Positions 1 through 64,000 of a DNA stretch of 64,000 bases are shown piece after piece (within the stretch, counting starts at the first letter, position 1; each line of letters begins with the position of its first letter). A program made the position numbers and the translations under genes. The notes under the pieces are model-generated. The model saw only the letters and a program-made list of their open reading frames with translations, ran no database searches and was not told the origin of the DNA. The stretch is from Candidatus Latescibacterota bacterium (lineage in GTDB: Bacteria > Latescibacterota > UBA2968 > UBA8231). The DNA is taken from contig OZ242005.1 in assembly GCA_965204725.1 (NCBI GenBank), positions 1,536,001 to 1,600,000 of the forward strand, written 5' to 3'.

Positions 1-2370
1 GAGGCCAACTGGGCACTCAAGCCGCAGCTACATGTCTTTACGCCGCAGGGGCACTTGGGGTTGGTCCAGTTCCGCAAGGACATCAACGCCGCGCTCGACG
101 CCCACCTCTTTACTCATCCGACGAATGAGCGCGGGGAGGTGGCCGGCGGCATCTGGTCGGTGCTGAGCAACCCAAACGACGCCCCCCGGATCATCGACGG
201 GGACCCCGCGACCTTTTGGCAGCCGGCCGGGGCCGACCCGCTCGACAAGTGGATCGTGCAAATCGACTTGGGCCGCGCGGTCTTGGTCAAAGAGATCCGC
301 ATCCATTTCCCGGACGAAGAGGGGGCCAAGCCCTTCCGCCAGTTCAGCGTCTTTGCCTCTACCGGTGCCCACGTCGCGGCTTTGGAGGATGTGTATCGCT
401 TCGCAGCCGTCTATCGCACGACCAAACCCAACTTGGATAGCTATGTCAGTTTTGGCTTTAAGCCGGCCGTGGAGGATACCACCCGTGCGGTGGAGCAGCT
501 CAGCGACGCCGGCGGCCGGGCGGACTTTACCGCGCCGGAGTTCACCGGCGATGCCAATACCGCCACCACCGGCGGCCGCAGCAAGCCCGTGGCGACCGGC
601 CAAGTGAACTCGCGGGTGGCCGCCAACGATCGCTGGCAGATGATCCAGTTCATTCGCTTCATCGTGGATGAGCACCAGCTCGACGGCGCGCTCGCCGAAA
701 TTGAGGTCATGGCCGTTGGCGACAACATCAGCTTGGGGGTCGAGGAAAAGGGCGGCACGTTCATCAATGGCTCGCGGGCGACCGACCCCTTCTTCTGGCT
801 CGACGGCAACCTCAATACGTACGGGGTCATTGAGGTGCATCAGCAGTTTACTGAATCGCGCGGCACGGCCTTTGAAGGGGGCTTGTGGTGGCAGGTCGAT
901 CTGGGGGCTACGTACTGGGTTGACGACGCGTTCGTCTATTGGCAAAAGGCCGGCGAGCGCCTCGCCGACTTCCGCTTGGGCACGAACAACGCCGGCACTG
1001 GGTACACCTTTTTCTCTTCCGACGGCACCGAGACCCTGACCGGCGACATCGACTTTGACACGTGGATTTTTGAACCGGAGTGGACCAATGCCCGCGAGCA
1101 ATACAAGCGGCACTACCGCTATTTGTTCAACCCGCGCAAGGTGCGGCACATCTTCTGGCTGGCCCTGCACGACTTGGGCTGGCGCGCCCATCCCATGGAG
1201 CTACAGATGTTTTCCCCGGGCTACCCAGCCGAAGTCGCGATCCAATCGAATTTTTTGGACCTGAGTGCGCTCGCCGGCGACGGGCAGCCCAAGGTCATCA
1301 AGGCCCTTCACTACGACGCCGACCTGCCGCCCAATACCCAGATTGAGCTGCGCTCCCGCTCGGGCAACGCGATGGGCGAGGTGTACACCTTTCACAACAA
1401 GATCGGCGAGGTCGTTTCCGAGGAGAAGTGGAAGAGCTCGCCCAAGGTGCTGCGGGGCCGCGTGGATACCTCGGTCGTGGTCGGGGAGGATTGGAGCGAG
1501 TGGAGCAATGGGTACAAGCTGGCGGTCGAGCCGTTTAAGTCGGACTCGCCGCGCAAGTTTGTGCAACTCGCGCTGGTTATGAGTACGGACGACCCGGCCG
1601 TGGCGCCGGCGGTGCGCTCGGTCTCGCTAGAGTATGTCGATGCGCTGGTCAACGAGGCGCACGGGTCGATTCGGCCGCGCCAAGCCAAGCCCAACGAGGC
1701 CACCCGCTTCACCTATATGCTGTGGCCGTCTGTGACCCCGGATAACGTGGGTTTTGATCGGCTGCGCTTGGTCGTGCCCGATTTGGTGCGGGCCGACGAG
1801 GTCGAGGTGACGGTCGCCGGCCAAGCGGTCGTGCCAGAATCCATGAAAATTGCGGCGGATTCGCTGCTGATCGACTTGCCGCAGGTGGTGCAAGGCGACT
1901 CGGTGCAGGTAGGCTTTACCACGCGGCTGGTGCAAAACGCCGCGGTGGTAGAAGCCGATCTGGGCCTGAGCGACGCGCCCGGCCTGTGGCAGGATGTGGA
2001 GCCGGCCGCGCGCCGGTCCAACGTGGTGCTCCTGCCCGAGTTAGCCGACAGCGACCGCTTGATTGGCGACTTGCAGCTTTCGACCCGAGTGCTCACGCCC
2101 AATGGCGATGGCGTCAACGATGCGGTCGAGCTCAGCTTCGTCGTCTTCAAGGCTCAACAGGCCGTGCCCAAGGTTGAGGTCAGCGACTTGGCTGGCCGGC
2201 CGGTAGTTTCGTTGACGCCGGTCGCACAGGGGCCGACCCGCCGCTTCAAGTGGAATGGCCGAGACGCCACCGGCGCGCTGGTGCCCCCGGGCATCTACCT
2301 CTGGCGCATCGACGTAAACGCCGACTCGGGCGACGCCACGGCGTTGCGCGTGGTCGAGGTGGCTTACTGA
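1..2370 (+). CDS. Secreted discoidin(F5/8C)-like protein with C-terminal FlgD-Ig/CHU_C-like tail (5' end outside window)
   Basis: Frame is open from base 1 (EANWALKPQ...). IIDGDPATFW...QIDLGRAVLVKEIRI is discoidin-like. C-terminus has LTPNGDGVND...WNGRDATGALVPPGIY. Paralogue of the next gene. Confidence 0.75.
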   Translation, partial: EANWALKPQLHVFTPQGHLGLVQFRKDINAALDAHLFTHPTNERGEVAGGIWSVLSNPNDAPRIIDGDPATFWQPAGADPLDKWIVQIDLGRAVLVKEIRIHFPDEEGAKPFRQFSVFASTGAHVAALEDVYRFAAVYRTTKPNLDSYVSFGFKPAVEDTTRAVEQLSDAGGRADFTAPEFTGDANTATTGGRSKPVATGQVNSRVAANDRWQMIQFIRFIVDEHQLDGALAEIEVMAVGDNISLGVEEKGGTFINGSRATDPFFWLDGNLNTYGVIEVHQQFTESRGTAFEGGLWWQVDLGATYWVDDAFVYWQKAGERLADFRLGTNNAGTGYTFFSSDGTETLTGDIDFDTWIFEPEWTNAREQYKRHYRYLFNPRKVRHIFWLALHDLGWRAHPMELQMFSPGYPAEVAIQSNFLDLSALAGDGQPKVIKALHYDADLPPNTQIELRSRSGNAMGEVYTFHNKIGEVVSEEKWKSSPKVLRGRVDTSVVVGEDWSEWSNGYKLAVEPFKSDSPRKFVQLALVMSTDDPAVAPAVRSVSLEYVDALVNEAHGSIRPRQAKPNEATRFTYMLWPSVTPDNVGFDRLRLVVPDLVRADEVEVTVAGQAVVPESMKIAADSLLIDLPQVVQGDSVQVGFTTRLVQNAAVVEADLGLSDAPGLWQDVEPAARRSNVVLLPELADSDRLIGDLQLSTRVLTPNGDGVNDAVELSFVVFKAQQAVPKVEVSDLAGRPVVSLTPVAQGPTRRFKWNGRDATGALVPPGIYLWRIDVNADSGDATALRVVEVAY

Positions 2371-4709
2371 TGCCGAGGATTTGCTCCCTGCTCGCGGTTT
2401 TGTTGGTCTGCGGTCCGAGCCGCGCCGAGGAAATCCGCTTTGACACCCCGGCCGCGTGGGCGACTTGGGACATGCCCGTGGACATCATTGAGTTTGCAGA
2501 CGACGGCTCGCTGGAGCTAAAGCGGTTTCGCAAGCAGATCAACGCCACCCTCGACGCCCACCTGTTTAGCCAGCCGACCCAGACGCGCGGCCGAGTTGAA
2601 GGGGGAATATGGCAGGCCGGTTCCAATCCGGCCGCGGCCCGCCGCATCATGGACGGCGATCGGGCGACGGTGTGGCGTCCTAGCCCGTCCGACGATCTGG
2701 TTGATTGGGTCGTGACCATTGACTTGGGGCGGCCGGTGCTCGTCGAGCGCATCCGCTTGGTGTTTCCCGACCGCGCCGGTGCGCGTCCTTGGCGGCAATT
2801 CAGCGTCTTTACGGCCAATGGGGCGCGCATTCAGGCCACGGACGATGTCTTCAAGTTCGACCAAGCCTTTCAGACGACCCAGCCCAATCAAGAGCAGGTC
2901 GTCGATATTGAGCTGGTCGGCGAGCGCGACGTAACGCGGGTCATCGACGAAAGCCTCGAGCTGGAACCGGCCGCGCTGAACACCTTTCGCATGGTGCGGT
3001 TTGTGCGCGTGCGCGCCGACGCAAAAAGCGCGGATGCGGCCCTAGCCGAAGTGGAGGTGATCGCCGTGGGCGACAACATAAGCCTCGGAGTCTTGGCGCG
3101 CGGCGGCAGCTTTGACAACGGGCTTTTGGCACGCGAGCCGCAGAACATGTTCGACGGCATCACCGACACGTACGGCAATATATTCACCGTCAAGACCAAG
3201 GGCGGCTGGCGCGAGAGCGGGGTGTGGTGGGCCGTTGATTTAGGGGCGTTGTTTTGGCTCGACGAAGCCTTCATTTACTGGCAGAATCGCGGCGAGGGCC
3301 AGTCGAGCTTCCTGTTCGAGGGGTTGCATGCGGGCACCGGCTACCAAATCCTCTTTTCCGATGGCCGGCGCACCATTGCCGGCGATATCGACTACACGCC
3401 GCTCATTTTAGAACCCGCGCCGATGACCACGGCCGAGCGGGCCTTGCGCCACCACCGCTACGTGTTTGCCCCGCGCAAAATTCGCTACCTGTTCTGGCAT
3501 TCGCTGACGGATACCGGCTGGTTTTCCCACCCCATGGAGTTGATGCTGTTCTCCTCGGGCTATCCCGCGCAAGTGGTCTTGCGCTCGGAGTTTATTGACC
3601 TCGGCCAGTTCGCCGGCGACGACCGCCCCAAGGCCATTAAGCGCTTGCGCTGGGAGGCGACGCTGCCCGAGCAGACGCGGTTGCAGGTGCGCTCGCGCTC
3701 GGGCAATACCCTGCAAGAGCTATACACGTTTTACGACAAAAAGGGCGAGGAAGTCACCCAGACGCGCTACAACAGCTTGCCCAAAGTCATCCGCGGCCCC
3801 ATTGACACGGTGGTCTCCACCGGTGCCGATTGGAGTGCGTGGAGCAACTTCTACCAGTTTTCCGGCGAGGCGTTTAAGTCGGAGACGCCGCGCCGCTTCA
3901 TTCAGTTGGACTTAATGCTCTCCACAGAGGACCCAGCTGTCGCGCCGGTGTTACACGCCCTCAGCCTCGATTTTGAGGACGCCTTGGTCACTTGGGCGGC
4001 CGGTCAGGTCACGCCGCGCCACGCCGCACCCAACGAGGCGACGCGATTCACCTACGCCCTACAGACGAGCGCGAGCGCGGACGATTCGGGCTTTGATCGG
4101 CTGCGCTTTTCCACGCCGAGTGCTGTGGATGCCGCGGGTGTGCGGCTGTGGATCGGTGGGGCCGAACGCGCCGCACACGTGCGCGTAGCCGGGGATTCCC
4201 TGTTGTTCGTGGATTTACCGGAGACGGTGCTCACCGATTCGATCGCCTTGGAGTTCACGACCAAGGTGCTGCACAACGCCACGGTCTTTGCCGCTGATTT
4301 GGGGCAGGAGGCGCGGCCGGGGCTGTGGCAGTCGGTGGAGGCGGCCGAGCGGCAAGCGAACTTGGTGTTTTTGCCCGACCTGCCCGGCAGCGAGCGGTTG
4401 ATCGGCGACTTGCAGATCGCGCCGCTGGCCTTTTCGCCCAACGGCGATGGCGTCAACGACCGCCTGCACATTCGCTTTGCCTTGTTCAAGGCCGTCGATG
4501 TCACCCCGAGCGTCCGCATTTTCGACTTGGCGGGGCGGGAAGTGGTCCGCCTCGCGTCGTCAGGGGCAGGCGTTTTGCAGGCGTTTAGTTGGGACGGGTT
4601 GGATGCGTCGGGGGCTCGGGTCGCGCCCGGGGTGTACGCGTGCCGCATTGACGCGGGCGCCGCCGCTGGGCAGGGCCAAGTGGTACGCACCGTAGCCGTA
4701 GCGTATTGA
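2370..4709 (+). CDS. Secreted discoidin-like/FlgD-Ig tail protein, tandem paralogue
   Basis: ATG at 2370 overlaps the upstream stop (TGATG). Signal peptide MPRICSLLAVLLVCGPSRA. Shares FRK.INA.LDAHLF, GDNISLG, HPMEL, RSRSGN and SPNGDGVND...WDG motifs with gene 1. Confidence 0.8.
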   Translation: MPRICSLLAVLLVCGPSRAEEIRFDTPAAWATWDMPVDIIEFADDGSLELKRFRKQINATLDAHLFSQPTQTRGRVEGGIWQAGSNPAAARRIMDGDRATVWRPSPSDDLVDWVVTIDLGRPVLVERIRLVFPDRAGARPWRQFSVFTANGARIQATDDVFKFDQAFQTTQPNQEQVVDIELVGERDVTRVIDESLELEPAALNTFRMVRFVRVRADAKSADAALAEVEVIAVGDNISLGVLARGGSFDNGLLAREPQNMFDGITDTYGNIFTVKTKGGWRESGVWWAVDLGALFWLDEAFIYWQNRGEGQSSFLFEGLHAGTGYQILFSDGRRTIAGDIDYTPLILEPAPMTTAERALRHHRYVFAPRKIRYLFWHSLTDTGWFSHPMELMLFSSGYPAQVVLRSEFIDLGQFAGDDRPKAIKRLRWEATLPEQTRLQVRSRSGNTLQELYTFYDKKGEEVTQTRYNSLPKVIRGPIDTVVSTGADWSAWSNFYQFSGEAFKSETPRRFIQLDLMLSTEDPAVAPVLHALSLDFEDALVTWAAGQVTPRHAAPNEATRFTYALQTSASADDSGFDRLRFSTPSAVDAAGVRLWIGGAERAAHVRVAGDSLLFVDLPETVLTDSIALEFTTKVLHNATVFAADLGQEARPGLWQSVEAAERQANLVFLPDLPGSERLIGDLQIAPLAFSPNGDGVNDRLHIRFALFKAVDVTPSVRIFDLAGREVVRLASSGAGVLQAFSWDGLDASGARVAPGVYACRIDAGAAAGQGQVVRTVAVAY

Positions 4710-4724
4710 GGATTGAGGAATGCC

Positions 4725-6599
4725 ATGACTGTCGCCCCGGCCGTGTACCGCGAGCAAAAGTGGATCATCTCGCCTTTTGGCGACCTGTTCTTTTTTATTG
4801 GGACGCCGCTGTTGTGCTTGGTGACCATGCTGCCCTTGCGGGCCGCGTTTGACTCGCAGACCATTGCGTTTTACGCGCTGGCCCTGTTTGCCACCGGCCA
4901 TCACTTGCCGGGTTTTATGCGCGCCTACGGCGACCCCGCGCTCTTTAGCACCTTCAAGGAGAAGTTCGTGGTCGCGCCGATCGTCGTCCTCATGGTGGTG
5001 GCGTTGGCGCAGTTCAACACCCTGCACGGGCTTTTCCTGATCGTCTTGGTGTGGGAGATCTGGCACCTCTTTATGCAGCACTACGGCATCATGCGGATCT
5101 ACGATGCCAAAAACAAAATTTTCTCCAAGATCGACGCCCGGCTCGACTGGCTGTTGACCTTGTGCGCCTTTGTAACGGTGGTCATCTATAGCCCCGAATA
5201 CTTTCACCGCATCCTAGACCACAACCAGCGAGTCGGCGTGCCCTTCCTGTCGGCCGAGTGGACGTTCCTGCTCAAAAAGGGGCTGTTCTACGTTACTATG
5301 GCCGTGCTCGCGGCCTACTTGGCCAACATCGTCCGGCGGGCGGTCACCGGCCAGAAGATCAGCCTGCCCAAGATCGCGGTGATGGCGACTACCGTGTTTA
5401 TCATCTACTACGGCTGGATCCACATCAACGACCTCGTCATTGGCTACGCGGCCTTTGCCGTTTTCCACGACATTCAGTACTTCGCCATCGTCTGGATCTA
5501 CAACAACAACCTCGTCAAAAGGCAGGAGCAGACGACCAAGCTCCTGCGGACCTTCTTTACCACGCGCACCGTGCCGATCCTCGTCGCGTACGTGCTCGTG
5601 TGCTTTGCCTACGGTAGCATCAACATGATGGAAGGCTTCCTCAAGTCTGAGCAGGCGATCAAAATGGTCGAGATCTTCGTCATCACCTCGACGCTTTTGC
5701 ACTACTACTTCGACGGGTTTATCTGGAAAATCCGCGACCGCAAAAACCAAGCCAATCTAGGGATCAAGGCCGAAGCGGGCGCGGACCGCATTGGGTTGCG
5801 GGCCTTGCCCAGCGGCTTGGTCGCGTACGTGCGCGAGGCCGGCCGGCAGTTGGCCTATTTTGCGGTGCCGGTGGTGCTGCTCTCGCTGTTTCAGTTTTAC
5901 TGGACAGCCAGCGAGGCCGAGGCGCGGGAGAAGATGGTCGAATTGTTCCCGGACTTGGCCGGCGCCCACAACAATCTCGGCGTCTTCTATGCGCGGCAGG
6001 GCGATTGGGAACGGGCGGCTGGCGAGTATCGGCGAGCGCTTGCGCTGGATGACGGGGCCTATGAGGCGCACAAGAACCTCGGCTTACTCTATGCGCGGCA
6101 GGGCTTGCTCGACGAGGCGCACCTACACTACCAGCAGGCGATAGACCACAAGCCGCGCTACGTCGAAGCGCTCAACGCGCAGGGCTTGGTTCTTTTGCAG
6201 CGGGGCGAGTTCGCTCAGGCCGAGCAACGCTTCCGTGCGGCCCTCGACGAGTTCGACTATGCCCCGGCGTACAACAACCTCGGCACGGCCTATTTGCAGA
6301 TGGGCAATGTGCCGCAGGCGCTCGCGGCCTACGAAAAGGCCGTCGCGCTCGACCGGCTGGACGCCTCGCACCACTTCAACTTGGGGTTGGCCTTGCAGAA
6401 GGCCGGCGAAGATGAGCGGGCGGTCACCGCGTTTGCGGCCGCGCTCTCCGTTCAGCCGCGCCACGTCAAAGCCTATTTGAGCATGGCGCTTTCCTACCAG
6501 CGGCTGGGGCACCTCGCCGAGGCGCGGCAGGCGCTGCAGCAGTTGTTGGCGGTGGAGCCGAACCACGCTACGGCCGCACGGCTGCTGGCGCGGCTGTAA
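4725..6599 (+). CDS. Multi-pass membrane protein with conserved His motifs fused to C-terminal TPR repeats
   Basis: ATG after GAGGA. About 9-10 hydrophobic segments with GHHLPG, WHLFMQHYG, FHDIQY, HYYFDGFIW. TPRs: AHNNLGVFY, AHKNLGLLY, AYNNLGTAY, HFNLGLAL. Confidence 0.8.
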   Translation: MTVAPAVYREQKWIISPFGDLFFFIGTPLLCLVTMLPLRAAFDSQTIAFYALALFATGHHLPGFMRAYGDPALFSTFKEKFVVAPIVVLMVVALAQFNTLHGLFLIVLVWEIWHLFMQHYGIMRIYDAKNKIFSKIDARLDWLLTLCAFVTVVIYSPEYFHRILDHNQRVGVPFLSAEWTFLLKKGLFYVTMAVLAAYLANIVRRAVTGQKISLPKIAVMATTVFIIYYGWIHINDLVIGYAAFAVFHDIQYFAIVWIYNNNLVKRQEQTTKLLRTFFTTRTVPILVAYVLVCFAYGSINMMEGFLKSEQAIKMVEIFVITSTLLHYYFDGFIWKIRDRKNQANLGIKAEAGADRIGLRALPSGLVAYVREAGRQLAYFAVPVVLLSLFQFYWTASEAEAREKMVELFPDLAGAHNNLGVFYARQGDWERAAGEYRRALALDDGAYEAHKNLGLLYARQGLLDEAHLHYQQAIDHKPRYVEALNAQGLVLLQRGEFAQAEQRFRAALDEFDYAPAYNNLGTAYLQMGNVPQALAAYEKAVALDRLDASHHFNLGLALQKAGEDERAVTAFAAALSVQPRHVKAYLSMALSYQRLGHLAEARQALQQLLAVEPNHATAARLLARL

Positions 6600-6604
6600 G
6601 CGGC

Positions 6605-8860
6605 TTAGTCTAGACGCTCTAGGGCCGGGGCCTCTTCGCGGACCCGGTATATCCCATTGGCCTCCACGTCGGTAAAAATTTGCACGGTGCCTGACGGCCA
6701 GTGCAAAGTCAGCGTGTCGAGCACCCCCGCTTTTCCCAACCCAATCTCCTGTTGTAAGGTCGAAGCTCCAAAACTCGCGCCCGTGCCGGCGAGGACGTGG
6801 ATGGTCCGCGTTCCGGCGCGCGCTTGAATCCGCGTCCCGATTCCGGCGCGATTCGACTGGGTGCCCTCCAACTTGAGGGTGATCCAGTGGTTGCCGTGCC
6901 CGGGGTTTGCAAAGAGCACATTGGTGTACACGTCCCCGGAATAGGCCCCGCCGATCACGGCGTAGATGTCCTGATCCCCGTCGTTGTCTATATCGCCGAA
7001 GGCGACGCCGTGTCCCTTTTGCAGGTGTCCGAAGCCGCCGGACGTGGTCACGTCTTCAAAACGCTGCCCGCCGGCGTTGCGAAACATTCGGTTGGGCATC
7101 AGCGCCCGGTAGTCTGGGTCGCCGGTGCCAACGTAGAAGTCGAGCCAGCCGTCGTTGTCGAGGTCGCCGAAGTTGCAGCCCATCGTGTAGAGGACTTTGT
7201 CGCTGTGGGTCTGTTCGGCCCTATCGACGAAGGTGCCGTCGCCTTGGTTGCGGTAGAGGCGGGGCGGCTCGCCTTTGTGCGGCAGACCCATGTAATCGGC
7301 GGCCACATCGCCGGCGTCGGCCTTGTAGCCAGAGACGAACAGGTCGAGCCAGCCGTCGTTGTCGTAGTCCCAAAACCACACCGGAAAGCTGAACGTCGGT
7401 TGGCTCACGCCCGCGCGGGCGGTGATGTCGGAGAAGCGCCAGCGGCCGTTGGCGTCTGGGCCGTCGTTGTGGAAGAGTAGATTGGGTTGTCCGAGGCGGG
7501 AGATGTACAGGTCGGGCCGGCGGTCGTTGTCTATGTCGCCCCAAGCGACCCCTTTGACAAAGCCTATTACATCTAGGCCGACGGCCGCTGCTACATCGAC
7601 AAAGGTGCCGTCGCCTTGGTTGTGGAACAACTCGCAGGGATGCCGCTGTTGGGCCGAGGACTCGTTGCCCACGAACAGGTCGAGGAAGCCATCGTTGTCG
7701 AAGTCGGCCCAAGCCGCTGTCTGCGTTGGGTGCAAGGTAAGCAGCCCGGCCGCTTGGGTTACGTCGGCGAAAGTGCCGTCGCCTTGGTTGCGCAATAGGG
7801 AGTTGGGATGCAGCCCGTCGGCCCCAAACCAGCCGCCGCGCAGGATGAGCACATCGGCAAAGCCGTCGTTGTCAAAGTCCGTCTGCACGGCGTTGAGGCC
7901 GCCGACTAGGCCGGTCAAGCCCGCCGCGGCCGTGCGCTCGGCAAAGGTGCCGTCGCCTTGGTTGCGGAAGTAGCGCAGTGGATCGCTGAGGCCCCAAGAA
8001 GTGGCCATGATGTCGGGGAAGCCGTCGTTGTCAAAGTCTTCCATAATGCCGCCCCCGGCCAAGCCGAGGACATTCAACCCGAGGGCCGGGGCTTGGTCGG
8101 GGAAGCGACCAATATCGGCGTCAGGGGCAAAGACGGCCGGGGGAATGAGGTGGGCGGCTGGCACCGCGTGCGGATATTCGCCCACGGTCATATAGGCGAT
8201 GTTGAGCAACCAGCGCGAGGTTAGGTCGTAGGGTTTTTTGGTCAACACGGTGCGGTAGTAGGTAATGGCTGCTCGCGAGCCGTCTTGCATCTTGTGGACG
8301 CCCTCGGCCTCAATGGGCAGTAGGCAGGAAGCGAGGTTGTGGTCGTGGATGCAGTTTTGCTGCTCGCCGAGCCGCAAATAGGCGAGGGCGATCATCTCGT
8401 TGAGGCTCGGCCGGGTGCGGAAGCGGTGGGCGTCGGCTTGGGCGCGCACTTGCTCGAACAGGGTGGCCGCCTCGGCGGACGCGCCGGCGCGCAACAGCTC
8501 TTTGGCCAGCTCGACCTGTTGGCTGAGTTGTTGCACCGGATCGGCTGGGGTCGGCTGGCGGCGCAGCCAGTCAACCCGGCGTTGACTCAAGTAGATGTTG
8601 TCCGCGGCGTTGGCCTGCTCGGCGAGGGCGGCGAGTTGCTCGGCCATGCGCTGAGTGCCGGGGGACTGATAGGGATCGGGTGTGCAACTCGCTAGCGCGA
8701 GGACCAAGATGGCGATGAGGCTTACTACCCGACACCAACCGCTCGCCTGCCAAGGATCGAGGGCATCTTGCCCTCGTCGAGGGCGGGACGCCCTCGATCC
8801 CGGACGCAGCAGAAACCGCAGAAAATGCCGACTCAAAATAAGGATCGCGTACTTAGGCAC
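6605..8860 (-). CDS. CRTAC1-family FG-GAP repeat / ASPIC-UnbV lipoprotein
   Basis: Repeated DFDNDG..D and NQGDGTF motifs. C-terminal NHWITLKLEG.QSNRAGIG...QEIGLG...WPSG (ASPIC/UnbV). Lipobox LALASC. Start codon uncertain. Confidence 0.85.
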   Translation of the reverse strand: MPKYAILILSRHFLRFLLRPGSRASRPRRGQDALDPWQASGWCRVVSLIAILVLALASCTPDPYQSPGTQRMAEQLAALAEQANAADNIYLSQRRVDWLRRQPTPADPVQQLSQQVELAKELLRAGASAEAATLFEQVRAQADAHRFRTRPSLNEMIALAYLRLGEQQNCIHDHNLASCLLPIEAEGVHKMQDGSRAAITYYRTVLTKKPYDLTSRWLLNIAYMTVGEYPHAVPAAHLIPPAVFAPDADIGRFPDQAPALGLNVLGLAGGGIMEDFDNDGFPDIMATSWGLSDPLRYFRNQGDGTFAERTAAAGLTGLVGGLNAVQTDFDNDGFADVLILRGGWFGADGLHPNSLLRNQGDGTFADVTQAAGLLTLHPTQTAAWADFDNDGFLDLFVGNESSAQQRHPCELFHNQGDGTFVDVAAAVGLDVIGFVKGVAWGDIDNDRRPDLYISRLGQPNLLFHNDGPDANGRWRFSDITARAGVSQPTFSFPVWFWDYDNDGWLDLFVSGYKADAGDVAADYMGLPHKGEPPRLYRNQGDGTFVDRAEQTHSDKVLYTMGCNFGDLDNDGWLDFYVGTGDPDYRALMPNRMFRNAGGQRFEDVTTSGGFGHLQKGHGVAFGDIDNDGDQDIYAVIGGAYSGDVYTNVLFANPGHGNHWITLKLEGTQSNRAGIGTRIQARAGTRTIHVLAGTGASFGASTLQQEIGLGKAGVLDTLTLHWPSGTVQIFTDVEANGIYRVREEAPALERLD
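8754..8800. repeat. REP-like doublet palindrome (47 bp)
   Basis: GGATCGAGGGCATCTTGCCCTCG-T-CGAGGGCGGGACGCCCTCGATCC. The arms are reverse complements with 3 mismatches and each arm is itself a hairpin. Confidence 0.75.
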
Positions 8861-8880
8861 AGGGATTCATTCCGCGGCTT

Positions 8881-11784
8881 TTACTTGATCAAGGTCAGGT
8901 GTTTGGTGGCCCGGTAGGCTCCGGCGTGGAGTCGGTAGAAATAGGGGCCGCTGGCGACCGCGTGGCCGGCGTCGTCGCGTCCATCCCACTCGGAGCGGTA
9001 GCGGCCGGCCGCGAGTGGGTGGGAGACCAAGGTGCGGACCTTTTGGCCGATCGCGTCGTAGATGGCTAATTCGACCGCGGCTGGGGCGGCTAGCTGGAAT
9101 TCGATGGTCGTGACCGCATTGAAGGGGTTGGGGTAGTTCTGGTCGAGGGCAAAGGCCGCTGGGGGGACTGCTTTGGCCGGGGCCGCGTCTAGATTAGCGA
9201 TCCAGGCTGCGATGAGATCGGCTCCTTGTTGGTCGATGACGGACGAGGCCAGCGGCGGCATGCGAAAGGTGCCCAACGTCAGCAGCCGCAGATAGAGCGT
9301 GGAAAGCTGCGGGGCACCGGGGGTGAGGATGAGGGCCTCGGGCTCGCCCAAGTCGCCGAGCGTGGGGAACGCGCCAACCGCATTGGTTTCGGCTAAGGGC
9401 GTGTCGTAGCGCAGGTCGAGGATGGTGCGGCCGACGCTTTCGGGCCGGTGGCACGGTGCGCAGTTGACGTGCAGGTACGAGCGGGCGCGCAAGTTGAGCG
9501 GGACGCTGGGGTCAAAGGGGTTGGGCAGGCGGGGCAAGGAGGACAGGTCGGCTGGCAACTCTGCGGTGAAAAGGCCCTGTTGGGCGAGGGTGTGCAACTG
9601 GTTTTGCTCCGCGCTGGTGTTGAGCTGGGGCGTTTGGACGCCGAGGACATGGCCCGCGCCCTTGGTGTGGCAGACTGTGCAGTCTGGGCGCGAGGGAAAG
9701 TAGTACTCCTGCAAGAGAAAGCCCACTGGGTCTTGCGGGTCGTCAATCACATATACAGCGGTCGTGCTGTCGGCGAGCAAAAAGGCGTCGGTGCCGGATT
9801 CGTTCCACTGATAGCTATATCCGTCCCAACCATGCTCGCGCTTGAGGAGGAAGCGCGTTTCAATGATGCGCCGACTGGCTGGGTCGCCGCGCACCAAGTC
9901 GAGGTAAAAGTTCTTGATCAGGAGGGTCTGGTCGGGAAAGCCCCAAGGGCCGCGGTCGGCAAAGTCAATGCGCTGGCCGGGCGGCAGGCGAATAAACCGC
10001 GTTTTGGTCGCGCCGTCGGACCAAAACGGCGCGTTGACTTGGTATGGGACTACGCCGGCCGCTGGGGTTTGCGTCGCCAGATCGCTGAAAACCTGTGCGT
10101 CGGCCAAGCGGGCGGGCGGGAACTCTGCCGGGGGCAGGACGATTTCCCACAGCCCGCGCTTGCCGCCCCATTCGATCACGTAGAGGCGATGGCCGATGAT
10201 TTCCGCGTCAATGGGGTTGGAAAACCCGCCTACGAGACGGGTGACGTGCGCTTCGTACTGGTCGCCGACTTTGGTCAAATCGAGGTGCAGCAAGTCTTCA
10301 CTGGGGTCGTTGAACGGGCCGTTGACGCTGTCGCCGTTGGGGTCGCCGGGCGTCCAACTGAGCGTGAAGCCGTCGCCGCGGAACGGCTCGGCGAGGGCGT
10401 GGTCACGGTCGAACACCAAGCCGAGCGGCGAGCGGTGCGCGGTGAAGGTGCCGAAGCGTACGCCCTCGTCGCTGGCGTCTTTGATGCGACCGTCGGCGGG
10501 ATCGCGGTAGGCGTCGGCGTCGGGGCCGAGGTTGATCACTGGGTCGGTGAAAGCGCGTGGCGGGGGCGGGTATGAGGGATCGTTGTGGTAGTAGCCTTCG
10601 CGCACGGCCGTGGAGTGCGGGGAGAGCAGGAAGTCGGTGGCTGGGTCGTAGTCGGGAAATTGCTGGGGGGTGTCTTCGAGTCCCATGCGCCACGGGAAGC
10701 CGTAGTGATGGCCTTGGCGCAGCCAGTTGAGTTCCTCGGCCATGTCGCGGCCCGGCCCGTTTTCCGTGGCGAAGAGGTCGCCGTTGGGTGCGAAGGCAAG
10801 GTCGTAGGCGTTGCGCAGCCCTTCGGCAAAGAGGAAGCCTTGGTCGAGCAGGGCATAGCGGTCGTTGGGCAGGACGAGGTCGCGGGCATCGGTGGGGACG
10901 CGCAGGATAATCGCGGTGAGCGCGGTTTCGCGCAGCCCGGGGAAGGCTCCGTTGCCGTCTTGGATTTCGCCGTGATCGGTGCGGGAGCCGCTGTTGATGA
11001 ACAGGGAGCGGTTGTCCGGGCTGACGACTAGTCCGTTGACCTCGTGATTGTAGATGCAGTCGCACCGCGCGTAGGGGACGGTTTCCGCGAGGGTGAACCA
11101 AGTGCGCTCGCCGCTGGTTGGATCGACCTCGCCCTTGGTGATGGTGGCGATGTTGTAACCGGACAGGTCGATGCGCTTGAGGACGTAGAAGGTGCCGTCG
11201 TCGTCGATGAACAGCGCGCTGGGGCGGTTGAGGCCGTGATCGGCTGCTGTGTACACTGTGCCCTCTGGGACGAGGGTAATGTCGCCGTTGGGCTTGAGCG
11301 CGTAGCGGATGTTGGTCGTGAGATCGCGACCAAAAACGGTTGCGGCGAGGATGTCGTCGATGGGGATGTCGTCGGGGAGGTTGTCCGGGTTGAGCGGTTC
11401 CCATTGCCGCTGGTGGGGGTCGTCGCCGAGCAACACGCCGCGTGCGAGGGCAAATTGACCGCTGTCGCGGGGACCGTGGCGGTTGGACGCCAAGTAAAAC
11501 GAGCCGTCCGGGCCGATGGCAAAGCCGGTGAAGCCGCTGCGGATGCCGTGATCGCGGTGGGAATAGGCTGGGACGCGCTCGGCCGCCGCTAGGTCGATGC
11601 ATTCAATCGCGCCGTCCTGCCGCAAGAGATAGAGCGCGTCGTCGTGCGGATCTTTGGCGATGCGGATGGTGCCTTGGGCGACGCCGAGGATGCGGCGGAT
11701 TTCAAGGTCGTCGCGGGTGGCCTGCGGGTCGGCGTAAGCAGTGGAGCAGAGGACGACGAGCGCGCCGAGGACCGCAAGGTTCAT
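8881..11784 (-). CDS. PQQ-dependent glucose/sorbosone dehydrogenase-like beta-propeller + diheme cytochrome c + FlgD/T9SS-A-like tail
   Basis: ATG at 11784 (ATGA overlap). Signal peptide. AEGLRNAYDLAF, TENGP...EELN, HYGFPW motifs. Haem motifs CTVCH and CAPCH in a PFWSDGATK...RMPP domain. NYPNPFN...WDGRD tail. Confidence 0.85.
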   Translation of the reverse strand: MNLAVLGALVVLCSTAYADPQATRDDLEIRRILGVAQGTIRIAKDPHDDALYLLRQDGAIECIDLAAAERVPAYSHRDHGIRSGFTGFAIGPDGSFYLASNRHGPRDSGQFALARGVLLGDDPHQRQWEPLNPDNLPDDIPIDDILAATVFGRDLTTNIRYALKPNGDITLVPEGTVYTAADHGLNRPSALFIDDDGTFYVLKRIDLSGYNIATITKGEVDPTSGERTWFTLAETVPYARCDCIYNHEVNGLVVSPDNRSLFINSGSRTDHGEIQDGNGAFPGLRETALTAIILRVPTDARDLVLPNDRYALLDQGFLFAEGLRNAYDLAFAPNGDLFATENGPGRDMAEELNWLRQGHHYGFPWRMGLEDTPQQFPDYDPATDFLLSPHSTAVREGYYHNDPSYPPPPRAFTDPVINLGPDADAYRDPADGRIKDASDEGVRFGTFTAHRSPLGLVFDRDHALAEPFRGDGFTLSWTPGDPNGDSVNGPFNDPSEDLLHLDLTKVGDQYEAHVTRLVGGFSNPIDAEIIGHRLYVIEWGGKRGLWEIVLPPAEFPPARLADAQVFSDLATQTPAAGVVPYQVNAPFWSDGATKTRFIRLPPGQRIDFADRGPWGFPDQTLLIKNFYLDLVRGDPASRRIIETRFLLKREHGWDGYSYQWNESGTDAFLLADSTTAVYVIDDPQDPVGFLLQEYYFPSRPDCTVCHTKGAGHVLGVQTPQLNTSAEQNQLHTLAQQGLFTAELPADLSSLPRLPNPFDPSVPLNLRARSYLHVNCAPCHRPESVGRTILDLRYDTPLAETNAVGAFPTLGDLGEPEALILTPGAPQLSTLYLRLLTLGTFRMPPLASSVIDQQGADLIAAWIANLDAAPAKAVPPAAFALDQNYPNPFNAVTTIEFQLAAPAAVELAIYDAIGQKVRTLVSHPLAAGRYRSEWDGRDDAGHAVASGPYFYRLHAGAYRATKHLTLIK

Positions 11785-13740
11785 TTGAGCAGCATAAGCT
11801 GCCGGGTGGCGACAAAATCGCCGGCCGATAGCCGGTAGAGATACGCGCCGCTGGCTACCCGCTCGCCGCGCTCGTCGCGGCCGTCCCATTGCTGGCTGTG
11901 CGGCCCGGCGGGCAGAGCACCGCTGAATAGGGTGCGTACGCGCTGCCCGCCCACGCTGTAAATGCTCAATTCGACTTGGGACGGCAGCCCGAGTTGGAAG
12001 GCAATGGTGGTGCTGGGGTTAAAGGGGTTGGGGAAGTTTTGCGCCAATGCAAACGCGGCGGGCACCACGCCTTCGGCCTCGGCCACAGCGGTCTCGGTAG
12101 CTTGCGGCAGGGTGATTTCCCACAGCCCGCGCTTGCCGCCCCATTCGATCACGTAGAGGCGATGGCCGATGATTTCCGCGTCAATGGGGTTGGAAAACTC
12201 GCCTACGAGACGGGTGACACGCGCTTCGTAATTGTCGCCGACTTTGGTCAAATCGAGGTGCAGCAAGTCTTCACTGGGATCGTTGAACGGGCCGTTGATG
12301 CTGTCGCCGTTGGGGTCGCCGGGCGTCCAACTGAGCGTGAAGCCGTCGCCGCGGAACGGCTCGGCGAGGGCGTGGTCCATGTCGAACACCAGTCCCAACG
12401 GCGAGCGGTGCGCGGTGAAGGTGCCGAAGCGTATGCCCTCGTCGCTGGCGTCTTTGATATGGCCGTCGGCTGGATCGCGGTAGGCGTCGGCGTCGGGTCC
12501 GAGGTTGATCACCGGGTCGGTGAAAGCGCGTGGCGGTGGGGGGTATGAGGGATCGTTGTGGTAGTAGCCTTCGCGCACGGCCGTGAACCCGGCCGGGAGG
12601 AGGGAATCGGTGGCTGGGTCGTAGTCGGGAAATTGCTGGGGGGTGTCTTCGAGTCCCATGCGCCACGGGAAGCCGTAGTGGTGCCCTTCGCGCAGCCAGT
12701 TGAGTTCCTCGGCCATGTCGCGGTCCGGCCCGTTTTCCGTGGCGAAGAGATCGCCGTTGGGCGCGAAGGCGAGGTCGTAGGCGTTGCGTAGCCCCTCGGC
12801 AAAGAGGAAGCCGGCCGTGCGGAGGGCGTCGTGGTCGTTGGGCAGGACGAGGTCGCGGGCATCGGTGGGGACGCGCAAGACAATCGCGGTGAGGGCGGTT
12901 TCGCGCAGCCCGGGGAAGGCCCCGTTGCCGTCTTGGATTTCGCCGTGATCGGTGCGGGAGCCGCTGTTGATAAACAGGGAGCGGTTGTCTGGGCTGACGA
13001 CCAGTCCGTTGACATCGTGGTTAAAGATGCAGTCGCACCGCTCGTAGGGGGCGGTTTCTGCGAGGGTGAACCAAGTGCGCTCGCCGCTGGTTGGATCGAC
13101 CTCGCCCTTGGTGATGGTGGCGATGTTGTACTTGGATAGGTCAATGCGCTTGAGGACGTAGAAGGTGCCGGCGTCGTCGATAAACAGTGCGCTGGGGCGG
13201 CTGAGGCCGTGGTCGGCTGCTGTGTACACTGTGCCTTTTGGGACGAGGGTAATGTCGCCGTTGATCCTGAGCGCGTAGCGGGTGTTGGTCGTGGGGTCGC
13301 GGCCGAGGCTGGTCGCGGTGAGGATGTCGTCGATGGGGACGTCGGCTGGTAAGTTGTCCGGGTCGAGCGATTCCCATTGGCGGGTGTCGTCGTCGATCAA
13401 CACGCCGCGCACGAGGGCGAATTGGCCGCTGTCGTGGGGGCCGCGGCGGCTGGACGCCAAGTAAAACGATCCGTCCGGGCCGATGGCAAAGCCGGTGAAG
13501 CCGCTGCGAATGCCATGATCGTCGCTGGAGTATGCGGGCGCGTGTTTGGCGGTCGCTAGGTCAATGCGAGCAATCGTGCCGTCTTGCCGCAAGGTGTAGA
13601 GGGCGTCGTCGCGTGGATCCTTGGCGATGCGAAGGGTGCCTCGGGGGAGGTTGAGGATGCGGCGGATTTCGAGGTCGTCGCGGAAGGCTTGCGGGTTGGC
13701 ATAGGCGGTGGAGCAAAGGGCGGCGAGGGCGAGGGCAAAG
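10141..13740. repeat. Near-identical tandem duplication of the GSDH coding region (about 10141-11770 vs 12114-13740)
   Basis: Long stretches of nucleotide identity at offset 1973 bp, e.g. gatttcccacagcccgcgcttgccgccccattcgatcacg at 10141 and 12114. Confidence 0.9.
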
Positions 13741-13760
13741 GCGAGGGAACGGGTGAACAT
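11781..13760 (-). CDS. PQQ-dependent glucose/sorbosone dehydrogenase-like protein with FlgD/T9SS-A-like tail
   Basis: Signal peptide, the same GSDH motifs and an NFPNPFNPST...WDGRD tail. No cytochrome domain. Confidence 0.85.
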   Translation of the reverse strand: MFTRSLAFALALAALCSTAYANPQAFRDDLEIRRILNLPRGTLRIAKDPRDDALYTLRQDGTIARIDLATAKHAPAYSSDDHGIRSGFTGFAIGPDGSFYLASSRRGPHDSGQFALVRGVLIDDDTRQWESLDPDNLPADVPIDDILTATSLGRDPTTNTRYALRINGDITLVPKGTVYTAADHGLSRPSALFIDDAGTFYVLKRIDLSKYNIATITKGEVDPTSGERTWFTLAETAPYERCDCIFNHDVNGLVVSPDNRSLFINSGSRTDHGEIQDGNGAFPGLRETALTAIVLRVPTDARDLVLPNDHDALRTAGFLFAEGLRNAYDLAFAPNGDLFATENGPDRDMAEELNWLREGHHYGFPWRMGLEDTPQQFPDYDPATDSLLPAGFTAVREGYYHNDPSYPPPPRAFTDPVINLGPDADAYRDPADGHIKDASDEGIRFGTFTAHRSPLGLVFDMDHALAEPFRGDGFTLSWTPGDPNGDSINGPFNDPSEDLLHLDLTKVGDNYEARVTRLVGEFSNPIDAEIIGHRLYVIEWGGKRGLWEITLPQATETAVAEAEGVVPAAFALAQNFPNPFNPSTTIAFQLGLPSQVELSIYSVGGQRVRTLFSGALPAGPHSQQWDGRDERGERVASGAYLYRLSAGDFVATRQLMLLK

Positions 13761-13842
13761 GGGGTCCTTTCGGGGAAGGTGAGGATAATTGGGCTAGCTA
13801 ATCGGGCGTTTACGCCAGCGGGATGCTACAGGTTCCGCGAAA

Positions 13843-14259
13843 TCAAAGTTCACTCAAGGCTTCACGTATAAATGTATCCGGCAGTTGGTCCGTATGTGGA
13901 TACCGCTTGCGCCGATGTTTGCCGTTCATGTTGACGGAGCACAGGGCACCGCCATCCGATTCGCACAATAACGCAACTGAACACCGAAACCCACCGGGAA
14001 TAGAGATGGCAATAACCCCCTCCGGCAGGAGTTCCACCAGATATTGACGGGGCAATATGTCATAGGTTGCTCGTATCAGACGATCCGCGTTGGCAATAGC
14101 CAATTCGGAAGGCGGCGCAATGCCTTCTTCTTCGGCCTCGTCGTTTATCGTGTGCAGATCGTGTAGGGCTTCGGCGAGCGGGGCGGGTACGTCTTCTTCC
14201 GTTGCGCTTTTAGCGGGTACGGCATCGAGAAACGCCCTGCTCGTTGTGTCCTGTGTCAT
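13843..14259 (-). CDS. Hypothetical protein, copy 2
   Basis: AAAGGAG RBS then MTQDTTSRAF. Nearly identical to 14402-14836. Confidence 0.75.
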   Translation of the reverse strand: MTQDTTSRAFLDAVPAKSATEEDVPAPLAEALHDLHTINDEAEEEGIAPPSELAIANADRLIRATYDILPRQYLVELLPEGVIAISIPGGFRCSVALLCESDGGALCSVNMNGKHRRKRYPHTDQLPDTFIREALSEL

Positions 14260-14387
14260 GGAACGGCTCCTTTCACTATAGCCTGCCAAGGATCGAGGTT
14301 CCCGTTTTTAGCTTGACGTGCATATTTGCTTGAAAATACGCCCCGCCCCAAAGTCTCGTTCGGAGATATGCTCTGAGGGAGGCTCAT
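14256..14387 (-). pseudogene. Truncated ORF (43 aa) cut at a REP-end sequence
   Basis: Hand translation MSLPQSISPNETLGRGVFSSKYARQAKNGN-LDPWQA-IVKGAVP*. LDPWQA is encoded by an 18-bp match to 8745-8762. Confidence 0.5.
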
Positions 14388-14401
14388 GAGAACCAACCGA
14401 T

Positions 14402-14836
14402 TTACTCCTGTCCCAGTTCACTCAAGGCTTCACGTATAAATCTATCTGGCAGTTGGTCCGTATGTGGATACCGCTTGCGCCGATGTTTTCCGCTCATGTT
14501 GACCGAGCACAAGGCCCCGCCATCCGATTCGCACAATAACATAACAGAACGCCGAAACCCACCGGGAATCCTGATAGCAATAACCCCCTCCGGCAGGAGT
14601 TCGACCAGATATTGACGGGGCAATATGTCATAGGTTGCTCGTAGCAGACGATCCGCGTTGGCAATAGCCAATTCGGAAGGCGGCGCAATGCCTTCTTCTT
14701 CGGCCTCGTCGTTTATCTCGTTAAGATCGCGTAGGGCTTCGGCGAGCGGAGCGGGTACGTCTTCTTCTATTGCGTTTTCAGGGAGTACGGCATCAAGAGA
14801 CGCCCTAAACGCCCGGCTCGTTGTGTCCTGTGTCAT
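14402..14836 (-). CDS. Hypothetical protein, copy 1
   Basis: 144-aa ORF with RBS AAAGGAG. Duplicated downstream. Confidence 0.8.
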   Translation of the reverse strand: MTQDTTSRAFRASLDAVLPENAIEEDVPAPLAEALRDLNEINDEAEEEGIAPPSELAIANADRLLRATYDILPRQYLVELLPEGVIAIRIPGGFRRSVMLLCESDGGALCSVNMSGKHRRKRYPHTDQLPDRFIREALSELGQE

Positions 14837-14978
14837 GGAACGGCTCCTTTCACTATAGACGCTTCATATCCGATGCGTTTCCGTGGTATTGTGAACACCT
14901 CGGCCAAAACGTCTTTGCCTATGCAATCGGCCCAAATATAGTCTGCCCGGATGCCTATGTCGAATAGACTAGGGCAGT

Positions 14979-15085
14979 CTAGAAGGTGTCAATCCGCGTC
15001 TTTTTGCCGCCGTGGACATGTCCCGAAAAACCGGCAGGTTGTCGGAGTGAAAGATCGTGCCGGGCTGGACGTTGAGGTGGGTCAT
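14979..15085 (-). pseudogene. Chimeric remnant: N-terminus of an N4/N6 DNA methyltransferase joined to the 3' end of a type IIG R-M gene copy
   Basis: ATG at 15085 reads MTHLNVQPGTIFHSDNLPVFRDM (GDNL.VL-type MTase start). 14988-15017 matches 16146-16175 at 29/30 nt (VHGGKKTRID). Confidence 0.65.
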
Positions 15086-15105
15086 GGTTGGTCGCCTTTC
15101 TCATC

Positions 15106-15936
15106 TTAAAATGAGTGATGTGAAGATCCGCCCTTCATCGCCATCTCTACTGTTTCGTCGATCAGGTCCATGGGCACAACCTCGATCAGATCTGCCGTTT
15201 CCTTGCCCTCGCCTATTGGGGAGAAACTACGTTTCATTACCATCCCAATTAGCCAAGCACCCGGCACTGCTTGCGTACCCTCAGCGGCCCCCATCTCTGG
15301 CTTTGTTATAACAGGCCCTCCGCTGTTCCCGGGGAATCCAGACCCATCCACCAAGAATGTGTCGTGGTCGCTGTCTATCCACCCTTGAATCTGAGCCAGC
15401 ATTCCGTGCCTCACAATCGGATAGTCTTGTTTTCCTGCCCTCCATCCGATTGGGAACCCGAGCACAAATACTTCGCCGCCTTCGCTAAGGCCAATTTCTA
15501 CGGCATCTGCTCTTTTAAGCGCATTTCCAACTTCTACAACACCTGCTCCCCTTAGCACCTTCCCTCTTGCGGCAAAAGTCTCCCACTGAAGCCCCTTTTT
15601 TTCAAAGTCTTCCCATACTGCCGGGATAACTGCCACGTCAGCTCCTGGGTGCAGCGTCCACTCATTGCCTTCACTCTGTCGAATATTGAAGGTCTGCTTC
15701 CCTTGGTTGCCGGATTTGTTCAGCCGCACCATCATGTCTGGCTGAATAGCGTGTTTGCATGTCACAAGCCAGAGCCTGTATCCATTATGCACCTGTTTGT
15801 CTGAAATAGGATAGGCATATAGAAACCCTGTCGCTGTTTCGGACATTGGCTCTCCTGTTACTAATAATCTTCCTATGCCGGTCATCTCTCCTAGTGCAAC
15901 AACTGATTTCAGATACTTGGGTGGCAATAAAGCCAT
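15106..15936 (-). CDS. Trypsin-like serine protease (no signal peptide)
   Basis: Catalytic triad motifs LVTCKH, ADVAVI and GFPGNSGGPV. Confidence 0.85.
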   Translation of the reverse strand: MALLPPKYLKSVVALGEMTGIGRLLVTGEPMSETATGFLYAYPISDKQVHNGYRLWLVTCKHAIQPDMMVRLNKSGNQGKQTFNIRQSEGNEWTLHPGADVAVIPAVWEDFEKKGLQWETFAARGKVLRGAGVVEVGNALKRADAVEIGLSEGGEVFVLGFPIGWRAGKQDYPIVRHGMLAQIQGWIDSDHDTFLVDGSGFPGNSGGPVITKPEMGAAEGTQAVPGAWLIGMVMKRSFSPIGEGKETADLIEVVPMDLIDETVEMAMKGGSSHHSF

Positions 15937-16139
15937 GAGGCATCTCCTTCTTTTGAAAAAGTGAAGGGTCCAGCCGATTGGCGGCCCTAGTCAACTACCT
16001 ATCGCCGCATGTTGTTTCTACTTGGCTAATCGCCTTTGCAGCCCCCTTGACTCGCACAGCCTCTTGGCGGCGATAGACTGCCGCCGCCGCCCGTTGCTGC
16101 TCTCGGCTCAAGCAAAGGACAGATAGGTTGTATCCCACG

Positions 16140-19061
16140 TCAGGCGTCAATCCGCGTCTTCTTGCCGCCGTGGACGCTTGGCTCGGCGCACCATTGGTCG
16201 CGCAAAATGGCGAGCGGTTCGAGGGCGGCTTCGGGCAGGTGCAATAGGTCGATCAAGACGGCGTGGTCGAGGGCTTGGCGAGCGTCGTCCCGATACGCCT
16301 CGTTGGCTGGGAGAAACGCCGCGTCCTTGAATCGCTCAAAGATCGCCTCGGCTTGGGCTAGCTGCTCTTGGCTGAGGGAACGCGGGTCCAAGACCGTCAG
16401 GCGGGGCAGTTGAGTGATCGTGAGACACGCCCGGCCCTGCTGCTGGCGGGTTCCGACCCACCAGAAGGCGAGGAGGCCCAGCGTCGTGTTGGACCACAAG
16501 ACGAGGGGAGTGGTCCAATCTTCTCGCTCTAAAATGAAGTTAGGCCATGCCCGACCGCCGATGGCTTTGGCCGGTGTGAGGCAGGCGGTGAAGCTTTGCG
16601 AGTTGATCCGAAAATCTCGGTTAAAGTGTAGCCGCGAGGCTGTCGCCTTCCAGACTCTAACGGGGTGGTCGTCGCAGCCGGGCCGCACCTCGCCTTCGCT
16701 ATCGGGCAGGACGACGAGACTCCGTTCGTTCTGAGCAGAGTGATTCCACAACACTGGGTACTGGGGCACCCCTTGAATGGGGATGATGTTAAACGGCCCT
16801 CGCGGACCACCCTTGCTGTCTTTTCCGTTAATGTCCATGTGGTATAACCCCCTCTCGCCAAGGGACCCGAGGGGAGTCGTGGAAAGCGGCGCGGCATACC
16901 CTTGGGGGAGGCCGAGCATCCCTTTCTCTAATTTCATGGCCGTGGCGGCCAGCGTCGTTTCACGGAGAGACGCACAGCCGCCTTGGGTCAGCGGTGCCCG
17001 GATGTACGTGCCGATGGTCTCGCGGTCACCCACACAGAGCCGCCCCTGCTTCGCTTGAGACGGGAGGCGATGTACCGCCCGCGCCATCTCGAAAGCCTCC
17101 GCGAGATTGTGCGGCCGGTGACGGAGATTGACAAATAGCGTTTCTCTGTGTTCCTCGTTTTGCCCATCGCGCTGCTTGGTAGCCACTACGAGTGCTTCGG
17201 CCATACCTGTATCTGCCGAAAAAGCCCGATCCGTCGAACCGTGCGTCGCAATCGTCAGCACGGTCAAATCCTCGTACTCGCGTTCCAATAAGCGACGGAC
17301 CTCTCTCCAAGAGTCACCGTTCACACAAGCCGCTGGCAGCACTAATGCGAGGACACCGCCCGGCTTGACCTTGACATGGGCGAGATCGATGAAGTTAGAG
17401 GCCAACCCTGCGTTGCCGTCTCCAATTACGTAGCCCCCCTTCTTCTTCAGATTCGTGCAAATTTTCTTTAGGCGAGCACTCATTTTTCTCTGCTCGTCTT
17501 CGCTGGTATCGAATCCGGCAAAGGCGGGGACGGGAATGCCCACCTTGGAACCCTCCTGCCCCGTAGGTCTCGTAAAGGGCGGGTTCATAATCACCAGATC
17601 CGCCGTTTCGCGGGGGAGGATCATGTCTTGGCTCCCCTCGGCTTCCACATCCTCGCCCGTGCCGTGCGCCACGGTGACACCAGTCCCAAACAGCGATGGC
17701 GCGGTGTCATCCTCAATCAGGTCGAGTGCGCCCAGTGCCATAGTATGCCGCTTTTCCGCGCTCTGCTGTCCGTAGGGCAGAGTGTGGACGCGGGTGTGTC
17801 CAAAGGTCGTCCCCGGATGGGCGGACGAGAGCATGGACGCGGTCAGGTGGGTGGCCGCTGGCATGATGTCGGCCGCGACGAGGGCGCGTTCCATCATTTG
17901 CCGATGCAGCGTCTGATCGTCGCCGCCGGTCCGCCGATGCCGTGCCGATAGAGCGCGATACGCCGCCGAGAGTAGGGCACCCGTGCCACAGGCTAAGTCC
18001 GCGACTTGCAGGCCGATGAGAGCGTCCGGGTCGGACCAATCCGTCTCTGCGTCGAGACGAGCCACGGCCAACTCGCCAAGCAGGGCCGCCGAGGTCGGCA
18101 GAGTGTAGAAGGTGGCGAGGAACTTCCGGTCCGCGATGAGCCGTTGGAACATCCGCCCGGAAAGATCGTGCAAGGTCGTTGCGCCCAAGCCCGCCAAATC
18201 GCTGGCCGCTTGCGCGAGGCGATTGAGGACCGCATTGGCCGTGCCGTCGGGAATGGGCAGCAGCAAATCGGAGGCAATGCGAAAGATCGGATAGTAGTTG
18301 ATGTCATCGAGGATGCGCTGCCAACAGGCCAGCAACCGGCTCTTGCTGACATCGTTGCGCCCCGGAATACGCAATTCGTCGATGGTGTCGATATTGTGCG
18401 CTTCAACAATAGCGGTATGAAAGACGAGCGCGTTGGCGACGATAGCCATCGCCATGCGCGAAGTTTGCTCGCCATCCTCTTGGTAGAGGAACTGCGCCAT
18501 CTTCTTGAGCGTGTGCGGGCCAGCCGTTTCACGCAACTCGCCGCTGGCCTCGCCAATGCTCTGTTCGAGAATCTGCGTTCCCTCCGCCAGCAGTCGCTCA
18601 GACAGCGACACGTTCTCAATACAACTCGCCAGATCGTCAATCGTGCCGACGAGCCAGCCGGTGGCCGGCCAGCGCACGGCCCTATCCGCTGCTTGCAGGG
18701 CGTGTGTGCAATAGCGGAACTCGGCATCCCTGATCGCCCGCTCCAAGTCTTGCTGCGGCACCTCACTCAGGTCTTGCGGAATTTGAACGGCGATGGTTTG
18801 CTCAATCTGGGCACCCTGATACTGCAAGAATTGCCCCAAGCGTTTGCGGGCATCTTCTTCGACGCTGCGCGCCGGTTCAAATTCGGTTTCGAGGACGACC
18901 GGGATGCCGCCCGGCGGGCGAATGACGATGTCCGGCCGTTGCGCGATCTCGCGGACGACGCCCTGTTGCTCCGCCCCGGTGCGGTCGCGCCAACGCGGAT
19001 GCTTAGTCCGCAGCACATTCGACAGGGCGACATTAAAGGCGATTTCGTTGGTTCGGGGCAC
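16140..19061 (-). CDS. Type IIG-like restriction-modification enzyme (nuclease-like N-terminus + N6-adenine MTase + target recognition domain)
   Basis: RPDIVI...VLETEF is PD-(D/E)xK-like. FYT, DLACGTG (motif I) and MNPPF (motif IV). Confidence 0.85.
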   Translation of the reverse strand: MPRTNEIAFNVALSNVLRTKHPRWRDRTGAEQQGVVREIAQRPDIVIRPPGGIPVVLETEFEPARSVEEDARKRLGQFLQYQGAQIEQTIAVQIPQDLSEVPQQDLERAIRDAEFRYCTHALQAADRAVRWPATGWLVGTIDDLASCIENVSLSERLLAEGTQILEQSIGEASGELRETAGPHTLKKMAQFLYQEDGEQTSRMAMAIVANALVFHTAIVEAHNIDTIDELRIPGRNDVSKSRLLACWQRILDDINYYPIFRIASDLLLPIPDGTANAVLNRLAQAASDLAGLGATTLHDLSGRMFQRLIADRKFLATFYTLPTSAALLGELAVARLDAETDWSDPDALIGLQVADLACGTGALLSAAYRALSARHRRTGGDDQTLHRQMMERALVAADIMPAATHLTASMLSSAHPGTTFGHTRVHTLPYGQQSAEKRHTMALGALDLIEDDTAPSLFGTGVTVAHGTGEDVEAEGSQDMILPRETADLVIMNPPFTRPTGQEGSKVGIPVPAFAGFDTSEDEQRKMSARLKKICTNLKKKGGYVIGDGNAGLASNFIDLAHVKVKPGGVLALVLPAACVNGDSWREVRRLLEREYEDLTVLTIATHGSTDRAFSADTGMAEALVVATKQRDGQNEEHRETLFVNLRHRPHNLAEAFEMARAVHRLPSQAKQGRLCVGDRETIGTYIRAPLTQGGCASLRETTLAATAMKLEKGMLGLPQGYAAPLSTTPLGSLGERGLYHMDINGKDSKGGPRGPFNIIPIQGVPQYPVLWNHSAQNERSLVVLPDSEGEVRPGCDDHPVRVWKATASRLHFNRDFRINSQSFTACLTPAKAIGGRAWPNFILEREDWTTPLVLWSNTTLGLLAFWWVGTRQQQGRACLTITQLPRLTVLDPRSLSQEQLAQAEAIFERFKDAAFLPANEAYRDDARQALDHAVLIDLLHLPEAALEPLAILRDQWCAEPSVHGGKKTRIDA

Positions 19062-19128
19062 GGTTCCTTCTTGACGGTTCGGCCGCAGTGGACGATCAGG
19101 GGCGGTTCAAGCTCAAATCCCCGACTCC

Positions 19129-19596
19129 CTAGGTGCTTGGGCCGCAGGCTCCATCCCCTAGGTCTGACGGCGCGGGGTCATAGGTTTTTAGGAAGATGTC
19201 GTGCTTGCACGGATACCACTCGCCGGAGATCCCCTGAATAAGCCAGTCGCCCGTCCTGAACACTTGGATGCCCTCTAGCGTCTCGATGTACCCGTCGATG
19301 ATGGGGCTGTCCTCGTTGCGGTTGACTTGGAGCTTCCGATTTTTTGCTATCGGCAGATTATCGAGCCGGTCCCACTCGGCAGGGGAGGCTTCGCCGACCC
19401 GGGTCGCTTGGATGGTCTCCGGCCTTTTCCGATAGGATTTCAGCTCATACGGAGCAGGGACGCCCAAGGGCATTTGCGGGTTTTCGGCACCTTTGGGCAT
19501 GGGAATAGGATTCTTCATCTTGGGTATAATCCTATTCTCACCGAGTGCGATCTCGGCCGACCTTTTTGGGGACGTGGGGCTATTCTTCTTTTTCAT
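19129..19596 (-). CDS. Pro-rich N-terminus fused to a PGDYG-like (phage-type YRKKP...TLEG...GEWYPCK) domain
   Basis: ATG at 19596 after AGGAGAG. YRKRPETIQA...IETLEG...GDWLIQGISGEWYPCKHDIFLKTY. Confidence 0.7.
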   Translation of the reverse strand: MKKKNSPTSPKRSAEIALGENRIIPKMKNPIPMPKGAENPQMPLGVPAPYELKSYRKRPETIQATRVGEASPAEWDRLDNLPIAKNRKLQVNRNEDSPIIDGYIETLEGIQVFRTGDWLIQGISGEWYPCKHDIFLKTYDPAPSDLGDGACGPST

Positions 19597-19597
19597 C

Positions 19598-20125
19598 TTA
19601 ACTCTCCTCTGTAGCATAAGCCCTAGCATAGAGCGCGAAATATGCCTCTGTTCGTCTTGATGCTTCGGTTTCGCATTTTGGTCTTGTCGGCAGGGACTGG
19701 CTCTTAAAGTGTTCGTTGACGGCTTCTTGTTCCCGCCGTTTTAGGTCAATGCGTAAGGCGAAAATTTCCTCATCTGTACGTTTTCCTTCAAATACTGAAA
19801 ACCACTGACTTTCCGCGTCGAGGGCAAGTTTTTCCTGTTCGTTACAAAGCCCCCCGAGTGCCTTAGCGCGTTTCTGAAAGGGCAGGAGATGCTTGACAGC
19901 ATGAACTACCTGTGAGGCTGCAATTAACCCACCCCAAATCATGCCGTATTCATCCCAAATAGCCCATCCCGCAATGCTCGAACTAGAGGTGATAGCTAAA
20001 AATGTCTGTATCCGAGTATCCCATTTTTCCAAGAGCATCCGATAGGTGCTCAAATAATAAACACCAAACCTGAGTTGCACTAAGGTATCCCAGTATAGAC
20101 GCTGATAGTTCAAGTTGCGCTCCAC
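19598..20125 (-). CDS. SLATT-like two-TM membrane protein
   Basis: Two adjacent hydrophobic helices (TFLAITSSSSIAGWAIW; MIWGGLIAASQVVHAV) followed by a helical charged tail. Confidence 0.65.
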   Translation of the reverse strand: MERNLNYQRLYWDTLVQLRFGVYYLSTYRMLLEKWDTRIQTFLAITSSSSIAGWAIWDEYGMIWGGLIAASQVVHAVKHLLPFQKRAKALGGLCNEQEKLALDAESQWFSVFEGKRTDEEIFALRIDLKRREQEAVNEHFKSQSLPTRPKCETEASRRTEAYFALYARAYATEES

Positions 20126-20148
20126 CTGCTTTTTACTCCGTCACACGC

Positions 20149-21513
20149 CTATAGCCCTTTGATGTAGAGGTCTGAGAAAGGCTTCGTCAACGACTGTTTG
20201 ACTTCTGCCAGCACCGCATCCATGTCGTCGTTCCATTCGGCGTCCGGCGGAAATTTATTTAACCTGACCAGCTCCCGATCTTCCGGGTTTTCCTTTACAT
20301 GGACCTCAAGCCACTTGAGGATCGTCATGCTGTGGGTAGAGACCACCACGTTGACTCCCTGACGGGCTAACTCAAAGAGGATCGCCGCCATCTCAACTTG
20401 CCAAGCCGAATGGAGATTGGACTCCGGTTCATCGAAAAAAAGAAAAGAGCCGCGCTCTAAGGCCCCTCGTTCAATCAACAGGGCCAGCATTCCTAGGTTT
20501 GCAACGCCCGCCGACGCGAGGGAGAGCGGAATCGACTTGCCGTTTTTTTGAAATTCAAGATCACCTGCTTCGCTCAGCGCAATTTTTCCGCCAATCGCAT
20601 CGTGCAGCCTGTTGTGGATTCCGGTGAGAGGATGGTTTATATGCGTCCTTCGGAGGGAGGCGGCTAGGTCGTAGAAGTACGCTGGGACGCCATTCAGAGA
20701 ATGCTCTAAAGGGGAACGCGAGCCGAGCTTAATCGACTCCAGAGGGTTTTTCAGTTTCCAATAAAACGGAGATTCTAAATAGAAGACTTCGGGAAATGAT
20801 GACCCGTTTTCAATGATTTGCGGGCTGGGAATGAATCCGAGCTCGGAGTCCACTTCTGTCCGTAATTCGCCTACGCCTTGGACGCTGAAATACAAGGGGG
20901 AATCTCCGTCCCCTTTAAGCGTTAAAAAGTCAGACACTTGAAAATTTCCATATATATTCTGGCGAAACTTGTAAGACCATCCGAGGCTAATGGCGTCTTC
21001 TACGTCGCTAAAGCTCTCTTCCAAATGATTTATGATGGTTGTGAGGGCGCCGTGCATATCAGATGAAGAGGCGTGGCCACCGGCTTTTCTCGTTTTAATG
21101 TCATTTTCGAGGGCGTGTAAGTGGCCCTTTATTTCCTCGCTCTCAGCCATCAATACAGGATGCACCGACTTGAGCGCGTCGAGTTCACTTTGGTTCGGAT
21201 GACTTGGATATGCCTTCCGCAGGATAGAGTCGATTTTTTCTACCCCCTTTCTAATGGCGGACAAGGAGTGTGTTCCTCGCTCACTATAATAGCCTTGCAA
21301 AGTCGATTCGGAGATAGAGGTAATCAAATAAGAAAGTGATTCAAAAGATTCTAGGGCATGATTTGCATTCCGCGCATCAAGCGTCGAATACAGCATCTTC
21401 GACACGAGCGTCTTGCCGGTATTGTTCGGCCCGGCGAATACCGTGAACGGACCAACTTGGACGGTCGCCTCGCTGATTGGCCCCAAGTTCGCAATTTTTA
21501 ACTCAAGGTCCAT
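20149..21513 (-). CDS. ABC-superfamily AAA_15/AAA_21 ATPase (OLD/AbiE/PARIS-like defence ATPase)
   Basis: LKIANLGPI, Walker A GPNNTGKT, signature ASAG, Walker B FFDEPE..LH, switch STHS. Confidence 0.85.
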   Translation of the reverse strand: MDLELKIANLGPISEATVQVGPFTVFAGPNNTGKTLVSKMLYSTLDARNANHALESFESLSYLITSISESTLQGYYSERGTHSLSAIRKGVEKIDSILRKAYPSHPNQSELDALKSVHPVLMAESEEIKGHLHALENDIKTRKAGGHASSSDMHGALTTIINHLEESFSDVEDAISLGWSYKFRQNIYGNFQVSDFLTLKGDGDSPLYFSVQGVGELRTEVDSELGFIPSPQIIENGSSFPEVFYLESPFYWKLKNPLESIKLGSRSPLEHSLNGVPAYFYDLAASLRRTHINHPLTGIHNRLHDAIGGKIALSEAGDLEFQKNGKSIPLSLASAGVANLGMLALLIERGALERGSFLFFDEPESNLHSAWQVEMAAILFELARQGVNVVVSTHSMTILKWLEVHVKENPEDRELVRLNKFPPDAEWNDDMDAVLAEVKQSLTKPFSDLYIKGL

Positions 21514-21531
21514 AAGCCCCTTCCTTTATTA

Positions 21532-21666
21532 AAAGCGGTCTGAAGACTCTGGTGGTCGTCCCTTGCGTCTAAATGATCCCGACTGGATTCCCGCGTTCGC
21601 GGGAATGACGGATCTCGTCTCTACGGCTTGTCCAACACGCCCCAAGGTGGATTTTCAGACAGCCTC
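21532..21666. mobile_element. Putative MITE-like element with imperfect TIRs, TTA flanks and an internal REP
   Basis: Left end AAAGCGGTCTGAAGA vs reverse complement of right end GAGGCTGTCTGAAAA (11/15). TTA at 21529-31 and 21667-69. Confidence 0.4.
21585..21609. repeat. REP-type palindrome GGATTCCCGCGTTCGCGGGAATGAC
   Basis: Perfect 9-bp stem ATTCCCGCG-TT-CGCGGGAAT; the widespread ATTCCC...GGGAATGAC REP class. Confidence 0.8.
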
Positions 21667-21707
21667 TTAGGGCCTTTGTGTCCGCCGCCCGTCCCATAGC
21701 TGGGCGA

Positions 21708-23090
21708 TTAGCTGGCGATCTGGTCGCCAAAGAGGGTGTGCGAGGTGGTGCGGGTGATGCGGATGGCTACGAGATCGTTGTGCGCGGCGGGTTGCGGGAA
21801 AATCGCTGTCTTGCCCTGTGGGGTGCGGCCGTAGTAGCGGGGCTGACCGTCGGCCGCTGGCCGCTTGGATGGGCCTTCGACGAGGACCTCGACCGTGCGA
21901 CCGACGTACCGCTGGTTGATCTGGCGCGAAATATCCTCTTGCAGGGCGATGATGTGCTGGAGGCGCTCGCCCTTGACGGCTTCGGGGATGTCGTCGGGCA
22001 GCTTCTTGTGGGCGTAGGTGCCCTCGCGTTCCGAGTATTTGAACATGAAAGCCGAGTCGTAGCGGATCTCTTCCATTAGATCGCAGGTCTGGCGGAAGTC
22101 CGCGTCGGTCTCGCCGCAAAAGCCGGTGATGATGTCGGTCGTCAGGGCGAGATCGGGCAGGGCCGAGCGTAGCTTCTGCACGAGCCGGCGGTATTGATCG
22201 ATGGTGTACCCGCGACGCATGCGAGCGAGTTGGTCGTCCGAGCCGCTCTGTACCGGCAGGTGTAGGCTCGGGCACACCGAGCCGACCTCGGCCATGGCGT
22301 GGATCACGCGGTCGGTAAAGTCAACCGGATAGGGCGAGGTGAAGCGCACCCGCTCAATGCCATCGACTTGGCTGACTCGCCGCAACAAATCGGCGAAATC
22401 CACGTTGCCAGCGCGGTAGGAATTAACGGTCTGCCCGAGTAAGGTAACTTCTCTAAAGCCCTCGGCGGCAAGGTGCTGTACTTGCTGCACAACCTCGTCC
22501 GCGGGGACGCTGCGCTCCCGGCCGCGCACAAAGGGCACAATGCAGAAGGTGCAGAATTTGTCGCAACCGCGAATGATGGTCACCCAAGCGTTGGTGCCGG
22601 TTGTGCGCTGGGGATGAACGCCGCTGTAGTTTTCAGAGCGGTCGAGCCGCACGTCTAAGAGCGCGTCGTCGCTGGATTGGGCGAGAAGCTGAGGCAGGCG
22701 GCGGTAGGAATCCGGCCCCATGACCAGATCGACGAAAGGAGCGCGGTCGGGCAAGGTCTTGCTCAGGTGTTGGGCCATGCAGCCGAGGATGCCCAAGGTG
22801 AGGTTGGGGCGGTGGGCGCGGAGCCCGTTGAGCTGGCTGACGCGGCCAATGACCCGCTCCTCAGCGTGTTCGCGCACCGCGCAGGTATTGAGCAGGATGA
22901 TGGCGGCCTGCTCGGCTCGTTCGGTAATCTGAAACCCAGCGTCGGCGAGGATGCTGGCGACCAGCTCGCTGTCGGCCACGTTCATCTGGCAGCCGTAGGT
23001 TTCGATGTACACGCGGCGGCCCGCTGGCCCAGGGCGCGTGGCCACGGGCTGGTATTCGGCTGTGGGGGCGTTGAGAAGGGGCAAGTTCAT
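21708..23090 (-). CDS. miaB: tRNA-2-methylthio-N6-dimethylallyladenosine synthase
   Basis: TYGCQMNVADSE, NTCAVRE, GCMAQ, GCDKFCTFCIVP and a C-terminal TRAM domain. Confidence 0.95.
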   Translation of the reverse strand: MNLPLLNAPTAEYQPVATRPGPAGRRVYIETYGCQMNVADSELVASILADAGFQITERAEQAAIILLNTCAVREHAEERVIGRVSQLNGLRAHRPNLTLGILGCMAQHLSKTLPDRAPFVDLVMGPDSYRRLPQLLAQSSDDALLDVRLDRSENYSGVHPQRTTGTNAWVTIIRGCDKFCTFCIVPFVRGRERSVPADEVVQQVQHLAAEGFREVTLLGQTVNSYRAGNVDFADLLRRVSQVDGIERVRFTSPYPVDFTDRVIHAMAEVGSVCPSLHLPVQSGSDDQLARMRRGYTIDQYRRLVQKLRSALPDLALTTDIITGFCGETDADFRQTCDLMEEIRYDSAFMFKYSEREGTYAHKKLPDDIPEAVKGERLQHIIALQEDISRQINQRYVGRTVEVLVEGPSKRPAADGQPRYYGRTPQGKTAIFPQPAAHNDLVAIRITRTTSHTLFGDQIAS

Positions 23091-24406
23091 GGGCGCGCTC
23101 CAAAAGTTAGCTCTTCGCGGGCTTGCTCAATCTGCACATCCACGAACTCGTTGGGTGTGGCCGAGCCAGCGAAAAGGACCTTGACGTAGTTGTCGCTCAA
23201 GCCGACCTGCAAGCCGGTCGCTCGGTCGGGGCGTCCCTCGGCGAGGACTGGGAGCGAGCGGCCGACAAAGCGCTGGTGGAAGGCGAGCCGCTTGGCGGCA
23301 CCGAGGGCGATGAGGGCTTGGGCCCGCTCCTTTTTGACCGCGGCGTCTTGGTGCTCGGGCAGCCGCTCGGCCGGGGTGCCGGCGCGCTGCGAGTACGAAA
23401 ACACGTGGAGATAGGTCAACGGCAGATCGGCCAACAAGGCGCGGGTCTGGGCAAAATGCGCGTCGGTTTCCCCGGGAAAGCCCACCATGACGTCGGTGCC
23501 AATGGCGCAATCGGGGATGCGGCGGGCGATTTGCTCAATCCGCTCGGCGTAGTAGGAGCGAGTGTAGCGCCGCCCCATGCGCTTGAGAATGAGGTCGTCG
23601 CCGCTTTGCAAAGGCACGTGAAAGTGGCGGCAGATAGCCGAGGAAGCCGCGGCGCGGTCGATCAGCGCGTCGGTGACGTAGCCCGGCTCAATGGAGTTGA
23701 GGCGGATGCGCGCCAAGCCGTTGATTTGCTCTAGGGCTGCGAGCAGCTCGACGAGTGCCTCGGGCTGGCCTTGGTCATGGCCGTAGCGCCCGGTGTGGAC
23801 GCCGGTTAGGGCCAGCTCGCGGTAGCCGGCCGCGACCATGCGCTCGGCTTGGGCAATGACTTCGGCGGCGGGGCGGCTCGCACTAGGCCCGCGCACGGCC
23901 GGGATGATGCAATAGGTGCAGTGCTCGTCGCAGCCGTCTTGGATTTGCAGGCTGCCGCGGGTGCGGCCTTGGGGCACTGCGCCGTCAATGGCGAGAAATT
24001 GCTCGGTGCGCGGCCTCGTGGCCGAGGGCGCGGGGAGCTCGATGCCGGCTAGATGCGCTTCGAGCAGCTCGACGAGCTGGGCCTTCTGGCCGTTGCCCAC
24101 GACCAAATCGGCGCCGGCCGCTGCGAGGTCGGCCGGCCGCCGCTGGGCATAGCAGCCGGTGGCGACGACCTCCGCGCTGGGATTGCGCCGCCTTGCGCGA
24201 CGCACCGCCTTGCGCGAGTCCGCATCGCCGGCGCCGGTGACCGTGCAGGTATTGACCACGTACACGTCGGCTTCCGAGCGGAAGGGCACGATGGAATAGC
24301 CGCGCTCGGCGAGGCGGTGGGCGAGGGCTTCTACTTCGTAGGCGTTGAGCTTGCACCCCACGTTTTGCAGGGCCACGCGCGTATTTGCGGATGTTGGAGT
24401 GCTCAT
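23087..24406 (-). CDS. mtaB: tRNA threonylcarbamoyladenosine methylthiotransferase
   Basis: GCKLNAYE, VNTCTVT, TGCYAQ, QDGCDEHCTYCIIP, HVFSYS.R.GT. Confidence 0.9.
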   Translation of the reverse strand: MSTPTSANTRVALQNVGCKLNAYEVEALAHRLAERGYSIVPFRSEADVYVVNTCTVTGAGDADSRKAVRRARRRNPSAEVVATGCYAQRRPADLAAAGADLVVGNGQKAQLVELLEAHLAGIELPAPSATRPRTEQFLAIDGAVPQGRTRGSLQIQDGCDEHCTYCIIPAVRGPSASRPAAEVIAQAERMVAAGYRELALTGVHTGRYGHDQGQPEALVELLAALEQINGLARIRLNSIEPGYVTDALIDRAAASSAICRHFHVPLQSGDDLILKRMGRRYTRSYYAERIEQIARRIPDCAIGTDVMVGFPGETDAHFAQTRALLADLPLTYLHVFSYSQRAGTPAERLPEHQDAAVKKERAQALIALGAAKRLAFHQRFVGRSLPVLAEGRPDRATGLQVGLSDNYVKVLFAGSATPNEFVDVQIEQAREELTFGARP

Positions 24407-24474
24407 AAGTACCTAAAGGGAAACGAGATAGATAATAAAATTAAGGATGGCCCTTCACCGGGGCAATGGGCCGT

Positions 24475-26694
24475 TTAGGCGGGTTCGAGCTGGGCGTAGG
24501 CGACCGCAATGCGTTTGGTCTGCGTCTTAAAGCGGATGGAGAGCTTGGTCTTTTCGCCGTGCCCTTCGCGGCTGACTATTTGCCCGCGCCCCCATTGGGG
24601 GTGGCGCACCCACTGACCAACGGCGAGGAAGTCGTCTTGGGCGATAAACTCGTCAAACCCGGACGCCTGCTCTGCGTCCCACTCGTAGTGGACGCCTTGG
24701 GGCACCTTCTTTTGTTTGCGGCGCGGCGGGCTGACGCGCTGCCGCGAGCGGGCCACGCCGCGGTCTAGCTCATAGGTCTGGGCCGTCAGTTCAGCGGGGA
24801 TTTCGCCCAAGAACCGCGAGGGCTCGGTGGCAAGCAGCGAGCCGTACGCATAGCGGCGCAGGGCATAGGTCAGGCTGAGCTGCTCTCGCGCCCGGGTCAT
24901 GCCCACGTAGCAGAGCCGGCGCTCCTCTTCAATGGCCTGGGGATCGTCGATGGCTCGGGCGGTGGGAAAGAGGTTTTCTTCGAGGCCGCAGACAAAGACC
25001 AAGGGAAACTCCAAGCCCTTGGCGCTGTGCAAGGTCATCAAGGTAATGGCATTGCCATCGTCGTCGCTTTCGTCGGCCGAGGTCAGCAGGGATTTTTCTT
25101 CGAGATAGGTCGCCAATGTCGAGTTGGGGTTCGCGTCTGCGTACTCGGTCATCTCGGCCAATAACTGGTCGAGGTTTTGCAAGCGCGCCTCGGCTTCGGG
25201 AGTGTTTTCCGCCGCGAGCATGGAGCGGTATTCGCTCTTTTCGACGACGGCAAAGCCCAGCTCGGGCAGGGAGATGGCCTCGGTCGCGGCCCTTAGCTCG
25301 CCGATTAGGTCGGCAAAGGCAGCGAGGCTCTTTTTTGCGCGGCCGCTGAGGCTGGGCACATCGCTGAGGTGGGCCAGCGCCGTGGAAAGGCTCCAGTCTT
25401 GGGTTTGGGCGAAATCCTGCAAGCGGGCGAGGGATGTATCGCCAATGCCGCGCCGGGGCGTATTGACGATGCGGCGCAGGGCCATGTCGTCGGCCGGGTT
25501 GACCAATAGGCGCAAATAGGCCAGCACGTCGCGAATTTCTCGGCGGTCGTAAAAGCGGATGCCCCCGACGATTCGATAGGGCAGGCTGGCGCGCTGGAGC
25601 TCCTCTTCAAAGAGCCGCGACTGGGCGTTGGTGCGGTAGAGCACGGCCGCGTCCCCGAGGCGGTAGCGGCCCAAGCGGTCGTAGCGGCGGATGCAATCGA
25701 CGACGTGGCGGGCCTCGCGGCGGTCTGAGTCGCATTCGACGACTGCAATGGGATCGCCCTCGGGGCCTTCGGTCCACAGCTTTTTGCCCTTGCGGCCTTG
25801 GTTGTGGCCGATGACGGCGTTGGCCGCGGCGAGGATGCGGCCGGTCGAGCGGTAGTTTTGCTCCAGCCGTACGCTGCGGGCGTCTGGGTAGTCGCGCTCA
25901 AAGTCGAGAATGTTGCGGATGTCGGCGCCGCGGAATTGGTAGATCGACTGGTCGTCGTCTCCGACCACGCACAGGTTGCGGTGGTGTGCCGCTAGCTGGC
26001 GGCAGAGCAAGTACTGGGGCCGGTTGGTGTCTTGGTATTCATCGACGAGCAGGTGCTCAAAACGCTCTTGGTAGGTTTGCAGAATGTCTGGGTGGCGGTC
26101 GAATTGGCGCACGACTTCGAGGAGCAAGTCGTCGAAATCGAGGGCTTGGTTGCGGCGCAACTCGCGCTCGTAGTCGGCGTAGAGTTCGGCGATTTGTTGT
26201 TGGCGCTCGCTCGCTTGGCTGGCGAATTCCAACGGGCCGAGCATGGCGTTTTTGGCGTGGCTGATCTGGCTGACGACCGCGCGCGGAGCGAGCTCGCGCT
26301 CGTCGATTTGGTGGGCTTCGAGAACGCGGCGCATGGTGGCGCGGCGGTCGTCTTCGTCGTAGATGGAGAAATTGGGATCGAGGCCAAACTGCGCGGCTTG
26401 GCGGCGCAGGATGCGCGCGCAGATGGAGTGAAAGGTGCCGACCCATAGCTCGGCGACCGCCGAGCCGCCGAGCTGCTCGATGCGCTCGCGCATTTCGCCG
26501 GCCGCCTTGTTGGTAAAGGTTGCGGCGAGGATGCGCCACGGGGGCACGCCGACTTCTTCGATGAGAAAGGCGATGCGATGGGTGAGGACGCGGGTCTTGC
26601 CCGAGCCGGCCCCGGCGAGGATCAGCAGCGGGCCGCCGAGGGCCTCGGCCGCACGGCGTTGCGCCGGATTGAGGGCGTCTAGTAGGCTGGACAT
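24475..26694 (-). CDS. pcrA: UvrD/PcrA SF1A DNA helicase
   Basis: LAGAGSGKT, TFTNKAA, DEYQDTN, GDDDQSIY.FRGA, NYRST, TLHSAKGLEF, EERRL.YV and a C-terminal Tudor-like domain. Confidence 0.92.
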   Translation of the reverse strand: MSSLLDALNPAQRRAAEALGGPLLILAGAGSGKTRVLTHRIAFLIEEVGVPPWRILAATFTNKAAGEMRERIEQLGGSAVAELWVGTFHSICARILRRQAAQFGLDPNFSIYDEDDRRATMRRVLEAHQIDERELAPRAVVSQISHAKNAMLGPLEFASQASERQQQIAELYADYERELRRNQALDFDDLLLEVVRQFDRHPDILQTYQERFEHLLVDEYQDTNRPQYLLCRQLAAHHRNLCVVGDDDQSIYQFRGADIRNILDFERDYPDARSVRLEQNYRSTGRILAAANAVIGHNQGRKGKKLWTEGPEGDPIAVVECDSDRREARHVVDCIRRYDRLGRYRLGDAAVLYRTNAQSRLFEEELQRASLPYRIVGGIRFYDRREIRDVLAYLRLLVNPADDMALRRIVNTPRRGIGDTSLARLQDFAQTQDWSLSTALAHLSDVPSLSGRAKKSLAAFADLIGELRAATEAISLPELGFAVVEKSEYRSMLAAENTPEAEARLQNLDQLLAEMTEYADANPNSTLATYLEEKSLLTSADESDDDGNAITLMTLHSAKGLEFPLVFVCGLEENLFPTARAIDDPQAIEEERRLCYVGMTRAREQLSLTYALRRYAYGSLLATEPSRFLGEIPAELTAQTYELDRGVARSRQRVSPPRRKQKKVPQGVHYEWDAEQASGFDEFIAQDDFLAVGQWVRHPQWGRGQIVSREGHGEKTKLSIRFKTQTKRIAVAYAQLEPA

Positions 26695-26696
26695 CC

Positions 26697-27728
26697 TCAG
26701 TTTGTCTGCATGCGCTGGGCTAGCTTGACGCGGCGCTTGGCGCGCTCGTGTTCGCGGTTGGTGCGGCTGAAGATATGGGTGCCGTCGCCGCGGGCGACGA
26801 AGTAGAGATATTCGGTTTTCGCGGGATAGAGCACGGCGAGCAGGGCGGTGCGGCCGGGGTTGCTGATCGGGCCGGGGGGCAGGCCGTGGTGGCGATACGT
26901 ATTGAAGGGCGAATCCACCTTCAAGTCGGCATACGTCAGCCGCTTCTTGGTCGTGCCGAGCGCGTAGTTGACCGTGGCGCAGGATTCGAGGCGGCGGTTG
27001 AGCTTGAGGCGGCGTTGGAAGACGCCGGAGATAATGGGCTGCTCCTCAACGGCCACGGCCTCGCGCTCGACAATGGAGGCCAGCGTCACCGCTTGGTGTA
27101 GCGAAAGGCCCTGTTCTTTGAGCCGCTGGTGTAGGGAGTCGGCGAATACGCGGTGGAATTGGCCGACCATGAGGGAGGCGATGGCGCGTTCATCAGCGTT
27201 TAGATCGAAGAAGTACGTCTCGGGGAAGAGGTAGCCTTCGAGGGTGGCCGCGGTCAGGCCGAGCTGGCGGATGAGGCGCGGGTCTTCGGTGGCGGCGATA
27301 AAGCGGGCCGAGTCTGCCACGCCGGCGGCCTGTAGCTCGCTGGCGATCTGGTGGCGATTCAGGCCCTCGGAAATCAGGGCCGGTCGGGTTTGGATGGGGG
27401 CCTTGAGCAGGGCCTGCGCCGTGGCCACGGTCGTGCCGGTGCCGTCGAGTTGATAGGTGCCCGCTTCGAGCTGGTGCCCAAGGCCCTTGAGCCGGACAAT
27501 CAAAGCGAAGACGTGCGCGTTGTGGATTAGGTTTTCCCGCTCTAGCAACTGGCCGATCCAGCGGGCGCTCGCCCCTTGGGGGATGTGGATCTGGCGCGCT
27601 GGGTATTCGTAGGTGGGCTGGTTCAAATACCACAAGGCCCCCAGCGGCAACGCCGCTCCCACGAGCGAGAGCACCGCGCCGAGTACGAGCGCACGGAACC
27701 AGCGCCCAGACTTGACTTGAGTTGACAT
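26697..27728 (-). CDS. mltG: Endolytic transglycosylase
   Basis: N-terminal TM; LEGYLFPETY, LASIVERE, SPFNTY...GLPPGPISNPG, YLYFVA. Confidence 0.95.
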   Translation of the reverse strand: MSTQVKSGRWFRALVLGAVLSLVGAALPLGALWYLNQPTYEYPARQIHIPQGASARWIGQLLERENLIHNAHVFALIVRLKGLGHQLEAGTYQLDGTGTTVATAQALLKAPIQTRPALISEGLNRHQIASELQAAGVADSARFIAATEDPRLIRQLGLTAATLEGYLFPETYFFDLNADERAIASLMVGQFHRVFADSLHQRLKEQGLSLHQAVTLASIVEREAVAVEEQPIISGVFQRRLKLNRRLESCATVNYALGTTKKRLTYADLKVDSPFNTYRHHGLPPGPISNPGRTALLAVLYPAKTEYLYFVARGDGTHIFSRTNREHERAKRRVKLAQRMQTN

Positions 27729-27965
27729 GCTGTCGGCCCTACCTGAAAAAGTGATCCCTAGAGGATGCGGGCTGCGAACGCAACGTAAGGTCTAGCGCGA
27801 AAGTAAAGTGTGGATCGGGAATTTGTACAACCAAGGTTGAGAGCGAAATTATAAGAAAAGGCAACCCCTGTCAATCGGCGTCGCTTTCTTGACGCTAGCC
27901 GGGAATCCGGTTAATTTCCCAACCTTTTGTCTCGTCGCCTCAACGCCGGCCGCAGGAGATTTTCG

Positions 27966-28919
27966 TTGGATCCCCAAGTACGCATCAGCATTTCGCAGCT
28001 TTCCCACGTCTATGCGGGTACGCGCCCGGAAACGGGCCGCCGTGCGCTCCACCAGATCGATCTCGACATCCACTCCGGGGAAACCATGGCCCTGTTGGGG
28101 CCTAATGGCAGCGGTAAATCCACGCTCCTACGCATACTAACCACCGCACTGGTGCCGACCTCGGGTGTGGTGCGAGTCGGCGACGCGTTCGTGGGGCGCG
28201 ATCCGGGTGCGGTGCGCCGCCAGTTGGGCGTCGTCTTTCAAGAGCCCGCGCTCGACGGGAAATTGACGGTCGGCGAAAACTTGCGGACCGCGGGCTTGCT
28301 CTACGGCATGAGCCGCCGCGCCGTGCGCCAGCGCGGCCAACAGTTGCTGGAGGTCGTCGGCTTGTGGGAACGGCGCGCCGAACGGGTGGAGAAGCTGTCT
28401 GGGGGGATGCGGCGGCGCGTCGAATTGGCCAAGGCGCTGCTGCCGGCCCCGGCTATTCTCGCGCTCGACGAGCCGACGGCCGGTTTGGACCCGGTGGCGC
28501 GCCAAGATTTCTGGTGCCAAGTGGAGGAACTCAAAGCGGGCGAACAGCTCACCGTCGTGGTCTCGACCCACCTGTTAGACGAGGCCGAGCGCGCCGACCG
28601 AGTGGCCATTTTGCACCAAGGACAATTGCTCGTCTGCGGTCCCCCCAGAGCCTTACAGTGCCAGTTGGGGCGCGAAATCCTCACGCTGCGCAGCGACGAT
28701 GCGACCGCGCTGCAAACCGCATTGCGCCGCGCCATGGGCCTAGAAGGCCTAGTGGTCGATCAGGACGTGCGCGTCCCGCTCAAAGGCGACGTCAGCCTCG
28801 ACGAGGTCTTCCAGCGGTTCGGCCCCCAGATCCGCTCGCTGTCGCTGGCACCGCCCTCGCTCGACGATGTGTTCGTGCGCCACACCGGCCAGCACCTCGG
28901 GGAGGGGAAGGCCGTTTGA
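27966..28919 (+). CDS. ABC-2 exporter ATP-binding subunit
   Basis: TTG after AGGAGA; GPNGSGKST, LSGGM, LDEPTAGLD, STH. Confidence 0.9.
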   Translation: MDPQVRISISQLSHVYAGTRPETGRRALHQIDLDIHSGETMALLGPNGSGKSTLLRILTTALVPTSGVVRVGDAFVGRDPGAVRRQLGVVFQEPALDGKLTVGENLRTAGLLYGMSRRAVRQRGQQLLEVVGLWERRAERVEKLSGGMRRRVELAKALLPAPAILALDEPTAGLDPVARQDFWCQVEELKAGEQLTVVVSTHLLDEAERADRVAILHQGQLLVCGPPRALQCQLGREILTLRSDDATALQTALRRAMGLEGLVVDQDVRVPLKGDVSLDEVFQRFGPQIRSLSLAPPSLDDVFVRHTGQHLGEGKAV

Positions 28920-29679
28920 ACGGCGTCTGGATTCTGGCCCAGCGCGAAGTGCTGCGCTTTTTCCGCCAGCCTTCGCGGCTTTTAGGCAACTTGGTGCAGC
29001 CGCTGATGCTGTGGTTTTTTATGCGCTCGGGTTTTTCCGCCCGCTTCGTCAGCGAGGGCCGCGAGTTGAGCTACGGCGAATTCTTCTATCCGGGCGTCGT
29101 GCTGATGCTCCTGCTATTCGCGGCGATTTTTTCTACCATCACCCTCATTGAAGACCGCAGCGTCGGCTTTTTGCAAGGCGTGCTAGTAGCCCCGGTGCCG
29201 CGCCTGAGTATCGCGCTGGGCAAGCTGGTCGGCGGTACGCTCATCGCCCTCTTGCAGGTGCTGGTGTTTTTGCTGCTGGCGCCGGTGGCTGGCATTGGCT
29301 TGGCCGTGGAGGGGGTCTTGGTGCTCTTGGCCCTGTGCGCCCTGATCGGCATGGGCTTCACGGGCTTGGGCTTCATGGTCGCGTGGAAGTTGGATTCTGT
29401 GGCTGGCTACCACTCGGTAATGAGCGTCGTCCTCATCCCCTTGTGGTTTCTTTCCGGCGCGCTCTTTCCCGTTGAAGGGGCCGCTCCTTGCTCGAATGGG
29501 TGATGCAATGCAATCCCGTGACCTATGCTTTGGTCGTTTTGCGCAAGGCGTTCTACCTAGCACCCGCTCAGCTCATGGCCGATCCAGCGTTTGGGTACGC
29601 CCTGCTGGTAACTGGCGGCTGGACGGTGCTGACGACCATCGGGGCTGCTTGGATGGTGGCCCGCAGCCGCCGGTCCTGA
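28916..29679 (+). CDS. ABC-2 permease with a single-base frameshift near 29490
   Basis: REVLRFFRQPSR...FLSGALFPVEGAAP continues in another frame as LEWVMQCNPVTY. One G appears to be missing in ccttg(g)ctc. Confidence 0.8.
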
Positions 29680-29681
29680 GG

Positions 29682-30095
29682 TCAGAGCCGGTAGAGCATT
29701 AGATAGACCACCACGCCGCTAATCGAGACAAAAATCCACGTCGGCCAGACCCAGCGGGCCAACCGCCGATGGCGAGCAAAATTTTGCTTGTACGCGCACC
29801 AGACGACGAGGGCCACAAACGGAGCCATCAGCGCGGCGAGGACCACGTGGGGTATGAGCACGGCGAAATACAGGGGGCGGGTCCAGTCGTGGTGGGGATA
29901 GGGCACGGAACCTACCTGAACGTGGTAGATCAAATACGAACAGAGGAAGAGCGCGGAGCAGCCGAGAGCGGCCAGCATGGACTTTTGGTGGGCTTGGCGG
30001 GCGCCGCGGCGAATTTGCAGGAAGCCGCGCACGAGCAAAAGCGTGCATAACGTGTTGAGGCCGGCGTTTAGCGTGGGGAGATCGAGAACGGACAC
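29682..30095 (-). CDS. DUF420 membrane protein
   Basis: LPTLNAGLN, H...M, FL.SYL.YH, H.RLARW.WP.W..VS.SGV.VY.MLY. Confidence 0.9.
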   Translation of the reverse strand: MSVLDLPTLNAGLNTLCTLLLVRGFLQIRRGARQAHQKSMLAALGCSALFLCSYLIYHVQVGSVPYPHHDWTRPLYFAVLIPHVVLAALMAPFVALVVWCAYKQNFARHRRLARWVWPTWIFVSISGVVVYLMLYRL

Positions 30096-30116
30096 AGGGT
30101 GAGCGGACAGGGGCTA

Positions 30117-30175
30117 TGTAAAAGAGGGCTTGTGCCGTCTGGCTCCGCGTTGAGCCGACTGCTGCACAAGCCCTC
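30117..30175 (-). terminator. Hairpin/terminator downstream of tRNA-Thr
   Basis: 12-bp IR GAGGGCTTGTGC (30124-35) / GCACAAGCCCTC (30164-75) with an inner hairpin, followed by TTTT on the minus strand. Confidence 0.55.
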
Positions 30176-30184
30176 GTTGGGTTG

Positions 30185-30260
30185 TGGAGCCGCCACCCGG
30201 AGTCGAACCGGGGACCTACTCATTACGAGTGAGTTGCTCTACCAGCTGAGCTATGGCGGC
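30185..30260 (-). tRNA. tRNA-Thr(CGT)
   Basis: Reverse complement GCCGCCATAGCTCAGCTGGTAGAGCA-ACTCA-CTCGTAA-TGAGT-AGGTCCCCGGTTCGACTCCGGGTGGCGGCTCCA; 76 nt with encoded CCA. Confidence 0.97.
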
Positions 30261-30275
30261 TATGCTGTGCAGTAG

Positions 30276-30304
30276 AAACTAGGCGGGGCTAGCTACCATG
30301 TCAA
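30276..30304 (-). promoter_or_regulatory. sigma70 promoter of tRNA-Thr
   Basis: TTGACA-17 bp-TAGTTT on the minus strand. Confidence 0.6.
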
Positions 30305-30328
30305 GAACTGCCCGGTCTGCGCTGGGCA

Positions 30329-31543
30329 TTAAAAGAAGTTGAATAGTTTGCCCAGCGCGTGGGCGAGGCCGTTGCGAGACCGGTCGGCGTCGGGCGGCTC
30401 GGCTGCTGCACTGTGTTCGTTGGCAACAAAGCGCAATAGGCCGATCGCGGTCGCATAGCTGGGATCGTTGACCGTAACGGGGGCGATTACGTCTTGAGGG
30501 ACGCCAATGCGGACGTGGTGGCCGAGCACCTCCTCGGCGAGCGGGGCGATTTGGTCGAGCGCGGCCCCGCCGCCGGTGAGCACGATGCCGGCGGCCAAGC
30601 GGTCGTGGTAGGGGGTATTGACGAGGGTTTGGCGCACGTATTCAAAAATCTCGCGTTGTCGCGCTTCGAGGATCGCGCTGACTTGCTGCCGGGTTAAGGA
30701 GCAGGCCCGGCCGGCGGTCGTGTGATACGCGACGGGCTGGTCGCCTTCTTCGCCGGAGCAGCTAACGCTGCCGAAGCGGCATTTGAGCTGCTCGGCCTCG
30801 CGCATGGGGATGCTCAAGACGATTGAGAGATCGCGCGTTAGGTCGTCGCCCCCCAGCGGAATTTCTTCCACGTGCCGCATCGGGCCTAGGAACACGGCGA
30901 GGTCGCAGGTGCCGGCGCCGAGATCGAGCAGGGCCACGCCCATGTCGCGTTCATCTTGGGATAAGGTGGCGTGGGCCGCCCCGACGCTTTCGAGGACGAC
31001 GCCGGCGATCTCAACCCCGGCCTTGGAGGCCGCGTGGCGAAAGGCCGTGCATAGATGCCCGTCCGCGGAAACGGTTAGGACCTCAATCGACAGGCGATTG
31101 CCGTGTAGCCAGAGCGGGTTTTGCACCGGCTCGTCATCGACGGCATAGCTCTGGACGAAGCGGTGTATCACCGTCTGGTCCTCGGCGACTTGTTCCTCGG
31201 CGACGGTGAGCAGGGCGCGGTCCCGGTCCTCTTCGGAGATGGGGTTGGAGGAGCCGGAGATACCCACCGTACTCACAGCGCGGTGGGCACTGATGCCTTC
31301 GCCGGCCATGCCGAGATAGGCCCCAGCGATTTTGAGGCCGGTTGAGCGCTCGGCTTCAGCGAGGGCCGTGCGGATGGAGTCTGCTACTTGGGGCATGTCG
31401 ATGACGGCGCTGCGGCGCAGACCGGTGCAGGGGCTTTGCCCTAAGCCCAAAATTTTGACTTGAGAGTTGTTCTGAACCTCGCCGACTAGGCATAGAACTT
31501 TTGATGCACCAACATCGAGAACGACGACGGGGGATCCAGCCAT
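30329..31543 (-). CDS. ftsA: Cell division protein FtsA (stand-alone copy)
   Basis: VLDVGASKV...GLRR..V.D, DERDMGVALLDLGAGT.D, GGDDLTRDL, AEQLK, GIVLTGGGA, YATAIGLL and an amphipathic C-terminus LGKLFNFF. Confidence 0.9.
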   Translation of the reverse strand: MAGSPVVVLDVGASKVLCLVGEVQNNSQVKILGLGQSPCTGLRRSAVIDMPQVADSIRTALAEAERSTGLKIAGAYLGMAGEGISAHRAVSTVGISGSSNPISEEDRDRALLTVAEEQVAEDQTVIHRFVQSYAVDDEPVQNPLWLHGNRLSIEVLTVSADGHLCTAFRHAASKAGVEIAGVVLESVGAAHATLSQDERDMGVALLDLGAGTCDLAVFLGPMRHVEEIPLGGDDLTRDLSIVLSIPMREAEQLKCRFGSVSCSGEEGDQPVAYHTTAGRACSLTRQQVSAILEARQREIFEYVRQTLVNTPYHDRLAAGIVLTGGGAALDQIAPLAEEVLGHHVRIGVPQDVIAPVTVNDPSYATAIGLLRFVANEHSAAAEPPDADRSRNGLAHALGKLFNFF

Positions 31544-31807
31544 GGTTGGCGTACCTTCTTTCTAATCGCAACCGCAAAGCAGCGCAGTAGGAGCAGGTGG
31601 GGACGAATAGGGAGGAGAGAAAGCGACCGTCTAGCGGCGGCCAGGTGACGAACTGGGGCGATTGCCCCCAAATTACCCGTGCTTACAAGCCAGACAAGGG
31701 GGGAAGCCGGCCCACTGTAAGCATTTGGTAATGATTTGATTTAAGGATATGGAAGGATAGCGAAGCGGCAGGAGAAAGTCAAGCCCGCTGGCGCGCTGGA
31801 AACGGCC

Positions 31808-31836
31808 TTGACTGAGCCAAGGCTTGCGCCTAAGAT
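31808..31836 (+). promoter_or_regulatory. sigma70 promoter of ssb
   Basis: TTGACT-17 bp-TAAGAT. Confidence 0.6.
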
Positions 31837-31902
31837 AAGCGAAATTGAGAACGTTCATGGGTGTGCTCGCGGTTGCGAGACGCCCGCAAAAAGGAGCGAA
31901 TA

Positions 31903-32379
31903 ATGGCCCGTGGAGTAAACAAAGTAATTTTGATCGGCAATTTGGGCAGCGATCCCGAAGTGCGCTACACGCCGGACGGAGTGCCCGTAGCCAATTTCAG
32001 CTTGGCGACTACGGAAAGCTGGAATGACCGCAATACAGGGGAACGCCAAGAGCGAACCGAGTGGCATCGGCTCGTGCTCTGGCGTCGGCAGGCCGAGGTG
32101 GCCCAGCAGTATCTCAAAAAGGGCAGCAAGATCTATGTCGAAGGCAAGTTGCAAACCCGCTCGTGGGACGACCAGAGCGGCCAGAAGCGCTATACGACCG
32201 AGATCGTAGTCTTTGACATGCAGATGCTCGATTCCCGAGGCGAGGGCGGCGGTGGCAGTGGTGGCGGCGGCGGCGGCCGAGACGCTGGCTACAATGCCGG
32301 AGGGCAAAACGCCGGCCCGGCCGCCCAGTCCGACGCGCCCCCGCCGCCGGGGGGCGACGACGACGACCTGCCGTTTTAA
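31903..32379 (+). CDS. ssb: Single-stranded DNA-binding protein
   Basis: [19 protein letters not shown]...DDDDLPF; RBS AAGGAG. Confidence 0.98.
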
Positions 32380-32381
32380 GT

Positions 32382-33228
32382 TTGGCCGGCAGCTTCTTCC
32401 ACTTGTGGCTGGCCGAGCGGGCTTTTCCCCTAGTGTTTGGCGACCGTGCGGGCGAAGGGGAACTCGCGGCGGCCTTTGCCGCGGGTTCGGTCGGCCCGGA
32501 TATTGGTTTTTTCCCCGGCGGCCCGGCGGCCTTATCGCATCGGGTGCATCTGGAGCGGTGCGGCGACTTTTTGCGCGCCCTGACCCAAAGGGCCGCCAGC
32601 CCTAACGAGCAGGCGTTTGCCGCGGGTTGGGGGCTGCACGTCTATGCGGATATGGCCGTGCATCCTTGGGTTGAGGCCCGGGTGGCCGCCTTGCTCCGCG
32701 AGGGCACCCGGCCGGCCGCGCCCGATTTGTGGCACCTGCGCTTGGAATGGGGGGTTGATTGCCGCTTGCTCGCGGGCGCGGAGATGGACGGGCTGTGGAA
32801 CGCGCGCTTGTACTTTCCCCGCCGCGCAGATGGCCGCAGCTTGCTGGGGGAAGTGGGGGCGGCTTTCTACGGCCGCGATGCCGACGAGAGCCTGCTGCAA
32901 CGAGGGGAAGAGGCCACCGCCCGGTGGTTGCAGCGCATTCCCAAAATTCTCTGGTGGGGAGGGCACATCCGCCGGGCCGGACGCCGCCCCAATCCCCTGT
33001 TGACATTGGCGTTTGCCCACTTGGGGCGCAAGGCCCTCGGGGATTGGCTCCAGCACTGGGCGCGCTTTAAGGATGGCGCGGCCTTGGCCCGTCCTCTGTT
33101 GCCCTCAGACCAAGCCTACGAGCAGGTAGTCGGGTTGGGCGAATCGGCTGTGGAAAGGTTTTGCCCAGCGCTGGACGAGGGTTTTGCCCAGTTGGGCAAT
33201 CCCGATTTATATACGGGCGAAGTACGCG

Positions 33229-33236
<8 letters not shown>
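32382..33236 (+). CDS. Zinc-dependent phospholipase C-family protein
   Basis: N-terminal H, GSVGPD, S..VH, GW.LH.YAD..VHP.V, H.RLE..VD. Confidence 0.75.
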
Positions 33237-35745
<2,509 letters not shown>

Positions 35746-35774
35746 CTAAACAGTTAATCAACAAGCCCTTGGGA

Positions 35775-37472
35775 ATGCTGTCAACGCAGGTTCTACTGGG
35801 CTTGTTGATCCCGTTGAGCACCGGCGTCGCACGGGCGGATTCGTCGGTTTACGTGCCTTTGGAGCACTGGGTGTACCGCTTTGTCGAGCGGCTCGAAGCG
35901 CACGGGCGAGCCGACGGCGGTGCCGATGGCATTAAACCATACAGCCGCAATAAAATAGTAGAGCTACTTGACGCTGTTGATAAGAAATATCGCCCCGAGC
36001 TGTCGCCGATCGAACGAGGCGAACTGGACTTGTTGCGCCGCGAGTTTACACGCGAGCATGCCTTGATTCACTATCGCGCCCGCGGCGGGGCCGTTTTCGC
36101 CGACGTTCTCGCCCGCCAACAAACCGATCGCTTTAGCGGCTGGGGCCGGTCGGCGGCCGAAGTGGTGTACCGCCATCGCGGCGGCGGCATCGTCCGCGGG
36201 CGCCTAGGCCGCAAAGTGGGCTTTCGCTTGGCTTTTGAACAGGTTCGCGAGCAAGGCTCGCGCCAGTACGTCTATCGCCACGACCTGTACGAGCGGCGGA
36301 TCGACCTGCCCCAGCTAAAGGGCCACGCGGCCGATTTTCACGAGGGCACCGCGTACGTCAAGTTCGCGGTGGGGCCGGTAGAAGTGCAGTTGGGCAAAGA
36401 CGAGGCGCTATGGGGGCCGGCCCCCGCGCAAAATTTGGGGTTGGGCAACAACGCGCCGTCGTTTAACATGATCCGCTTGCAATCGCAGTTTGGGGCCGTC
36501 AAGTTGGTCAGCATCTCGGCCGAGTTGCGTCCGTGTCCCAACCGGACCGACTCGCCGCTGTGCGCGGGGACGGCCGATTCCGTGGCGACCTATTCAGTCA
36601 ACGGCATGGTGCGCCTGTTGGACCGCCAAAAGTACTTGGCAGCCCACCGCTTAGAGATCGCGCTGACCCCGTGGCTCGACTTGGGTTTTCAGGAGTTGGT
36701 AGTGTACGGCGATCGGGGACTAGAGCCTAGCTATGTGAACCCACTGATGTTCTACTGGGCCGCCCAGAGCCACCTAGGCGACAAGGACAACCTCCTGATG
36801 GGCATAGACTTGGACATTCATCCGGGGCGCGGGCGGCGCTATTATCTGGCCTATTTGGTGGATGACCTGAAGAAGGCCCGCATCTTTTCCAATGATTTTG
36901 CCAACAAGTTTTCCTTGCAGGCCGGAATGCTCTGGGTCGATCCGCTGGGGTTGGCCGATTCCGAATTGCGGGCCGAATACGTGCGCCTCGAACCGTGGCT
37001 GTACTCCCATCGGTTTCCCATTAACACCTTTCGCCACTTCGACTCGCCGCTGGGGCACGCCTTGGCACCCAACAGCGACCAATGGCAATTGGGCCTGACG
37101 AAGCGGGCGGTCCGCGACGTAGAGTTCGCGGTACGTATCACGCGCAGCCGCCACGGCGACAACGAGTTAGGGGAGGACAACACCATTCGCAATGTCGGCG
37201 GCGATATGCACTATGGCTGGCGGCCGGGGGACGAGCGTGCGACCAAGCAATTCCTCGACGGGCATCGAGTGCAGCGGACCGTGCTGACCGCTGGCCTGAA
37301 CTGGCGGATTTTTCCCGATCTCCGGCTAGAGGCTCAATACGCGCAGGAGTGGGGCCGAGGCGTACCGCTGCCTCCAGCTTGGGGCCCGGCCGTACCGCTC
37401 ACGTGGCGCTCTGGTTACGGAGAGGGCCGCCAGCAGCACCTGCGCTTCGACTTGCGCTTGCACTATTTCTGA
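35775..37472 (+). CDS. Capsule assembly Wzi-family outer-membrane beta-barrel
   Basis: Signal peptide; YVPLEHWVY..VERL, KPYSR, WGP, AAHRLE, E..VYG, DN.LMG.D; terminal Phe. Confidence 0.75.
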   Translation: MLSTQVLLGLLIPLSTGVARADSSVYVPLEHWVYRFVERLEAHGRADGGADGIKPYSRNKIVELLDAVDKKYRPELSPIERGELDLLRREFTREHALIHYRARGGAVFADVLARQQTDRFSGWGRSAAEVVYRHRGGGIVRGRLGRKVGFRLAFEQVREQGSRQYVYRHDLYERRIDLPQLKGHAADFHEGTAYVKFAVGPVEVQLGKDEALWGPAPAQNLGLGNNAPSFNMIRLQSQFGAVKLVSISAELRPCPNRTDSPLCAGTADSVATYSVNGMVRLLDRQKYLAAHRLEIALTPWLDLGFQELVVYGDRGLEPSYVNPLMFYWAAQSHLGDKDNLLMGIDLDIHPGRGRRYYLAYLVDDLKKARIFSNDFANKFSLQAGMLWVDPLGLADSELRAEYVRLEPWLYSHRFPINTFRHFDSPLGHALAPNSDQWQLGLTKRAVRDVEFAVRITRSRHGDNELGEDNTIRNVGGDMHYGWRPGDERATKQFLDGHRVQRTVLTAGLNWRIFPDLRLEAQYAQEWGRGVPLPPAWGPAVPLTWRSGYGEGRQQHLRFDLRLHYF

Positions 37473-37481
37473 GGCCGCCTT

Positions 37482-38594
37482 ATGGAGCTTATGGATCTGC
37501 AAAAGGCGGGTTTGCTCTTGAGCGGCGCGATTTACGTGGGCAGTGTCCTCTGGCTGTGGCGCGGCTTGAGCCGGCCGCGCTGTGGCCCAGCCCTAGTCGG
37601 CGATCGGCCCTCGGTCAGCGCCATCGTGGCCGCGCGCAACGAAGAGGCGACCTTGCCGCACTGCTTAGACGCCCTCGCCCGTCAGGACTATCCGGGAGCG
37701 TTTGAAGTGATCGTCGTAGATGACCGCTCGGGTGACCGCACTGGGGACCTCATTGCCGCCAAGGCGGCGACTTGGCCGGCCCTCAAGGGCGTACAGGCCG
37801 CGCCCGACGGGTGGTTTAAGTGCCCTAAGAAAAGCGCGTTAGCCCAAGGGATTGCCGCGAGCACTGGGGAGATTTTGCTCTTTACCGATGCCGATTGCCG
37901 CCCGCCCGCCGACTGGGTTCGCTCGATGGTGGCACACTTTGCCCCGGGGGTTGGCTTAGTCGCCGGGTACGCGCGGCCCGATCCGGTCGCTGGGGTGCTC
38001 GCCAAGGTCTTGGCCTTAGACAATATCGGGGTCGGGGCGCTGGGGGCAGGCAGCTTTGGCATGGGCCATCCGCTGTCGTGTACGGGCCGCAATTTGGCCT
38101 ACCGCCGCCAAGTGTATGACGAGCTGGGCGGTTTCGCGCCGATCGGGCATCTGATCGGGGGCGACGATGTGTACTTCATGCGCTTGCTGAGTGCCCAAGG
38201 CTTATGGGCTATGGCGTTTAATCGCCGGGCCGTCGTCCGCTCGCAGCCGCCGCCGGCTAAGCTCGCGGCCGCAGTGCAGCAAAAGCTGCGGCACGCGGCC
38301 AAAGGAGGGCACTACAAGGGCCGCGCATTTTATTTGGCCGCCGGGGTCTATTTGTTCCACGGCTTTCTCGCTTGGGGACTGGTGCAGATGCTCTGGAGCC
38401 AAAGCTGGGATGGCTGGGTAGCGGGGGTCTGGTTTGCGCGCTGGGCCGTTGACTTTTTGCTGCTCAAGCGAATGGCCGCGCCCGAAGAGCGCGCCCTCCT
38501 GTGCTATTTGCCGCTAGTGGAAGTTTTGTATATTCCCTATGTGCTGATTTTTACGATTGTCGGCCGTTGGGGCTGGTTCCGCTGGAAAACCTAA
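37482..38594 (+). CDS. Family 2 glycosyltransferase (membrane, GT2/GT21-like)
   Basis: VAARNEE, VDDRS.D, KK.AL, TDADC, GGDD, Q..RH. Confidence 0.88.
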   Translation: MELMDLQKAGLLLSGAIYVGSVLWLWRGLSRPRCGPALVGDRPSVSAIVAARNEEATLPHCLDALARQDYPGAFEVIVVDDRSGDRTGDLIAAKAATWPALKGVQAAPDGWFKCPKKSALAQGIAASTGEILLFTDADCRPPADWVRSMVAHFAPGVGLVAGYARPDPVAGVLAKVLALDNIGVGALGAGSFGMGHPLSCTGRNLAYRRQVYDELGGFAPIGHLIGGDDVYFMRLLSAQGLWAMAFNRRAVVRSQPPPAKLAAAVQQKLRHAAKGGHYKGRAFYLAAGVYLFHGFLAWGLVQMLWSQSWDGWVAGVWFARWAVDFLLLKRMAAPEERALLCYLPLVEVLYIPYVLIFTIVGRWGWFRWKT

Positions 38595-38608
38595 ACGAAG
38601 GAGTTGGT

Positions 38609-39676
38609 TTGGCTTACCTGATCGCGCCCAAAGCACTGCCGCGCTACGCTCGGCGCTACGCCCGCGTATTTTCTTGGCAGCGGCTGGTTAATTTTTTCGC
38701 CGTTTTGGCCTCTATGGGGCTGTCGTGGATGACCCGTCGGCCCATCGTGTGGGGGCGGCCTTTTATGCTCATGGTCGAGCCGACCAACTTCTGCAACCTC
38801 AAGTGCCCCTTGTGCCCTTCGGGCAACGGTCAGATGCGCCGCCCGAGGGGCAATATGGGCTTGGAGGACTTTAAGAAGCTGGTTGACCAACTCGGCGGCG
38901 AAGTCTTTATGATGATGCTGTGGAACCAAGGCGAGCCGTATATCAACAAGTGCTTCAACCAGATGGTGCGCTACGCCAGCGACCGCGGCATCTTCACGTT
39001 CACGAGCACCAACGGCCACTTCGTCCGCGCCCCAGAGCAGGCGCGGGCCATCGTCGAGTCTGGGCTGGACGAGATGATCGTCTCGCTGGACGGGGTCGAT
39101 CAAGCTACGTACGAGCGGTACCGGGTCGGCGGCCAGATCGAACGCGTCTTTTCCGGGGTCCGGCTGCTGGTCGCGGCCAAAGAGGCGCTGGGGTCGCAGA
39201 CGCCGCTCATCAACCTGCAATTTATCGTTATGAAGCACAACGAGCGCGATCTGGCCACGGCCGAAGCGCTGGCCAAGGACCTGCGCGTTGATAAGTTCTT
39301 GGTCAAGACCGCTCAGGTGTACACCGCGGCCGAGGCCGAGGCGTTCTTGCCCGAGGACGAACAGTACAGCCGCTACGAGTTGGCGGAGGACGAATTGGCG
39401 GTCAAAGGGCAGCCCACGCGGGGTTGCAAGGTGCTGTGGTACAGTTCGATGGTCAATTGGGATGGATCGGTCGCGCCCTGCTGTTTTGACAAAGACGTCG
39501 ATTTTGGCATGGGGCAGGCCTTCAACGGCCGTTCTTTTGACGCGATCTGGCGCAGCCGGGCCTATATGGACTTTCGCCGTCAGGTCCTCGCCGACCGCAA
39601 TACCTTCGATATGTGCCGCAACTGTTCCGAAGGCTATCGCGGCATGTTCTCCCTGATCAAGGAAATCAAGGGCTGA
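38609..39676 (+). CDS. Radical SAM protein with SPASM/twitch domain
   Basis: TTG after AAGGAG; EPTNFCNLKCPLCP, GEP; C-terminal C..LW...DG.V.PCC.D...C.NC. Confidence 0.9.
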   Translation: MAYLIAPKALPRYARRYARVFSWQRLVNFFAVLASMGLSWMTRRPIVWGRPFMLMVEPTNFCNLKCPLCPSGNGQMRRPRGNMGLEDFKKLVDQLGGEVFMMMLWNQGEPYINKCFNQMVRYASDRGIFTFTSTNGHFVRAPEQARAIVESGLDEMIVSLDGVDQATYERYRVGGQIERVFSGVRLLVAAKEALGSQTPLINLQFIVMKHNERDLATAEALAKDLRVDKFLVKTAQVYTAAEAEAFLPEDEQYSRYELAEDELAVKGQPTRGCKVLWYSSMVNWDGSVAPCCFDKDVDFGMGQAFNGRSFDAIWRSRAYMDFRRQVLADRNTFDMCRNCSEGYRGMFSLIKEIKG

Positions 39677-40835
39677 TGCCCGAGTACCTCTTGGCGTCCT
39701 GTGCGCTGGCCTATTTGCTCGGGGCTTGTTGGTTCGTCGCCGGGATGCGTGGCCGCCCCGGGCCGGCCGAGCGCGTCGAGTTGGTCTCAGTAGTAGTCGC
39801 CGCGCGCAACGAAGCCGCCCACATCGCCTCCTGCCTGCGCGCCCTGCTGGCGCAGGATTACCCCCAAGAACACTACGAAATCATCGTCGTTGACGACGGC
39901 TCCACCGATGGCACGGGCCACATCGTGCGCGAGTTCAGCGGGGGGAGTGCGTCCGCGCCCGTGCGCTTGCTGCGAACCGAAGGGTCGGGTTCCAAGAAAG
40001 CCGCGCTCAGCTTGGGGATCGCCGAAGCGCGGGGGGAGGTGATTTGCACCACGGATGCCGATTGCGAGGTCGCGCCGGGATGGATCCGCGGCATGTTGTC
40101 GCACTTTGCCGACGGAGTAGGCATGGTCATCGGCTTTTCGCAAATCGGCTCGGCCGCCAAAATTAAGGGGTGGCGTCAGGGCTACGAGGCCGTTGATTTC
40201 ACCTGCTTGATGGCTTGCATCTGGGGCAGTGCCGGGTGGGGCCATCCCATGGCGGCCTCCGGCCAGAATTTGGCCTTTTTGCGGGAGGCGTTTTTCGACG
40301 TGGGCGGCTATAAAAAGATCATGCACCGGGCTTCTGGCGACGATGTGCTGCTCATGCAGGCCATGCGCCGTTCGGGCCGGTGGGCCATTGTTTTTGCCAA
40401 CCAGCCAGCGACCTTTGTGCGGCATCCGGTGGCCGCGTCTTGGGGTGCGTTATTCGGCCAGCGCAGCCGCTGGGCCTCCAATGCCCCGGTCCTCGCACGC
40501 CTAGATCCGCTCTTTTTTGGCTATATGCTGCTCACCTACGCTTTGAGCTGGGCGACGATCATGGCCCCGCTGCTGTGCTTGGCCGGCTGGCTGAATCCCC
40601 TGTGGCCTTGGGCGTGGTGGGGGCGAAAGTGGGGAGTGAGTGGGGGGTGTTTAACGGCGGCGTATCGCTCTCGGGCCGGCGCGAGTTGCGCCGCTATTTT
40701 CCCCTGTGGGCCTTATTGCAACCGCTGCACGTAGTTTTGGTCGGCAGCGTTGGCTGCTTGGGGATTTTTCGCTGGAAGGGCCGCATCCACCTGTGGGGCC
40801 GGCGCGTCGAGCTATCGCCGCCGTCGCGGCGCTGA
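39676..40835 (+). CDS. Family 2 glycosyltransferase with a single-base frameshift near 40600
   Basis: VAARNE, DDGSTD, TDADC, ASGDD, QRSRWAS. The C-terminus continues in another frame (ALGVVGAK...FRWKGR). Confidence 0.82.
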
Positions 40836-40855
40836 AGAAGGAAGTAGGAAGCCCA

Positions 40856-41506
40856 GTGGGAAAGCGCGAAGGCGACCGCGCCCAGATCGTCTGTAGAGCA
40901 TTGAAGAAAACCATTCCCGAAGCGAGAGTGGAGCTCAACTACGGCAATGCCTTGGAGCTGATGGTGGCGACCATGCTCGCGGCGCAGAGCACGGATGTCA
41001 AGGTCAACGAAGTCACGGCCGTGCTATTCAAAAAATATCAGTGCGCGGCCGACTACGCGGCCGTGGCGGTTGAGGAACTGGAGGAGGATATCCGTCCAAC
41101 CGGCTTCTACCGGCAAAAGGCCAAAAACATCCGCGCGGCCATGGAGATGCTCCTCGCCGAGCACGGAGGCCAAGTCCCCGGGCAGATGGACGCCTTGCTC
41201 CGCTTGCCCGGCATTGGCCGCAAGAGTGCCAACGTCATCCTCGGCAATGTGTATGGCGTGCCCGGCATCGTGGTTGATACGCATGTTGGGCGGGTGAGTC
41301 GGCGCTTGGGGCTGACCTCAGAAACGGACCCCGTCAAGGTCGAAATGGCCTTGGCCCAGCGGCTGCCGCCCCAAGAGTGGACGGCGTTTGGGCAGCGCGT
41401 GGTTTTGCACGGTCGCTATGTGTGCAAGGCGCGCAAGCCCTGGTGCGACGAGTGCGTTCTCATGCCGCATTGCGATTATTTTGCCAGCCAAACGGCGGGC
41501 GTTTAG
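40856..41506 (+). CDS. nth: Endonuclease III
   Basis: LAAQSTD, GFYRQKAK, HhH LPGIGRKSAN, VDTH, C.ARKP.C..C.....C. Confidence 0.97.
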   Translation: MGKREGDRAQIVCRALKKTIPEARVELNYGNALELMVATMLAAQSTDVKVNEVTAVLFKKYQCAADYAAVAVEELEEDIRPTGFYRQKAKNIRAAMEMLLAEHGGQVPGQMDALLRLPGIGRKSANVILGNVYGVPGIVVDTHVGRVSRRLGLTSETDPVKVEMALAQRLPPQEWTAFGQRVVLHGRYVCKARKPWCDECVLMPHCDYFASQTAGV

Positions 41507-42783
41507 GGACGCCGTTGCGGCAGACGCTTGAGGACGGCGGTTATTTCGGCGGGCGTTTGCGAGGCGAGCATATCGCGGTGGGCCGCGTCCGTGTGCATCA
41601 AGGTTGCAATCTGCGCTAGGATGGGGATGTAGCTGCGGTAGTTTTGCTCTGGAGTCAGCAGCAAGAAGATGAAGTGAACTGGCTCGTTGCTCGGGCTTTC
41701 AAAATCAATGCCTTGGGGGCAAATCCCCAGACAGCCGATGATGCCGGGCAGGTCTGGGATGGGCGCGTGGGGAATCGCGGTGCCGTGCCCGAGCGCGGTC
41801 GAGCTTTTGCGCTCGCGTTCGAGTGCGGCCTCGAGCACGGTCTGGCGTTCGCTGACGGGGATTTGTTTCTCTTCGATGAGGGCATCAACCATCTGGGCGA
41901 TGGCGTCCCATTTGTCTTTGGGGGTGAGGTCTAAGCGGATGGTGTGCTCCCAGAAAATGCGGCTTAGCTGCAAGTCGTTGGCCGCGGCCGAGCGGACCAT
42001 GAGCACCGAACAGGGCACCTGATCGGCGATTTCGTCCGGGATGGAGCCGGCGAGATGTTCCTCTTGGTGCCAGTCGTTTGAGGCACCGAGTACGAGCAAA
42101 TCGTGGTTTTGCGCCCGCGCGACGATGGCCGGGACGACGTGGATGGCCGGGACCACCGTTAAGGGGGCGTCGATCTCTAGCAACTCTAGCTGCAAACGCG
42201 TGTCGGCCGCTAGCTGCGAACAGTAGCGCTGGAGGATCGGGTTGGAAGGGTCGCGGCGGTCGCGCACGATGCGGAGAATTTCCAGTTCAGCGCCCCAAGT
42301 TCGGGCCAGATCGTAGGCGATTTGCACGCCTACCAGCGCGTGATTGCCGCCGCCGAAGGGCACGAGAATCCGGCGCACCGGCCCGCTCTTTTTTTCCTTA
42401 AAAATCAAGGTGTCAACGTCAATGGCCTTGGCCAAGGCGCGATTGGGGGCGGATAGGATGGCGTCGCGCTCGACCTTGGCATTCCAAGCCATGAGCATCA
42501 TGTTGCAGCTCCAGCGGCGGACCGCTCGCTGAATTCCGCTGGTCACGTCCTCGTCTTTTTCTACATGGGCGATCGCACCGACGTCGTGGGCCATGGCCCG
42601 GTCGGCCGAAACTTGGAGGGCCTGTTTTATGTCGGGCCGAGGCTTTGCGCCGGGCGTCAGGATGTGGGTTAAGTGCAGCTCGCCCCAAGGCGAAAGGGCG
42701 AGGGTCGCAGCCAAGTCAACGAGATTGTGTTCTTGGTGCGGGTTTTCGAGCGGGACCAGAATGCGAAGTTGAGCAGGCGACAT
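41503..42783 (-). CDS. Tandem universal-stress-protein domains fused to a PTS EIIA domain
   Basis: RILVPL, RILVPFGGG, DLLVLGAS...GSIPD.IA...CSVLMVR; EIIA ERERKSSTALG.G.AIPH. Confidence 0.82.
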   Translation of the reverse strand: MSPAQLRILVPLENPHQEHNLVDLAATLALSPWGELHLTHILTPGAKPRPDIKQALQVSADRAMAHDVGAIAHVEKDEDVTSGIQRAVRRWSCNMMLMAWNAKVERDAILSAPNRALAKAIDVDTLIFKEKKSGPVRRILVPFGGGNHALVGVQIAYDLARTWGAELEILRIVRDRRDPSNPILQRYCSQLAADTRLQLELLEIDAPLTVVPAIHVVPAIVARAQNHDLLVLGASNDWHQEEHLAGSIPDEIADQVPCSVLMVRSAAANDLQLSRIFWEHTIRLDLTPKDKWDAIAQMVDALIEEKQIPVSERQTVLEAALERERKSSTALGHGTAIPHAPIPDLPGIIGCLGICPQGIDFESPSNEPVHFIFLLLTPEQNYRSYIPILAQIATLMHTDAAHRDMLASQTPAEITAVLKRLPQRRP

Positions 42784-42956
42784 CTTAGGTGTAAGGCATC
42801 AAGCCGAGGAGGAACCTAGGCAATACTCAGTACTCAGTAGCATGTAATTAAATATAAAACAGACCGCCATCTTTTCCACCTCCTTTGTCGCCGCAGTGGG
42901 GTTGCCAGCGGTCGCGTGGAGCGGTTTGTTGTAAGCAATTCAATCGGGAGGTTTGC

Positions 42957-43934
42957 GTGAGGATATTGATTACTGGCATTACCGGCCGCATCGGCGCCAA
43001 CTTGGCCAAACAGCTCGTCGAGCGCGGCCATCGCCTCCGGGGGTTGGTCTGGCCGCGCGACCCGCGCGTGGAAAATCTCAAGAAGATGCAGGTCGAACTC
43101 GTCGAGGGGAGTTTGACCGAGCCGACGGCCGTTGCGCGCGCGGTTGAGGGCGTTGAGGCCGTCTATCACTTGGGGGCGGCCTTTCAGGGCGGTGGCCCCT
43201 TTACAGACGAGGAGTTTTTTGAGATTAACGTGCGCGGCACCTTCAACATGCTGGAGGCCGTGCGCCGAGCGAAGGGGATCGGCCAGTTCCTATTCGCCAG
43301 CACCGACGCGGTTTACGACAAGTACATCCCCGGTGGCATGAGCGCGCCCATTGACGAACAGACGCCGCGCCGGCCCAAGGGCGCGTATGCCTTGACCAAG
43401 GCACTCGGCGAGGAGTTGTGTACCGGCTATTGGCAGAGCTACCAAGTGCCGACGACGATTTTGCGTTTCGCCTTGGTGCGGGCGGCCGACGAAATTTTGC
43501 AATTTCCGCAGTTCTACCTGAGCAAGATGAAAGCGGTACACCCGGAACTGGCCGCCTTGTGGCAGGGCCAAGAGTGCGCGGTGCTCCTAAAAGACCAGCG
43601 CGACCGGCCCTTCAAAAAGCACATCGCCGACGTGCGCGACATCGCGCATGGCTGCCTCTGCGCCTTGGGCAAAGAAAGGGCCTTGGGCGAGACCTTCCAG
43701 CTCGCGGGGCCGCGCCCGTTCACGTGGGACGAGGTGAGTTACCGGCTCGCCGAATTGCGCAACATGCCCCACGTCGAAGCGGCGGTACAGGCCACTCCGA
43801 CCTTCTACGAATTCAACCTGCGCAAGGCCGAGGATTATTTGGGATTTAGCCCTAGGTACGACGTCGTGCGGATGATCGTCGATGCGCTCAGCTATCAGCG
43901 CGGCGAGGACCTCGGGGTGTTGCCGCACGGCTGA
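42957..43934 (+). CDS. NAD-dependent epimerase/dehydratase (extended SDR)
   Basis: ILITGITGRIG, HLGA, NVRGT.N, Y...K. Confidence 0.88.
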   Translation: MRILITGITGRIGANLAKQLVERGHRLRGLVWPRDPRVENLKKMQVELVEGSLTEPTAVARAVEGVEAVYHLGAAFQGGGPFTDEEFFEINVRGTFNMLEAVRRAKGIGQFLFASTDAVYDKYIPGGMSAPIDEQTPRRPKGAYALTKALGEELCTGYWQSYQVPTTILRFALVRAADEILQFPQFYLSKMKAVHPELAALWQGQECAVLLKDQRDRPFKKHIADVRDIAHGCLCALGKERALGETFQLAGPRPFTWDEVSYRLAELRNMPHVEAAVQATPTFYEFNLRKAEDYLGFSPRYDVVRMIVDALSYQRGEDLGVLPHG

Positions 43935-43937
43935 GGA

Positions 43938-44294
43938 TTAGGTCTCGTGCGGCACCAATTCTGCGGCGATGGCGGCGAGGACGTCCTCGGTGCGAAAGGG
44001 CTTGTAAAAAACCGGGCACCCCTTGAGGGCTTGCAGCACCTCCTGCGAGTGCCTTTGGCGCGAGAGGAAGGCGATGAGCTTGGTATTGTCGAGCAAGCGA
44101 CTGGCCGAGAGAAAAGGAGTGGGGTCGTCAACCTCGACGCCGAGGAGGACTAAGTCTGGGGCGTTGAGCCGGTAGTGGTCGAGCCCGTCGGCTAGCTGGT
44201 TGGCGACTTCGACCTGATAGCCGGAGCGCTTGAGCAATCCGGCGAGGGTCGCGCTAAATATGGGATTGCGGTCGATGATTAGGATTTTGTACAA
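43938..44294 (-). CDS. Single-domain atypical receiver protein
   Basis: KILIID...PDLVLLG...KPF; the phosphoacceptor Asp position is Gly. Confidence 0.72.
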   Translation of the reverse strand: MYKILIIDRNPIFSATLAGLLKRSGYQVEVANQLADGLDHYRLNAPDLVLLGVEVDDPTPFLSASRLLDNTKLIAFLSRQRHSQEVLQALKGCPVFYKPFRTEDVLAAIAAELVPHET

Positions 44295-44387
44295 TGCTTT
44301 GACTCTGGGCGAATTGGGGGCCGGACAGCAGGCTTACGGCCTAAAAAATTAAGAGGTGGGCTAAACCTGTGCAAGGCGGGGAATTGT

Positions 44388-44416
44388 TTGACAACCCGCA
44401 GGACGTCGGCTATACT
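44388..44416 (+). promoter_or_regulatory. sigma70 promoter of the amidohydrolase operon
   Basis: TTGACA-17 bp-TATACT. Confidence 0.7.
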
Positions 44417-44441
44417 GGCCGACCTAAAAAGACGGAAATTT

Positions 44442-45797
44442 ATGCGGAGTAAAGAAGAATTAAAGGCGGCGGTTTGCGCGGCCATCGAGCGGCAAAGCGA
44501 GCGGATCATCGGGCTGGGAGAAGCCATTATGGACCAACCCGAATTGGGCTTTAAGGAGGAGCAGACGGCTCACCGCGTCTGCGAGCGTTTTGCCAACCTC
44601 GGCTTGCAGTACGAGCGGGAACTGGCGCTGACCGGTGTGAAGGCCCGGCTCAAGGGACGCCCAGCCGGGCCGACGGTGGCGCTGATGGGCGAACTCGACG
44701 CGCTCATCGTACCCGATCACCCGCGCGCCGACCCGGCAACCGGAGCGGCCCACGCCTGTGGGCACAACGCCCAGATCGCCGGGATGGTCGGGGCCGCTTA
44801 TGGGCTGGTCGGGGCCGGTGCCAGCGAGGAACTAGCCGGGGAAATCGCGTTTTTCGCCGTGCCGGCCGAAGAGTACGTCGAGATAGGCTATCGCTTGGGG
44901 CTGGTCGAGGAAGGCAAAATCGCGTTTCTCGGGGGCAAGCCCGAGCTGGTCGAATTGGGTCATTTCGACGACGTAGATATGGCCGTGATGATTCACACCA
45001 GCAGCTCGGCCCAAAGCGAGGGGGCGGTCGGAATCGCCCGCTCGTCCAATGGCTTTTTGGCCAAGAACGTGCGGTTCATCGGCCGAGCCGCCCACGCTGG
45101 CGGCGCGCCCGAAAAGGGCGTCAACGCGCTCAGTGCGGCCACGCTCGCCCTCAGCGCGATTGACGCGCAGCGCGCAACCTTCCGCGACCAAGACTGCGTG
45201 CGGGTGCATCCGATCATTACCAAGGGGGGCGATCTGGTCAATATCATCCCGGCCGAGGTGCGGCTAGAAACCTACGTCCGCGCCCGCACTTCTGAGGCCA
45301 TGCTCGATGCGTCTCATAAGGTCGATCGGGCGCTGCGGGGGGCGGCGGTCGCCCTCGGCTGTGCGGTCGAAATCGAAACCGTGCCCGGCTACCTGCCGCT
45401 GCACAACGACCCCGACTTAGGGCAGCTTTTCAGGGCCAACGCCGCGCACATTTTCGGCTCGGATCAGTACCGGGATTACCCCCACGGCGGCGGCTCCACC
45501 GACGCGGGCGACCTCAGTCAGATCATGCCCGTGCTACACCCGGCCATGACCGGGGCCAGCGGCGTGGTCCACGGCCCCGATTGGCGCATCGCCGACCCAG
45601 CGGCTGGGTATCTCGCTCCGGCCAAGGTCTTGGCCATGATGGCCATCGACCTGCTGTACGGCGATGCGGCTGCGGCAAAGAGCATCCTGCAAAACTACGT
45701 GCCCAACATGAGTAAGGGCGAGTATCTCCAACAGCAAAAAGCACTCTTTCACCGGGAGCATTTCGCCGGTGATCAAACCGGGAGGAATGCAACGTGA
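44442..45797 (+). CDS. M20 amidohydrolase
   Basis: PELGFKE, GELDAL, HACGH, PAEE, G.AAHAG, GSTD.GD.S. Confidence 0.9.
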   Translation: MRSKEELKAAVCAAIERQSERIIGLGEAIMDQPELGFKEEQTAHRVCERFANLGLQYERELALTGVKARLKGRPAGPTVALMGELDALIVPDHPRADPATGAAHACGHNAQIAGMVGAAYGLVGAGASEELAGEIAFFAVPAEEYVEIGYRLGLVEEGKIAFLGGKPELVELGHFDDVDMAVMIHTSSSAQSEGAVGIARSSNGFLAKNVRFIGRAAHAGGAPEKGVNALSAATLALSAIDAQRATFRDQDCVRVHPIITKGGDLVNIIPAEVRLETYVRARTSEAMLDASHKVDRALRGAAVALGCAVEIETVPGYLPLHNDPDLGQLFRANAAHIFGSDQYRDYPHGGGSTDAGDLSQIMPVLHPAMTGASGVVHGPDWRIADPAAGYLAPAKVLAMMAIDLLYGDAAAAKSILQNYVPNMSKGEYLQQQKALFHREHFAGDQTGRNAT

Positions 45798-46558
45798 AGC
45801 TCGGCATGGTGACCTACAACTTGGGCCGCGATTGGGATTTAGAGACCCTGATTGCCCATTGCGAAGAGGCTGATTTTTCTGGCGTTGAGCTGCGGACTAC
45901 GCATGCCCACGGCGTTGAAACGTCGCTCAGTGTAGCCGAGCGGGGCGAGGTCAAGCGGCGCTTTGCCGACTCGGTGGTTGAGCTGGTGGGGTTGGGCAGT
46001 GCCTTTGAATACGACGCGGTCGATCCGCAGGTGCTTCGCAGCCACATCGACGGGACCAAAGAATACGCGCGCTTGGCCCACGATCTCGGCGTCGGCGGCG
46101 TCAAAGTGCGCCCCAACAACGTCCACGTCGATGAGGGGATCCCCCTTGAGCAGACCCTAGAGCAGATCGGCGTCAGCCTGCGAGAGTGCGGCGAATTCGC
46201 TCGCGACTTAGGGGTGCAGATCCGCTTGGAGGTCCACGGTCGCACGACCTCGGATCCGGCCAACATCCGCGCGATCCTCGACTACGCCGATCACGACAAT
46301 GTCTTCGTCTGCTGGAATTCCAATGCGACGGACCTAGTCGACGGCTCCATCGACGGCAGTTTCGCCTCCTTGCAGGACGCGATTGCCTTGGTCCACATTA
46401 CCGAGTTGTGGAGCGATTACCCGTGGGAGCGGCTCTTCGCGCTGCTGCGGCAGAGCGGCTACACCGGGTATTGTCTCGCCGAAATCCCCGAAAGCCCACA
46501 ACCGCTGCGTCTGATGCGCTACTATCGAGCCTTGTGGCAGGCCCTCGCCAAAGGCTAG
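45794..46558 (+). CDS. Sugar phosphate isomerase/epimerase (xylose isomerase-like TIM barrel)
   Basis: GVELRTTHAHGVE, LEVHG, VHI.EL, G....E. Confidence 0.8.
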   Translation: MKLGMVTYNLGRDWDLETLIAHCEEADFSGVELRTTHAHGVETSLSVAERGEVKRRFADSVVELVGLGSAFEYDAVDPQVLRSHIDGTKEYARLAHDLGVGGVKVRPNNVHVDEGIPLEQTLEQIGVSLRECGEFARDLGVQIRLEVHGRTTSDPANIRAILDYADHDNVFVCWNSNATDLVDGSIDGSFASLQDAIALVHITELWSDYPWERLFALLRQSGYTGYCLAEIPESPQPLRLMRYYRALWQALAKG

Positions 46559-46567
46559 CGCGGGGCA

Positions 46568-47419
46568 ATGCCTGAGATTGCCTATGTCAATGGCCGCTTC
46601 GGTCCATTGGCCGAAGCCGTGGTATCGGTCGAGGACCGGGGCTATCAGTTCGCCGATGGCGTCTATGAGGTGGTTGCTACCTACGGTGGGTGCCCGTTCG
46701 CCTTAGAGCCGCATTTGACGCGCCTCCAGAGCAACTTAGAGGCCCTGCACTTGCCGTTGGATCTCCGTGCGTATGGCCTTAGAGCCAAGTTGATGGAGGG
46801 CCTTGAGCGGAGCGGTTTTAGTGAGACGTTGGTCTATATCCAAGTTACGCGCGGAGTCGCTCCTAGGCAGCACCAATTTCCCCCTGTCCCAGTCGCGCCC
46901 ACCGTCGTAATGACGTTTAAGAAGCTGCATGGCCGGCCGCCGGCCCTGTACGACCGCGGCGTCGAGGTCATTAGCACCGCAGACTTGCGCTGGAAGCGCT
47001 GCGATATTAAGAGCATCGCCTTACTGCCCAACATCTTGGCCAAACAGGCCGCGGCGCAGGTGGGGGCCTTTGAGGCCCTGCTGGTCGATGCGGTCGGCCG
47101 GGTCACTGAAGGGGCTTCAACCAGTGCCTTCTGCGTCCGGGCCGGCCGCTTGTGTACCGCGCCTGTTGGTCCCCACATCCTACCGAGTATCACCCGAGGG
47201 ATTCTGCTCGACTTGGCCCGCCAGCTCGGCATCCCCATTGAAGAAGAGTTTTGTACGCTGGACCAATTTAAGGCCGCCGATGAGGTCTTTATTGCCGGCA
47301 CGACCCTTGAGGCGATGCCGGTGGTGCGAATTGACGATGCCGTTATCGGCGAGGGTTCGCCGGGGCCAATAACTCAGCAGATCCGCGCCGCGTTTCTAGA
47401 TTCGCTGAATTTGACCTGA
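46568..47419 (+). CDS. dat: Fold-type IV PLP aminotransferase (D-amino-acid transaminase-like)
   Basis: EDRGYQFADGVYEV, QVTRG..PR.H.FP, RW.RCDIKS..LL.N.LAKQ, TEG, ILP.ITR. Confidence 0.85.
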   Translation: MPEIAYVNGRFGPLAEAVVSVEDRGYQFADGVYEVVATYGGCPFALEPHLTRLQSNLEALHLPLDLRAYGLRAKLMEGLERSGFSETLVYIQVTRGVAPRQHQFPPVPVAPTVVMTFKKLHGRPPALYDRGVEVISTADLRWKRCDIKSIALLPNILAKQAAAQVGAFEALLVDAVGRVTEGASTSAFCVRAGRLCTAPVGPHILPSITRGILLDLARQLGIPIEEEFCTLDQFKAADEVFIAGTTLEAMPVVRIDDAVIGEGSPGPITQQIRAAFLDSLNLT

Positions 47420-47433
47420 AAGGGTCGGGTTAC

Positions 47434-47481
47434 AAAATAAAAAGGGGGGAACGCTCAGTCGGCACTTCCCTCCTTTTTTGT
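47434..47481. terminator. Bidirectional intrinsic terminator between convergent genes
   Basis: AAAATAAAAAGGGGGGAA...TTCCCTCCTTTTTTGT imperfect stem with A/T tails. Confidence 0.6.
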
Positions 47482-47497
47482 GGACCGCTGAGCGGTT

Positions 47498-48907
47498 TTA
47501 ATGGATGACGACCATCTTGGTTTCGGTCATTTCCTCTACCGCGTACCGAGGCCCTTCTTTGCCCATGCCGCTTTCCTTGAGGCCGCCATAAGGCATCAGG
47601 TCGGCGCGCCACTGAGTGCCCCAGTTGATGTGGATGTTGCCCGATTCCACCTGCTGGGCAAATTGGAGTGCCCAGTTGAGGTTCTCGGTGAAAATTGCCG
47701 CGCTAAGGCCATAGTTGGTGTCGTTGGCCATGGCGATGGCTTGGTCGATATCGTCGATCCGGCTGATGCCGAGGGCCGGGCCGAAAATCTCGTCGCAGGA
47801 GACCTTCATCTCCGGGGCTACATCGGCTAGGACGGTCGGGGCGAACATCGTGCCCTCGCGGGTGCCGCCGGTGACGATGCTGGCCCCCGCGCCAACGGCA
47901 TCTTGTACCCAAGACTCGACGCGCTCAGCGTCTTGGACGCGGATCATAGGCCCCATTTTGACGTCGCTGTCGAGGGGATTGCCGGTCGTCAGGGCTTCGA
48001 CTGCGGGTTTGAGGGCGTCGATAAAATCCCCGTACACCTCGCTGCTGGCGAACACCCGCTGCGTTGAGATGCAGACTTGGCCGGCGTTGGCAAAGCCGGT
48101 ATTGGCGGTGGCGGCCGCGACCTTTTCGAGATCGGCGTCCGCCATGACGATCAGCGGGGAATTGGAACCGAGCTCCATGGTCACTTTCTTCAGGCCAGCG
48201 ACCTGACAGATGCGTTCGCCGACATCGCGGCTGCCCGTAAAGCTGATCTTGCGGACCTTGGGATTGGCACTGATCGCGTCGCCAATGACGCTGCCCGCCC
48301 CGGTGACGCATTGAATGGCTTCCTCCGGCAGGCCGGCCTCGAGGAAAATCTCGGTTAGTTTGAGGGCCGAAAGCGGGGTGTCGCTGGCCGGCTTGATGAG
48401 GATTGCGTTGCCGGCGGCCAGCGCCGGGCCGACTTTGTGGCAGACGAGGTTGAGCGGGAAGTTAAAGGGCGTAATGGCCGCTACGACGCCACAGGGGACC
48501 CGCAGCGTAAAGCCAAATTTGCCCGCCCCATTAGAGGCCCCGCTCAGGTCGAGTGTTTCGCCCGTCAGACGCTTGGCTTCCTCGGCAGACAGGACGATGG
48601 TCTCTTGGGCACGGGCCGCCTCGCCCATTCCCTCGAAGAGGATCTTGCCCTCTTCAAGGGTAATCGTGCGCCCTAGGTCGTCGAGCCGCTCTAGCATGAG
48701 ATCGGCCGCTTTGTGGATGACTTGGTAGCGCTCATGGGCGCTCATGGCGGCCATGACTTTGGCCCCGCGCTCGGCCGAGTCAATGGCGCGGTTGATATCT
48801 GCGGCGTCGCCCCTGGGGACGGTGTCGATGATCGAGCCATCATAGGGGTTGACGACGTCCATGGTTTCGGCTTTGTCAACCCATTCTCCGGCAATGTACA
48901 TCTTCAT
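47498..48907 (-). CDS. Aldehyde dehydrogenase
   Basis: ITPFNFP, FTGS, MELG, GQVCIS, EIFGP, PYGG.K.SG.GKEG. Confidence 0.95.
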   Translation of the reverse strand: MKMYIAGEWVDKAETMDVVNPYDGSIIDTVPRGDAADINRAIDSAERGAKVMAAMSAHERYQVIHKAADLMLERLDDLGRTITLEEGKILFEGMGEAARAQETIVLSAEEAKRLTGETLDLSGASNGAGKFGFTLRVPCGVVAAITPFNFPLNLVCHKVGPALAAGNAILIKPASDTPLSALKLTEIFLEAGLPEEAIQCVTGAGSVIGDAISANPKVRKISFTGSRDVGERICQVAGLKKVTMELGSNSPLIVMADADLEKVAAATANTGFANAGQVCISTQRVFASSEVYGDFIDALKPAVEALTTGNPLDSDVKMGPMIRVQDAERVESWVQDAVGAGASIVTGGTREGTMFAPTVLADVAPEMKVSCDEIFGPALGISRIDDIDQAIAMANDTNYGLSAAIFTENLNWALQFAQQVESGNIHINWGTQWRADLMPYGGLKESGMGKEGPRYAVEEMTETKMVVIH

Positions 48908-48978
48908 GATCCAATTCCTTTTCGACTTTTCGAGGTGGGTGGTAAGTAGGAGACAAGTTAAGGGCGAGCTTTGACCTG

Positions 48979-50421
48979 TCAAATGCCCAAGCGGTTTTTA
49001 TAAGGCAAAGGGCGGCCCTCCGCATCGAGTAAGGGCTGCGGCGGCGCCTTCTTTTGGGTTCGCAAGCTGACGATTACTAAGGCGAGGGCCGAAAAAGGCA
49101 CGGCCAAAAGGTCGGCCGGCAAATTCGCTGGGATCCTCTCCAGCACCTGCCAAGCACACAGGCCGACCGCTATGGAAGCTAAGGCCCCAGGGCCGTTGCT
49201 CTTGGGCCACCACAAACCAGCGGTTAGCGGGACGAACAGCGAGGCGAGGAGCACGGACCAAGAATTGACCATCAAGTCGTACACCGAAGCGGTGCGGAGG
49301 GCCAACAGTAAAGATGCCGCGCCCAACAGGAGGACGGACCAGCGCGTCAGGCGCAGCGACGACCGTTCCTCGGCATTGGGTTTGAAGTAGCGCAGGACAT
49401 CCCAGCCAATGACACTCGCTGGAGCGAGGAGGGCGCTGTCGGCGCTGGACAGGAGGGCCGAGACGAGGGCCCCCATAAAGAGGACCAAGGCTAGATCCGG
49501 GAGGTACTCTAGTGCGAGGGCCATCATAACCAGATCGGGATCGGCCAAATCTGGCAGGACGACCGCACCCGCCATACCGAGAAAAACGGGCAATAGCCCG
49601 ACCGTTATATAAAGCAGCCCAGCGAGGTACGCGCTGCGGTACGCCACCGTTTCGTCGCGGCTGGACAGACTGCGCTGGATTAGGTCTTGACCCGCTAGGT
49701 TGCCGAGGCCAATGACCAGCCAGTCGCGCGCATATACCAACCAACTGGCCGCGTCGCCGCGCGGGTAGAAATCGAAGCGGGAGGCCGGGATTGAGGTGAC
49801 GAGGGCCTCCCAGCCCCCCATGTCGCTGAGGAGGATCGGCGTCAAAATAAACAATCCCAGTACGAGGATGGTCACTTGAATGAAGTCGGTTAGCGTGACG
49901 GCCCACATGCCACCGGCCCAAGTGTAGATCAGTACAATGACTGCGGCGGCGCAGATGCCGAAGGCGGGATCGATGCCGGTCAGGCTCTGTAGAATCCGCC
50001 CAAAGGCGACCAACAGCGAGCCAACCCAGCCGATATAGGCGGGAATGGTGCAGAGGCTGGCCAGCAGGCCCGCCCGCGGGCCGAAGCGGCGGCTAAAAAA
50101 GGACGCTATTGTCATCAAGCCCATGCGCCGCATCATGCGGACGTACAAGAGACCGGCGATGAATAGGCACAAAGCCGCGCCAAAAGGGTCGGCAATGACC
50201 GCGAGGATGCCGCCTTTGTAGGCAGCACTCGCCGCGCCAATGCAGATGCCACCGCCAAACCACGTCGCAGCGAGCGTTGCAGTGCAGAGCAACAGGGGCA
50301 GGCGTTGGCCAGCGACGATGAAGTCCGTCGAGTTGTGGACTCGGCGACCAGCGTATAAGCCAACGCCAAGCATCACCGCCAGATAGACAACCAAGCCGGT
50401 CAAGACCAAGGGATTCGCCAT
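48979..50421 (-). CDS. Sodium:solute symporter
   Basis: About 13 TMs; DFIVAG, ATWFGG, GGMWAV..TD..Q, SSADS.LL. Confidence 0.92.
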   Translation of the reverse strand: MANPLVLTGLVVYLAVMLGVGLYAGRRVHNSTDFIVAGQRLPLLLCTATLAATWFGGGICIGAASAAYKGGILAVIADPFGAALCLFIAGLLYVRMMRRMGLMTIASFFSRRFGPRAGLLASLCTIPAYIGWVGSLLVAFGRILQSLTGIDPAFGICAAAVIVLIYTWAGGMWAVTLTDFIQVTILVLGLFILTPILLSDMGGWEALVTSIPASRFDFYPRGDAASWLVYARDWLVIGLGNLAGQDLIQRSLSSRDETVAYRSAYLAGLLYITVGLLPVFLGMAGAVVLPDLADPDLVMMALALEYLPDLALVLFMGALVSALLSSADSALLAPASVIGWDVLRYFKPNAEERSSLRLTRWSVLLLGAASLLLALRTASVYDLMVNSWSVLLASLFVPLTAGLWWPKSNGPGALASIAVGLCAWQVLERIPANLPADLLAVPFSALALVIVSLRTQKKAPPQPLLDAEGRPLPYKNRLGI

Positions 50422-50469
50422 GGCAAGATCCTTTTTGAAAATTTGTTATAATAACCAACAGCGTGAAAC

Positions 50470-50505
50470 TGGCCAATGACGCCAACCCAGTGGCGAATCT
50501 GGCCA
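50470..50505. promoter_or_regulatory. Tandem enhancer (UAS) sites TGGC-N7-GCCA for a sigma54 activator
   Basis: TGGCCAATGACGCCA (50470-84) and TGGCGAATCTGGCCA (50491-505), 21 bp apart and 80-115 bp upstream of the -24 box. Confidence 0.7.
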
Positions 50506-50582
50506 TTATTAAGCGATAATTCGATCTATGTTTTTCCTATAATACGATGGGCTGTAACAAATTATGGATACGATAGCACTTT

Positions 50583-50598
50583 TGGCACAGTCCTTGCA
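50583..50598 (+). promoter_or_regulatory. sigma54 (-24/-12) promoter of pspA
   Basis: TGGCACAGTCCTTGCA matches the TGGCAC-N5-TTGC(A/T) consensus. Confidence 0.9.
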
Positions 50599-50649
50599 AG
50601 TTAGAAACAACACGCGATAAGCTCCACTCAAATCCAAGGGAGGCATGCG

Positions 50650-51324
50650 ATGGCTAAAGGAGCCTTAGCGAGGATAAGCGATATCCTCAAGTCCAATATC
50701 AACGAGATGCTCGACCGAGCGGAAGAGCCAGACAAGATGATCCGCCAGATGGTGCGGGACATGGAAGAGGCGGTCGGCAAGGCCACGGCCTCGGTAGGGA
50801 CCGCTGTGGCCAACCACAAGCGGCTCGAGCGCCAGTTCAACGACAAGCAAAGCCAGATCGCCGAGTGGCAGCGCAAGGCCGAACGGGCGGTGGCAGCGGG
50901 CGAGGACGCGCTGGCGCGCCGGGCGCTGGAGCGCAAGGCGGTGTTGGCCAAAGCGGCCGAGGATTTGGCGCCGGCCTTGGAGGAGAGTCGGCAGACGGCC
51001 GAGCAGTTGCGCGAGCAGTTGCGCGAACTAAAGACCAAGCTCGAAGAAGCGCGGACCCGACAGGGCACGTTGGTCGCCCGCCACCAAGCGGCTCAGGCCC
51101 GCAAGCGTCTGGCCCAGAGCATTTCTGGATTGGGTCAGGATGCCTTTTCCAGCTTTGAACGCTTTGAGCAGAAAGTCGCAGAGAGCGAGGCCGAGGCGGC
51201 CGCGCACGTAGAGGTTTCGGGCGAGATGGAAGACGTTGAGAAAGAAATCCGCCAAATCGAGGTTGATCACAGCGTTGACGATGAATTGAAAGCGCTAAAG
51301 GACAAGATGAAAAAGGATAAGTAA
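50650..51324 (+). CDS. pspA: Phage shock protein A / IM30 (ESCRT-III-like)
   Basis: RISDILKSNINEMLDRAEEP.KM..Q, W..KAE.A...GED.LAR.AL.RK, FERFEQKV, VDDEL.ALK. Confidence 0.93.
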   Translation: MAKGALARISDILKSNINEMLDRAEEPDKMIRQMVRDMEEAVGKATASVGTAVANHKRLERQFNDKQSQIAEWQRKAERAVAAGEDALARRALERKAVLAKAAEDLAPALEESRQTAEQLREQLRELKTKLEEARTRQGTLVARHQAAQARKRLAQSISGLGQDAFSSFERFEQKVAESEAEAAAHVEVSGEMEDVEKEIRQIEVDHSVDDELKALKDKMKKDK

Positions 51325-51370
51325 TCCTTTGGTCTGCAACGCATTATGCGATATTTCTAGCAGGTGAGCT

Positions 51371-51886
51371 ATGAAATTCATCGACGAAGCCAACCTCAAG
51401 GTAAGCAGTGCTGTAGAGAGCGGGTGCAAGCGTTTAGGCGCTCTGTTTCTCAAGGTGCTGGCCGTACCGATTGTGCCAATAGGGCTGGGGCTTATGCTCT
51501 ACGGGCTTTTTCAGATGCTTAGGCCCTCCGCTTCAGACCACCCCTCTTTCGAACTCTTCGCCGTTGGCGTCACGCAGGTCATCTTCGGCAGCTTGCTCTG
51601 GCTATTGGCCAAAAAACTCGATGCGGCCGCGCACCTGCTACGCTACCGGCGGCAGCAAAACCGCGTCGTGCGTTTGGCTAGGCAGCGCGGTGGCCGCCTG
51701 ACGGCGACCGAAACGGCGGCCGATACCGGGCTGACGGTTGAGGAAGCCGCGGAGATTCTCAAGCGTTTGGCCGACGGAGGGTTTGTCGAGGTCGAAATAA
51801 CCGATTCGGGCCTTATTGTCTATCGCTTTCCAGAAGTGCTTTTCGCGCACGAAAAACGCTGGAGCCGGGGCGTCGAAAGCGCCTGA
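51371..51886 (+). CDS. 2-TM membrane protein with C-terminal winged-helix-like domain
   Basis: Two TMs, then RGGRLT.TE.A..TGL.VEEA..IL..L...TDSG.IVYRFP. Confidence 0.75.
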   Translation: MKFIDEANLKVSSAVESGCKRLGALFLKVLAVPIVPIGLGLMLYGLFQMLRPSASDHPSFELFAVGVTQVIFGSLLWLLAKKLDAAAHLLRYRRQQNRVVRLARQRGGRLTATETAADTGLTVEEAAEILKRLADGGFVEVEITDSGLIVYRFPEVLFAHEKRWSRGVESA

Positions 51887-51959
51887 GTCCGTGCCATCCG
51901 CGCTCACGGCTGGCGCGGACTCAGATCGACCGGATTGAGGCGAGGGAAAGGAGCTAATC

Positions 51960-52334
51960 ATGGATAAGAATAAGGGGATCATCTTTGGGGTCTTTATTGG
52001 TATCGCGTTGTGCGTACTTTTTTACGTTGCGTTTGCCAGCTATCCTGTTGGTCGTCTGATGGGGCCTGTCATTCTGACGCTGTCCTTAGGGGCTGTGGCT
52101 ATTTTTCTCTTGTTGGCGGTCGTAGCTATTTTTGCTATCGCCAAAAAGGCAACCGTATCCGAGGATAAGGGTATTGAGCGAGACGAACTGCGAGAGCGAT
52201 TGGTCGCAGTTGAGCAGCGGCTGACGGAGGTGCAGGACGTGATGATCGTCCTTAGCGAAAAGATCGACCGGATGGAGGGAGCCGGAGCTGAGCCGTGGAG
52301 TGCCAAGAACGACGAGATCAAGGCTAGCCCGTGA
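51960..52334 (+). CDS. 2-TM membrane protein with PspB-like coiled-coil tail
   Basis: Two TMs followed by ELRERL.AVEQRL..VQ; RBS AAGGAG. Confidence 0.7.
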   Translation: MDKNKGIIFGVFIGIALCVLFYVAFASYPVGRLMGPVILTLSLGAVAIFLLLAVVAIFAIAKKATVSEDKGIERDELRERLVAVEQRLTEVQDVMIVLSEKIDRMEGAGAEPWSAKNDEIKASP

Positions 52335-53686
52335 ATTGGCGCGACCACGCTGTACAGGCTTGTGAAGATGCGCGTTGGGCCGAGGCGTTGGAGTGGTGCG
52401 AGCGCGGCCTAGCCGAGGTGCCCGACGACTTGGAGCTTTGGCACTGCAAAGGGCGTTGTCTCTTGGAACTGGGGGACGAGCAAGCGGCCGTCGCCGCGCT
52501 GGAAGCGGCTGCGGCGGGCGGACATCTAGCAAGCCATTACCAACTCGGCTTACTCGCAATGCGCCAAGGGCGGCGGAATGCCCGGTTCCGCGAGCGGTCC
52601 CTGACGCACTTTGAGGCCATTGTGTGCGCGGCCGAAAAAGGGCGCGAATACCCCGACCTCGACCGCGTCTTTTTCGCGCTCGGCAGCCAGTACGGCGAAG
52701 ATCCGCAGCGGCGCGGAGAAGCCATCCGAGCGTACCGCCAAGGATTGGCACTCAACCCGCTCTCCGCTGTTGGCCACAACAGCTTGGGCCAGCTCTTGCT
52801 GCAAAGCGGTCAGGTGCTGGGGGCGATGGGGGAGTTCAAGGTCGCCATCCAACTCGACCCCAAGCTCAGTCAGCCATACGCAAATTTGTCCCGTTTGTTT
52901 TTTTCCCACGTAAAACTCTCTGAATTAGAACAAGAATACCAGCATATCTGCGAGGAATTCGCGCAAAGTGCTCCGCAAGTTCTCGCGCGTTTGTCGCTGG
53001 CAATGGTTGAGTTGGGCAAAGAGCAGGTGTACGAAGGGTTTTACACCAAGGGACATCGCATCAAAAACCTGATGGGGATCATCGGCAGCCGCTTGCGGGG
53101 ACTGGGACGCAAGGCCGCAGGCGAGCAGCAGGGGGAGTTGAATCGCTTAGGAGGCGAATACGAGGCCCTGTACGACGAATGGGTGGGGTTCTTAGAAGCG
53201 ATGAAAACGGATAAAATTTTCCCGGCGGTGACCGATCTCGGGCGCTTGGTGCGCCGGGTGGCGGCCGGATTGGACCGCCAAACGTGGAAATCCGCGATTC
53301 AGACGCGGGTCCAAGCGGGCTTGCCGCGCGTGGAAGCCGACGAGCGGATGTTGCGCGAGGCTATTACGAACCTCTGCCTCAACGCGCTGGAAACTCTCGA
53401 AGAAGGACCGGGCGGCCGGGTGGTGCTGGGCACTGGCTACGACGAGGAGCAGTCGCTGGCCTTTATAGAGGTCGAGGACGACGGGCCGGGCATTGAGGAA
53501 GAGCATTTGGAATTGATATTCGAGCCTGGATTTACCACCAGAGAGCGGGGCAATGGCTATGGCTTGAGCATTGCGCGCCGCATCGCCCAAGCCCATCAAG
53601 GCATATTGCGCGTCAAGAGCAGAAAGGGACATGGAACCGTTTTTCGGCTCGATCTGCCGCTCAATTTCGCGGGCGGTGCGCCCTAG
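52331..53686 (+). CDS. Cytoplasmic TPR-sensor histidine kinase
   Basis: N-terminal TPRs, no TM. H-box GHRIKNLM, N-box NLCLNA, G1 DDGPGI, F FEPGFTT, G2 GNGYGL. Confidence 0.9.
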   Translation: MNWRDHAVQACEDARWAEALEWCERGLAEVPDDLELWHCKGRCLLELGDEQAAVAALEAAAAGGHLASHYQLGLLAMRQGRRNARFRERSLTHFEAIVCAAEKGREYPDLDRVFFALGSQYGEDPQRRGEAIRAYRQGLALNPLSAVGHNSLGQLLLQSGQVLGAMGEFKVAIQLDPKLSQPYANLSRLFFSHVKLSELEQEYQHICEEFAQSAPQVLARLSLAMVELGKEQVYEGFYTKGHRIKNLMGIIGSRLRGLGRKAAGEQQGELNRLGGEYEALYDEWVGFLEAMKTDKIFPAVTDLGRLVRRVAAGLDRQTWKSAIQTRVQAGLPRVEADERMLREAITNLCLNALETLEEGPGGRVVLGTGYDEEQSLAFIEVEDDGPGIEEEHLELIFEPGFTTRERGNGYGLSIARRIAQAHQGILRVKSRKGHGTVFRLDLPLNFAGGAP

Positions 53687-53721
53687 CCTTTCAGGGGTCA
53701 GGGGTTAAATGGAGGACGGGC

Positions 53722-55140
53722 ATGAAAAGTAAAAAACAGAAGTCGGTCTTAATCGCCGATGACCAGCGGGAATTGCGCGATATGTTGGGGGAGAAACTGC
53801 GCAGCTTGGGCAAGGAAGTCATCTCGTTTTCCAACGGCCAGCGGTTGCTCGGGCATTTAGCAGCTAGGCCAACGGATGTCGAGCTTGTGGTGCTCGATTT
53901 GGACTTTGGCGTTGGCCAGCCCAATGGCCTCGAAGTGCTGAAAGAGATCAAAAAGCACTGGGCCGAGTTGCCCGTTATTATTCTCACCGGCAAGGGAAGC
54001 ATTGACTTGGCGGTCGAAGCCGTGCAGGCCGGGGCGGCCGACTTTATCGAGAAGGACTTGTACGTTGAAGACAAGCTCGAAGTGGAAATGGAAAAGGTCG
54101 AGCGGATGCTGGTGGTATTGCGCGAAAATGCCCGTCTCAAGGCCGAGAACGAGGCCCTAGACCGCGATAACACCTTTTATCGGACCCAGCTAGGCCAGCG
54201 CTATCAGATCGTCAGTTCCAGTCCCCTGATTCAGAACCTACTAGAGCAAGTTGAACAGATCGCCTCCATACCGAGGCCGGTGTTGATCCGCGGCGAGCGC
54301 GGCACTGGCAAGGAGTTGATCGCCGCGGCCTTGCACTACGGGAGCAATCGCCGCGCACGGGCCTTTGTCAAGACCAACTGCGCGGCGCTGTCGGATACCC
54401 TACTCGAAAGCGAGCTGTTTGGCCACGAAAAGGGGGCCTTTACGGGCGCGAACCAAATGCGCCACGGTCGCTTTGAAGCGGCCGATGGCGGGACGCTTTT
54501 TCTCGACGAGATCGGCAACACGTCACTGGAATTCCAAAAAAATGTATTGCGCGTCATAGAATACCAAGAATTTGAACGCATCGGCGGGAGCCAGACGATC
54601 CGCGTTGACGTGCGCGTCGTGGCAGCGACCAACGCGGATCTGGAGGGGGAAATAGCCAGCGGGCAATTCCGCGCCGACCTCTACGACCGCCTGCGGTTTA
54701 GCGTCCTCCAACTGCCCCCCTTGCGGGAGCGGCCCGAGGACATCCGGCCCTTGGTGGCGTACTTTACTCAGCAGCTATGCGACGAAGTTCCGGCGATTGA
54801 ACGACGCTCGTTCGCCAAAGACGTTTTGGCCAAGCTAGAGACCTACGCTTGGCCGGGGAATGTGCGCGAGCTCAAATTCGCGGTCGAGCGCGCCCTCTGC
54901 GTGGCGCAAGGGAGCGAAGTGGTCGTGGAGGACTTGCCCCCGGAAGTGCGCGGCGGCCGGGGCGTCGTCCTTTCTGAAGGAGGCCGTTTCGACGAGCAAG
55001 TCGCGCACGTTGAGCGAGGATTGCTCGATGGCGCACTGGCGCAGGCGGGCGGGCGGCAGAAAGACGCGGCCCAGCAATTGGGCTTGACCTACGACCGCTT
55101 TCGGCACTTGCTCCGCAAATACCAAATCACGACCAAATGA
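53722..55140 (+). CDS. sigma54-dependent response regulator: REC + PspF-like AAA+ + HTH
   Basis: REC with ADD...VVLDL...LTG...FIEK. GERGTGKELIA, GAFTGA, LRVIEY, RADLYDRL and QKDAAQQLGLTY..FR.LL.K are PspF-type signatures. Confidence 0.9.
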   Translation: MKSKKQKSVLIADDQRELRDMLGEKLRSLGKEVISFSNGQRLLGHLAARPTDVELVVLDLDFGVGQPNGLEVLKEIKKHWAELPVIILTGKGSIDLAVEAVQAGAADFIEKDLYVEDKLEVEMEKVERMLVVLRENARLKAENEALDRDNTFYRTQLGQRYQIVSSSPLIQNLLEQVEQIASIPRPVLIRGERGTGKELIAAALHYGSNRRARAFVKTNCAALSDTLLESELFGHEKGAFTGANQMRHGRFEAADGGTLFLDEIGNTSLEFQKNVLRVIEYQEFERIGGSQTIRVDVRVVAATNADLEGEIASGQFRADLYDRLRFSVLQLPPLRERPEDIRPLVAYFTQQLCDEVPAIERRSFAKDVLAKLETYAWPGNVRELKFAVERALCVAQGSEVVVEDLPPEVRGGRGVVLSEGGRFDEQVAHVERGLLDGALAQAGGRQKDAAQQLGLTYDRFRHLLRKYQITTK

Positions 55141-55232
55141 CCTGCCGCGTCCTCTGGGCCGAGCCTTATTGACAGTGGGAACGCGCCGGGTATATTAACC
55201 GCAGGCGCAGGCTCCCACCCGGGCGAGAGGGC

Positions 55233-55556
55233 ATGGAAAAAGTTTACAAAGTCGAAACCACACTTTCTCACAGCTTGGCCGAACTCTATGCTAGCCTCGA
55301 AGAAGAGTTCGCCAAGAAGAGCAGCATCCCCCTCTCGGACATGAACCGCACGTTGTTGCAAACGGGCTTAATCCACCATCTGACGATGATGAGCGGGTTG
55401 GGGCTGATCGAGCCGGAGAAGGCCGCTAGGCTGCATGCGTTGATCGACCAAGTAGCCAAGGATACCATACTCTATGACCTCTTGCAGATGGTGCGGACCT
55501 ACTGGCGGGATTGCGGTTCGGGTGGTCCGGGCGGCTCCGGCGGCCTCAACGCTTGA
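55233..55556 (+). CDS. Hypothetical protein (possible ribbon-helix-helix-like)
   Basis: 107-aa ORF with RBS GAGAGG, preceded by TTGACA-16-TATATT (55169-96). Confidence 0.65.
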   Translation: MEKVYKVETTLSHSLAELYASLEEEFAKKSSIPLSDMNRTLLQTGLIHHLTMMSGLGLIEPEKAARLHALIDQVAKDTILYDLLQMVRTYWRDCGSGGPGGSGGLNA

Positions 55557-55606
55557 TGTGATACTTATAACTCGTTGTACAGATTGTAGTTCAGGGGGAT
55601 ATGCGG

Positions 55607-55635
55607 TTGACAACCCTTGGGGCCACAAGTATTAT
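55607..55635 (+). promoter_or_regulatory. sigma70 promoter of iscU-like/sodA/prx
   Basis: TTGACA-17 bp-TATTAT. Confidence 0.7.
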
Positions 55636-55680
55636 ACAAACCACTTTTCAGCCCTCTTTAATAGCTGTTGAAGCGAGCAG

Positions 55681-56058
55681 ATGACCTCCTTGAGCGGAGC
55701 GGTTTTCGACCACTACCGGCATCCCCGCAACGCGGGGCAAATCGACGATGCCAATGCCTCGGGGTACGCGGACAATCCGGCCTGCGGCGATGCGATGCAA
55801 CTCTTTGCGCGCGTCGAAGACGGCCGCATCGTCCGCGCTAGCTGCAAGACCTTTGGCTGCGCGCCTGCGGTCGCGGCAGGCTCCGTGCTCACCGAGTTGC
55901 TGGCCGATTTGCTCTTGGCGGACGCAGCCCAGCTAGGACCGGCAGCTATTGAGGAGGCCCTAGGGGGGCTGCCGCCCATGAAGCGCCATGCCGCCCAACT
56001 GGCCGCTGACGCGACTCAGGCCCTAGTGAAAAACTACGAGGCCAGTACGGCCTCCTAA
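55681..56058 (+). CDS. IscU/NifU-N-like scaffold protein (third Cys absent)
   Basis: [30 protein letters not shown]. Confidence 0.85.
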
Positions 56059-56104
56059 CGCATTCTCGCCTTGCGTTTTAACCTCAAGCCGAAAGGATTG
56101 CACC

Positions 56105-56725
56105 ATGGCTCACTCTCTTCCCGATCTCCCCTATGCCTATGACGCGCTGGAGCCCGTCATCGACGCCCGCACCATGGAGATTCACCACACCAAGCATCAC
56201 AATACCTATGTGACTAGCCTCAATGCCGCGCTCGAAGGGCACGACGACTTGGCCGCCAAAAGCGTCGAAGACCTCATCAGCGATCTCGACGCCGTCCCCG
56301 AGGGCATCCGCACGGCGGTTCGCAACCACGGCGGCGGTCATGCCAACCACAGCCTCTTTTGGCAGGTCATGGCCCCAGCAGGGGAGCGCGGCGAGCCTTC
56401 GGCCGAATTCGTCGCCGCGGTCGAAGCCGCATTCGGCAGCGAGGACGAAGGCCACCAAACCTTCGTGCAAGCCGCAACCACTCGGTTCGGCAGCGGCTGG
56501 GCGTGGCTCGTGGTCAAGGATGGCAAGCTAGACATCCTCAGCACCGCTAATCAGGACAATCCTCTAATGACCGGCGATGGCGTTCCCATCCTCGGCCTTG
56601 ATGTCTGGGAACACGCCTATTATCTCAACTATCAAAACCGCCGGCCCGACTACATCGCAGCTTGGAGCGACATCATCAACTGGGCCGAAGTCAATCGCCG
56701 CTTTGCCGCGGCGACGGGGAGTTAG
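56105..56725 (+). CDS. sodA: Mn/Fe superoxide dismutase
   Basis: [32 protein letters not shown]. Confidence 0.95.
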
Positions 56726-56728
56726 CAG

Positions 56729-57196
56729 ATGGCGATCCAAGTAGGAGACCAAGCGCCGGCATTCACGCTCAAGAATGCGGCTATGGAGGACGTCAGTCTC
56801 GAGGATTTTGGCGGCCAAAACGTCCTCCTGCTCTTTGTGCCGTTGGCCTTTACAGGCGTCTGCACCGAGGAGGTCTGTCAGATGTCCGCCGAAGTGAATG
56901 TCTATGCGGAGCTCGGGGCTCGCGTCATGGCGATCAGCGTCGATAGTCCGTTCAGCCTCAAGGCATGGGCCGAGAAGGAGGGCATTGCGATTCCGCTGCT
57001 CAGCGATTTCAACAAGGAGGTATCGGCCGCCTATGGTGCCCAATTTGACGATCTGCTAGGGTTCAAACGCGTGGCTAAACGCTCGGCCTTCGTCGTTGAT
57101 GGCCGAGGCATCGTGCGCTACGCTTGGGTGTCCGACGATCCCAAGGTCCTGCCGGACTTTGCGGCGATTAAGGCGTGTTTGCAATCGCTCAACTGA
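56729..57196 (+). CDS. Peroxiredoxin (AhpE/BCP-like)
   Basis: P.AFTGVCT.E, ISVDS, LLSDFN, KRSAFV.D. Confidence 0.9.
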   Translation: MAIQVGDQAPAFTLKNAAMEDVSLEDFGGQNVLLLFVPLAFTGVCTEEVCQMSAEVNVYAELGARVMAISVDSPFSLKAWAEKEGIAIPLLSDFNKEVSAAYGAQFDDLLGFKRVAKRSAFVVDGRGIVRYAWVSDDPKVLPDFAAIKACLQSLN

Positions 57197-57289
57197 AGCA
57201 CTTCGTTTTCTCGAGTAGAGTGGGCAAGGCACACCGAGCTTTGCCCCTCTTTTATCTATCGCGATAGCGCTGGCAAAGGAAAGCGCACA

Positions 57290-57910
57290 ATGGAAGATGC
57301 GACGAAAGGGCCGCTTAGCGAGCGAGATGCCCCAAGCTGGCTCCGGGGCCAAAACAAGGCCAAGGCCGCCGAAATAGCCGGCCACTTCGCCCAGATCATG
57401 CAGGTTTTGGGGCTCGATTTAAGCGACCCGCACTTGCGGGGTACGCCGGACCGCGTCGGGCGGATGTACATGGAGATATTTCGCGAGTTGGGCGATCAGG
57501 GCGAACCGGCGATTACCTGCTTTCCCAATAGCGATAGCTACGGCAACATGGTGCTCGTCAAGGACATCGAGTTTTTTTCGGTTTGTTCCCACCATCTGAT
57601 CCCGTTCTTCGGCAAGGCGCACGTCGCCTACATCCCTGGGGACGCGATCGTCGGCTTGAGTAAGATCGTGCGCATCGTCGAATTCTACGCCCGTCGGCCC
57701 CAACTGCAAGAGCGTCTCACCAAGCAAATTGTGGACTTCCTCGAAGCCAAGTTGGCCCCCAAAGGATCCATCGTCGTCTTGGAAGCCCGGCATCTGTGCA
57801 TGGAGATGCGGGGGGTGGAAAGGCCCGGAGCGGTGACGACCACTTCGGCGCTTAGGGGCCGTTTTACCGAGCCGGTAGTGCGCGAGGAATTTTTTAATTT
57901 AATCAAATAA
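57290..57910 (+). CDS. folE: GTP cyclohydrolase I
   Basis: TP.RV, CSHHLIPFFG, GLSK, RRPQLQERLT, H.CM.MRG. Confidence 0.95.
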   Translation: MEDATKGPLSERDAPSWLRGQNKAKAAEIAGHFAQIMQVLGLDLSDPHLRGTPDRVGRMYMEIFRELGDQGEPAITCFPNSDSYGNMVLVKDIEFFSVCSHHLIPFFGKAHVAYIPGDAIVGLSKIVRIVEFYARRPQLQERLTKQIVDFLEAKLAPKGSIVVLEARHLCMEMRGVERPGAVTTTSALRGRFTEPVVREEFFNLIK

Positions 57911-57936
57911 ATAAAATTGAAGCAGCACGGGAGAAC

Positions 57937-59292
57937 ATGTCTGAGATCCAAGAGCAGGTGCTGACGGCACCTGCCAGCGCGATACCCGATACCTCGCACC
58001 GGGACCTGCGCGACGACGAGTATTGGCGCGCCATTCCCGCCTATGCCGATTTGCGTGCAGATGAGTTCCACGAGCACCGCTTTCAGAGCCGCAATAGCGT
58101 GACGAGCCTGAAGAAGCTGCGGGAGGTTATCGGCGGCCTCGTTTCAGAGGCGTTTTATCGAGATGTCGAGCAAGGGCTTTTGCGCTCGCCGATGAGCCTG
58201 CGGATTTCCCCGTACCTACTGAGCTTAATCGACTGGTCGGACCCAGCCGAAGATCCGCTGCGCATTCAGTTTTTGCCCATGGGGTCGCGGATGCGGCCCG
58301 ATCACCCAGAACTCGCCCTAGATTCGCTGCACGAGCAAGTGGATTCCCCCGTGCCGGGCTTGACGCATCGCTACGCCGACCGGGCCCTGTTTCTGGCGCT
58401 CGACACCTGTCCGGTGTACTGTCGCTTCTGCACGCGATCCTATGCGGTGGGGTTGGATACCGAGGATGTGGAGAAAGTGCATTTTGGGGCCGTCGTCCAG
58501 CGGTGGGAGCAGGTCTTTGCCTACATCGCCTCGCGGCCCGAGTTGGAAGACATCGTCATCAGCGGCGGCGACGTGGCCAACCTCAAGGCGGAACACCTCG
58601 AATACATCGGCACTCGCTTGCTCGGCATTGAGCACGTGCGGCGGATGCGCTACGCGACAAAAGCACCGGCGATTATGCCGCAGAAACTCATCACCGATCG
58701 CGAGTGGGTTGATGCCCTTGCGCGGGTTGTCGCAGCGGGACGCCAGGTCCACAAGGAAGTCGCGCTGCACACGCATTTCAACCACCCGGACGAAATCACC
58801 GCCATTAGCGGCCGCGCACTCGACGAATTGATGGAGCGCGGGATCTGCGTGCGCAACCAAACCGTCTTACAAAGAGGGGTCAACGACGACGTCGATACCA
58901 TGCAGCAGCTCGTGCGGCGGCTCAGCTATCTCAACGTGCATCCGTATTACACCTTTGTCCACGATATGGTGCGCGGGGTTGAGGAGTTGCGCACGACCTT
59001 GGCCGCGGCGATTGCCCTAGAGAAGGCGGTTCGAGGGCGGACCGCCGGGTTTAATACGCCGGCCTTTGTGCTCGACACCATGGGGGGCGGCGGAAAGCGC
59101 GATGTCCACTCCTACGAACACTACGATCGCCAGACGGGCATCGCCGTATTTACCAGCCCAGCCGTGCGGCCCGGTGAATTCTTCTTTTACTTTGATCCCC
59201 TAGATGCGCTCGACCCGCTAATCGTCCAGCGCTGGAGCGATCCGGCCGAGCGCACAGCCATGCGACAAGCGGCGCTAGAGGCCAGCCTCTAG
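57937..59292 (+). CDS. KamA-family radical SAM aminomutase (lysine 2,3-aminomutase-like)
   Basis: GLTHRY.D, CPVYCRFCTR, SGGD, HFNHP.E, NQTVL.RGVND, PYY and PLP-Lys motif GGGGK. Confidence 0.9.
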   Translation: MSEIQEQVLTAPASAIPDTSHRDLRDDEYWRAIPAYADLRADEFHEHRFQSRNSVTSLKKLREVIGGLVSEAFYRDVEQGLLRSPMSLRISPYLLSLIDWSDPAEDPLRIQFLPMGSRMRPDHPELALDSLHEQVDSPVPGLTHRYADRALFLALDTCPVYCRFCTRSYAVGLDTEDVEKVHFGAVVQRWEQVFAYIASRPELEDIVISGGDVANLKAEHLEYIGTRLLGIEHVRRMRYATKAPAIMPQKLITDREWVDALARVVAAGRQVHKEVALHTHFNHPDEITAISGRALDELMERGICVRNQTVLQRGVNDDVDTMQQLVRRLSYLNVHPYYTFVHDMVRGVEELRTTLAAAIALEKAVRGRTAGFNTPAFVLDTMGGGGKRDVHSYEHYDRQTGIAVFTSPAVRPGEFFFYFDPLDALDPLIVQRWSDPAERTAMRQAALEASL

Positions 59293-59384
59293 CGTAGCGA
59301 GTGGAGGCCGCAAGCGCTGATTTGCCCTATCTATCTATTAGCAGCTAGCAGCAATTAACCGCAAGACGATCAAGGCGTACAGCA

Positions 59385-61019
59385 ATGGAATATCCAGATA
59401 TGATCCAAGCATTAGTGGGCTTGGGCCTGCTCGCTTTGGGCGGCGGTCTGGGTTTTCTGCTGAGTTATCAATTAAAAAAGGGCGTCCTGCCCCAAGTAGA
59501 GCGAGAGGCAGAAGACCGAGTGCGGCAGCAGTTGGCCGAAGAAGGGCGGACGGTGCGGCTGAGCTTGCTCGAGGAGCGAGACGAGTGGTATAAAACCAAA
59601 GCCCGCCAAGAGGCCGAGTTGGAAGATCAGTTGGCCGATCTAAACCGCCGCGATAAGAGCTTGGCCCAGCTCGTGCGCGACCTCAATAGCCAGAAAGAGG
59701 AGCAGACCCGGGCGTGGAACCGCCTCAAAAACCAAGAGCGGCGGATTGGCCAGCGCGAGCAGACCTGCAAAAAAGAAGAAGAGGAATTGGACCAGATGCG
59801 CGCCGAGTACCAACAACGTCTAGAGTTGGCCAGTGGCTTGCCGGCAGACGAGGCGCGCGAACAGATGATGGAGCATCTGGCCAGCGAGGTCCGCGGGCGG
59901 GCCGCGGCCATGATCCGCAGCGAGCGCACCAAGGCCAAGGAAGAGTCGGACCGAGAAGCCAAAAAAATCATTGCCCAAGCCATTCAACGCTGCGCTGTTG
60001 AAGAGACCGTCCACTTGGTCACCTCGACCGTGCCCTTGCCCAACGAGGGAATCAAAAGCCGCATCATTGGCAAGGAAGGGCGCAATGTGCGCGCATTTGA
60101 GACGGCGACCGGCGTCAAAGTTGTGGTCGATGATACGCCGGATGCCGTGTTGCTTTCGTCGTACGATCCAGCGAGACGCGAAGTGGCTAGCCGGGCGATG
60201 CATCAGCTAATCGGCGGTGGCGGCTTCACGCCGACCAAGATCGAGGAAGTGGTAGAGGAATGCCGCAAGGACCTACACAAAGACATGGTCGAGGTCGGCA
60301 AGAGTGCGCTCCGCGAGATTAGGGCCAGCCAATATCACCCCGATCTGCCCTATTACGTGGGCATGCTCAAATATCGCGCTAGTTTTGGTCAAAACCTCCT
60401 ACAACACTGCCTAGAAGTCGCCCATTTGTCCGGGGGAATGGCCGCCGAAGTTGGGTTGGATGTGCCGTTGGCCAAGCGGGCCGGCCTCTTGCACGATATT
60501 GGCAAGACCGTCAGCAAGGAGATGGAAGGAGGCCACGTCGAATTGGGCATTCAGTTGGGCGAGCGATTCGACGAGCACCCAATCGTCAGGGAAGTCATCG
60601 CCGAGCACCACGAGGATGACGAGCGCCTTTCGCCGATCTGCTTCTTGGTTAAGGCGGCCGATACCATATCGTCCATTCGGCCTGGGGGGCGACGCGAAGA
60701 CTTTGAGGGCTATACCCGCCGCATCACGCGCTTAGAAGAAATCGCGACCGCGTTTGCCGGCGTCAAAGACGTGTACGCTATCAACGCCGGCCGCGAAATC
60801 CGCGTCATGGTCTGCGGCGAGCAGATCGGCGATGAAGACGCTGAGATGCTCGCGTTCGACATAGCCAAGCGCGTCAAAACCGAATTGACCTTTGCCGGCC
60901 AAGTCAAGGTCGTGGTCATGCGCCAGACGCAGATCGTGCGCCATACCGAGCGGAGCCGCGGCGACGGGCGCAACGGGGGCCGCCGGGGGAGCGACAACGG
61001 CGCAATTCGCCCCAGTTGA
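59385..61019 (+). CDS. rny: Ribonuclease Y
   Basis: N-terminal TM, coiled coil, KH RIIGKEGRN.R.FE, HD LLHDIGK, YAI.AGRE.RV.V. Confidence 0.95.
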   Translation: MEYPDMIQALVGLGLLALGGGLGFLLSYQLKKGVLPQVEREAEDRVRQQLAEEGRTVRLSLLEERDEWYKTKARQEAELEDQLADLNRRDKSLAQLVRDLNSQKEEQTRAWNRLKNQERRIGQREQTCKKEEEELDQMRAEYQQRLELASGLPADEAREQMMEHLASEVRGRAAAMIRSERTKAKEESDREAKKIIAQAIQRCAVEETVHLVTSTVPLPNEGIKSRIIGKEGRNVRAFETATGVKVVVDDTPDAVLLSSYDPARREVASRAMHQLIGGGGFTPTKIEEVVEECRKDLHKDMVEVGKSALREIRASQYHPDLPYYVGMLKYRASFGQNLLQHCLEVAHLSGGMAAEVGLDVPLAKRAGLLHDIGKTVSKEMEGGHVELGIQLGERFDEHPIVREVIAEHHEDDERLSPICFLVKAADTISSIRPGGRREDFEGYTRRITRLEEIATAFAGVKDVYAINAGREIRVMVCGEQIGDEDAEMLAFDIAKRVKTELTFAGQVKVVVMRQTQIVRHTERSRGDGRNGGRRGSDNGAIRPS

Positions 61020-61020
61020 A

Positions 61021-62190
61021 ATGGCTGATCAGGACAAAAAAATCGTCGTGCTCGGCTGCACCGGGTCCATTGGCGACACGTGTTTTAAGGTCCTCGAAAA
61101 CTTGGGAGACGGGTACGAGATCGTGGGCTTGGGAGGGGGTTCCAAGGTCGAAAAGCTGATCGGCCTCGCCCGCCGCTGGCAGCCGCAAAAAATTTGCGTC
61201 CTAGACGCCCAGGCCAGAAAACAGGTGCAGAGCGCCGTGCCCCGGGCCGAGGTCGTTTGCGGCGCGGAGGGGTTGTGCGAGTTGGCGACCATGCCGGAGG
61301 CCGGTCTAGTGCTCAATGGGCTCGTCGGGGCCGTCGGCCTCGGTCCGACGCTGGCGGCGTTGGCCCAAGGCAAAATTGTGGCCATGGCCAATAAGGAGCC
61401 CTTGGTCATGGCCGGTGGGCTGATTTTGCAGCAGGCCCAGCGCGGTGGGGGGACCGTGCTGCCGTTGGACAGCGAGCCTAATGCCATTTGGCAATGTCTC
61501 AAGGGCGAAAACCGCAACAGCGTGCAGCGGATCATCCTCACGGCCTCTGGGGGGCCGTTCTTTGGGTGGCACCGCGAGCAGATGCGCGGCATCACCCCAG
61601 AGCAGGCCATCGATCATCCCACTTGGAAAATGGGTCCCAAGATCAGCGTGGATTCGGCAACCCTGATGAACAAGGGCTTTGAAGTCATCGAGGCTACTTG
61701 GCTGTTTGGCGTAGCGGTCGACCAAGTAGAGGTGGTCGTCCACCGCCAGTCGGTCGTGCATGCGCTGGTTGAGTTTGCCGATGGCTCGCTGTTGGCTCAC
61801 CTCGGCAAGACCGATATGATGCTGCCGATTCAATACGCGCTGACCCACCCGCAGCGGCGGCGGGTGCCGCTCGACAACCTCGACCTAGAGCAAGTGGGCC
61901 AACTAAATTTCGCCGCTCCAGACCGAGTGAATTTTCCCGGGCTGGAGCTGTGCTACGAAGCGGGCCGGCGCGGTGGGACCACGCCAGCCGCCCTCAACGC
62001 GGCCAACGAGGAGGCGGTGGGAGCTTTTTTAGCGCGGCACATCGGGTTTCTCGACATCGCCGACCTGAACCGCGACGTGCTCGTACGCTGCGGCGCAGAG
62101 GAGGCGGTTTCCCTCGAATCCATCCTAGATGCCGACCGCTATGCACGGCGGCTGGCTCGCGAGTGGGTCGCTGGGCGGAGTGATATATGA
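61021..62190 (+). CDS. dxr: 1-deoxy-D-xylulose-5-phosphate reductoisomerase
   Basis: LGCTGSIG, ANKE, P.DSE, LTASGGPF, HP.W.MG.KISVDSATLMNKG.E.IEA, NAANE. Confidence 0.96.
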   Translation: MADQDKKIVVLGCTGSIGDTCFKVLENLGDGYEIVGLGGGSKVEKLIGLARRWQPQKICVLDAQARKQVQSAVPRAEVVCGAEGLCELATMPEAGLVLNGLVGAVGLGPTLAALAQGKIVAMANKEPLVMAGGLILQQAQRGGGTVLPLDSEPNAIWQCLKGENRNSVQRIILTASGGPFFGWHREQMRGITPEQAIDHPTWKMGPKISVDSATLMNKGFEVIEATWLFGVAVDQVEVVVHRQSVVHALVEFADGSLLAHLGKTDMMLPIQYALTHPQRRRVPLDNLDLEQVGQLNFAAPDRVNFPGLELCYEAGRRGGTTPAALNAANEEAVGAFLARHIGFLDIADLNRDVLVRCGAEEAVSLESILDADRYARRLAREWVAGRSDI

Positions 62191-62453
62191 AGGAAGACAC
62201 CTACGCAGCACGGCAAAAAAAACTGGCCCTATGCCAGACGATGAGCCGCATCCACGTCGGGGTCATGCTCGCGGCTTTCGCGCTCATCGTCCTCCTTACC
62301 ACCGTCTCGACCGCAGAGTGGGTGCGGGCGACCGGCAAGGGGCTCTACTACGTCATCGTCTCGCAGGCCCTCGCGTCGGCCGGGACTTGGTTCTACCGCA
62401 CTCGCTTGGAGAAAGCACGAGTCGAGGAAGCTAGCGCGCATGGAGACCATTAA
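62187..62453 (+). CDS. Small 2-TM hypothetical protein
   Basis: 88-aa ORF translationally coupled to dxr and the next gene. Confidence 0.65.
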   Translation: MKEDTYAARQKKLALCQTMSRIHVGVMLAAFALIVLLTTVSTAEWVRATGKGLYYVIVSQALASAGTWFYRTRLEKARVEEASAHGDH

Positions 62454-62880
62454 GGCCCAAGGCAAATTCCACGCCGCTCATCGGCAGCTAGACTACGACG
62501 GCAAATGCGCCTATGTCCACGGACATACTTGGCGCGGCGTGTTCGTCGTCCGCGCCGAGCGCTTTCCGCGGCTCGCAAAATTGGACATGGCCGTTGACTT
62601 CGGCGCGCTCAAGGACATCTTCAAATCCTTGGATCACAAGATGCTAGTTGCCGCTCGGGACGCGACCTTTCTCGACGCCGAGCTCTTTGACCCGCAGGGG
62701 GTCGTGGTCATGCCGGGCGAAAACCCGAGTGTGGAAAACGTGGCTGAGTACTGCCTCGACCAAGCGGTTGAGGTATTGCAGGGGCTGTTTCCGCGCCGGG
62801 GCTATCAGTACCACATCGAGGTTTCCATCCAAGAGACCGACAACAATTTCTTTGTTGCCGAGCGCTTTCTGCGTTGCTGA
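62440..62880 (+). CDS. 6-pyruvoyl-tetrahydropterin synthase / QueD-like protein
   Basis: F.AAHR...Y.GKC..VHGH, DFG.LK, LDH, NPS.EN.A, ET. Confidence 0.85.
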   Translation: METIKAQGKFHAAHRQLDYDGKCAYVHGHTWRGVFVVRAERFPRLAKLDMAVDFGALKDIFKSLDHKMLVAARDATFLDAELFDPQGVVVMPGENPSVENVAEYCLDQAVEVLQGLFPRRGYQYHIEVSIQETDNNFFVAERFLRC

Positions 62881-62912
62881 GCGCTTTTCTCTCTTCCCAA
62901 CCGGATGGGAAA

Positions 62913-64000
62913 ATGGCCAATAAAAAAGTGAAAAACGTGGTGGTGCTCGGTGCCGGGGTCATGGGCGGGCAAATCGCGGCGCTACTCGCCGGCGCGGGCC
63001 ATCGGGTGCGTCTGCTCGACTTGCCGCTGGCTGGCGATGATGCGGGCCGCGCCCGTCAGGGGCTGGATAGGACCCGTGCGCTCCGCCCTCCCGCTTTCTA
63101 TCTAGCGGAGATGGCCCGGCGCGTCGAGTTGGGGAGCATGGAGGATCTAGCGTGCGTTGGGGAGGCCGATTGGGTTATTGAAGCCGTACTAGAAGAGATC
63201 GCGCCCAAGCGGGCCTTGCTGGCCCGGCTAGAGCCGTACCTGCACGACGGATTGGTCATCAGCAGCAATACCTCGGGGCTATCTATTGCCGAGTTGGCCC
63301 GCGGCCGATCGCCAGAATTTTGCCGACGCTTTCTCGGGGTGCATTTCTTTAATCCACCGCGCTACATGAAGTTGGTCGAAGTCATACCCGGGCCTACCAC
63401 GGAGGCGTCCATCGTCCAGCAGGTGGTGGATTTCCTCACGGCGGAGTTGGGCAAGGGAGTGGTCTGCGGCCGCGACACCCCCAACTTCATCGGCAATCGC
63501 CTGTGGATTTTTGCCGTCTGCGACATGCTGCAAAGGATGGAGCGGGACGGGCTAGGCGTGGCCGAGGTCGATGCGCTGACCGGACCGCTGATGGGACGGC
63601 CCCCCAGCGCGACTTTGCGCGTTTGCGACCTCGTGGGGCTGGACACGGTCGCCCACGTGGCCGAGACCAGCTATGAAGGAGTCTCGACCGATCCGTGGCG
63701 GTCGCTTTTTGTTCTGCCAGTATTTTATCGACGAATGTTGGAGGAGAACTTGCTCGGGGCCAAGGTCAATGCCGGGTTTTACCGCAAAGGCGAGGCGGGC
63801 ATTGAGGTCCTCGACTTGGATACCTTCGCGTACCAACCCCTGCAAAAGGTAGAGCCCTTGGAAGCGGCGTTGCGCGAGCGTTCCTCAGCGCGCCGCCTCC
63901 GCGCCTTGTGGAACGATTCGGGCCGGTGGGGAACGCTCGGGCGGGCGCATCTGCTGGCCGTGCTGGCCTACGCCGCTGAGCATGCCGGCGCGATAGCCGG
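62913..64000 (+). CDS. 3-hydroxyacyl-CoA dehydrogenase (FadN/FadB-like), runs off the window end
   Basis: Hand translation MANKKVKNVVVLGAGVMGGQIAA...IEAVLE...SSNTSG...HFFNPPRYMKLVE...DTPNFIGNR...DLVGLDT. Confidence 0.92.
   Translation, partial: MANKKVKNVVVLGAGVMGGQIAALLAGAGHRVRLLDLPLAGDDAGRARQGLDRTRALRPPAFYLAEMARRVELGSMEDLACVGEADWVIEAVLEEIAPKRALLARLEPYLHDGLVISSNTSGLSIAELARGRSPEFCRRFLGVHFFNPPRYMKLVEVIPGPTTEASIVQQVVDFLTAELGKGVVCGRDTPNFIGNRLWIFAVCDMLQRMERDGLGVAEVDALTGPLMGRPPSATLRVCDLVGLDTVAHVAETSYEGVSTDPWRSLFVLPVFYRRMLEENLLGAKVNAGFYRKGEAGIEVLDLDTFAYQPLQKVEPLEAALRERSSARRLRALWNDSGRWGTLGRAHLLAVLAYAAEHAGAIA

What the first reader, a model, noticed from the sequence alone, without database searches (positions are those of the whole stretch)
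19129..21513. Candidate new anti-phage module: ABC ATPase - SLATT-like 2TM effector - PGDYG-like domain protein
Seen: three tightly packed genes (gaps of 23 bp and 1 bp) directly upstream of a type IIG-like R-M gene in a lower-GC islet. Known: AAA_15/21 ATPases are sensors in PARIS, Septu, Gabija and Lamassu and normally pair with a TOPRIM/HNH/RloB nuclease, which is absent here. SLATT 2-TM proteins are predicted membrane effectors of nucleotide-linked defence. The third protein has the phage-common YRKKP...TLEG..GDW...GE.YPCK.DIF..TY motif. From memory this family may correspond to cyclic-nucleotide sponge proteins (Acb4-type); I cannot verify that. Inference: an abortive-infection unit in which a nucleotide-binding or decoy domain gates a membrane effector.
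Basis: partly seen in the sequence, partly recalled or inferred. Interest (0 to 1): 0.8.

Follow-up and report, generated by a model that had tools for sequence, protein, structure and literature searches.

The report
Membrane-toxin cassette swapped into defence operon
In this bacterium an ATPase defence gene has lost its usual small partner gene, which was cleanly replaced by a widespread but undescribed pair of genes: a two-pass membrane protein and a tiny proline-rich peptide, here fused to a phage-type domain.

Summary
The three genes are real, tightly packed and low in G+C. They are not a conserved three-gene system.

- **ATPase partner replaced.** In 29 of 29 related loci the ATPase is followed at once by a conserved ~184-aa protein. 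Here that gene is exactly replaced by 1082 bp. DNA homology to the closest relative stops at the ATPase stop codon and resumes 5 nt before the methylase start.
- **The insert is a two-gene cassette.** It holds a 2TM helical protein from a family of 1093 cluster representatives. A tiny downstream ORF with a PMPxVKPPK-type motif follows; a small ORF was found in 77 of 93 loci and literal PMP in 47 of those 77.
- **Fusion in this lineage.** The peptide is fused to a phage-common beta domain (PHROG 419; 703 phage records).
- **Family tests.** The 2TM family shows only weak, remote links to SLATT/CBASS 2TM effectors. PGDYG is sub-threshold. The Acb4 idea is not supported.
- **Synteny.** None of 92 other 2TM loci has this ATPase. 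The only recurrent partner is TIR+caspase, in 8 loci.

Most likely this is an autonomous membrane-toxin/peptide module dropped into a defence-cassette slot. A true rewiring to the ATPase remains possible.

The parts
20149..21513 (-). ABC-type ATPase (454 aa), AAA_15/AAA_21. Walker A (GPNNTGKT) and Walker B (FFDEPE) are readable in the translation.
   Evidence: Pfam. PADLOC best HEC-02A 5e-30, PD-T4-4_A 4.8e-25, PDC-M47A 1.3e-22. phrog_14430 full length, 4.8e-68. Full-length homologs in 27 loci at 58-83% identity, plus 3 at ~40%.
19067..20148 (-). Replaced segment: 1082 bp that stand where relatives carry a 570-bp gene for the ATPase's ~184-aa partner.
   Evidence: blastn of the window against the closest relative L109. 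Identity is 93.7% up to the ATPase stop (20149) and 95.1% from 19066 onward, with no homology between. Identity profile.
19598..20125 (-). 2TM helical protein (175 aa). It has five helices; hydrophobic stretches at about residues 40-58 and 61-80; conserved W54, W57, W64, Q72, P82.
   Evidence: AF2 mean pLDDT 93.6. Family of 1093 representatives at E<=1e-3. Conservation. No Pfam, PADLOC or NCBIfam hit for the window protein.
19441..19596 (-). N-terminal part of the third protein (residues 1-52): the conserved micro-peptide with the R..P....PMP.G motif. It is homologous to the small ORF that follows the 2TM gene elsewhere.
   Evidence: tblastn and DNA alignment to L002-L008. Small ORFs in 77 of 93 loci, with literal PMP in 47 of 77 against 37 of 1238 neighbour ORFs. 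Alignment of 31 peptides.
19171..19440 (-). C-terminal phage-type beta domain of the third protein (residues 53-142), weakly SH3/Tudor-like and PGDYG-like below threshold.
   Evidence: phrog_419 1.2e-17, phrog_4502 2e-13, phrog_1810 1.3e-10. tblastn hits in 703 phage records. PGDYG E 0.084-0.14 in 5 of 7 proteins. AF2 pLDDT 75-94 over residues 91-140. Best VIA Z 4.1.
16140..19061 (-). 973-aa methyltransferase-like protein that follows the ATPase-partner pair in at least 9 related loci. It forms the downstream border of the slot.
   Evidence: PADLOC mad2 4.7e-11, MTase_II 2.1e-8. Homologs 80-94% identical right after the partner gene in L109, L110, L113, L114, L117, L119, L124, L126, L130.
15106..15936 (-). 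Trypsin-like serine protease gene. It is bracketed by a 34-nt direct repeat of the methylase gene's 3' end (14984-15017 and 16142-16175). It is a neighbour, not shown to belong to the module.
   Evidence: Pfam Trypsin_2 5.4e-9. PADLOC PDC-S45 3.5e-14. Repeat D4, 94% identical.

Best explanation
The locus is a recent chimera, not a conserved three-gene system.

**Ancestral state.** An ABC-type ATPase (HEC-02A/PD-T4-4A-like class) is followed by a cognate ~184-aa partner and often by a large methylase-like gene.

**What happened here.** In this lineage the partner gene was replaced, precisely between the ATPase stop codon and the methylase start codon. The replacement is a self-contained, widespread two-gene cassette:
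- a 2TM all-helical membrane protein, remotely SLATT/CBASS-2TM-like;
- immediately downstream, a ~40-80-aa proline-rich peptide with a (D/E)xRxLP...PMPxVKPPK motif.

The tail of the peptide has in turn been replaced by a phage-type small beta domain.

**Proposed working (inferred).** The 2TM protein is a membrane-damaging toxin or abortive-infection effector. The peptide binds its cytoplasmic helices and controls it, either as an antitoxin-like brake or as the trigger-sensing part. The cassette works on its own, as it does in many other genomic places. The ATPase is then an orphan, or at best newly coupled. The phage-type domain may tie release of the brake to a phage factor.

**Shown:** the replacement, the cassette, the peptide motif, the fusion.
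**Inferred:** toxicity, peptide control, defence role.
For: **Partner ancestral and replaced**
- 29 of 29 ATPase loci (L109-L137) have the conserved partner ORF starting at the ATPase stop. It is truncated in 3 of them (L122, L126, L134).
- The window genome's own paralogous ATPase (46% identical) also has such a partner.
- Homology to L109 breaks exactly at 20149 and resumes at 19066.

**Cassette autonomous and mobile**
- The family has 1093 representatives.
- In 5 Latescibacterota genomes it sits alone between an M16 peptidase gene and MFS/ROK genes. It looks decayed in L009-L011.
- A Pfam tally of 62 adjacent genes mixes defence and housekeeping families. Defence: caspase 3, ThsB_TIR 2, Abi_C 2, N6_Mtase 2, AIPR, Type_ISP_C, Eco57I, DUF4062. 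Housekeeping: SufBD, 2-oxoacid_dh, ECH, BamB-like.
- One copy is on a conjugative plasmid beside an AAA ATPase/S8 peptidase pair.

**Peptide**
- A small ORF lies at -55 to +184 nt of the 2TM stop in 77 of 93 loci (83 loci have at least 300 nt downstream). My motif pattern matches in 52 of 77 and literal PMP in 47 of 77, against 37 of 1238 longer neighbour ORFs.
- M33 and P34 are invariant in 31 aligned peptides.
- The peptide ORF is present but not listed as a gene in NC_016108.1.

**Binding**
- Complex prediction of the 2TM protein with the peptide scored a median of 0.41, best of 3 controls 0.01. The verdict was 'weak support'. The mark was reached by 58 of 80 solved complexes and 2 of 110 mismatches, but at scores of 0.60 or under by only 7 of the 80. 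The runs agree in at least 71% of contacts and the partner pLDDT is at least 50.

**Effector-like nature**
- TIR plus caspase genes lie next to the cassette in 8 of 93 loci (7 distinct), in both gene orders.
- Of 64 family members, 5 and 3 hit the two PADLOC CBASS '2TM Effector' models and 3 hit RTasSLATT, best E 3.1e-5.
- 9 of 30 ESM-Atlas neighbours are clusters in which 12% of members carry SLATT_4.
Against: - No experiment bears on this, so toxicity and a defence role are unproven.
- The borders of the swap respect both flanking ORFs, and all four genes stay co-oriented with short gaps. That is also what a functional effector exchange would look like.
- The ATPase is intact, so it is not visibly decaying.
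- Many cassette copies sit among housekeeping genes, which fits a non-defence role equally well.
- The peptide motif in the window is slightly degenerate (AENPQ where relatives have AKPPK). Its tail is replaced, so it may no longer act as in relatives.
- SLATT kinship is not established. None of 64 members hits a Pfam SLATT model, PF18186 was found in none of 168 genomes of the phylum, and hhalign gave only 12% probability.
- The complex prediction is only a weak pass.
Confidence: 0.5

Rival explanations
1. Functional effector exchange. The ABC ATPase senses infection and now controls the 2TM protein instead of its former partner (which I only infer to be a nuclease). The peptide-phage-domain fusion acts as gate or decoy. 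Together they form a new ATPase-2TM abortive-infection system.
For: - The replacement is precise and ORF-respecting, with operon structure kept: gaps of 23, 1 and 67 bp and no terminator-like site between the genes.
- ABC ATPases of this class are described as pairing with diverse effectors (discussion passages read).
- The ATPase is intact.
- The arrangement persists in several near-identical assemblies.
Against: - None of 92 other 2TM loci has an ATPase of this family, by tblastn at 1e-4 and by phmmer at E<=1.
- None of 29 other ATPase loci has the 2TM gene.
- The cassette brings its own conserved partner peptide and lives alone elsewhere.
- A sensor-effector interface would have to arise at once.
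- The swap is young: the fused protein's variants are 94-100% identical.
Confidence: 0.25
2. The cassette is a plain addiction or stress module (toxin-antitoxin-like, or a membrane-homeostasis pair) with no role in phage defence. Its presence here is an incidental insertion that destroyed a defence gene, and the phage-domain fusion is a neutral accident.
For: - Many copies lie among housekeeping genes, and 5 sit alone between M16 peptidase and MFS genes.
- Some copies look decayed (L009-L011).
- No phage record carries the 2TM gene.
Against: - There is recurrent linkage to TIR+caspase in both gene orders, and to other defence genes: HEPN-DUF499, GmrSD_C, PLD-SNF2, Abi_C, AIPR.
- Some members give weak hits to CBASS 2TM and DRT-SLATT effector models.
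- The insertion sits in a defence islet.
Confidence: 0.15
3. Protease-gated pore. The peptide is an inhibitory plug that is cut at its conserved basic residue, by an Arg-specific caspase-like protease in TIR-caspase loci or by a trypsin-like protease. Cutting frees the 2TM protein to permeabilise the membrane.
For: - R or K sits before the (G)LP motif in about 25 of 31 aligned peptides (my count).
- The type IV Thoeris caspase reporter peptide ends in Arg (methods passage read).
- Caspase genes adjoin the cassette in 8 loci.
- A trypsin-like protease gene lies 204 bp beyond the methylase gene in the window.
Against: - Most cassette copies have no protease neighbour.
- The type IV Thoeris caspase is described as cleaving many proteins indiscriminately.
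- There is no direct evidence of cleavage.
Confidence: 0.1

Closest known systems
HEC-02 and PD-T4-4 (ABC/P-loop ATPase plus PD-(D/E)xK or NERD nuclease; two-gene anti-phage systems)
   Same: The ATPase gives its best PADLOC scores to HEC-02A (5e-30) and PD-T4-4_A (4.8e-25). In relatives it is followed by a small conserved partner, the layout of these systems (passages).
   Different: The best-matched stretch covers only the C-terminal ~115 residues. The relatives' partner matches no Pfam or NERD model, and only PDC-M47B at E 0.027 in 1 of 4 proteins. In the window that partner is gone.
SLATT / CBASS 2TM effectors (also ThsH of type VII Thoeris and the DRT-associated SLATT)
   Same: It is a small protein with two hydrophobic helices flanked by cytoplasmic helices. 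hhalign to a SLATT_4 profile is colinear over 120 columns. Some family members hit the 2TM Effector and RTasSLATT models. It lies next to TIR genes in some loci.
   Different: No Pfam SLATT hit in 64 members. hhalign probability is only 12%. No nucleotide-making enzyme is nearby in the window. It has its own conserved micro-peptide partner, which I did not find described in the passages I read.
Type IV Thoeris (TIR + caspase-like protease)
   Same: In 8 of 93 loci the cassette adjoins a ThsB-like TIR gene and a Peptidase_C14 gene.
   Different: The system is described as a two-gene operon; the preprint has no occurrence of 'transmembrane' or 'additional gene'. The window has neither TIR nor caspase among the 7 island proteins scanned.
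Defence cassettes embedded in multi-gene systems ('guilt by embedding', Payne et al. 2024 preprint)
   Same: The gap between two conserved defence genes acts as a slot in which cassettes are exchanged. A second scar (a 34-nt copy of the methylase 3' end) flanks the protease gene. An earlier finding, e1-1430390, describes such slots.
   Different: Here the replaced gene is the ATPase's own partner, not an extra embedded cassette.
PGDYG (PF14083) and the phage sponges Acb4 (PF13876) and Tad2
   Same: It is a small phage-common domain. PGDYG is the repeated top, but weak, Pfam hit and the nearest Atlas cluster with a family (score 0.83, 10% share).
   Different: It is far below the PGDYG cut-off. 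There is no PF13876 hit. The predicted fold is beta-rich and SH3-like rather than Acb4's alpha-beta-beta-beta-alpha.

Membership tests
ABC-type ATPase, Pfam AAA_15 / AAA_21 | Score over Pfam's gathering cut-off | tested here: met
   AAA_15 59.1 bits (cut-off 32.1); AAA_21 50.4 bits (cut-off 27).
HEC-02 / PD-T4-4 two-gene systems | ATPase similar to the system's A protein | tested here: inconclusive
   HEC-02A 5e-30 and PD-T4-4_A 4.8e-25, but the best stretches cover only residues ~296-409. 88 PADLOC ATPase models match in all.
HEC-02 / PD-T4-4 two-gene systems | Adjacent PD-(D/E)xK / NERD nuclease partner | tested here: not met
   No such gene is in the window: the two genes after the ATPase give no Pfam or PADLOC hit. 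The relatives' ~184-aa partner has no Pfam family below E 0.01. A nuclease nature for it is only my inference from its invariant D41, E56-E57 and K94.
SLATT (Pfam SLATT_1-6; SLATT_4 PF18186) | Match to a Pfam SLATT model | tested here: not met
   None of 64 family members at E<=1. PF18186 in none of 168 genomes of the phylum, including this one. The model does ring elsewhere: 4 of 401 genomes of another class.
SLATT (Pfam SLATT_1-6; SLATT_4 PF18186) | Remote homology by profile comparison | tested here: inconclusive
   hhalign of A4 against the SLATT_4 profile A9 gave probability 12.4%, E 0.0023, over 120 colinear columns. PADLOC '2TM Effector' models hit 5 and 3 of 64 members and RTasSLATT hit 3 of 64, best E 3.1e-5.
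SLATT (Pfam SLATT_1-6; SLATT_4 PF18186) | Two TM helices with flanking helices; linkage to nucleotide-signal enzymes | tested here: inconclusive
   The topology fits (the hydrophobic stretches are read from the sequence). TIR genes lie beside the cassette in some loci, but none is in the window.
PGDYG (PF14083) | Score over the gathering cut-off (27 bits) | tested here: not met
   13.0-13.7 bits, E 0.084-0.14, in 5 of 7 proteins of the domain family. The match covers only profile positions 3-38 of 102.
Acb4 sponge (PF13876) | Pfam PF13876 match | tested here: not met
   No PF13876 hit at E<=10 for 7 proteins, including the window's domain. The family definition comes from passages of the preprint.
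Acb4 sponge (PF13876) | Alpha-beta-beta-beta-alpha protomer fold | tested here: inconclusive
   The model is beta-rich with two short helices (mean pLDDT 71). Fold searches gave only weak SH3/Tudor-like rows, Z<=4.1.
Type IV Thoeris | TIR gene plus caspase-like protease gene in the operon | tested here: not met
   None among the 7 island proteins of the window. Both are present beside relatives of the 2TM gene in 8 of 93 loci.

The most novel reading that the evidence does not exclude
The 2TM protein plus PMPxVKPPK micro-peptide is a new, very widespread family of peptide-plugged membrane-pore effectors. The peptide gene is absent from the one annotated gene table I checked.

The plug would be removed by proteolysis at its conserved basic residue, by caspase-like or trypsin-like proteases, or by a phage factor. 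In this bacterium the plug has captured a phage protein domain, so that a phage component directly releases the pore. The ATPase operon supplies expression or sensing.
Probability: 0.12. Interest if true: 0.85.

Novelty: new variant of a known kind. Interest (0 to 1): 0.58.

Why it matters
- **A swap caught in the act.** The partner slot of an ABC-ATPase defence operon was overwritten by an unrelated membrane-protein cassette. The intact ancestral state is preserved in 29 related loci, so this is a natural experiment on how defence modules are exchanged or orphaned.
- **A large undescribed family.** The cassette family has 1093 representatives at 50% identity. The window's own protein matches no Pfam, NCBIfam or PADLOC model, and a minority of 64 sampled relatives give only weak PADLOC hits. 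It carries a conserved micro-peptide gene that is not listed in the one annotated gene table I checked.
- **A possible extra component.** Its repeated linkage to TIR-caspase operons suggests a further part of, or companion to, type IV Thoeris-like systems.
- **A domain of unknown function.** A phage-common domain fused to a host regulatory peptide hints at a decoy or sensor use of a domain whose function in 703 phage genomes is unknown.

Tried and rejected
- **Acb4/Tad2 sponge idea.** There was no Pfam hit and no PDB sequence hit at E<=10. Foldseek against the PDB gave nothing at E<=0.001, and no sponge entry appears among the rows shown. VIA-align wide gave a best Z of 4.1, with SH3/Tudor-like rows only.
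- **Fold of the 2TM protein.** Foldseek against the PDB gave nothing at E<=0.001; the top rows are long-helix proteins such as CdvB2.
- **hhalign of the 2TM family against single SLATT_4 proteins.** Probabilities were 0.8% and 11.5%.
- **ATPase in phage records.** There was no tblastn match at 1e-10, although phrog_14430 matches by HMM.
- **2TM gene in phage records.** No match.
- **Mobility signatures around the island.** No tRNA gene lies in 8000-26000 and there are no inverted repeats.
- **Our earlier findings.** Nothing was recorded near this place or for the 2TM sequence.
- **Partner ~184-aa protein.** Pfam gave no family below E 0.01. PADLOC gave only PDC-M47B at E 0.027 in 1 of 4 proteins.
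- **Not done.** I did not test ATPase-2TM binding, because the single complex job went to the 2TM-peptide pair. I made no read-mapping check of expression. Supplementary tables of the Thoeris, Acb4 and embedding papers were not seen and may list this family.
Full report
**1. Observation**

Three co-oriented genes lie on the minus strand.
- An ATPase of 454 aa, 21513..20149.
- A 175-aa protein, 20125..19598.
- A 155-aa protein, 19596..19129, read from the ATG 1 nt after the preceding stop.

The gaps are 23 bp and 1 bp. A further 67 bp lead to a 973-aa methylase-like gene (19061..16140). G+C falls to 0.49-0.54 here against 0.61-0.66 on both sides. No terminator-like site separates the genes.

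**2. The ATPase and its usual partner**

The ATPase passes the Pfam cut-offs for AAA_15 and AAA_21. It matches phrog_14430 over its full length at 4.8e-68. Among defence models it scores best with HEC-02A, PD-T4-4_A and PDC-M47A. Passages I read describe HEC-02 as an ABC ATPase plus a NERD nuclease, and PD-T4-4 as an NTPase plus a PD-(D/E)xK nuclease.

A search of 168 genomes of the same phylum found the ATPase in 44 at E<=1e-10. Thirty loci were fetched, including the window's own. In all 29 other loci a conserved ORF of about 181-199 aa starts at the ATPase stop codon. It is truncated in L122, L126 and L134. It has an invariant C.CCDY...IEET...LK.YGS.LVLCRL pattern, no Pfam family, and only a faint PDC-M47B hit in 1 of 4 proteins. 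That it is a nuclease is my inference only.

In at least 9 of these loci the methylase-like gene follows. The window's genome has a second, 46%-identical ATPase with its own partner elsewhere.

**3. The replacement**

I compared the window with the closest relative, L109, by blastn. The window is 93.7% identical up to the ATPase stop codon (20149) and 95.1% identical from 19066, which is 5 nt before the methylase start. Between these points the window has 1082 bp and L109 has 570 bp, with no homology (profile).

So the partner gene was replaced exactly, ORF for ORF, by the two downstream genes of the finding. Because even the ~40%-identical paralogues keep the partner, the partner is the ancestral state.

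**4. The 2TM protein**

The window's protein has no hit in Pfam, PADLOC or NCBIfam. A profile search found 1093 cluster representatives at E<=1e-3, of which 641 are at 1e-10 or better. Most are 160-180 aa.

The AlphaFold model is confident (pLDDT 93.6) and has five helices. The two hydrophobic stretches, at about residues 40-58 and 61-80, carry the conserved SSSSI..W..W and W...IA.SQV motifs. No solved structure resembles it.

The tests of SLATT kinship gave mixed results.
- None of 64 members hits a Pfam SLATT model.
- PF18186 was found in none of 168 genomes of the phylum.
- hhalign to a SLATT_4 profile is colinear but weak: 12% probability, E 0.0023.
- 9 of 30 ESM-Atlas neighbours are clusters in which 12% of members carry SLATT_4.
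- Of 64 members, 5 and 3 hit the two CBASS '2TM Effector' models and 3 hit RTasSLATT, best E 3.1e-5.

'SLATT-like' is therefore a fair description of architecture. A distant relationship is possible, but membership is not shown.

**5. Its surroundings elsewhere**

I examined 92 other loci: 12 from genomes and 80 from metagenomes, the best 80 of 218 confirmed. Many contigs are short. None has a relative of this ATPase or of the phage-type domain.

The only recurrent operon partners are a ThsB-like TIR gene and a caspase gene. They occur in 8 loci, 7 of them distinct, with the 2TM gene either before or after them. That pair is the layout of type IV Thoeris, which is described as a two-gene system.

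Other neighbours are HEPN-DUF499, GmrSD_C and PLD-SNF2, Abi_C, AIPR, type ISP and Eco57I-like genes, and many housekeeping genes. Five related genomes carry the gene alone between an M16 peptidase gene and MFS/ROK genes, and three copies look decayed. One copy lies on a conjugative plasmid beside an AAA ATPase/S8 peptidase pair.

**6. The micro-peptide**

DNA alignment showed that homology between the window and its relatives runs past the 2TM stop into a small ORF. In the window this ORF is the N-terminus of the third protein.

A script found a small ORF (35 aa or more) near the 2TM stop in 77 of 93 loci. Of those 77, 52 match my motif pattern and 47 contain literal PMP. By comparison, 37 of 1238 much longer neighbour ORFs contain PMP. 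Several of the 'misses' carry variants such as MPPVK or MPPGAA.

Thirty-one aligned peptides share (D/E)x(R/K)xLP, then about 5 residues, then PMPxVKPPK, with the M and P invariant. The peptide ORF is present but not listed as a gene on plasmid NC_016108.1.

A complex prediction of the 2TM protein with the peptide gave weak support. The median score was 0.41 against 0.01 for the best of 3 controls. The mark was reached by 58 of 80 solved complexes and 2 of 110 mismatches, but such low passes are often wrong. The runs agree in at least 71% of contacts and the partner pLDDT is at least 50.

**7. The phage-type domain**

Residues 53-142 of the third protein match phrog_419, phrog_4502 and phrog_1810 and hit 703 phage records across many hosts. 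In the 30 rows listed, wherever a feature is annotated it is hypothetical or 'phage-related protein'.

PGDYG is the repeated but sub-threshold Pfam hit, at 13-13.7 bits against a cut-off of 27. [quoted passage not shown] No such hit exists here, and the model (pLDDT 71 overall, 75-94 in the core) is beta-rich. Fold matches are only weak and SH3/Tudor-like, with Z<=4.1.

No other small ORF in the 92 loci carries this domain. The fused form exists in 15 near-identical cluster members.

**8. Reading**

*Shown:*
- a precise replacement of the ATPase's partner by a mobile two-gene cassette;
- a further fusion of the cassette's peptide to a phage-type domain.

*Inferred:*
- the 2TM protein is a membrane-acting toxin or effector;
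- the peptide controls it;
- the cassette acts on its own.

I give the autonomous-cassette reading about 0.5, a true rewiring to the ATPase about 0.25, a non-defence addiction or stress module about 0.15, and a protease-gated variant about 0.1. The last overlaps with the first.

**9. Novelty**

The kinds involved are known: an ABC-ATPase defence operon, 2TM effectors, and cassette slots. The combination is new, and so is the peptide-bearing 2TM cassette as far as my checks reach. Those checks were:
- Pfam, NCBIfam and PADLOC, which do not match the window's protein, while a minority of 64 sampled relatives give weak PADLOC hits;
- literature searches for TIR/caspase/2TM/Thoeris and for type IV Thoeris plus transmembrane;
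- passages of the papers read.

Supplementary tables were not seen.

Noticed in passing
window 14984-15017 and 16142-16175: A 34-nt direct repeat (94% identical) copies the 3' end of the methylase-like gene to the far side of the trypsin-like protease gene (15106-15936). It looks like a scar of cassette insertion behind the methylase gene.
   Followed up: partly
window 13843-14289 and 14402-14836: Two tandem paralogous genes of 148 and 144 aa share a 300-nt repeat, 94% identical. They have no family in Pfam, and the 144-aa copy has none in NCBIfam, PHROGs or PADLOC.
   Followed up: partly
L060:1801-3731, L036:581-2694, L014:149-2051, L004:4666-8754: TIR plus caspase (type IV Thoeris-like) operons carry the 2TM gene and its PMP peptide as third and fourth genes, in both orders. 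In L004 an IS (rve) element sits between them.
   Followed up: partly
L139:4503-4649 (plasmid NC_016108.1): A 48-aa PMP-peptide ORF starts 5 nt after the 2TM homologue and is not in the record's listed gene table. That table is known to be incomplete.
   Followed up: yes
G000:C1:2269901-2271927 (L138): There is a second ATPase (46% identical) with an intact ~184-aa partner in the same genome. The genome therefore keeps one complete pair.
   Followed up: partly
L132, L134, L122, L126: Relatives show decay of the ATPase-partner pair. The ATPase is split in L132 and L134, and the partner is truncated in L122, L126 and L134.
   Followed up: no
L009-L011, around 8001-8516: The 2TM gene appears frameshifted or interrupted in three genomes at the M16 peptidase/MFS site.
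   Followed up: no
window 20149-21513 against L109/L110: Identity along the ATPase gene is mosaic. It is 78-88% over most of the first two thirds (one 100-nt bin reaches 94%) and 91-97% in the last third. This suggests either a variable sensing insert or a recombination tract.
   Followed up: no

Follow-up and report, generated by a model that had tools for sequence, protein, structure and literature searches.

In an uncultured marine bacterium of the phylum Latescibacterota, a soluble histidine kinase and a PspF-lineage activator with its own receiver domain are encoded in the pspA operon. PspF is the textbook sigma54 activator without a sensory domain, and it is controlled in trans by PspA. 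Judging from the sequence, we consider it likely that a dedicated two-component system drives the sigma54 pspA operon here, with phosphorylation in place of PspA docking at the AAA+ domain. By computation we find the gene set, a conserved promoter with upstream dyads, the phylogenetic position of the activator, catalytic and receiver residues that are intact, a docking patch that has been lost, and linkage to pspA in two phyla.

The pspA operon and its promoter

The window, which is the whole 64-kb stretch of DNA that we analysed, contains two dyads, a promoter and five ORFs that are all co-directional on the + strand:

50470-50484, unstranded: dyad 1, TGGC-N7-GCCA, predicted activator binding site
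50491-50505, unstranded: dyad 2, TGGC-N7-GCCA, 21 bp from dyad 1
50583-50598, + strand: sigma54 (-24/-12) promoter, TGGCAC-N5-TTGCA, by motif match
50650-51324, + strand: pspA (PspA/IM30, bacterial ESCRT-III-like membrane effector), 224 aa, PF04012
51371-51886, + strand: gene for a two-pass membrane protein of 171 aa, an accessory gene of the Latescibacterota version
51960-52334, + strand: gene for a 124-aa small membrane protein, TM segment(s) followed by an R-L-T-x-x-Q helix
52331-53686, + strand: TPR histidine kinase, 451 aa, TPR models and HATPase_c (Pfam)
53722-55140, + strand: REC-AAA+-HTH sigma54 activator ("REC-PspF"), 472 aa, Pfam REC, Sigma54_activat, AAA_lid_14 and HTH_8

Each of these elements had been listed in an earlier, sequence-only reading, and ORF, Pfam and motif checks recovered every one of them at these coordinates. 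The stop of the 124-aa gene overlaps the start of the kinase gene by 4 nt, and promoter prediction on the + strand gave no sigma70-like promoter for the kinase and regulator genes.

The window has eight occurrences of TGGC-N7-GCCA where 2.3 are expected, and none of 100 shuffles reached eight. Two of these eight 15-bp dyads form the tandem at 50470 and 50491. The tandem form is found at only two places in the 5.43-Mb genome, and a reversed control pattern at none; the second place lies within an aldo/keto reductase gene and has no sigma54 element nearby. The pspA promoter is all but alone in this genome in carrying the tandem dyad. The promoter element, about 50 bp 5' of the pspA start codon, is the sole perfect match within the window, where the sigma54 pattern is not enriched (three sites with at most 1 mismatch, 2.1 expected). 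The genome also has rpoN.

Both elements recur in related genomes. GG[CT]A[CT]-N5-T[TC]GC is found 5' of pspA in 35/35 Latescibacterota loci. Tandem TGGY-N7-RCCA dyads, with at most 1 mismatch per dyad and 20-23 bp apart, precede pspA in 26 of these loci, compared to 3 of 7000 shuffles; by the same criterion, the other nine lack a clean pair. The half-sites are constant across loci and the spacers are variable.

PspA and two small membrane proteins

The pspA product matches PF04012 over its full length (residues 6-219, 158.3 bits against a gathering score of 33.9) and E. coli PspA, also at full length, with 33% identity (E 1e-35), although its score of 155 falls under the TIGR02977 equivalog cut-off of 243. 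Neither of the two ORFs that follow matches a Pfam or NCBIfam family with an E-value of 0.01 or lower, PspB (PF06667) and PspC included. By hydrophobicity, the 171-aa protein has TM segments at residues 25-43 and 62-80, and its C-terminal domain resembles a winged helix, with weak matches that stay below threshold. In the 124-aa protein the TM segments span residues 7-25 and 43-61. Alignment of its family, which comprises 49 ORFs from 30/35 sources at 0 to 3 copies per locus, shows that the R-L-T-x-x-Q motif is invariant, and cytoplasmic motifs are strongly conserved in both membrane-protein families. We considered whether the 124-aa protein is PspB and rejected this assignment (profile comparison with E. 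coli PspB, probability 9%); one relative matched PspB, at E 0.022.

A soluble TPR histidine kinase

The kinase comprises N-terminal TPR repeats, a divergent DHp region with His242 (GHRIKNLMG) and a HATPase_c domain (80 bits). The Pfam HisKA domain was not detected in the protein, and we assign the DHp because the H-box is conserved. No 19-aa window has a Kyte-Doolittle score of 1.6 or more. The residues H242, N347, N351, D383, G385 and G387, from the His, N and G boxes, do not vary in any of the 32 orthologues. All 32 have HATPase_c, 22 match TPR models and 31 are without a hydrophobic segment. The catalytic half is closest to AtoS and ZraS in NCBIfam.

The activator belongs to the PspF lineage

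The regulator has the layout of an NtrC-family response regulator, with a REC domain and its Asp, an AAA+ domain carrying GAFTGA and a Fis-type HTH. Its best NCBIfam model is PspF (TIGR02974), at 367.2 bits, which is below the 443.55 cut-off and just ~5 bits over AtoC, with NtrC also close. It aligns to E. coli PspF residues 18-325, HTH included, with 49% identity, and the PspF-type motifs GERGTGKEL, LRVIEY, ATNADL, DL.DRL.F and RELK are present in the alignment.

The sequence-only reading had seen PspF-type signatures in the AAA+ domain and had named bEBP phylogeny as a check, with a grouping among generic NtrC proteins as a refutation. Three trees place the domain with PspF. In an IQ-TREE analysis of the AAA+ domain with 39 rows, the regulator clade is sister to E. 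coli PspF (100/99). In a FastTree of the same domain with 159 rows, 45 rows form a PspF superclade (SH 100), and IQ-TREE with 84 rows recovers the superclade at 100/100. The superclade splits into a REC-less branch of 14 (100/99) and a mostly REC-bearing branch of 31 that includes the regulator from the window (97/72, with the bootstrap for this branch unconverged). None of the 14 other sigma54 activators of the same genome placed in the trees joins the PspF clade. The AAA+ domain of the regulator is of the PspF lineage, not of the generic NtrC type.

The two branches differ at the hydrophobic patch Y51-L52-W56, defined in the account of PMC3791423 as the site on PspF for PspA docking. The regulator reads HYGSNRR where E. 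coli has HYLSSRW, so that Y-G-...-R replaces Y51-L52-W56. The REC-less branch keeps the Y/F-L..W patch, with W56 and L52 each present in 14/14, whereas W is found in 0/31 and L in 4/31 members of the mostly REC-bearing branch. Loss of the Trp, previously pointed out in this one protein, holds across its clade.

The Response_reg domain covers residues 9-114 (E 3e-19). All 35 Latescibacterota and Myxococcota-type orthologues retain the acidic pair, the phospho-acceptor Asp, the Thr/Ser and the Lys, in keeping with the earlier description of the receiver as intact-looking. Degenerate receivers, in which the acidic pair or the Asp is missing, occur in several others of the REC-bearing branch, namely P0009, P0014, P0026, P0024, P0032, P0022, P0049 and P0038.

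The linkage to pspA is conserved in two phyla

A regulator orthologue (E 1e-125 or better) is present in 99/168 Latescibacterota genomes, all within three families, and the operon, promoter and dyads are conserved across these families. Linkage could be judged at 34 Latescibacterota genome loci of sufficient length, and every one keeps pspA and the genes for the 171-aa protein, the kinase and the regulator in a single direction.

Myxococcota-type contigs carry the trio of kinase, REC-PspF and PspA in a different order, namely kinase, regulator, pspA. The kinase there has 32% identity over 377 aa, an identical H-box and a retained TPR-like core (residues ~85-215), and the regulator is ~49% identical. 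The kinase is followed by the regulator in 25/26 loci. In the 14 loci that could be judged, pspA always lies downstream of the regulator, within 150 nt of its stop in 12. No sigma54 promoter was found with at most 1 mismatch along the full extent of 10 Myxococcota-type loci, or with at most 2 mismatches near gene starts. Neither the 171-aa nor the 124-aa membrane protein was found in Myxococcota-type loci, and because they are absent from this version they do not appear to be core to the system. The sequence-only reading had named an unconserved pspA linkage as a refutation, and the loci of both phyla speak for it instead.

The proposed circuit and its alternatives

We propose that the TPR kinase would autophosphorylate on His242 and pass the phosphate to Asp59 of the regulator. 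The phosphorylated regulator would then assemble on the two TGGC-N7-GCCA dyads, ~110-130 bp upstream, and the dyad-bound form would remodel sigma54-RNA polymerase at TGGCAC-N5-TTGCA. This would lead to transcription of pspA and the two small membrane proteins, with read-through into the kinase and regulator genes as a form of autoregulation; co-transcription may in this way provide positive feedback. The receiver domain would control in cis what E. coli PspA controls in trans through Y51-L52-W56.

Could this be an ordinary NtrC-type system that regulates some other target and sits beside pspA incidentally? Its domain architecture is generic, and the NCBIfam AtoC and NtrC scores lie near that of PspF. 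However, the AAA+ domain falls within the PspF clade at 100/100, pspA linkage persists in two phyla despite differing gene orders, and conserved dyads, near-unique in the genome as a pair, stand with a sigma54 promoter directly 5' of pspA. We regard such a coincidence as extremely improbable. It is also very unlikely, if slightly less so, that the regulator has a pseudo-receiver unconnected with the kinase and is constitutive or governed by protein-protein contacts. The degenerate receivers elsewhere in the REC-bearing branch would fit such a regulator, but the 35 Latescibacterota and Myxococcota-type orthologues keep all receiver residues, and a kinase with an invariant His always adjoins the regulator. 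Dual control, in which the receiver gates assembly and direct inhibition by PspA persists at some surface of the activator outside the W56 loop, preserving classical negative feedback, is less easily set aside, and we consider it unlikely. It would agree with pspA sharing an operon with the regulator in both phyla, at a short distance in most Myxococcota-type loci, and a second PspA-binding site on PspF is proposed in PMC6003685. Against it, the primary docking patch is lost in 31/31 branch members and we see no sequence sign of an alternative PspA site.

For the signal, our preferred guess is the free PspA pool acting on the TPR domain of the kinase. We hold only tentatively, as a possibility somewhat against the odds, a fuller reading in which PspA is the TPR ligand, so that free PspA keeps the kinase inactive and is titrated away when the membrane is damaged, and in which canonical PspF is derived, having lost its receiver and gained a new Y-L-W patch for direct PspA docking. 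If this is true, the textbook E. coli circuit is a derived, short-circuited form. A comparably doubtful alternative is that PspA is output only and the TPR domain binds another cytoplasmic ligand or the cytoplasmic parts of the membrane proteins, such as the winged-helix-like domain or the RLT..Q helix. TPR domains often bind short helices or peptides, and in Latescibacterota both families keep their place next to pspA and have strongly conserved cytoplasmic motifs. However, Myxococcota-type loci without either protein still keep the TPR-like core of the kinase, and the small proteins range from 0 to 3 copies per locus. Returning to our preferred circuit, the soluble kinase is a candidate cytoplasmic reader of membrane stress, and the locus offers a first handle on envelope-stress signalling in an uncultured phylum.

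Comparison with known systems

Our literature searches did not find a description of a two-component system combined with REC-PspF and pspA. One close parallel is Bacillus LiaFSR-LiaIH, in which, as reported in PMC9239133 and PMC11237479, a dedicated two-component system induces a PspA homologue and small membrane proteins are co-encoded. According to the same reports, LiaS is membrane-bound with a HAMP domain and LiaR, which is no sigma54 activator, consists of a receiver fused to a winged HTH, whereas the kinase described here is soluble with TPRs and its regulator is an AAA+ sigma54 activator. NtrB-NtrC, ZraS-ZraR and AtoS-AtoC share the REC-AAA+-HTH_8 regulator, and the kinase catalytic half is nearest to AtoS and ZraS. 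Unlike those systems, this one has a cytoplasmic TPR array as its sensor and pspA as its output, and its AAA+ domain lies outside their clades. In Desulfovibrio vulgaris, DVU2989 (PspF) with DVU2988-2986 provides PspF-type control of a psp operon outside Gammaproteobacteria, but PMC4641369 reports DVU2989 to be a single-component activator that lacks an N-terminal domain.

The E. coli and Yersinia PspF-PspABC systems also share features with this operon. Their psp promoter uses two UASs with IHF assistance, according to PMC3709507, and in both cases a sigma54 promoter and two upstream activator sites, predicted ones here, precede pspA. Two elements in the E. coli pspF-pspA spacer fit the 15-bp dyad, 20 bp apart, one with 2 mismatches (computed) and the other with 1 mismatch (read by eye). 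The AAA+ and HTH domains are of one lineage. In contrast to PspF, the activator here has an N-terminal receiver and a dedicated kinase and is without the Y-L-W patch; its gene lies downstream in the pspA operon, whereas pspF is divergently transcribed, and PspB or PspC was undetected at the locus.

Zhang et al. (PMC3791423) proposed, in their account of PspF, that PspA acts as a functional mimic of a cis-acting regulatory domain. A PspF sister lineage with a real receiver and a dedicated kinase, still tied to pspA, is the natural counterpart of that idea. Between lineages, the receiver and the PspA-docking patch form a clean either/or, and the locus offers a testable evolutionary route by which an AAA+ activator could pass between cis control and trans control. 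The sequence-only reading held that control had moved, or been rewired, to phosphorylation. Phylogeny and pspA linkage speak for that reading, but a move presupposes a direction: canonical PspF and the REC-bearing branch are sister groups, so the form with REC could be the more ancient of the two. The locus suggests how the textbook E. coli circuit could have arisen.

Layout of the pspA operon

Every feature of the operon at 50470-55140 lies on the + strand, from two dyads and a sigma54 element through five ORFs.

Features of the pspA operon (gaps between the five ORFs, in order: 46, 73, -4 and 35 nt)
50470, +: dyad 1, 15 bp, TGGCCAATGACGCCA
50491, +: dyad 2, 15 bp, TGGCGAATCTGGCCA
Between the dyads and the sigma54 element: A+T-rich spacer
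50583-50598, +: perfect sigma54 element, TGGCACagtccTTGCA
50650-51324, +: ORF 1, PspA/IM30 (Pfam/NCBIfam), 33% identity with E. coli PspA across the full length
51371-51886, +: ORF 2, 171 aa, two hydrophobic segments, no family match (Pfam, NCBIfam)
51960-52334, +: ORF 3, 124 aa, two hydrophobic segments, no family match (Pfam, NCBIfam)
52331-53686, +: ORF 4, kinase, TPR repeats and HATPase_c (Pfam/NCBIfam), zero hydrophobic segments
53722-55140, +: ORF 5, regulator, Response_reg, Sigma54_activat, AAA_lid_14 and HTH_8 (Pfam/NCBIfam)

The sequence-only reading had described a TPR histidine kinase without transmembrane segments and two non-canonical membrane genes, and the annotation of ORFs 2 to 4 agrees on both points. 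Identity of either membrane protein with PspB or PspC was rejected by Pfam search and profile comparison. For the 171-aa protein, fold searches returned winged-helix matches only, all sub-threshold; its best PDB match, a designed TIM barrel, arose through a repeated short segment and is regarded as spurious. Small membrane genes with an RLT..Q motif are present in 0 to 3 copies per locus, with two in the closest relatives (locus L022, 9281-9997, compared with 51886-51960 of the window) and a single one in the window.

Between pspA and the regulator, neither a terminator nor a sigma70-like promoter was predicted. A 7-bp hairpin at the pspA stop codon was considered as an attenuator and rejected, since the fold was no better than that of shuffled sequences (z -1.24). 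Beyond the regulator lies a 107-aa ORF without a family (55233-55556, +), preceded by a near-consensus sigma70-like promoter (55169-55196). It is conserved in only one Latescibacterota family, f1, and is probably a separate unit. Thirteen public runs, no RNA run among them, contain at least half of the sampled words from 50400-55200; the uncoded labels among them are sponge or marine metagenome, and the remainder are coded organism names.

The regulator belongs to the PspF lineage

PspF was the best NCBIfam model for the regulator, at a score below the cut-off and barely ahead of AtoC and NtrC. The AAA+ domain alone had PspF as its best PDB match, and residues 173-469 are 49% identical to residues 18-325 of E. 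coli PspF, with an almost identical HTH. In a first maximum-likelihood tree of all 13 E. coli sigma54 activators, 15 from the source genome and 11 orthologues, the regulator clade adjoined E. coli PspF (support 100/99). For an enlarged tree, a further 120 single-domain representatives were drawn from the best 150 matches in 1.84 billion proteins, with multi-domain and short matches left out; it gave a PspF superclade of 45 rows. An 84-row maximum-likelihood tree recovered this superclade at 100/100, placing the regulator with PspF and not in the NtrC clade, as the sequence-only reading had proposed. Within it, a branch of 14 rows without receivers was supported at 100/99, and a second branch of 30 rows, including the window's protein, at 97/72, with a bootstrap that had not fully converged. 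All three AAA+ trees agree on the PspF lineage of the regulator.

In most of the second branch the protein is extended at its N terminus by about 140-155 residues, and Pfam detected Response_reg in 9/9 long members tested. PspA docks on PspF at Y51, L52 and W56 (Zhang et al., PMC3791423). Across the receiver-less branch the motif [YF]-L-S-x-R-W is invariant (W 14/14, L 14/14). In the receiver-bearing branch the Trp is absent throughout (0/31) and the Leu is present in 4/31; the window's regulator reads Y-G-S-N-R-R, and the absence of the Trp, first seen in this one protein, extends to the whole branch. The receiver had also been judged intact, and its acidic pair, Asp59, Thr/Ser and Lys are indeed kept in all 35 aligned Latescibacterota and Myxococcota-type orthologues. 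Proteins from other subclades of the branch (library proteins P0009, P0014, P0026, P0024, P0032, P0022, P0049 and P0038) have degenerate receivers, missing the phospho-acceptor Asp, the acidic pair or both, and by their residues these may be pseudo-receivers. Within the PspF superclade, a protein has the receiver or the docking patch, never both.

The operon is conserved in Latescibacterota

A kinase-alignment search with one genome per species gave 35 loci with a full-length-type match, all titled Latescibacterota or Gemmatimonadetes. The co-directional order pspA, 171-aa gene, kinase, regulator was present in 34/34 loci with enough flank, and linkage of the kinase and regulator to pspA is thus conserved in every locus that could be judged; the 35th is a 2.8-kb contig outside this count. 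In two of the three families (f2 and f4) the small membrane genes are separated from the kinase by a gene block. At one such locus (L013, 6703-9562) it encodes an ECF-type sigma factor, an unassigned membrane protein of 201 aa and a Band_7 (flotillin-like) protein of 520 aa. A regulator orthologue (E 1e-125 or better) was found in 99/168 genomes of the phylum: 49/75 in f1, 21/22 in f4, 28/31 in f2 and 0/39 in the other eleven families.

Tandem dyads and a sigma54 promoter precede pspA

The source genome encodes sigma54, and a -24/-12 element lies 5' of pspA in 35/35 sources. A TGGY-N7-RCCA pair spaced 20-23 bp apart accompanies it in 26/35 sources, compared with 3/7000 shuffled controls. The half-sites are conserved across loci and the 7-nt spacers vary, as expected for a candidate protein-binding site. 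In the window the dyad motif occurs 8 times against 2.3 expected, a count reached in 0/100 shuffles. Tandem dyads are confined to two places in the 5.43-Mb genome; the second is probably due to chance, because it lies within an aldo/keto reductase gene and lacks a sigma54 element. A one-mismatch match to an IHF site between the dyads and the promoter (50558-50570) was set aside because matches of this kind show no enrichment across the window (41 vs 33 expected).

The E. coli pspF-pspA spacer also holds two elements fitting TGGY-N7-RCCA, 20 bp apart and roughly 85-125 bp upstream of the sigma54 promoter, with 2 mismatches in one (computed) and 1 in the other (read by eye). TGGCGAAT is common to one of these elements and the second dyad of the window. 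At pspA there are two UASs for PspF (PMC3709507). A comparable pair arose in 68/2000 shuffles of the E. coli spacer, so the enhancer link between this operon and E. coli pspA is only suggestive.

A weak sigma70-like promoter (50448-50476, -) overlaps dyad 1 and faces a divergent sodium:solute symporter gene (48979-50421, -). On the strength of this consensus scan only, the regulator could also affect the symporter gene, much as E. coli PspF represses its own divergent promoter.

The source genome has two further PspA paralogues (contig coordinates). One (PF04012, 150 bits; 1645594-1646283, locus L121 1083-2205) lies about 45 kb past the window's end, with a 130-aa CesT_Tir_1/YbjN-like gene in front of it, a neighbour among the PspA contexts described in PMC11237479. 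Some 260 nt before the likely start of the other (97 bits; 2587871-2588518, locus L122) lies a GGTAC-N5-TTTGC element, which may be another sigma54 promoter; the genome-wide pattern search found no tandem dyads there.

A Myxococcota-type version retains kinase, regulator and pspA

One cluster of the receiver-bearing branch includes Kofleriaceae MAG proteins, and the source annotation calls some of these "psp operon transcriptional activator PspF". Among 201 sampled Myxococcota genomes, with 8 candidates scored per genome, at least 2 have the cluster, and in both the gene order is kinase, regulator, pspA. The Myxococcota kinase and that of the window share 32% identity along 377 residues, a stretch that takes in the TPR-like core, the H-box GHR[IV]KN and the ATP-binding boxes; Pfam TPR repeats were detected in 0/10 of these Ala-rich kinases, compared with 22/22 in Latescibacterota. 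A metagenome scan added 28 Myxococcota-type contigs. The kinase is followed by the regulator in 25/26 judgeable loci and the regulator by pspA in 14/14, 12 of them with at most 150 nt between the two, which extends the linkage to pspA to a second phylum. Directly 3' of pspA, a conserved 132-139-aa ORF without a Pfam family (L149 3687-4085, L169 6862-7281) overlaps the pspA stop codon.

A sigma54 promoter was looked for in the Myxococcota-type loci and not found, nor were the window's two membrane proteins. Because kinase, regulator and pspA are retained in a second phylum without the membrane proteins, the conserved core is the kinase, the receiver-bearing PspF relative and PspA. The same distribution bears on what the soluble kinase may sense. 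Of the candidates, PspA alone accompanies the kinase in both phyla, and on this ground we tentatively favour it as the input, at somewhat less than even odds; in Latescibacterota the membrane proteins are the alternative candidate.

Proposed mechanism and direction of change

The best-supported reading is that a dedicated two-component system would drive the sigma54 pspA operon, which is probably autoregulated, with the receiver domain standing in for PspA docking on the AAA+ domain. The sequence-only reading had proposed that the operon was "rewired" from PspA sequestration to phosphorylation. Its two-component part is supported; the direction of change may be the reverse. The two PspF branches are sister groups, and N-terminal domains are found in most outgroup activators of the enlarged tree, so parsimony mildly favours a receiver-bearing ancestor, with the receiver lost in canonical PspF.

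Comparison with known Psp systems

Our literature searches turned up neither a receiver-bearing PspF nor a pspA-linked TPR kinase; such neighbourhoods could be listed in Tables S3 and S4 or the web app of PMC11237479, or in the external data of PMC9239133. The passages on PspF in reviews and surveys (PMC11237479, PMC9239133, PMC3041696, PMC4641369, PMC3162934) treat it as having no sensory domain, and their passages on two-component control of PspA describe only Lia-type and actinobacterial systems. The system would work much like the Psp response, with a relative of PspF as its activator. Unlike canonical PspF, the regulator has an N-terminal domain, lacks the docking patch and falls under the equivalog cut-off. 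As it differs in these three defining features, we set it apart as a receiver-bearing lineage, sister to canonical PspF and paired with a TPR kinase of its own.
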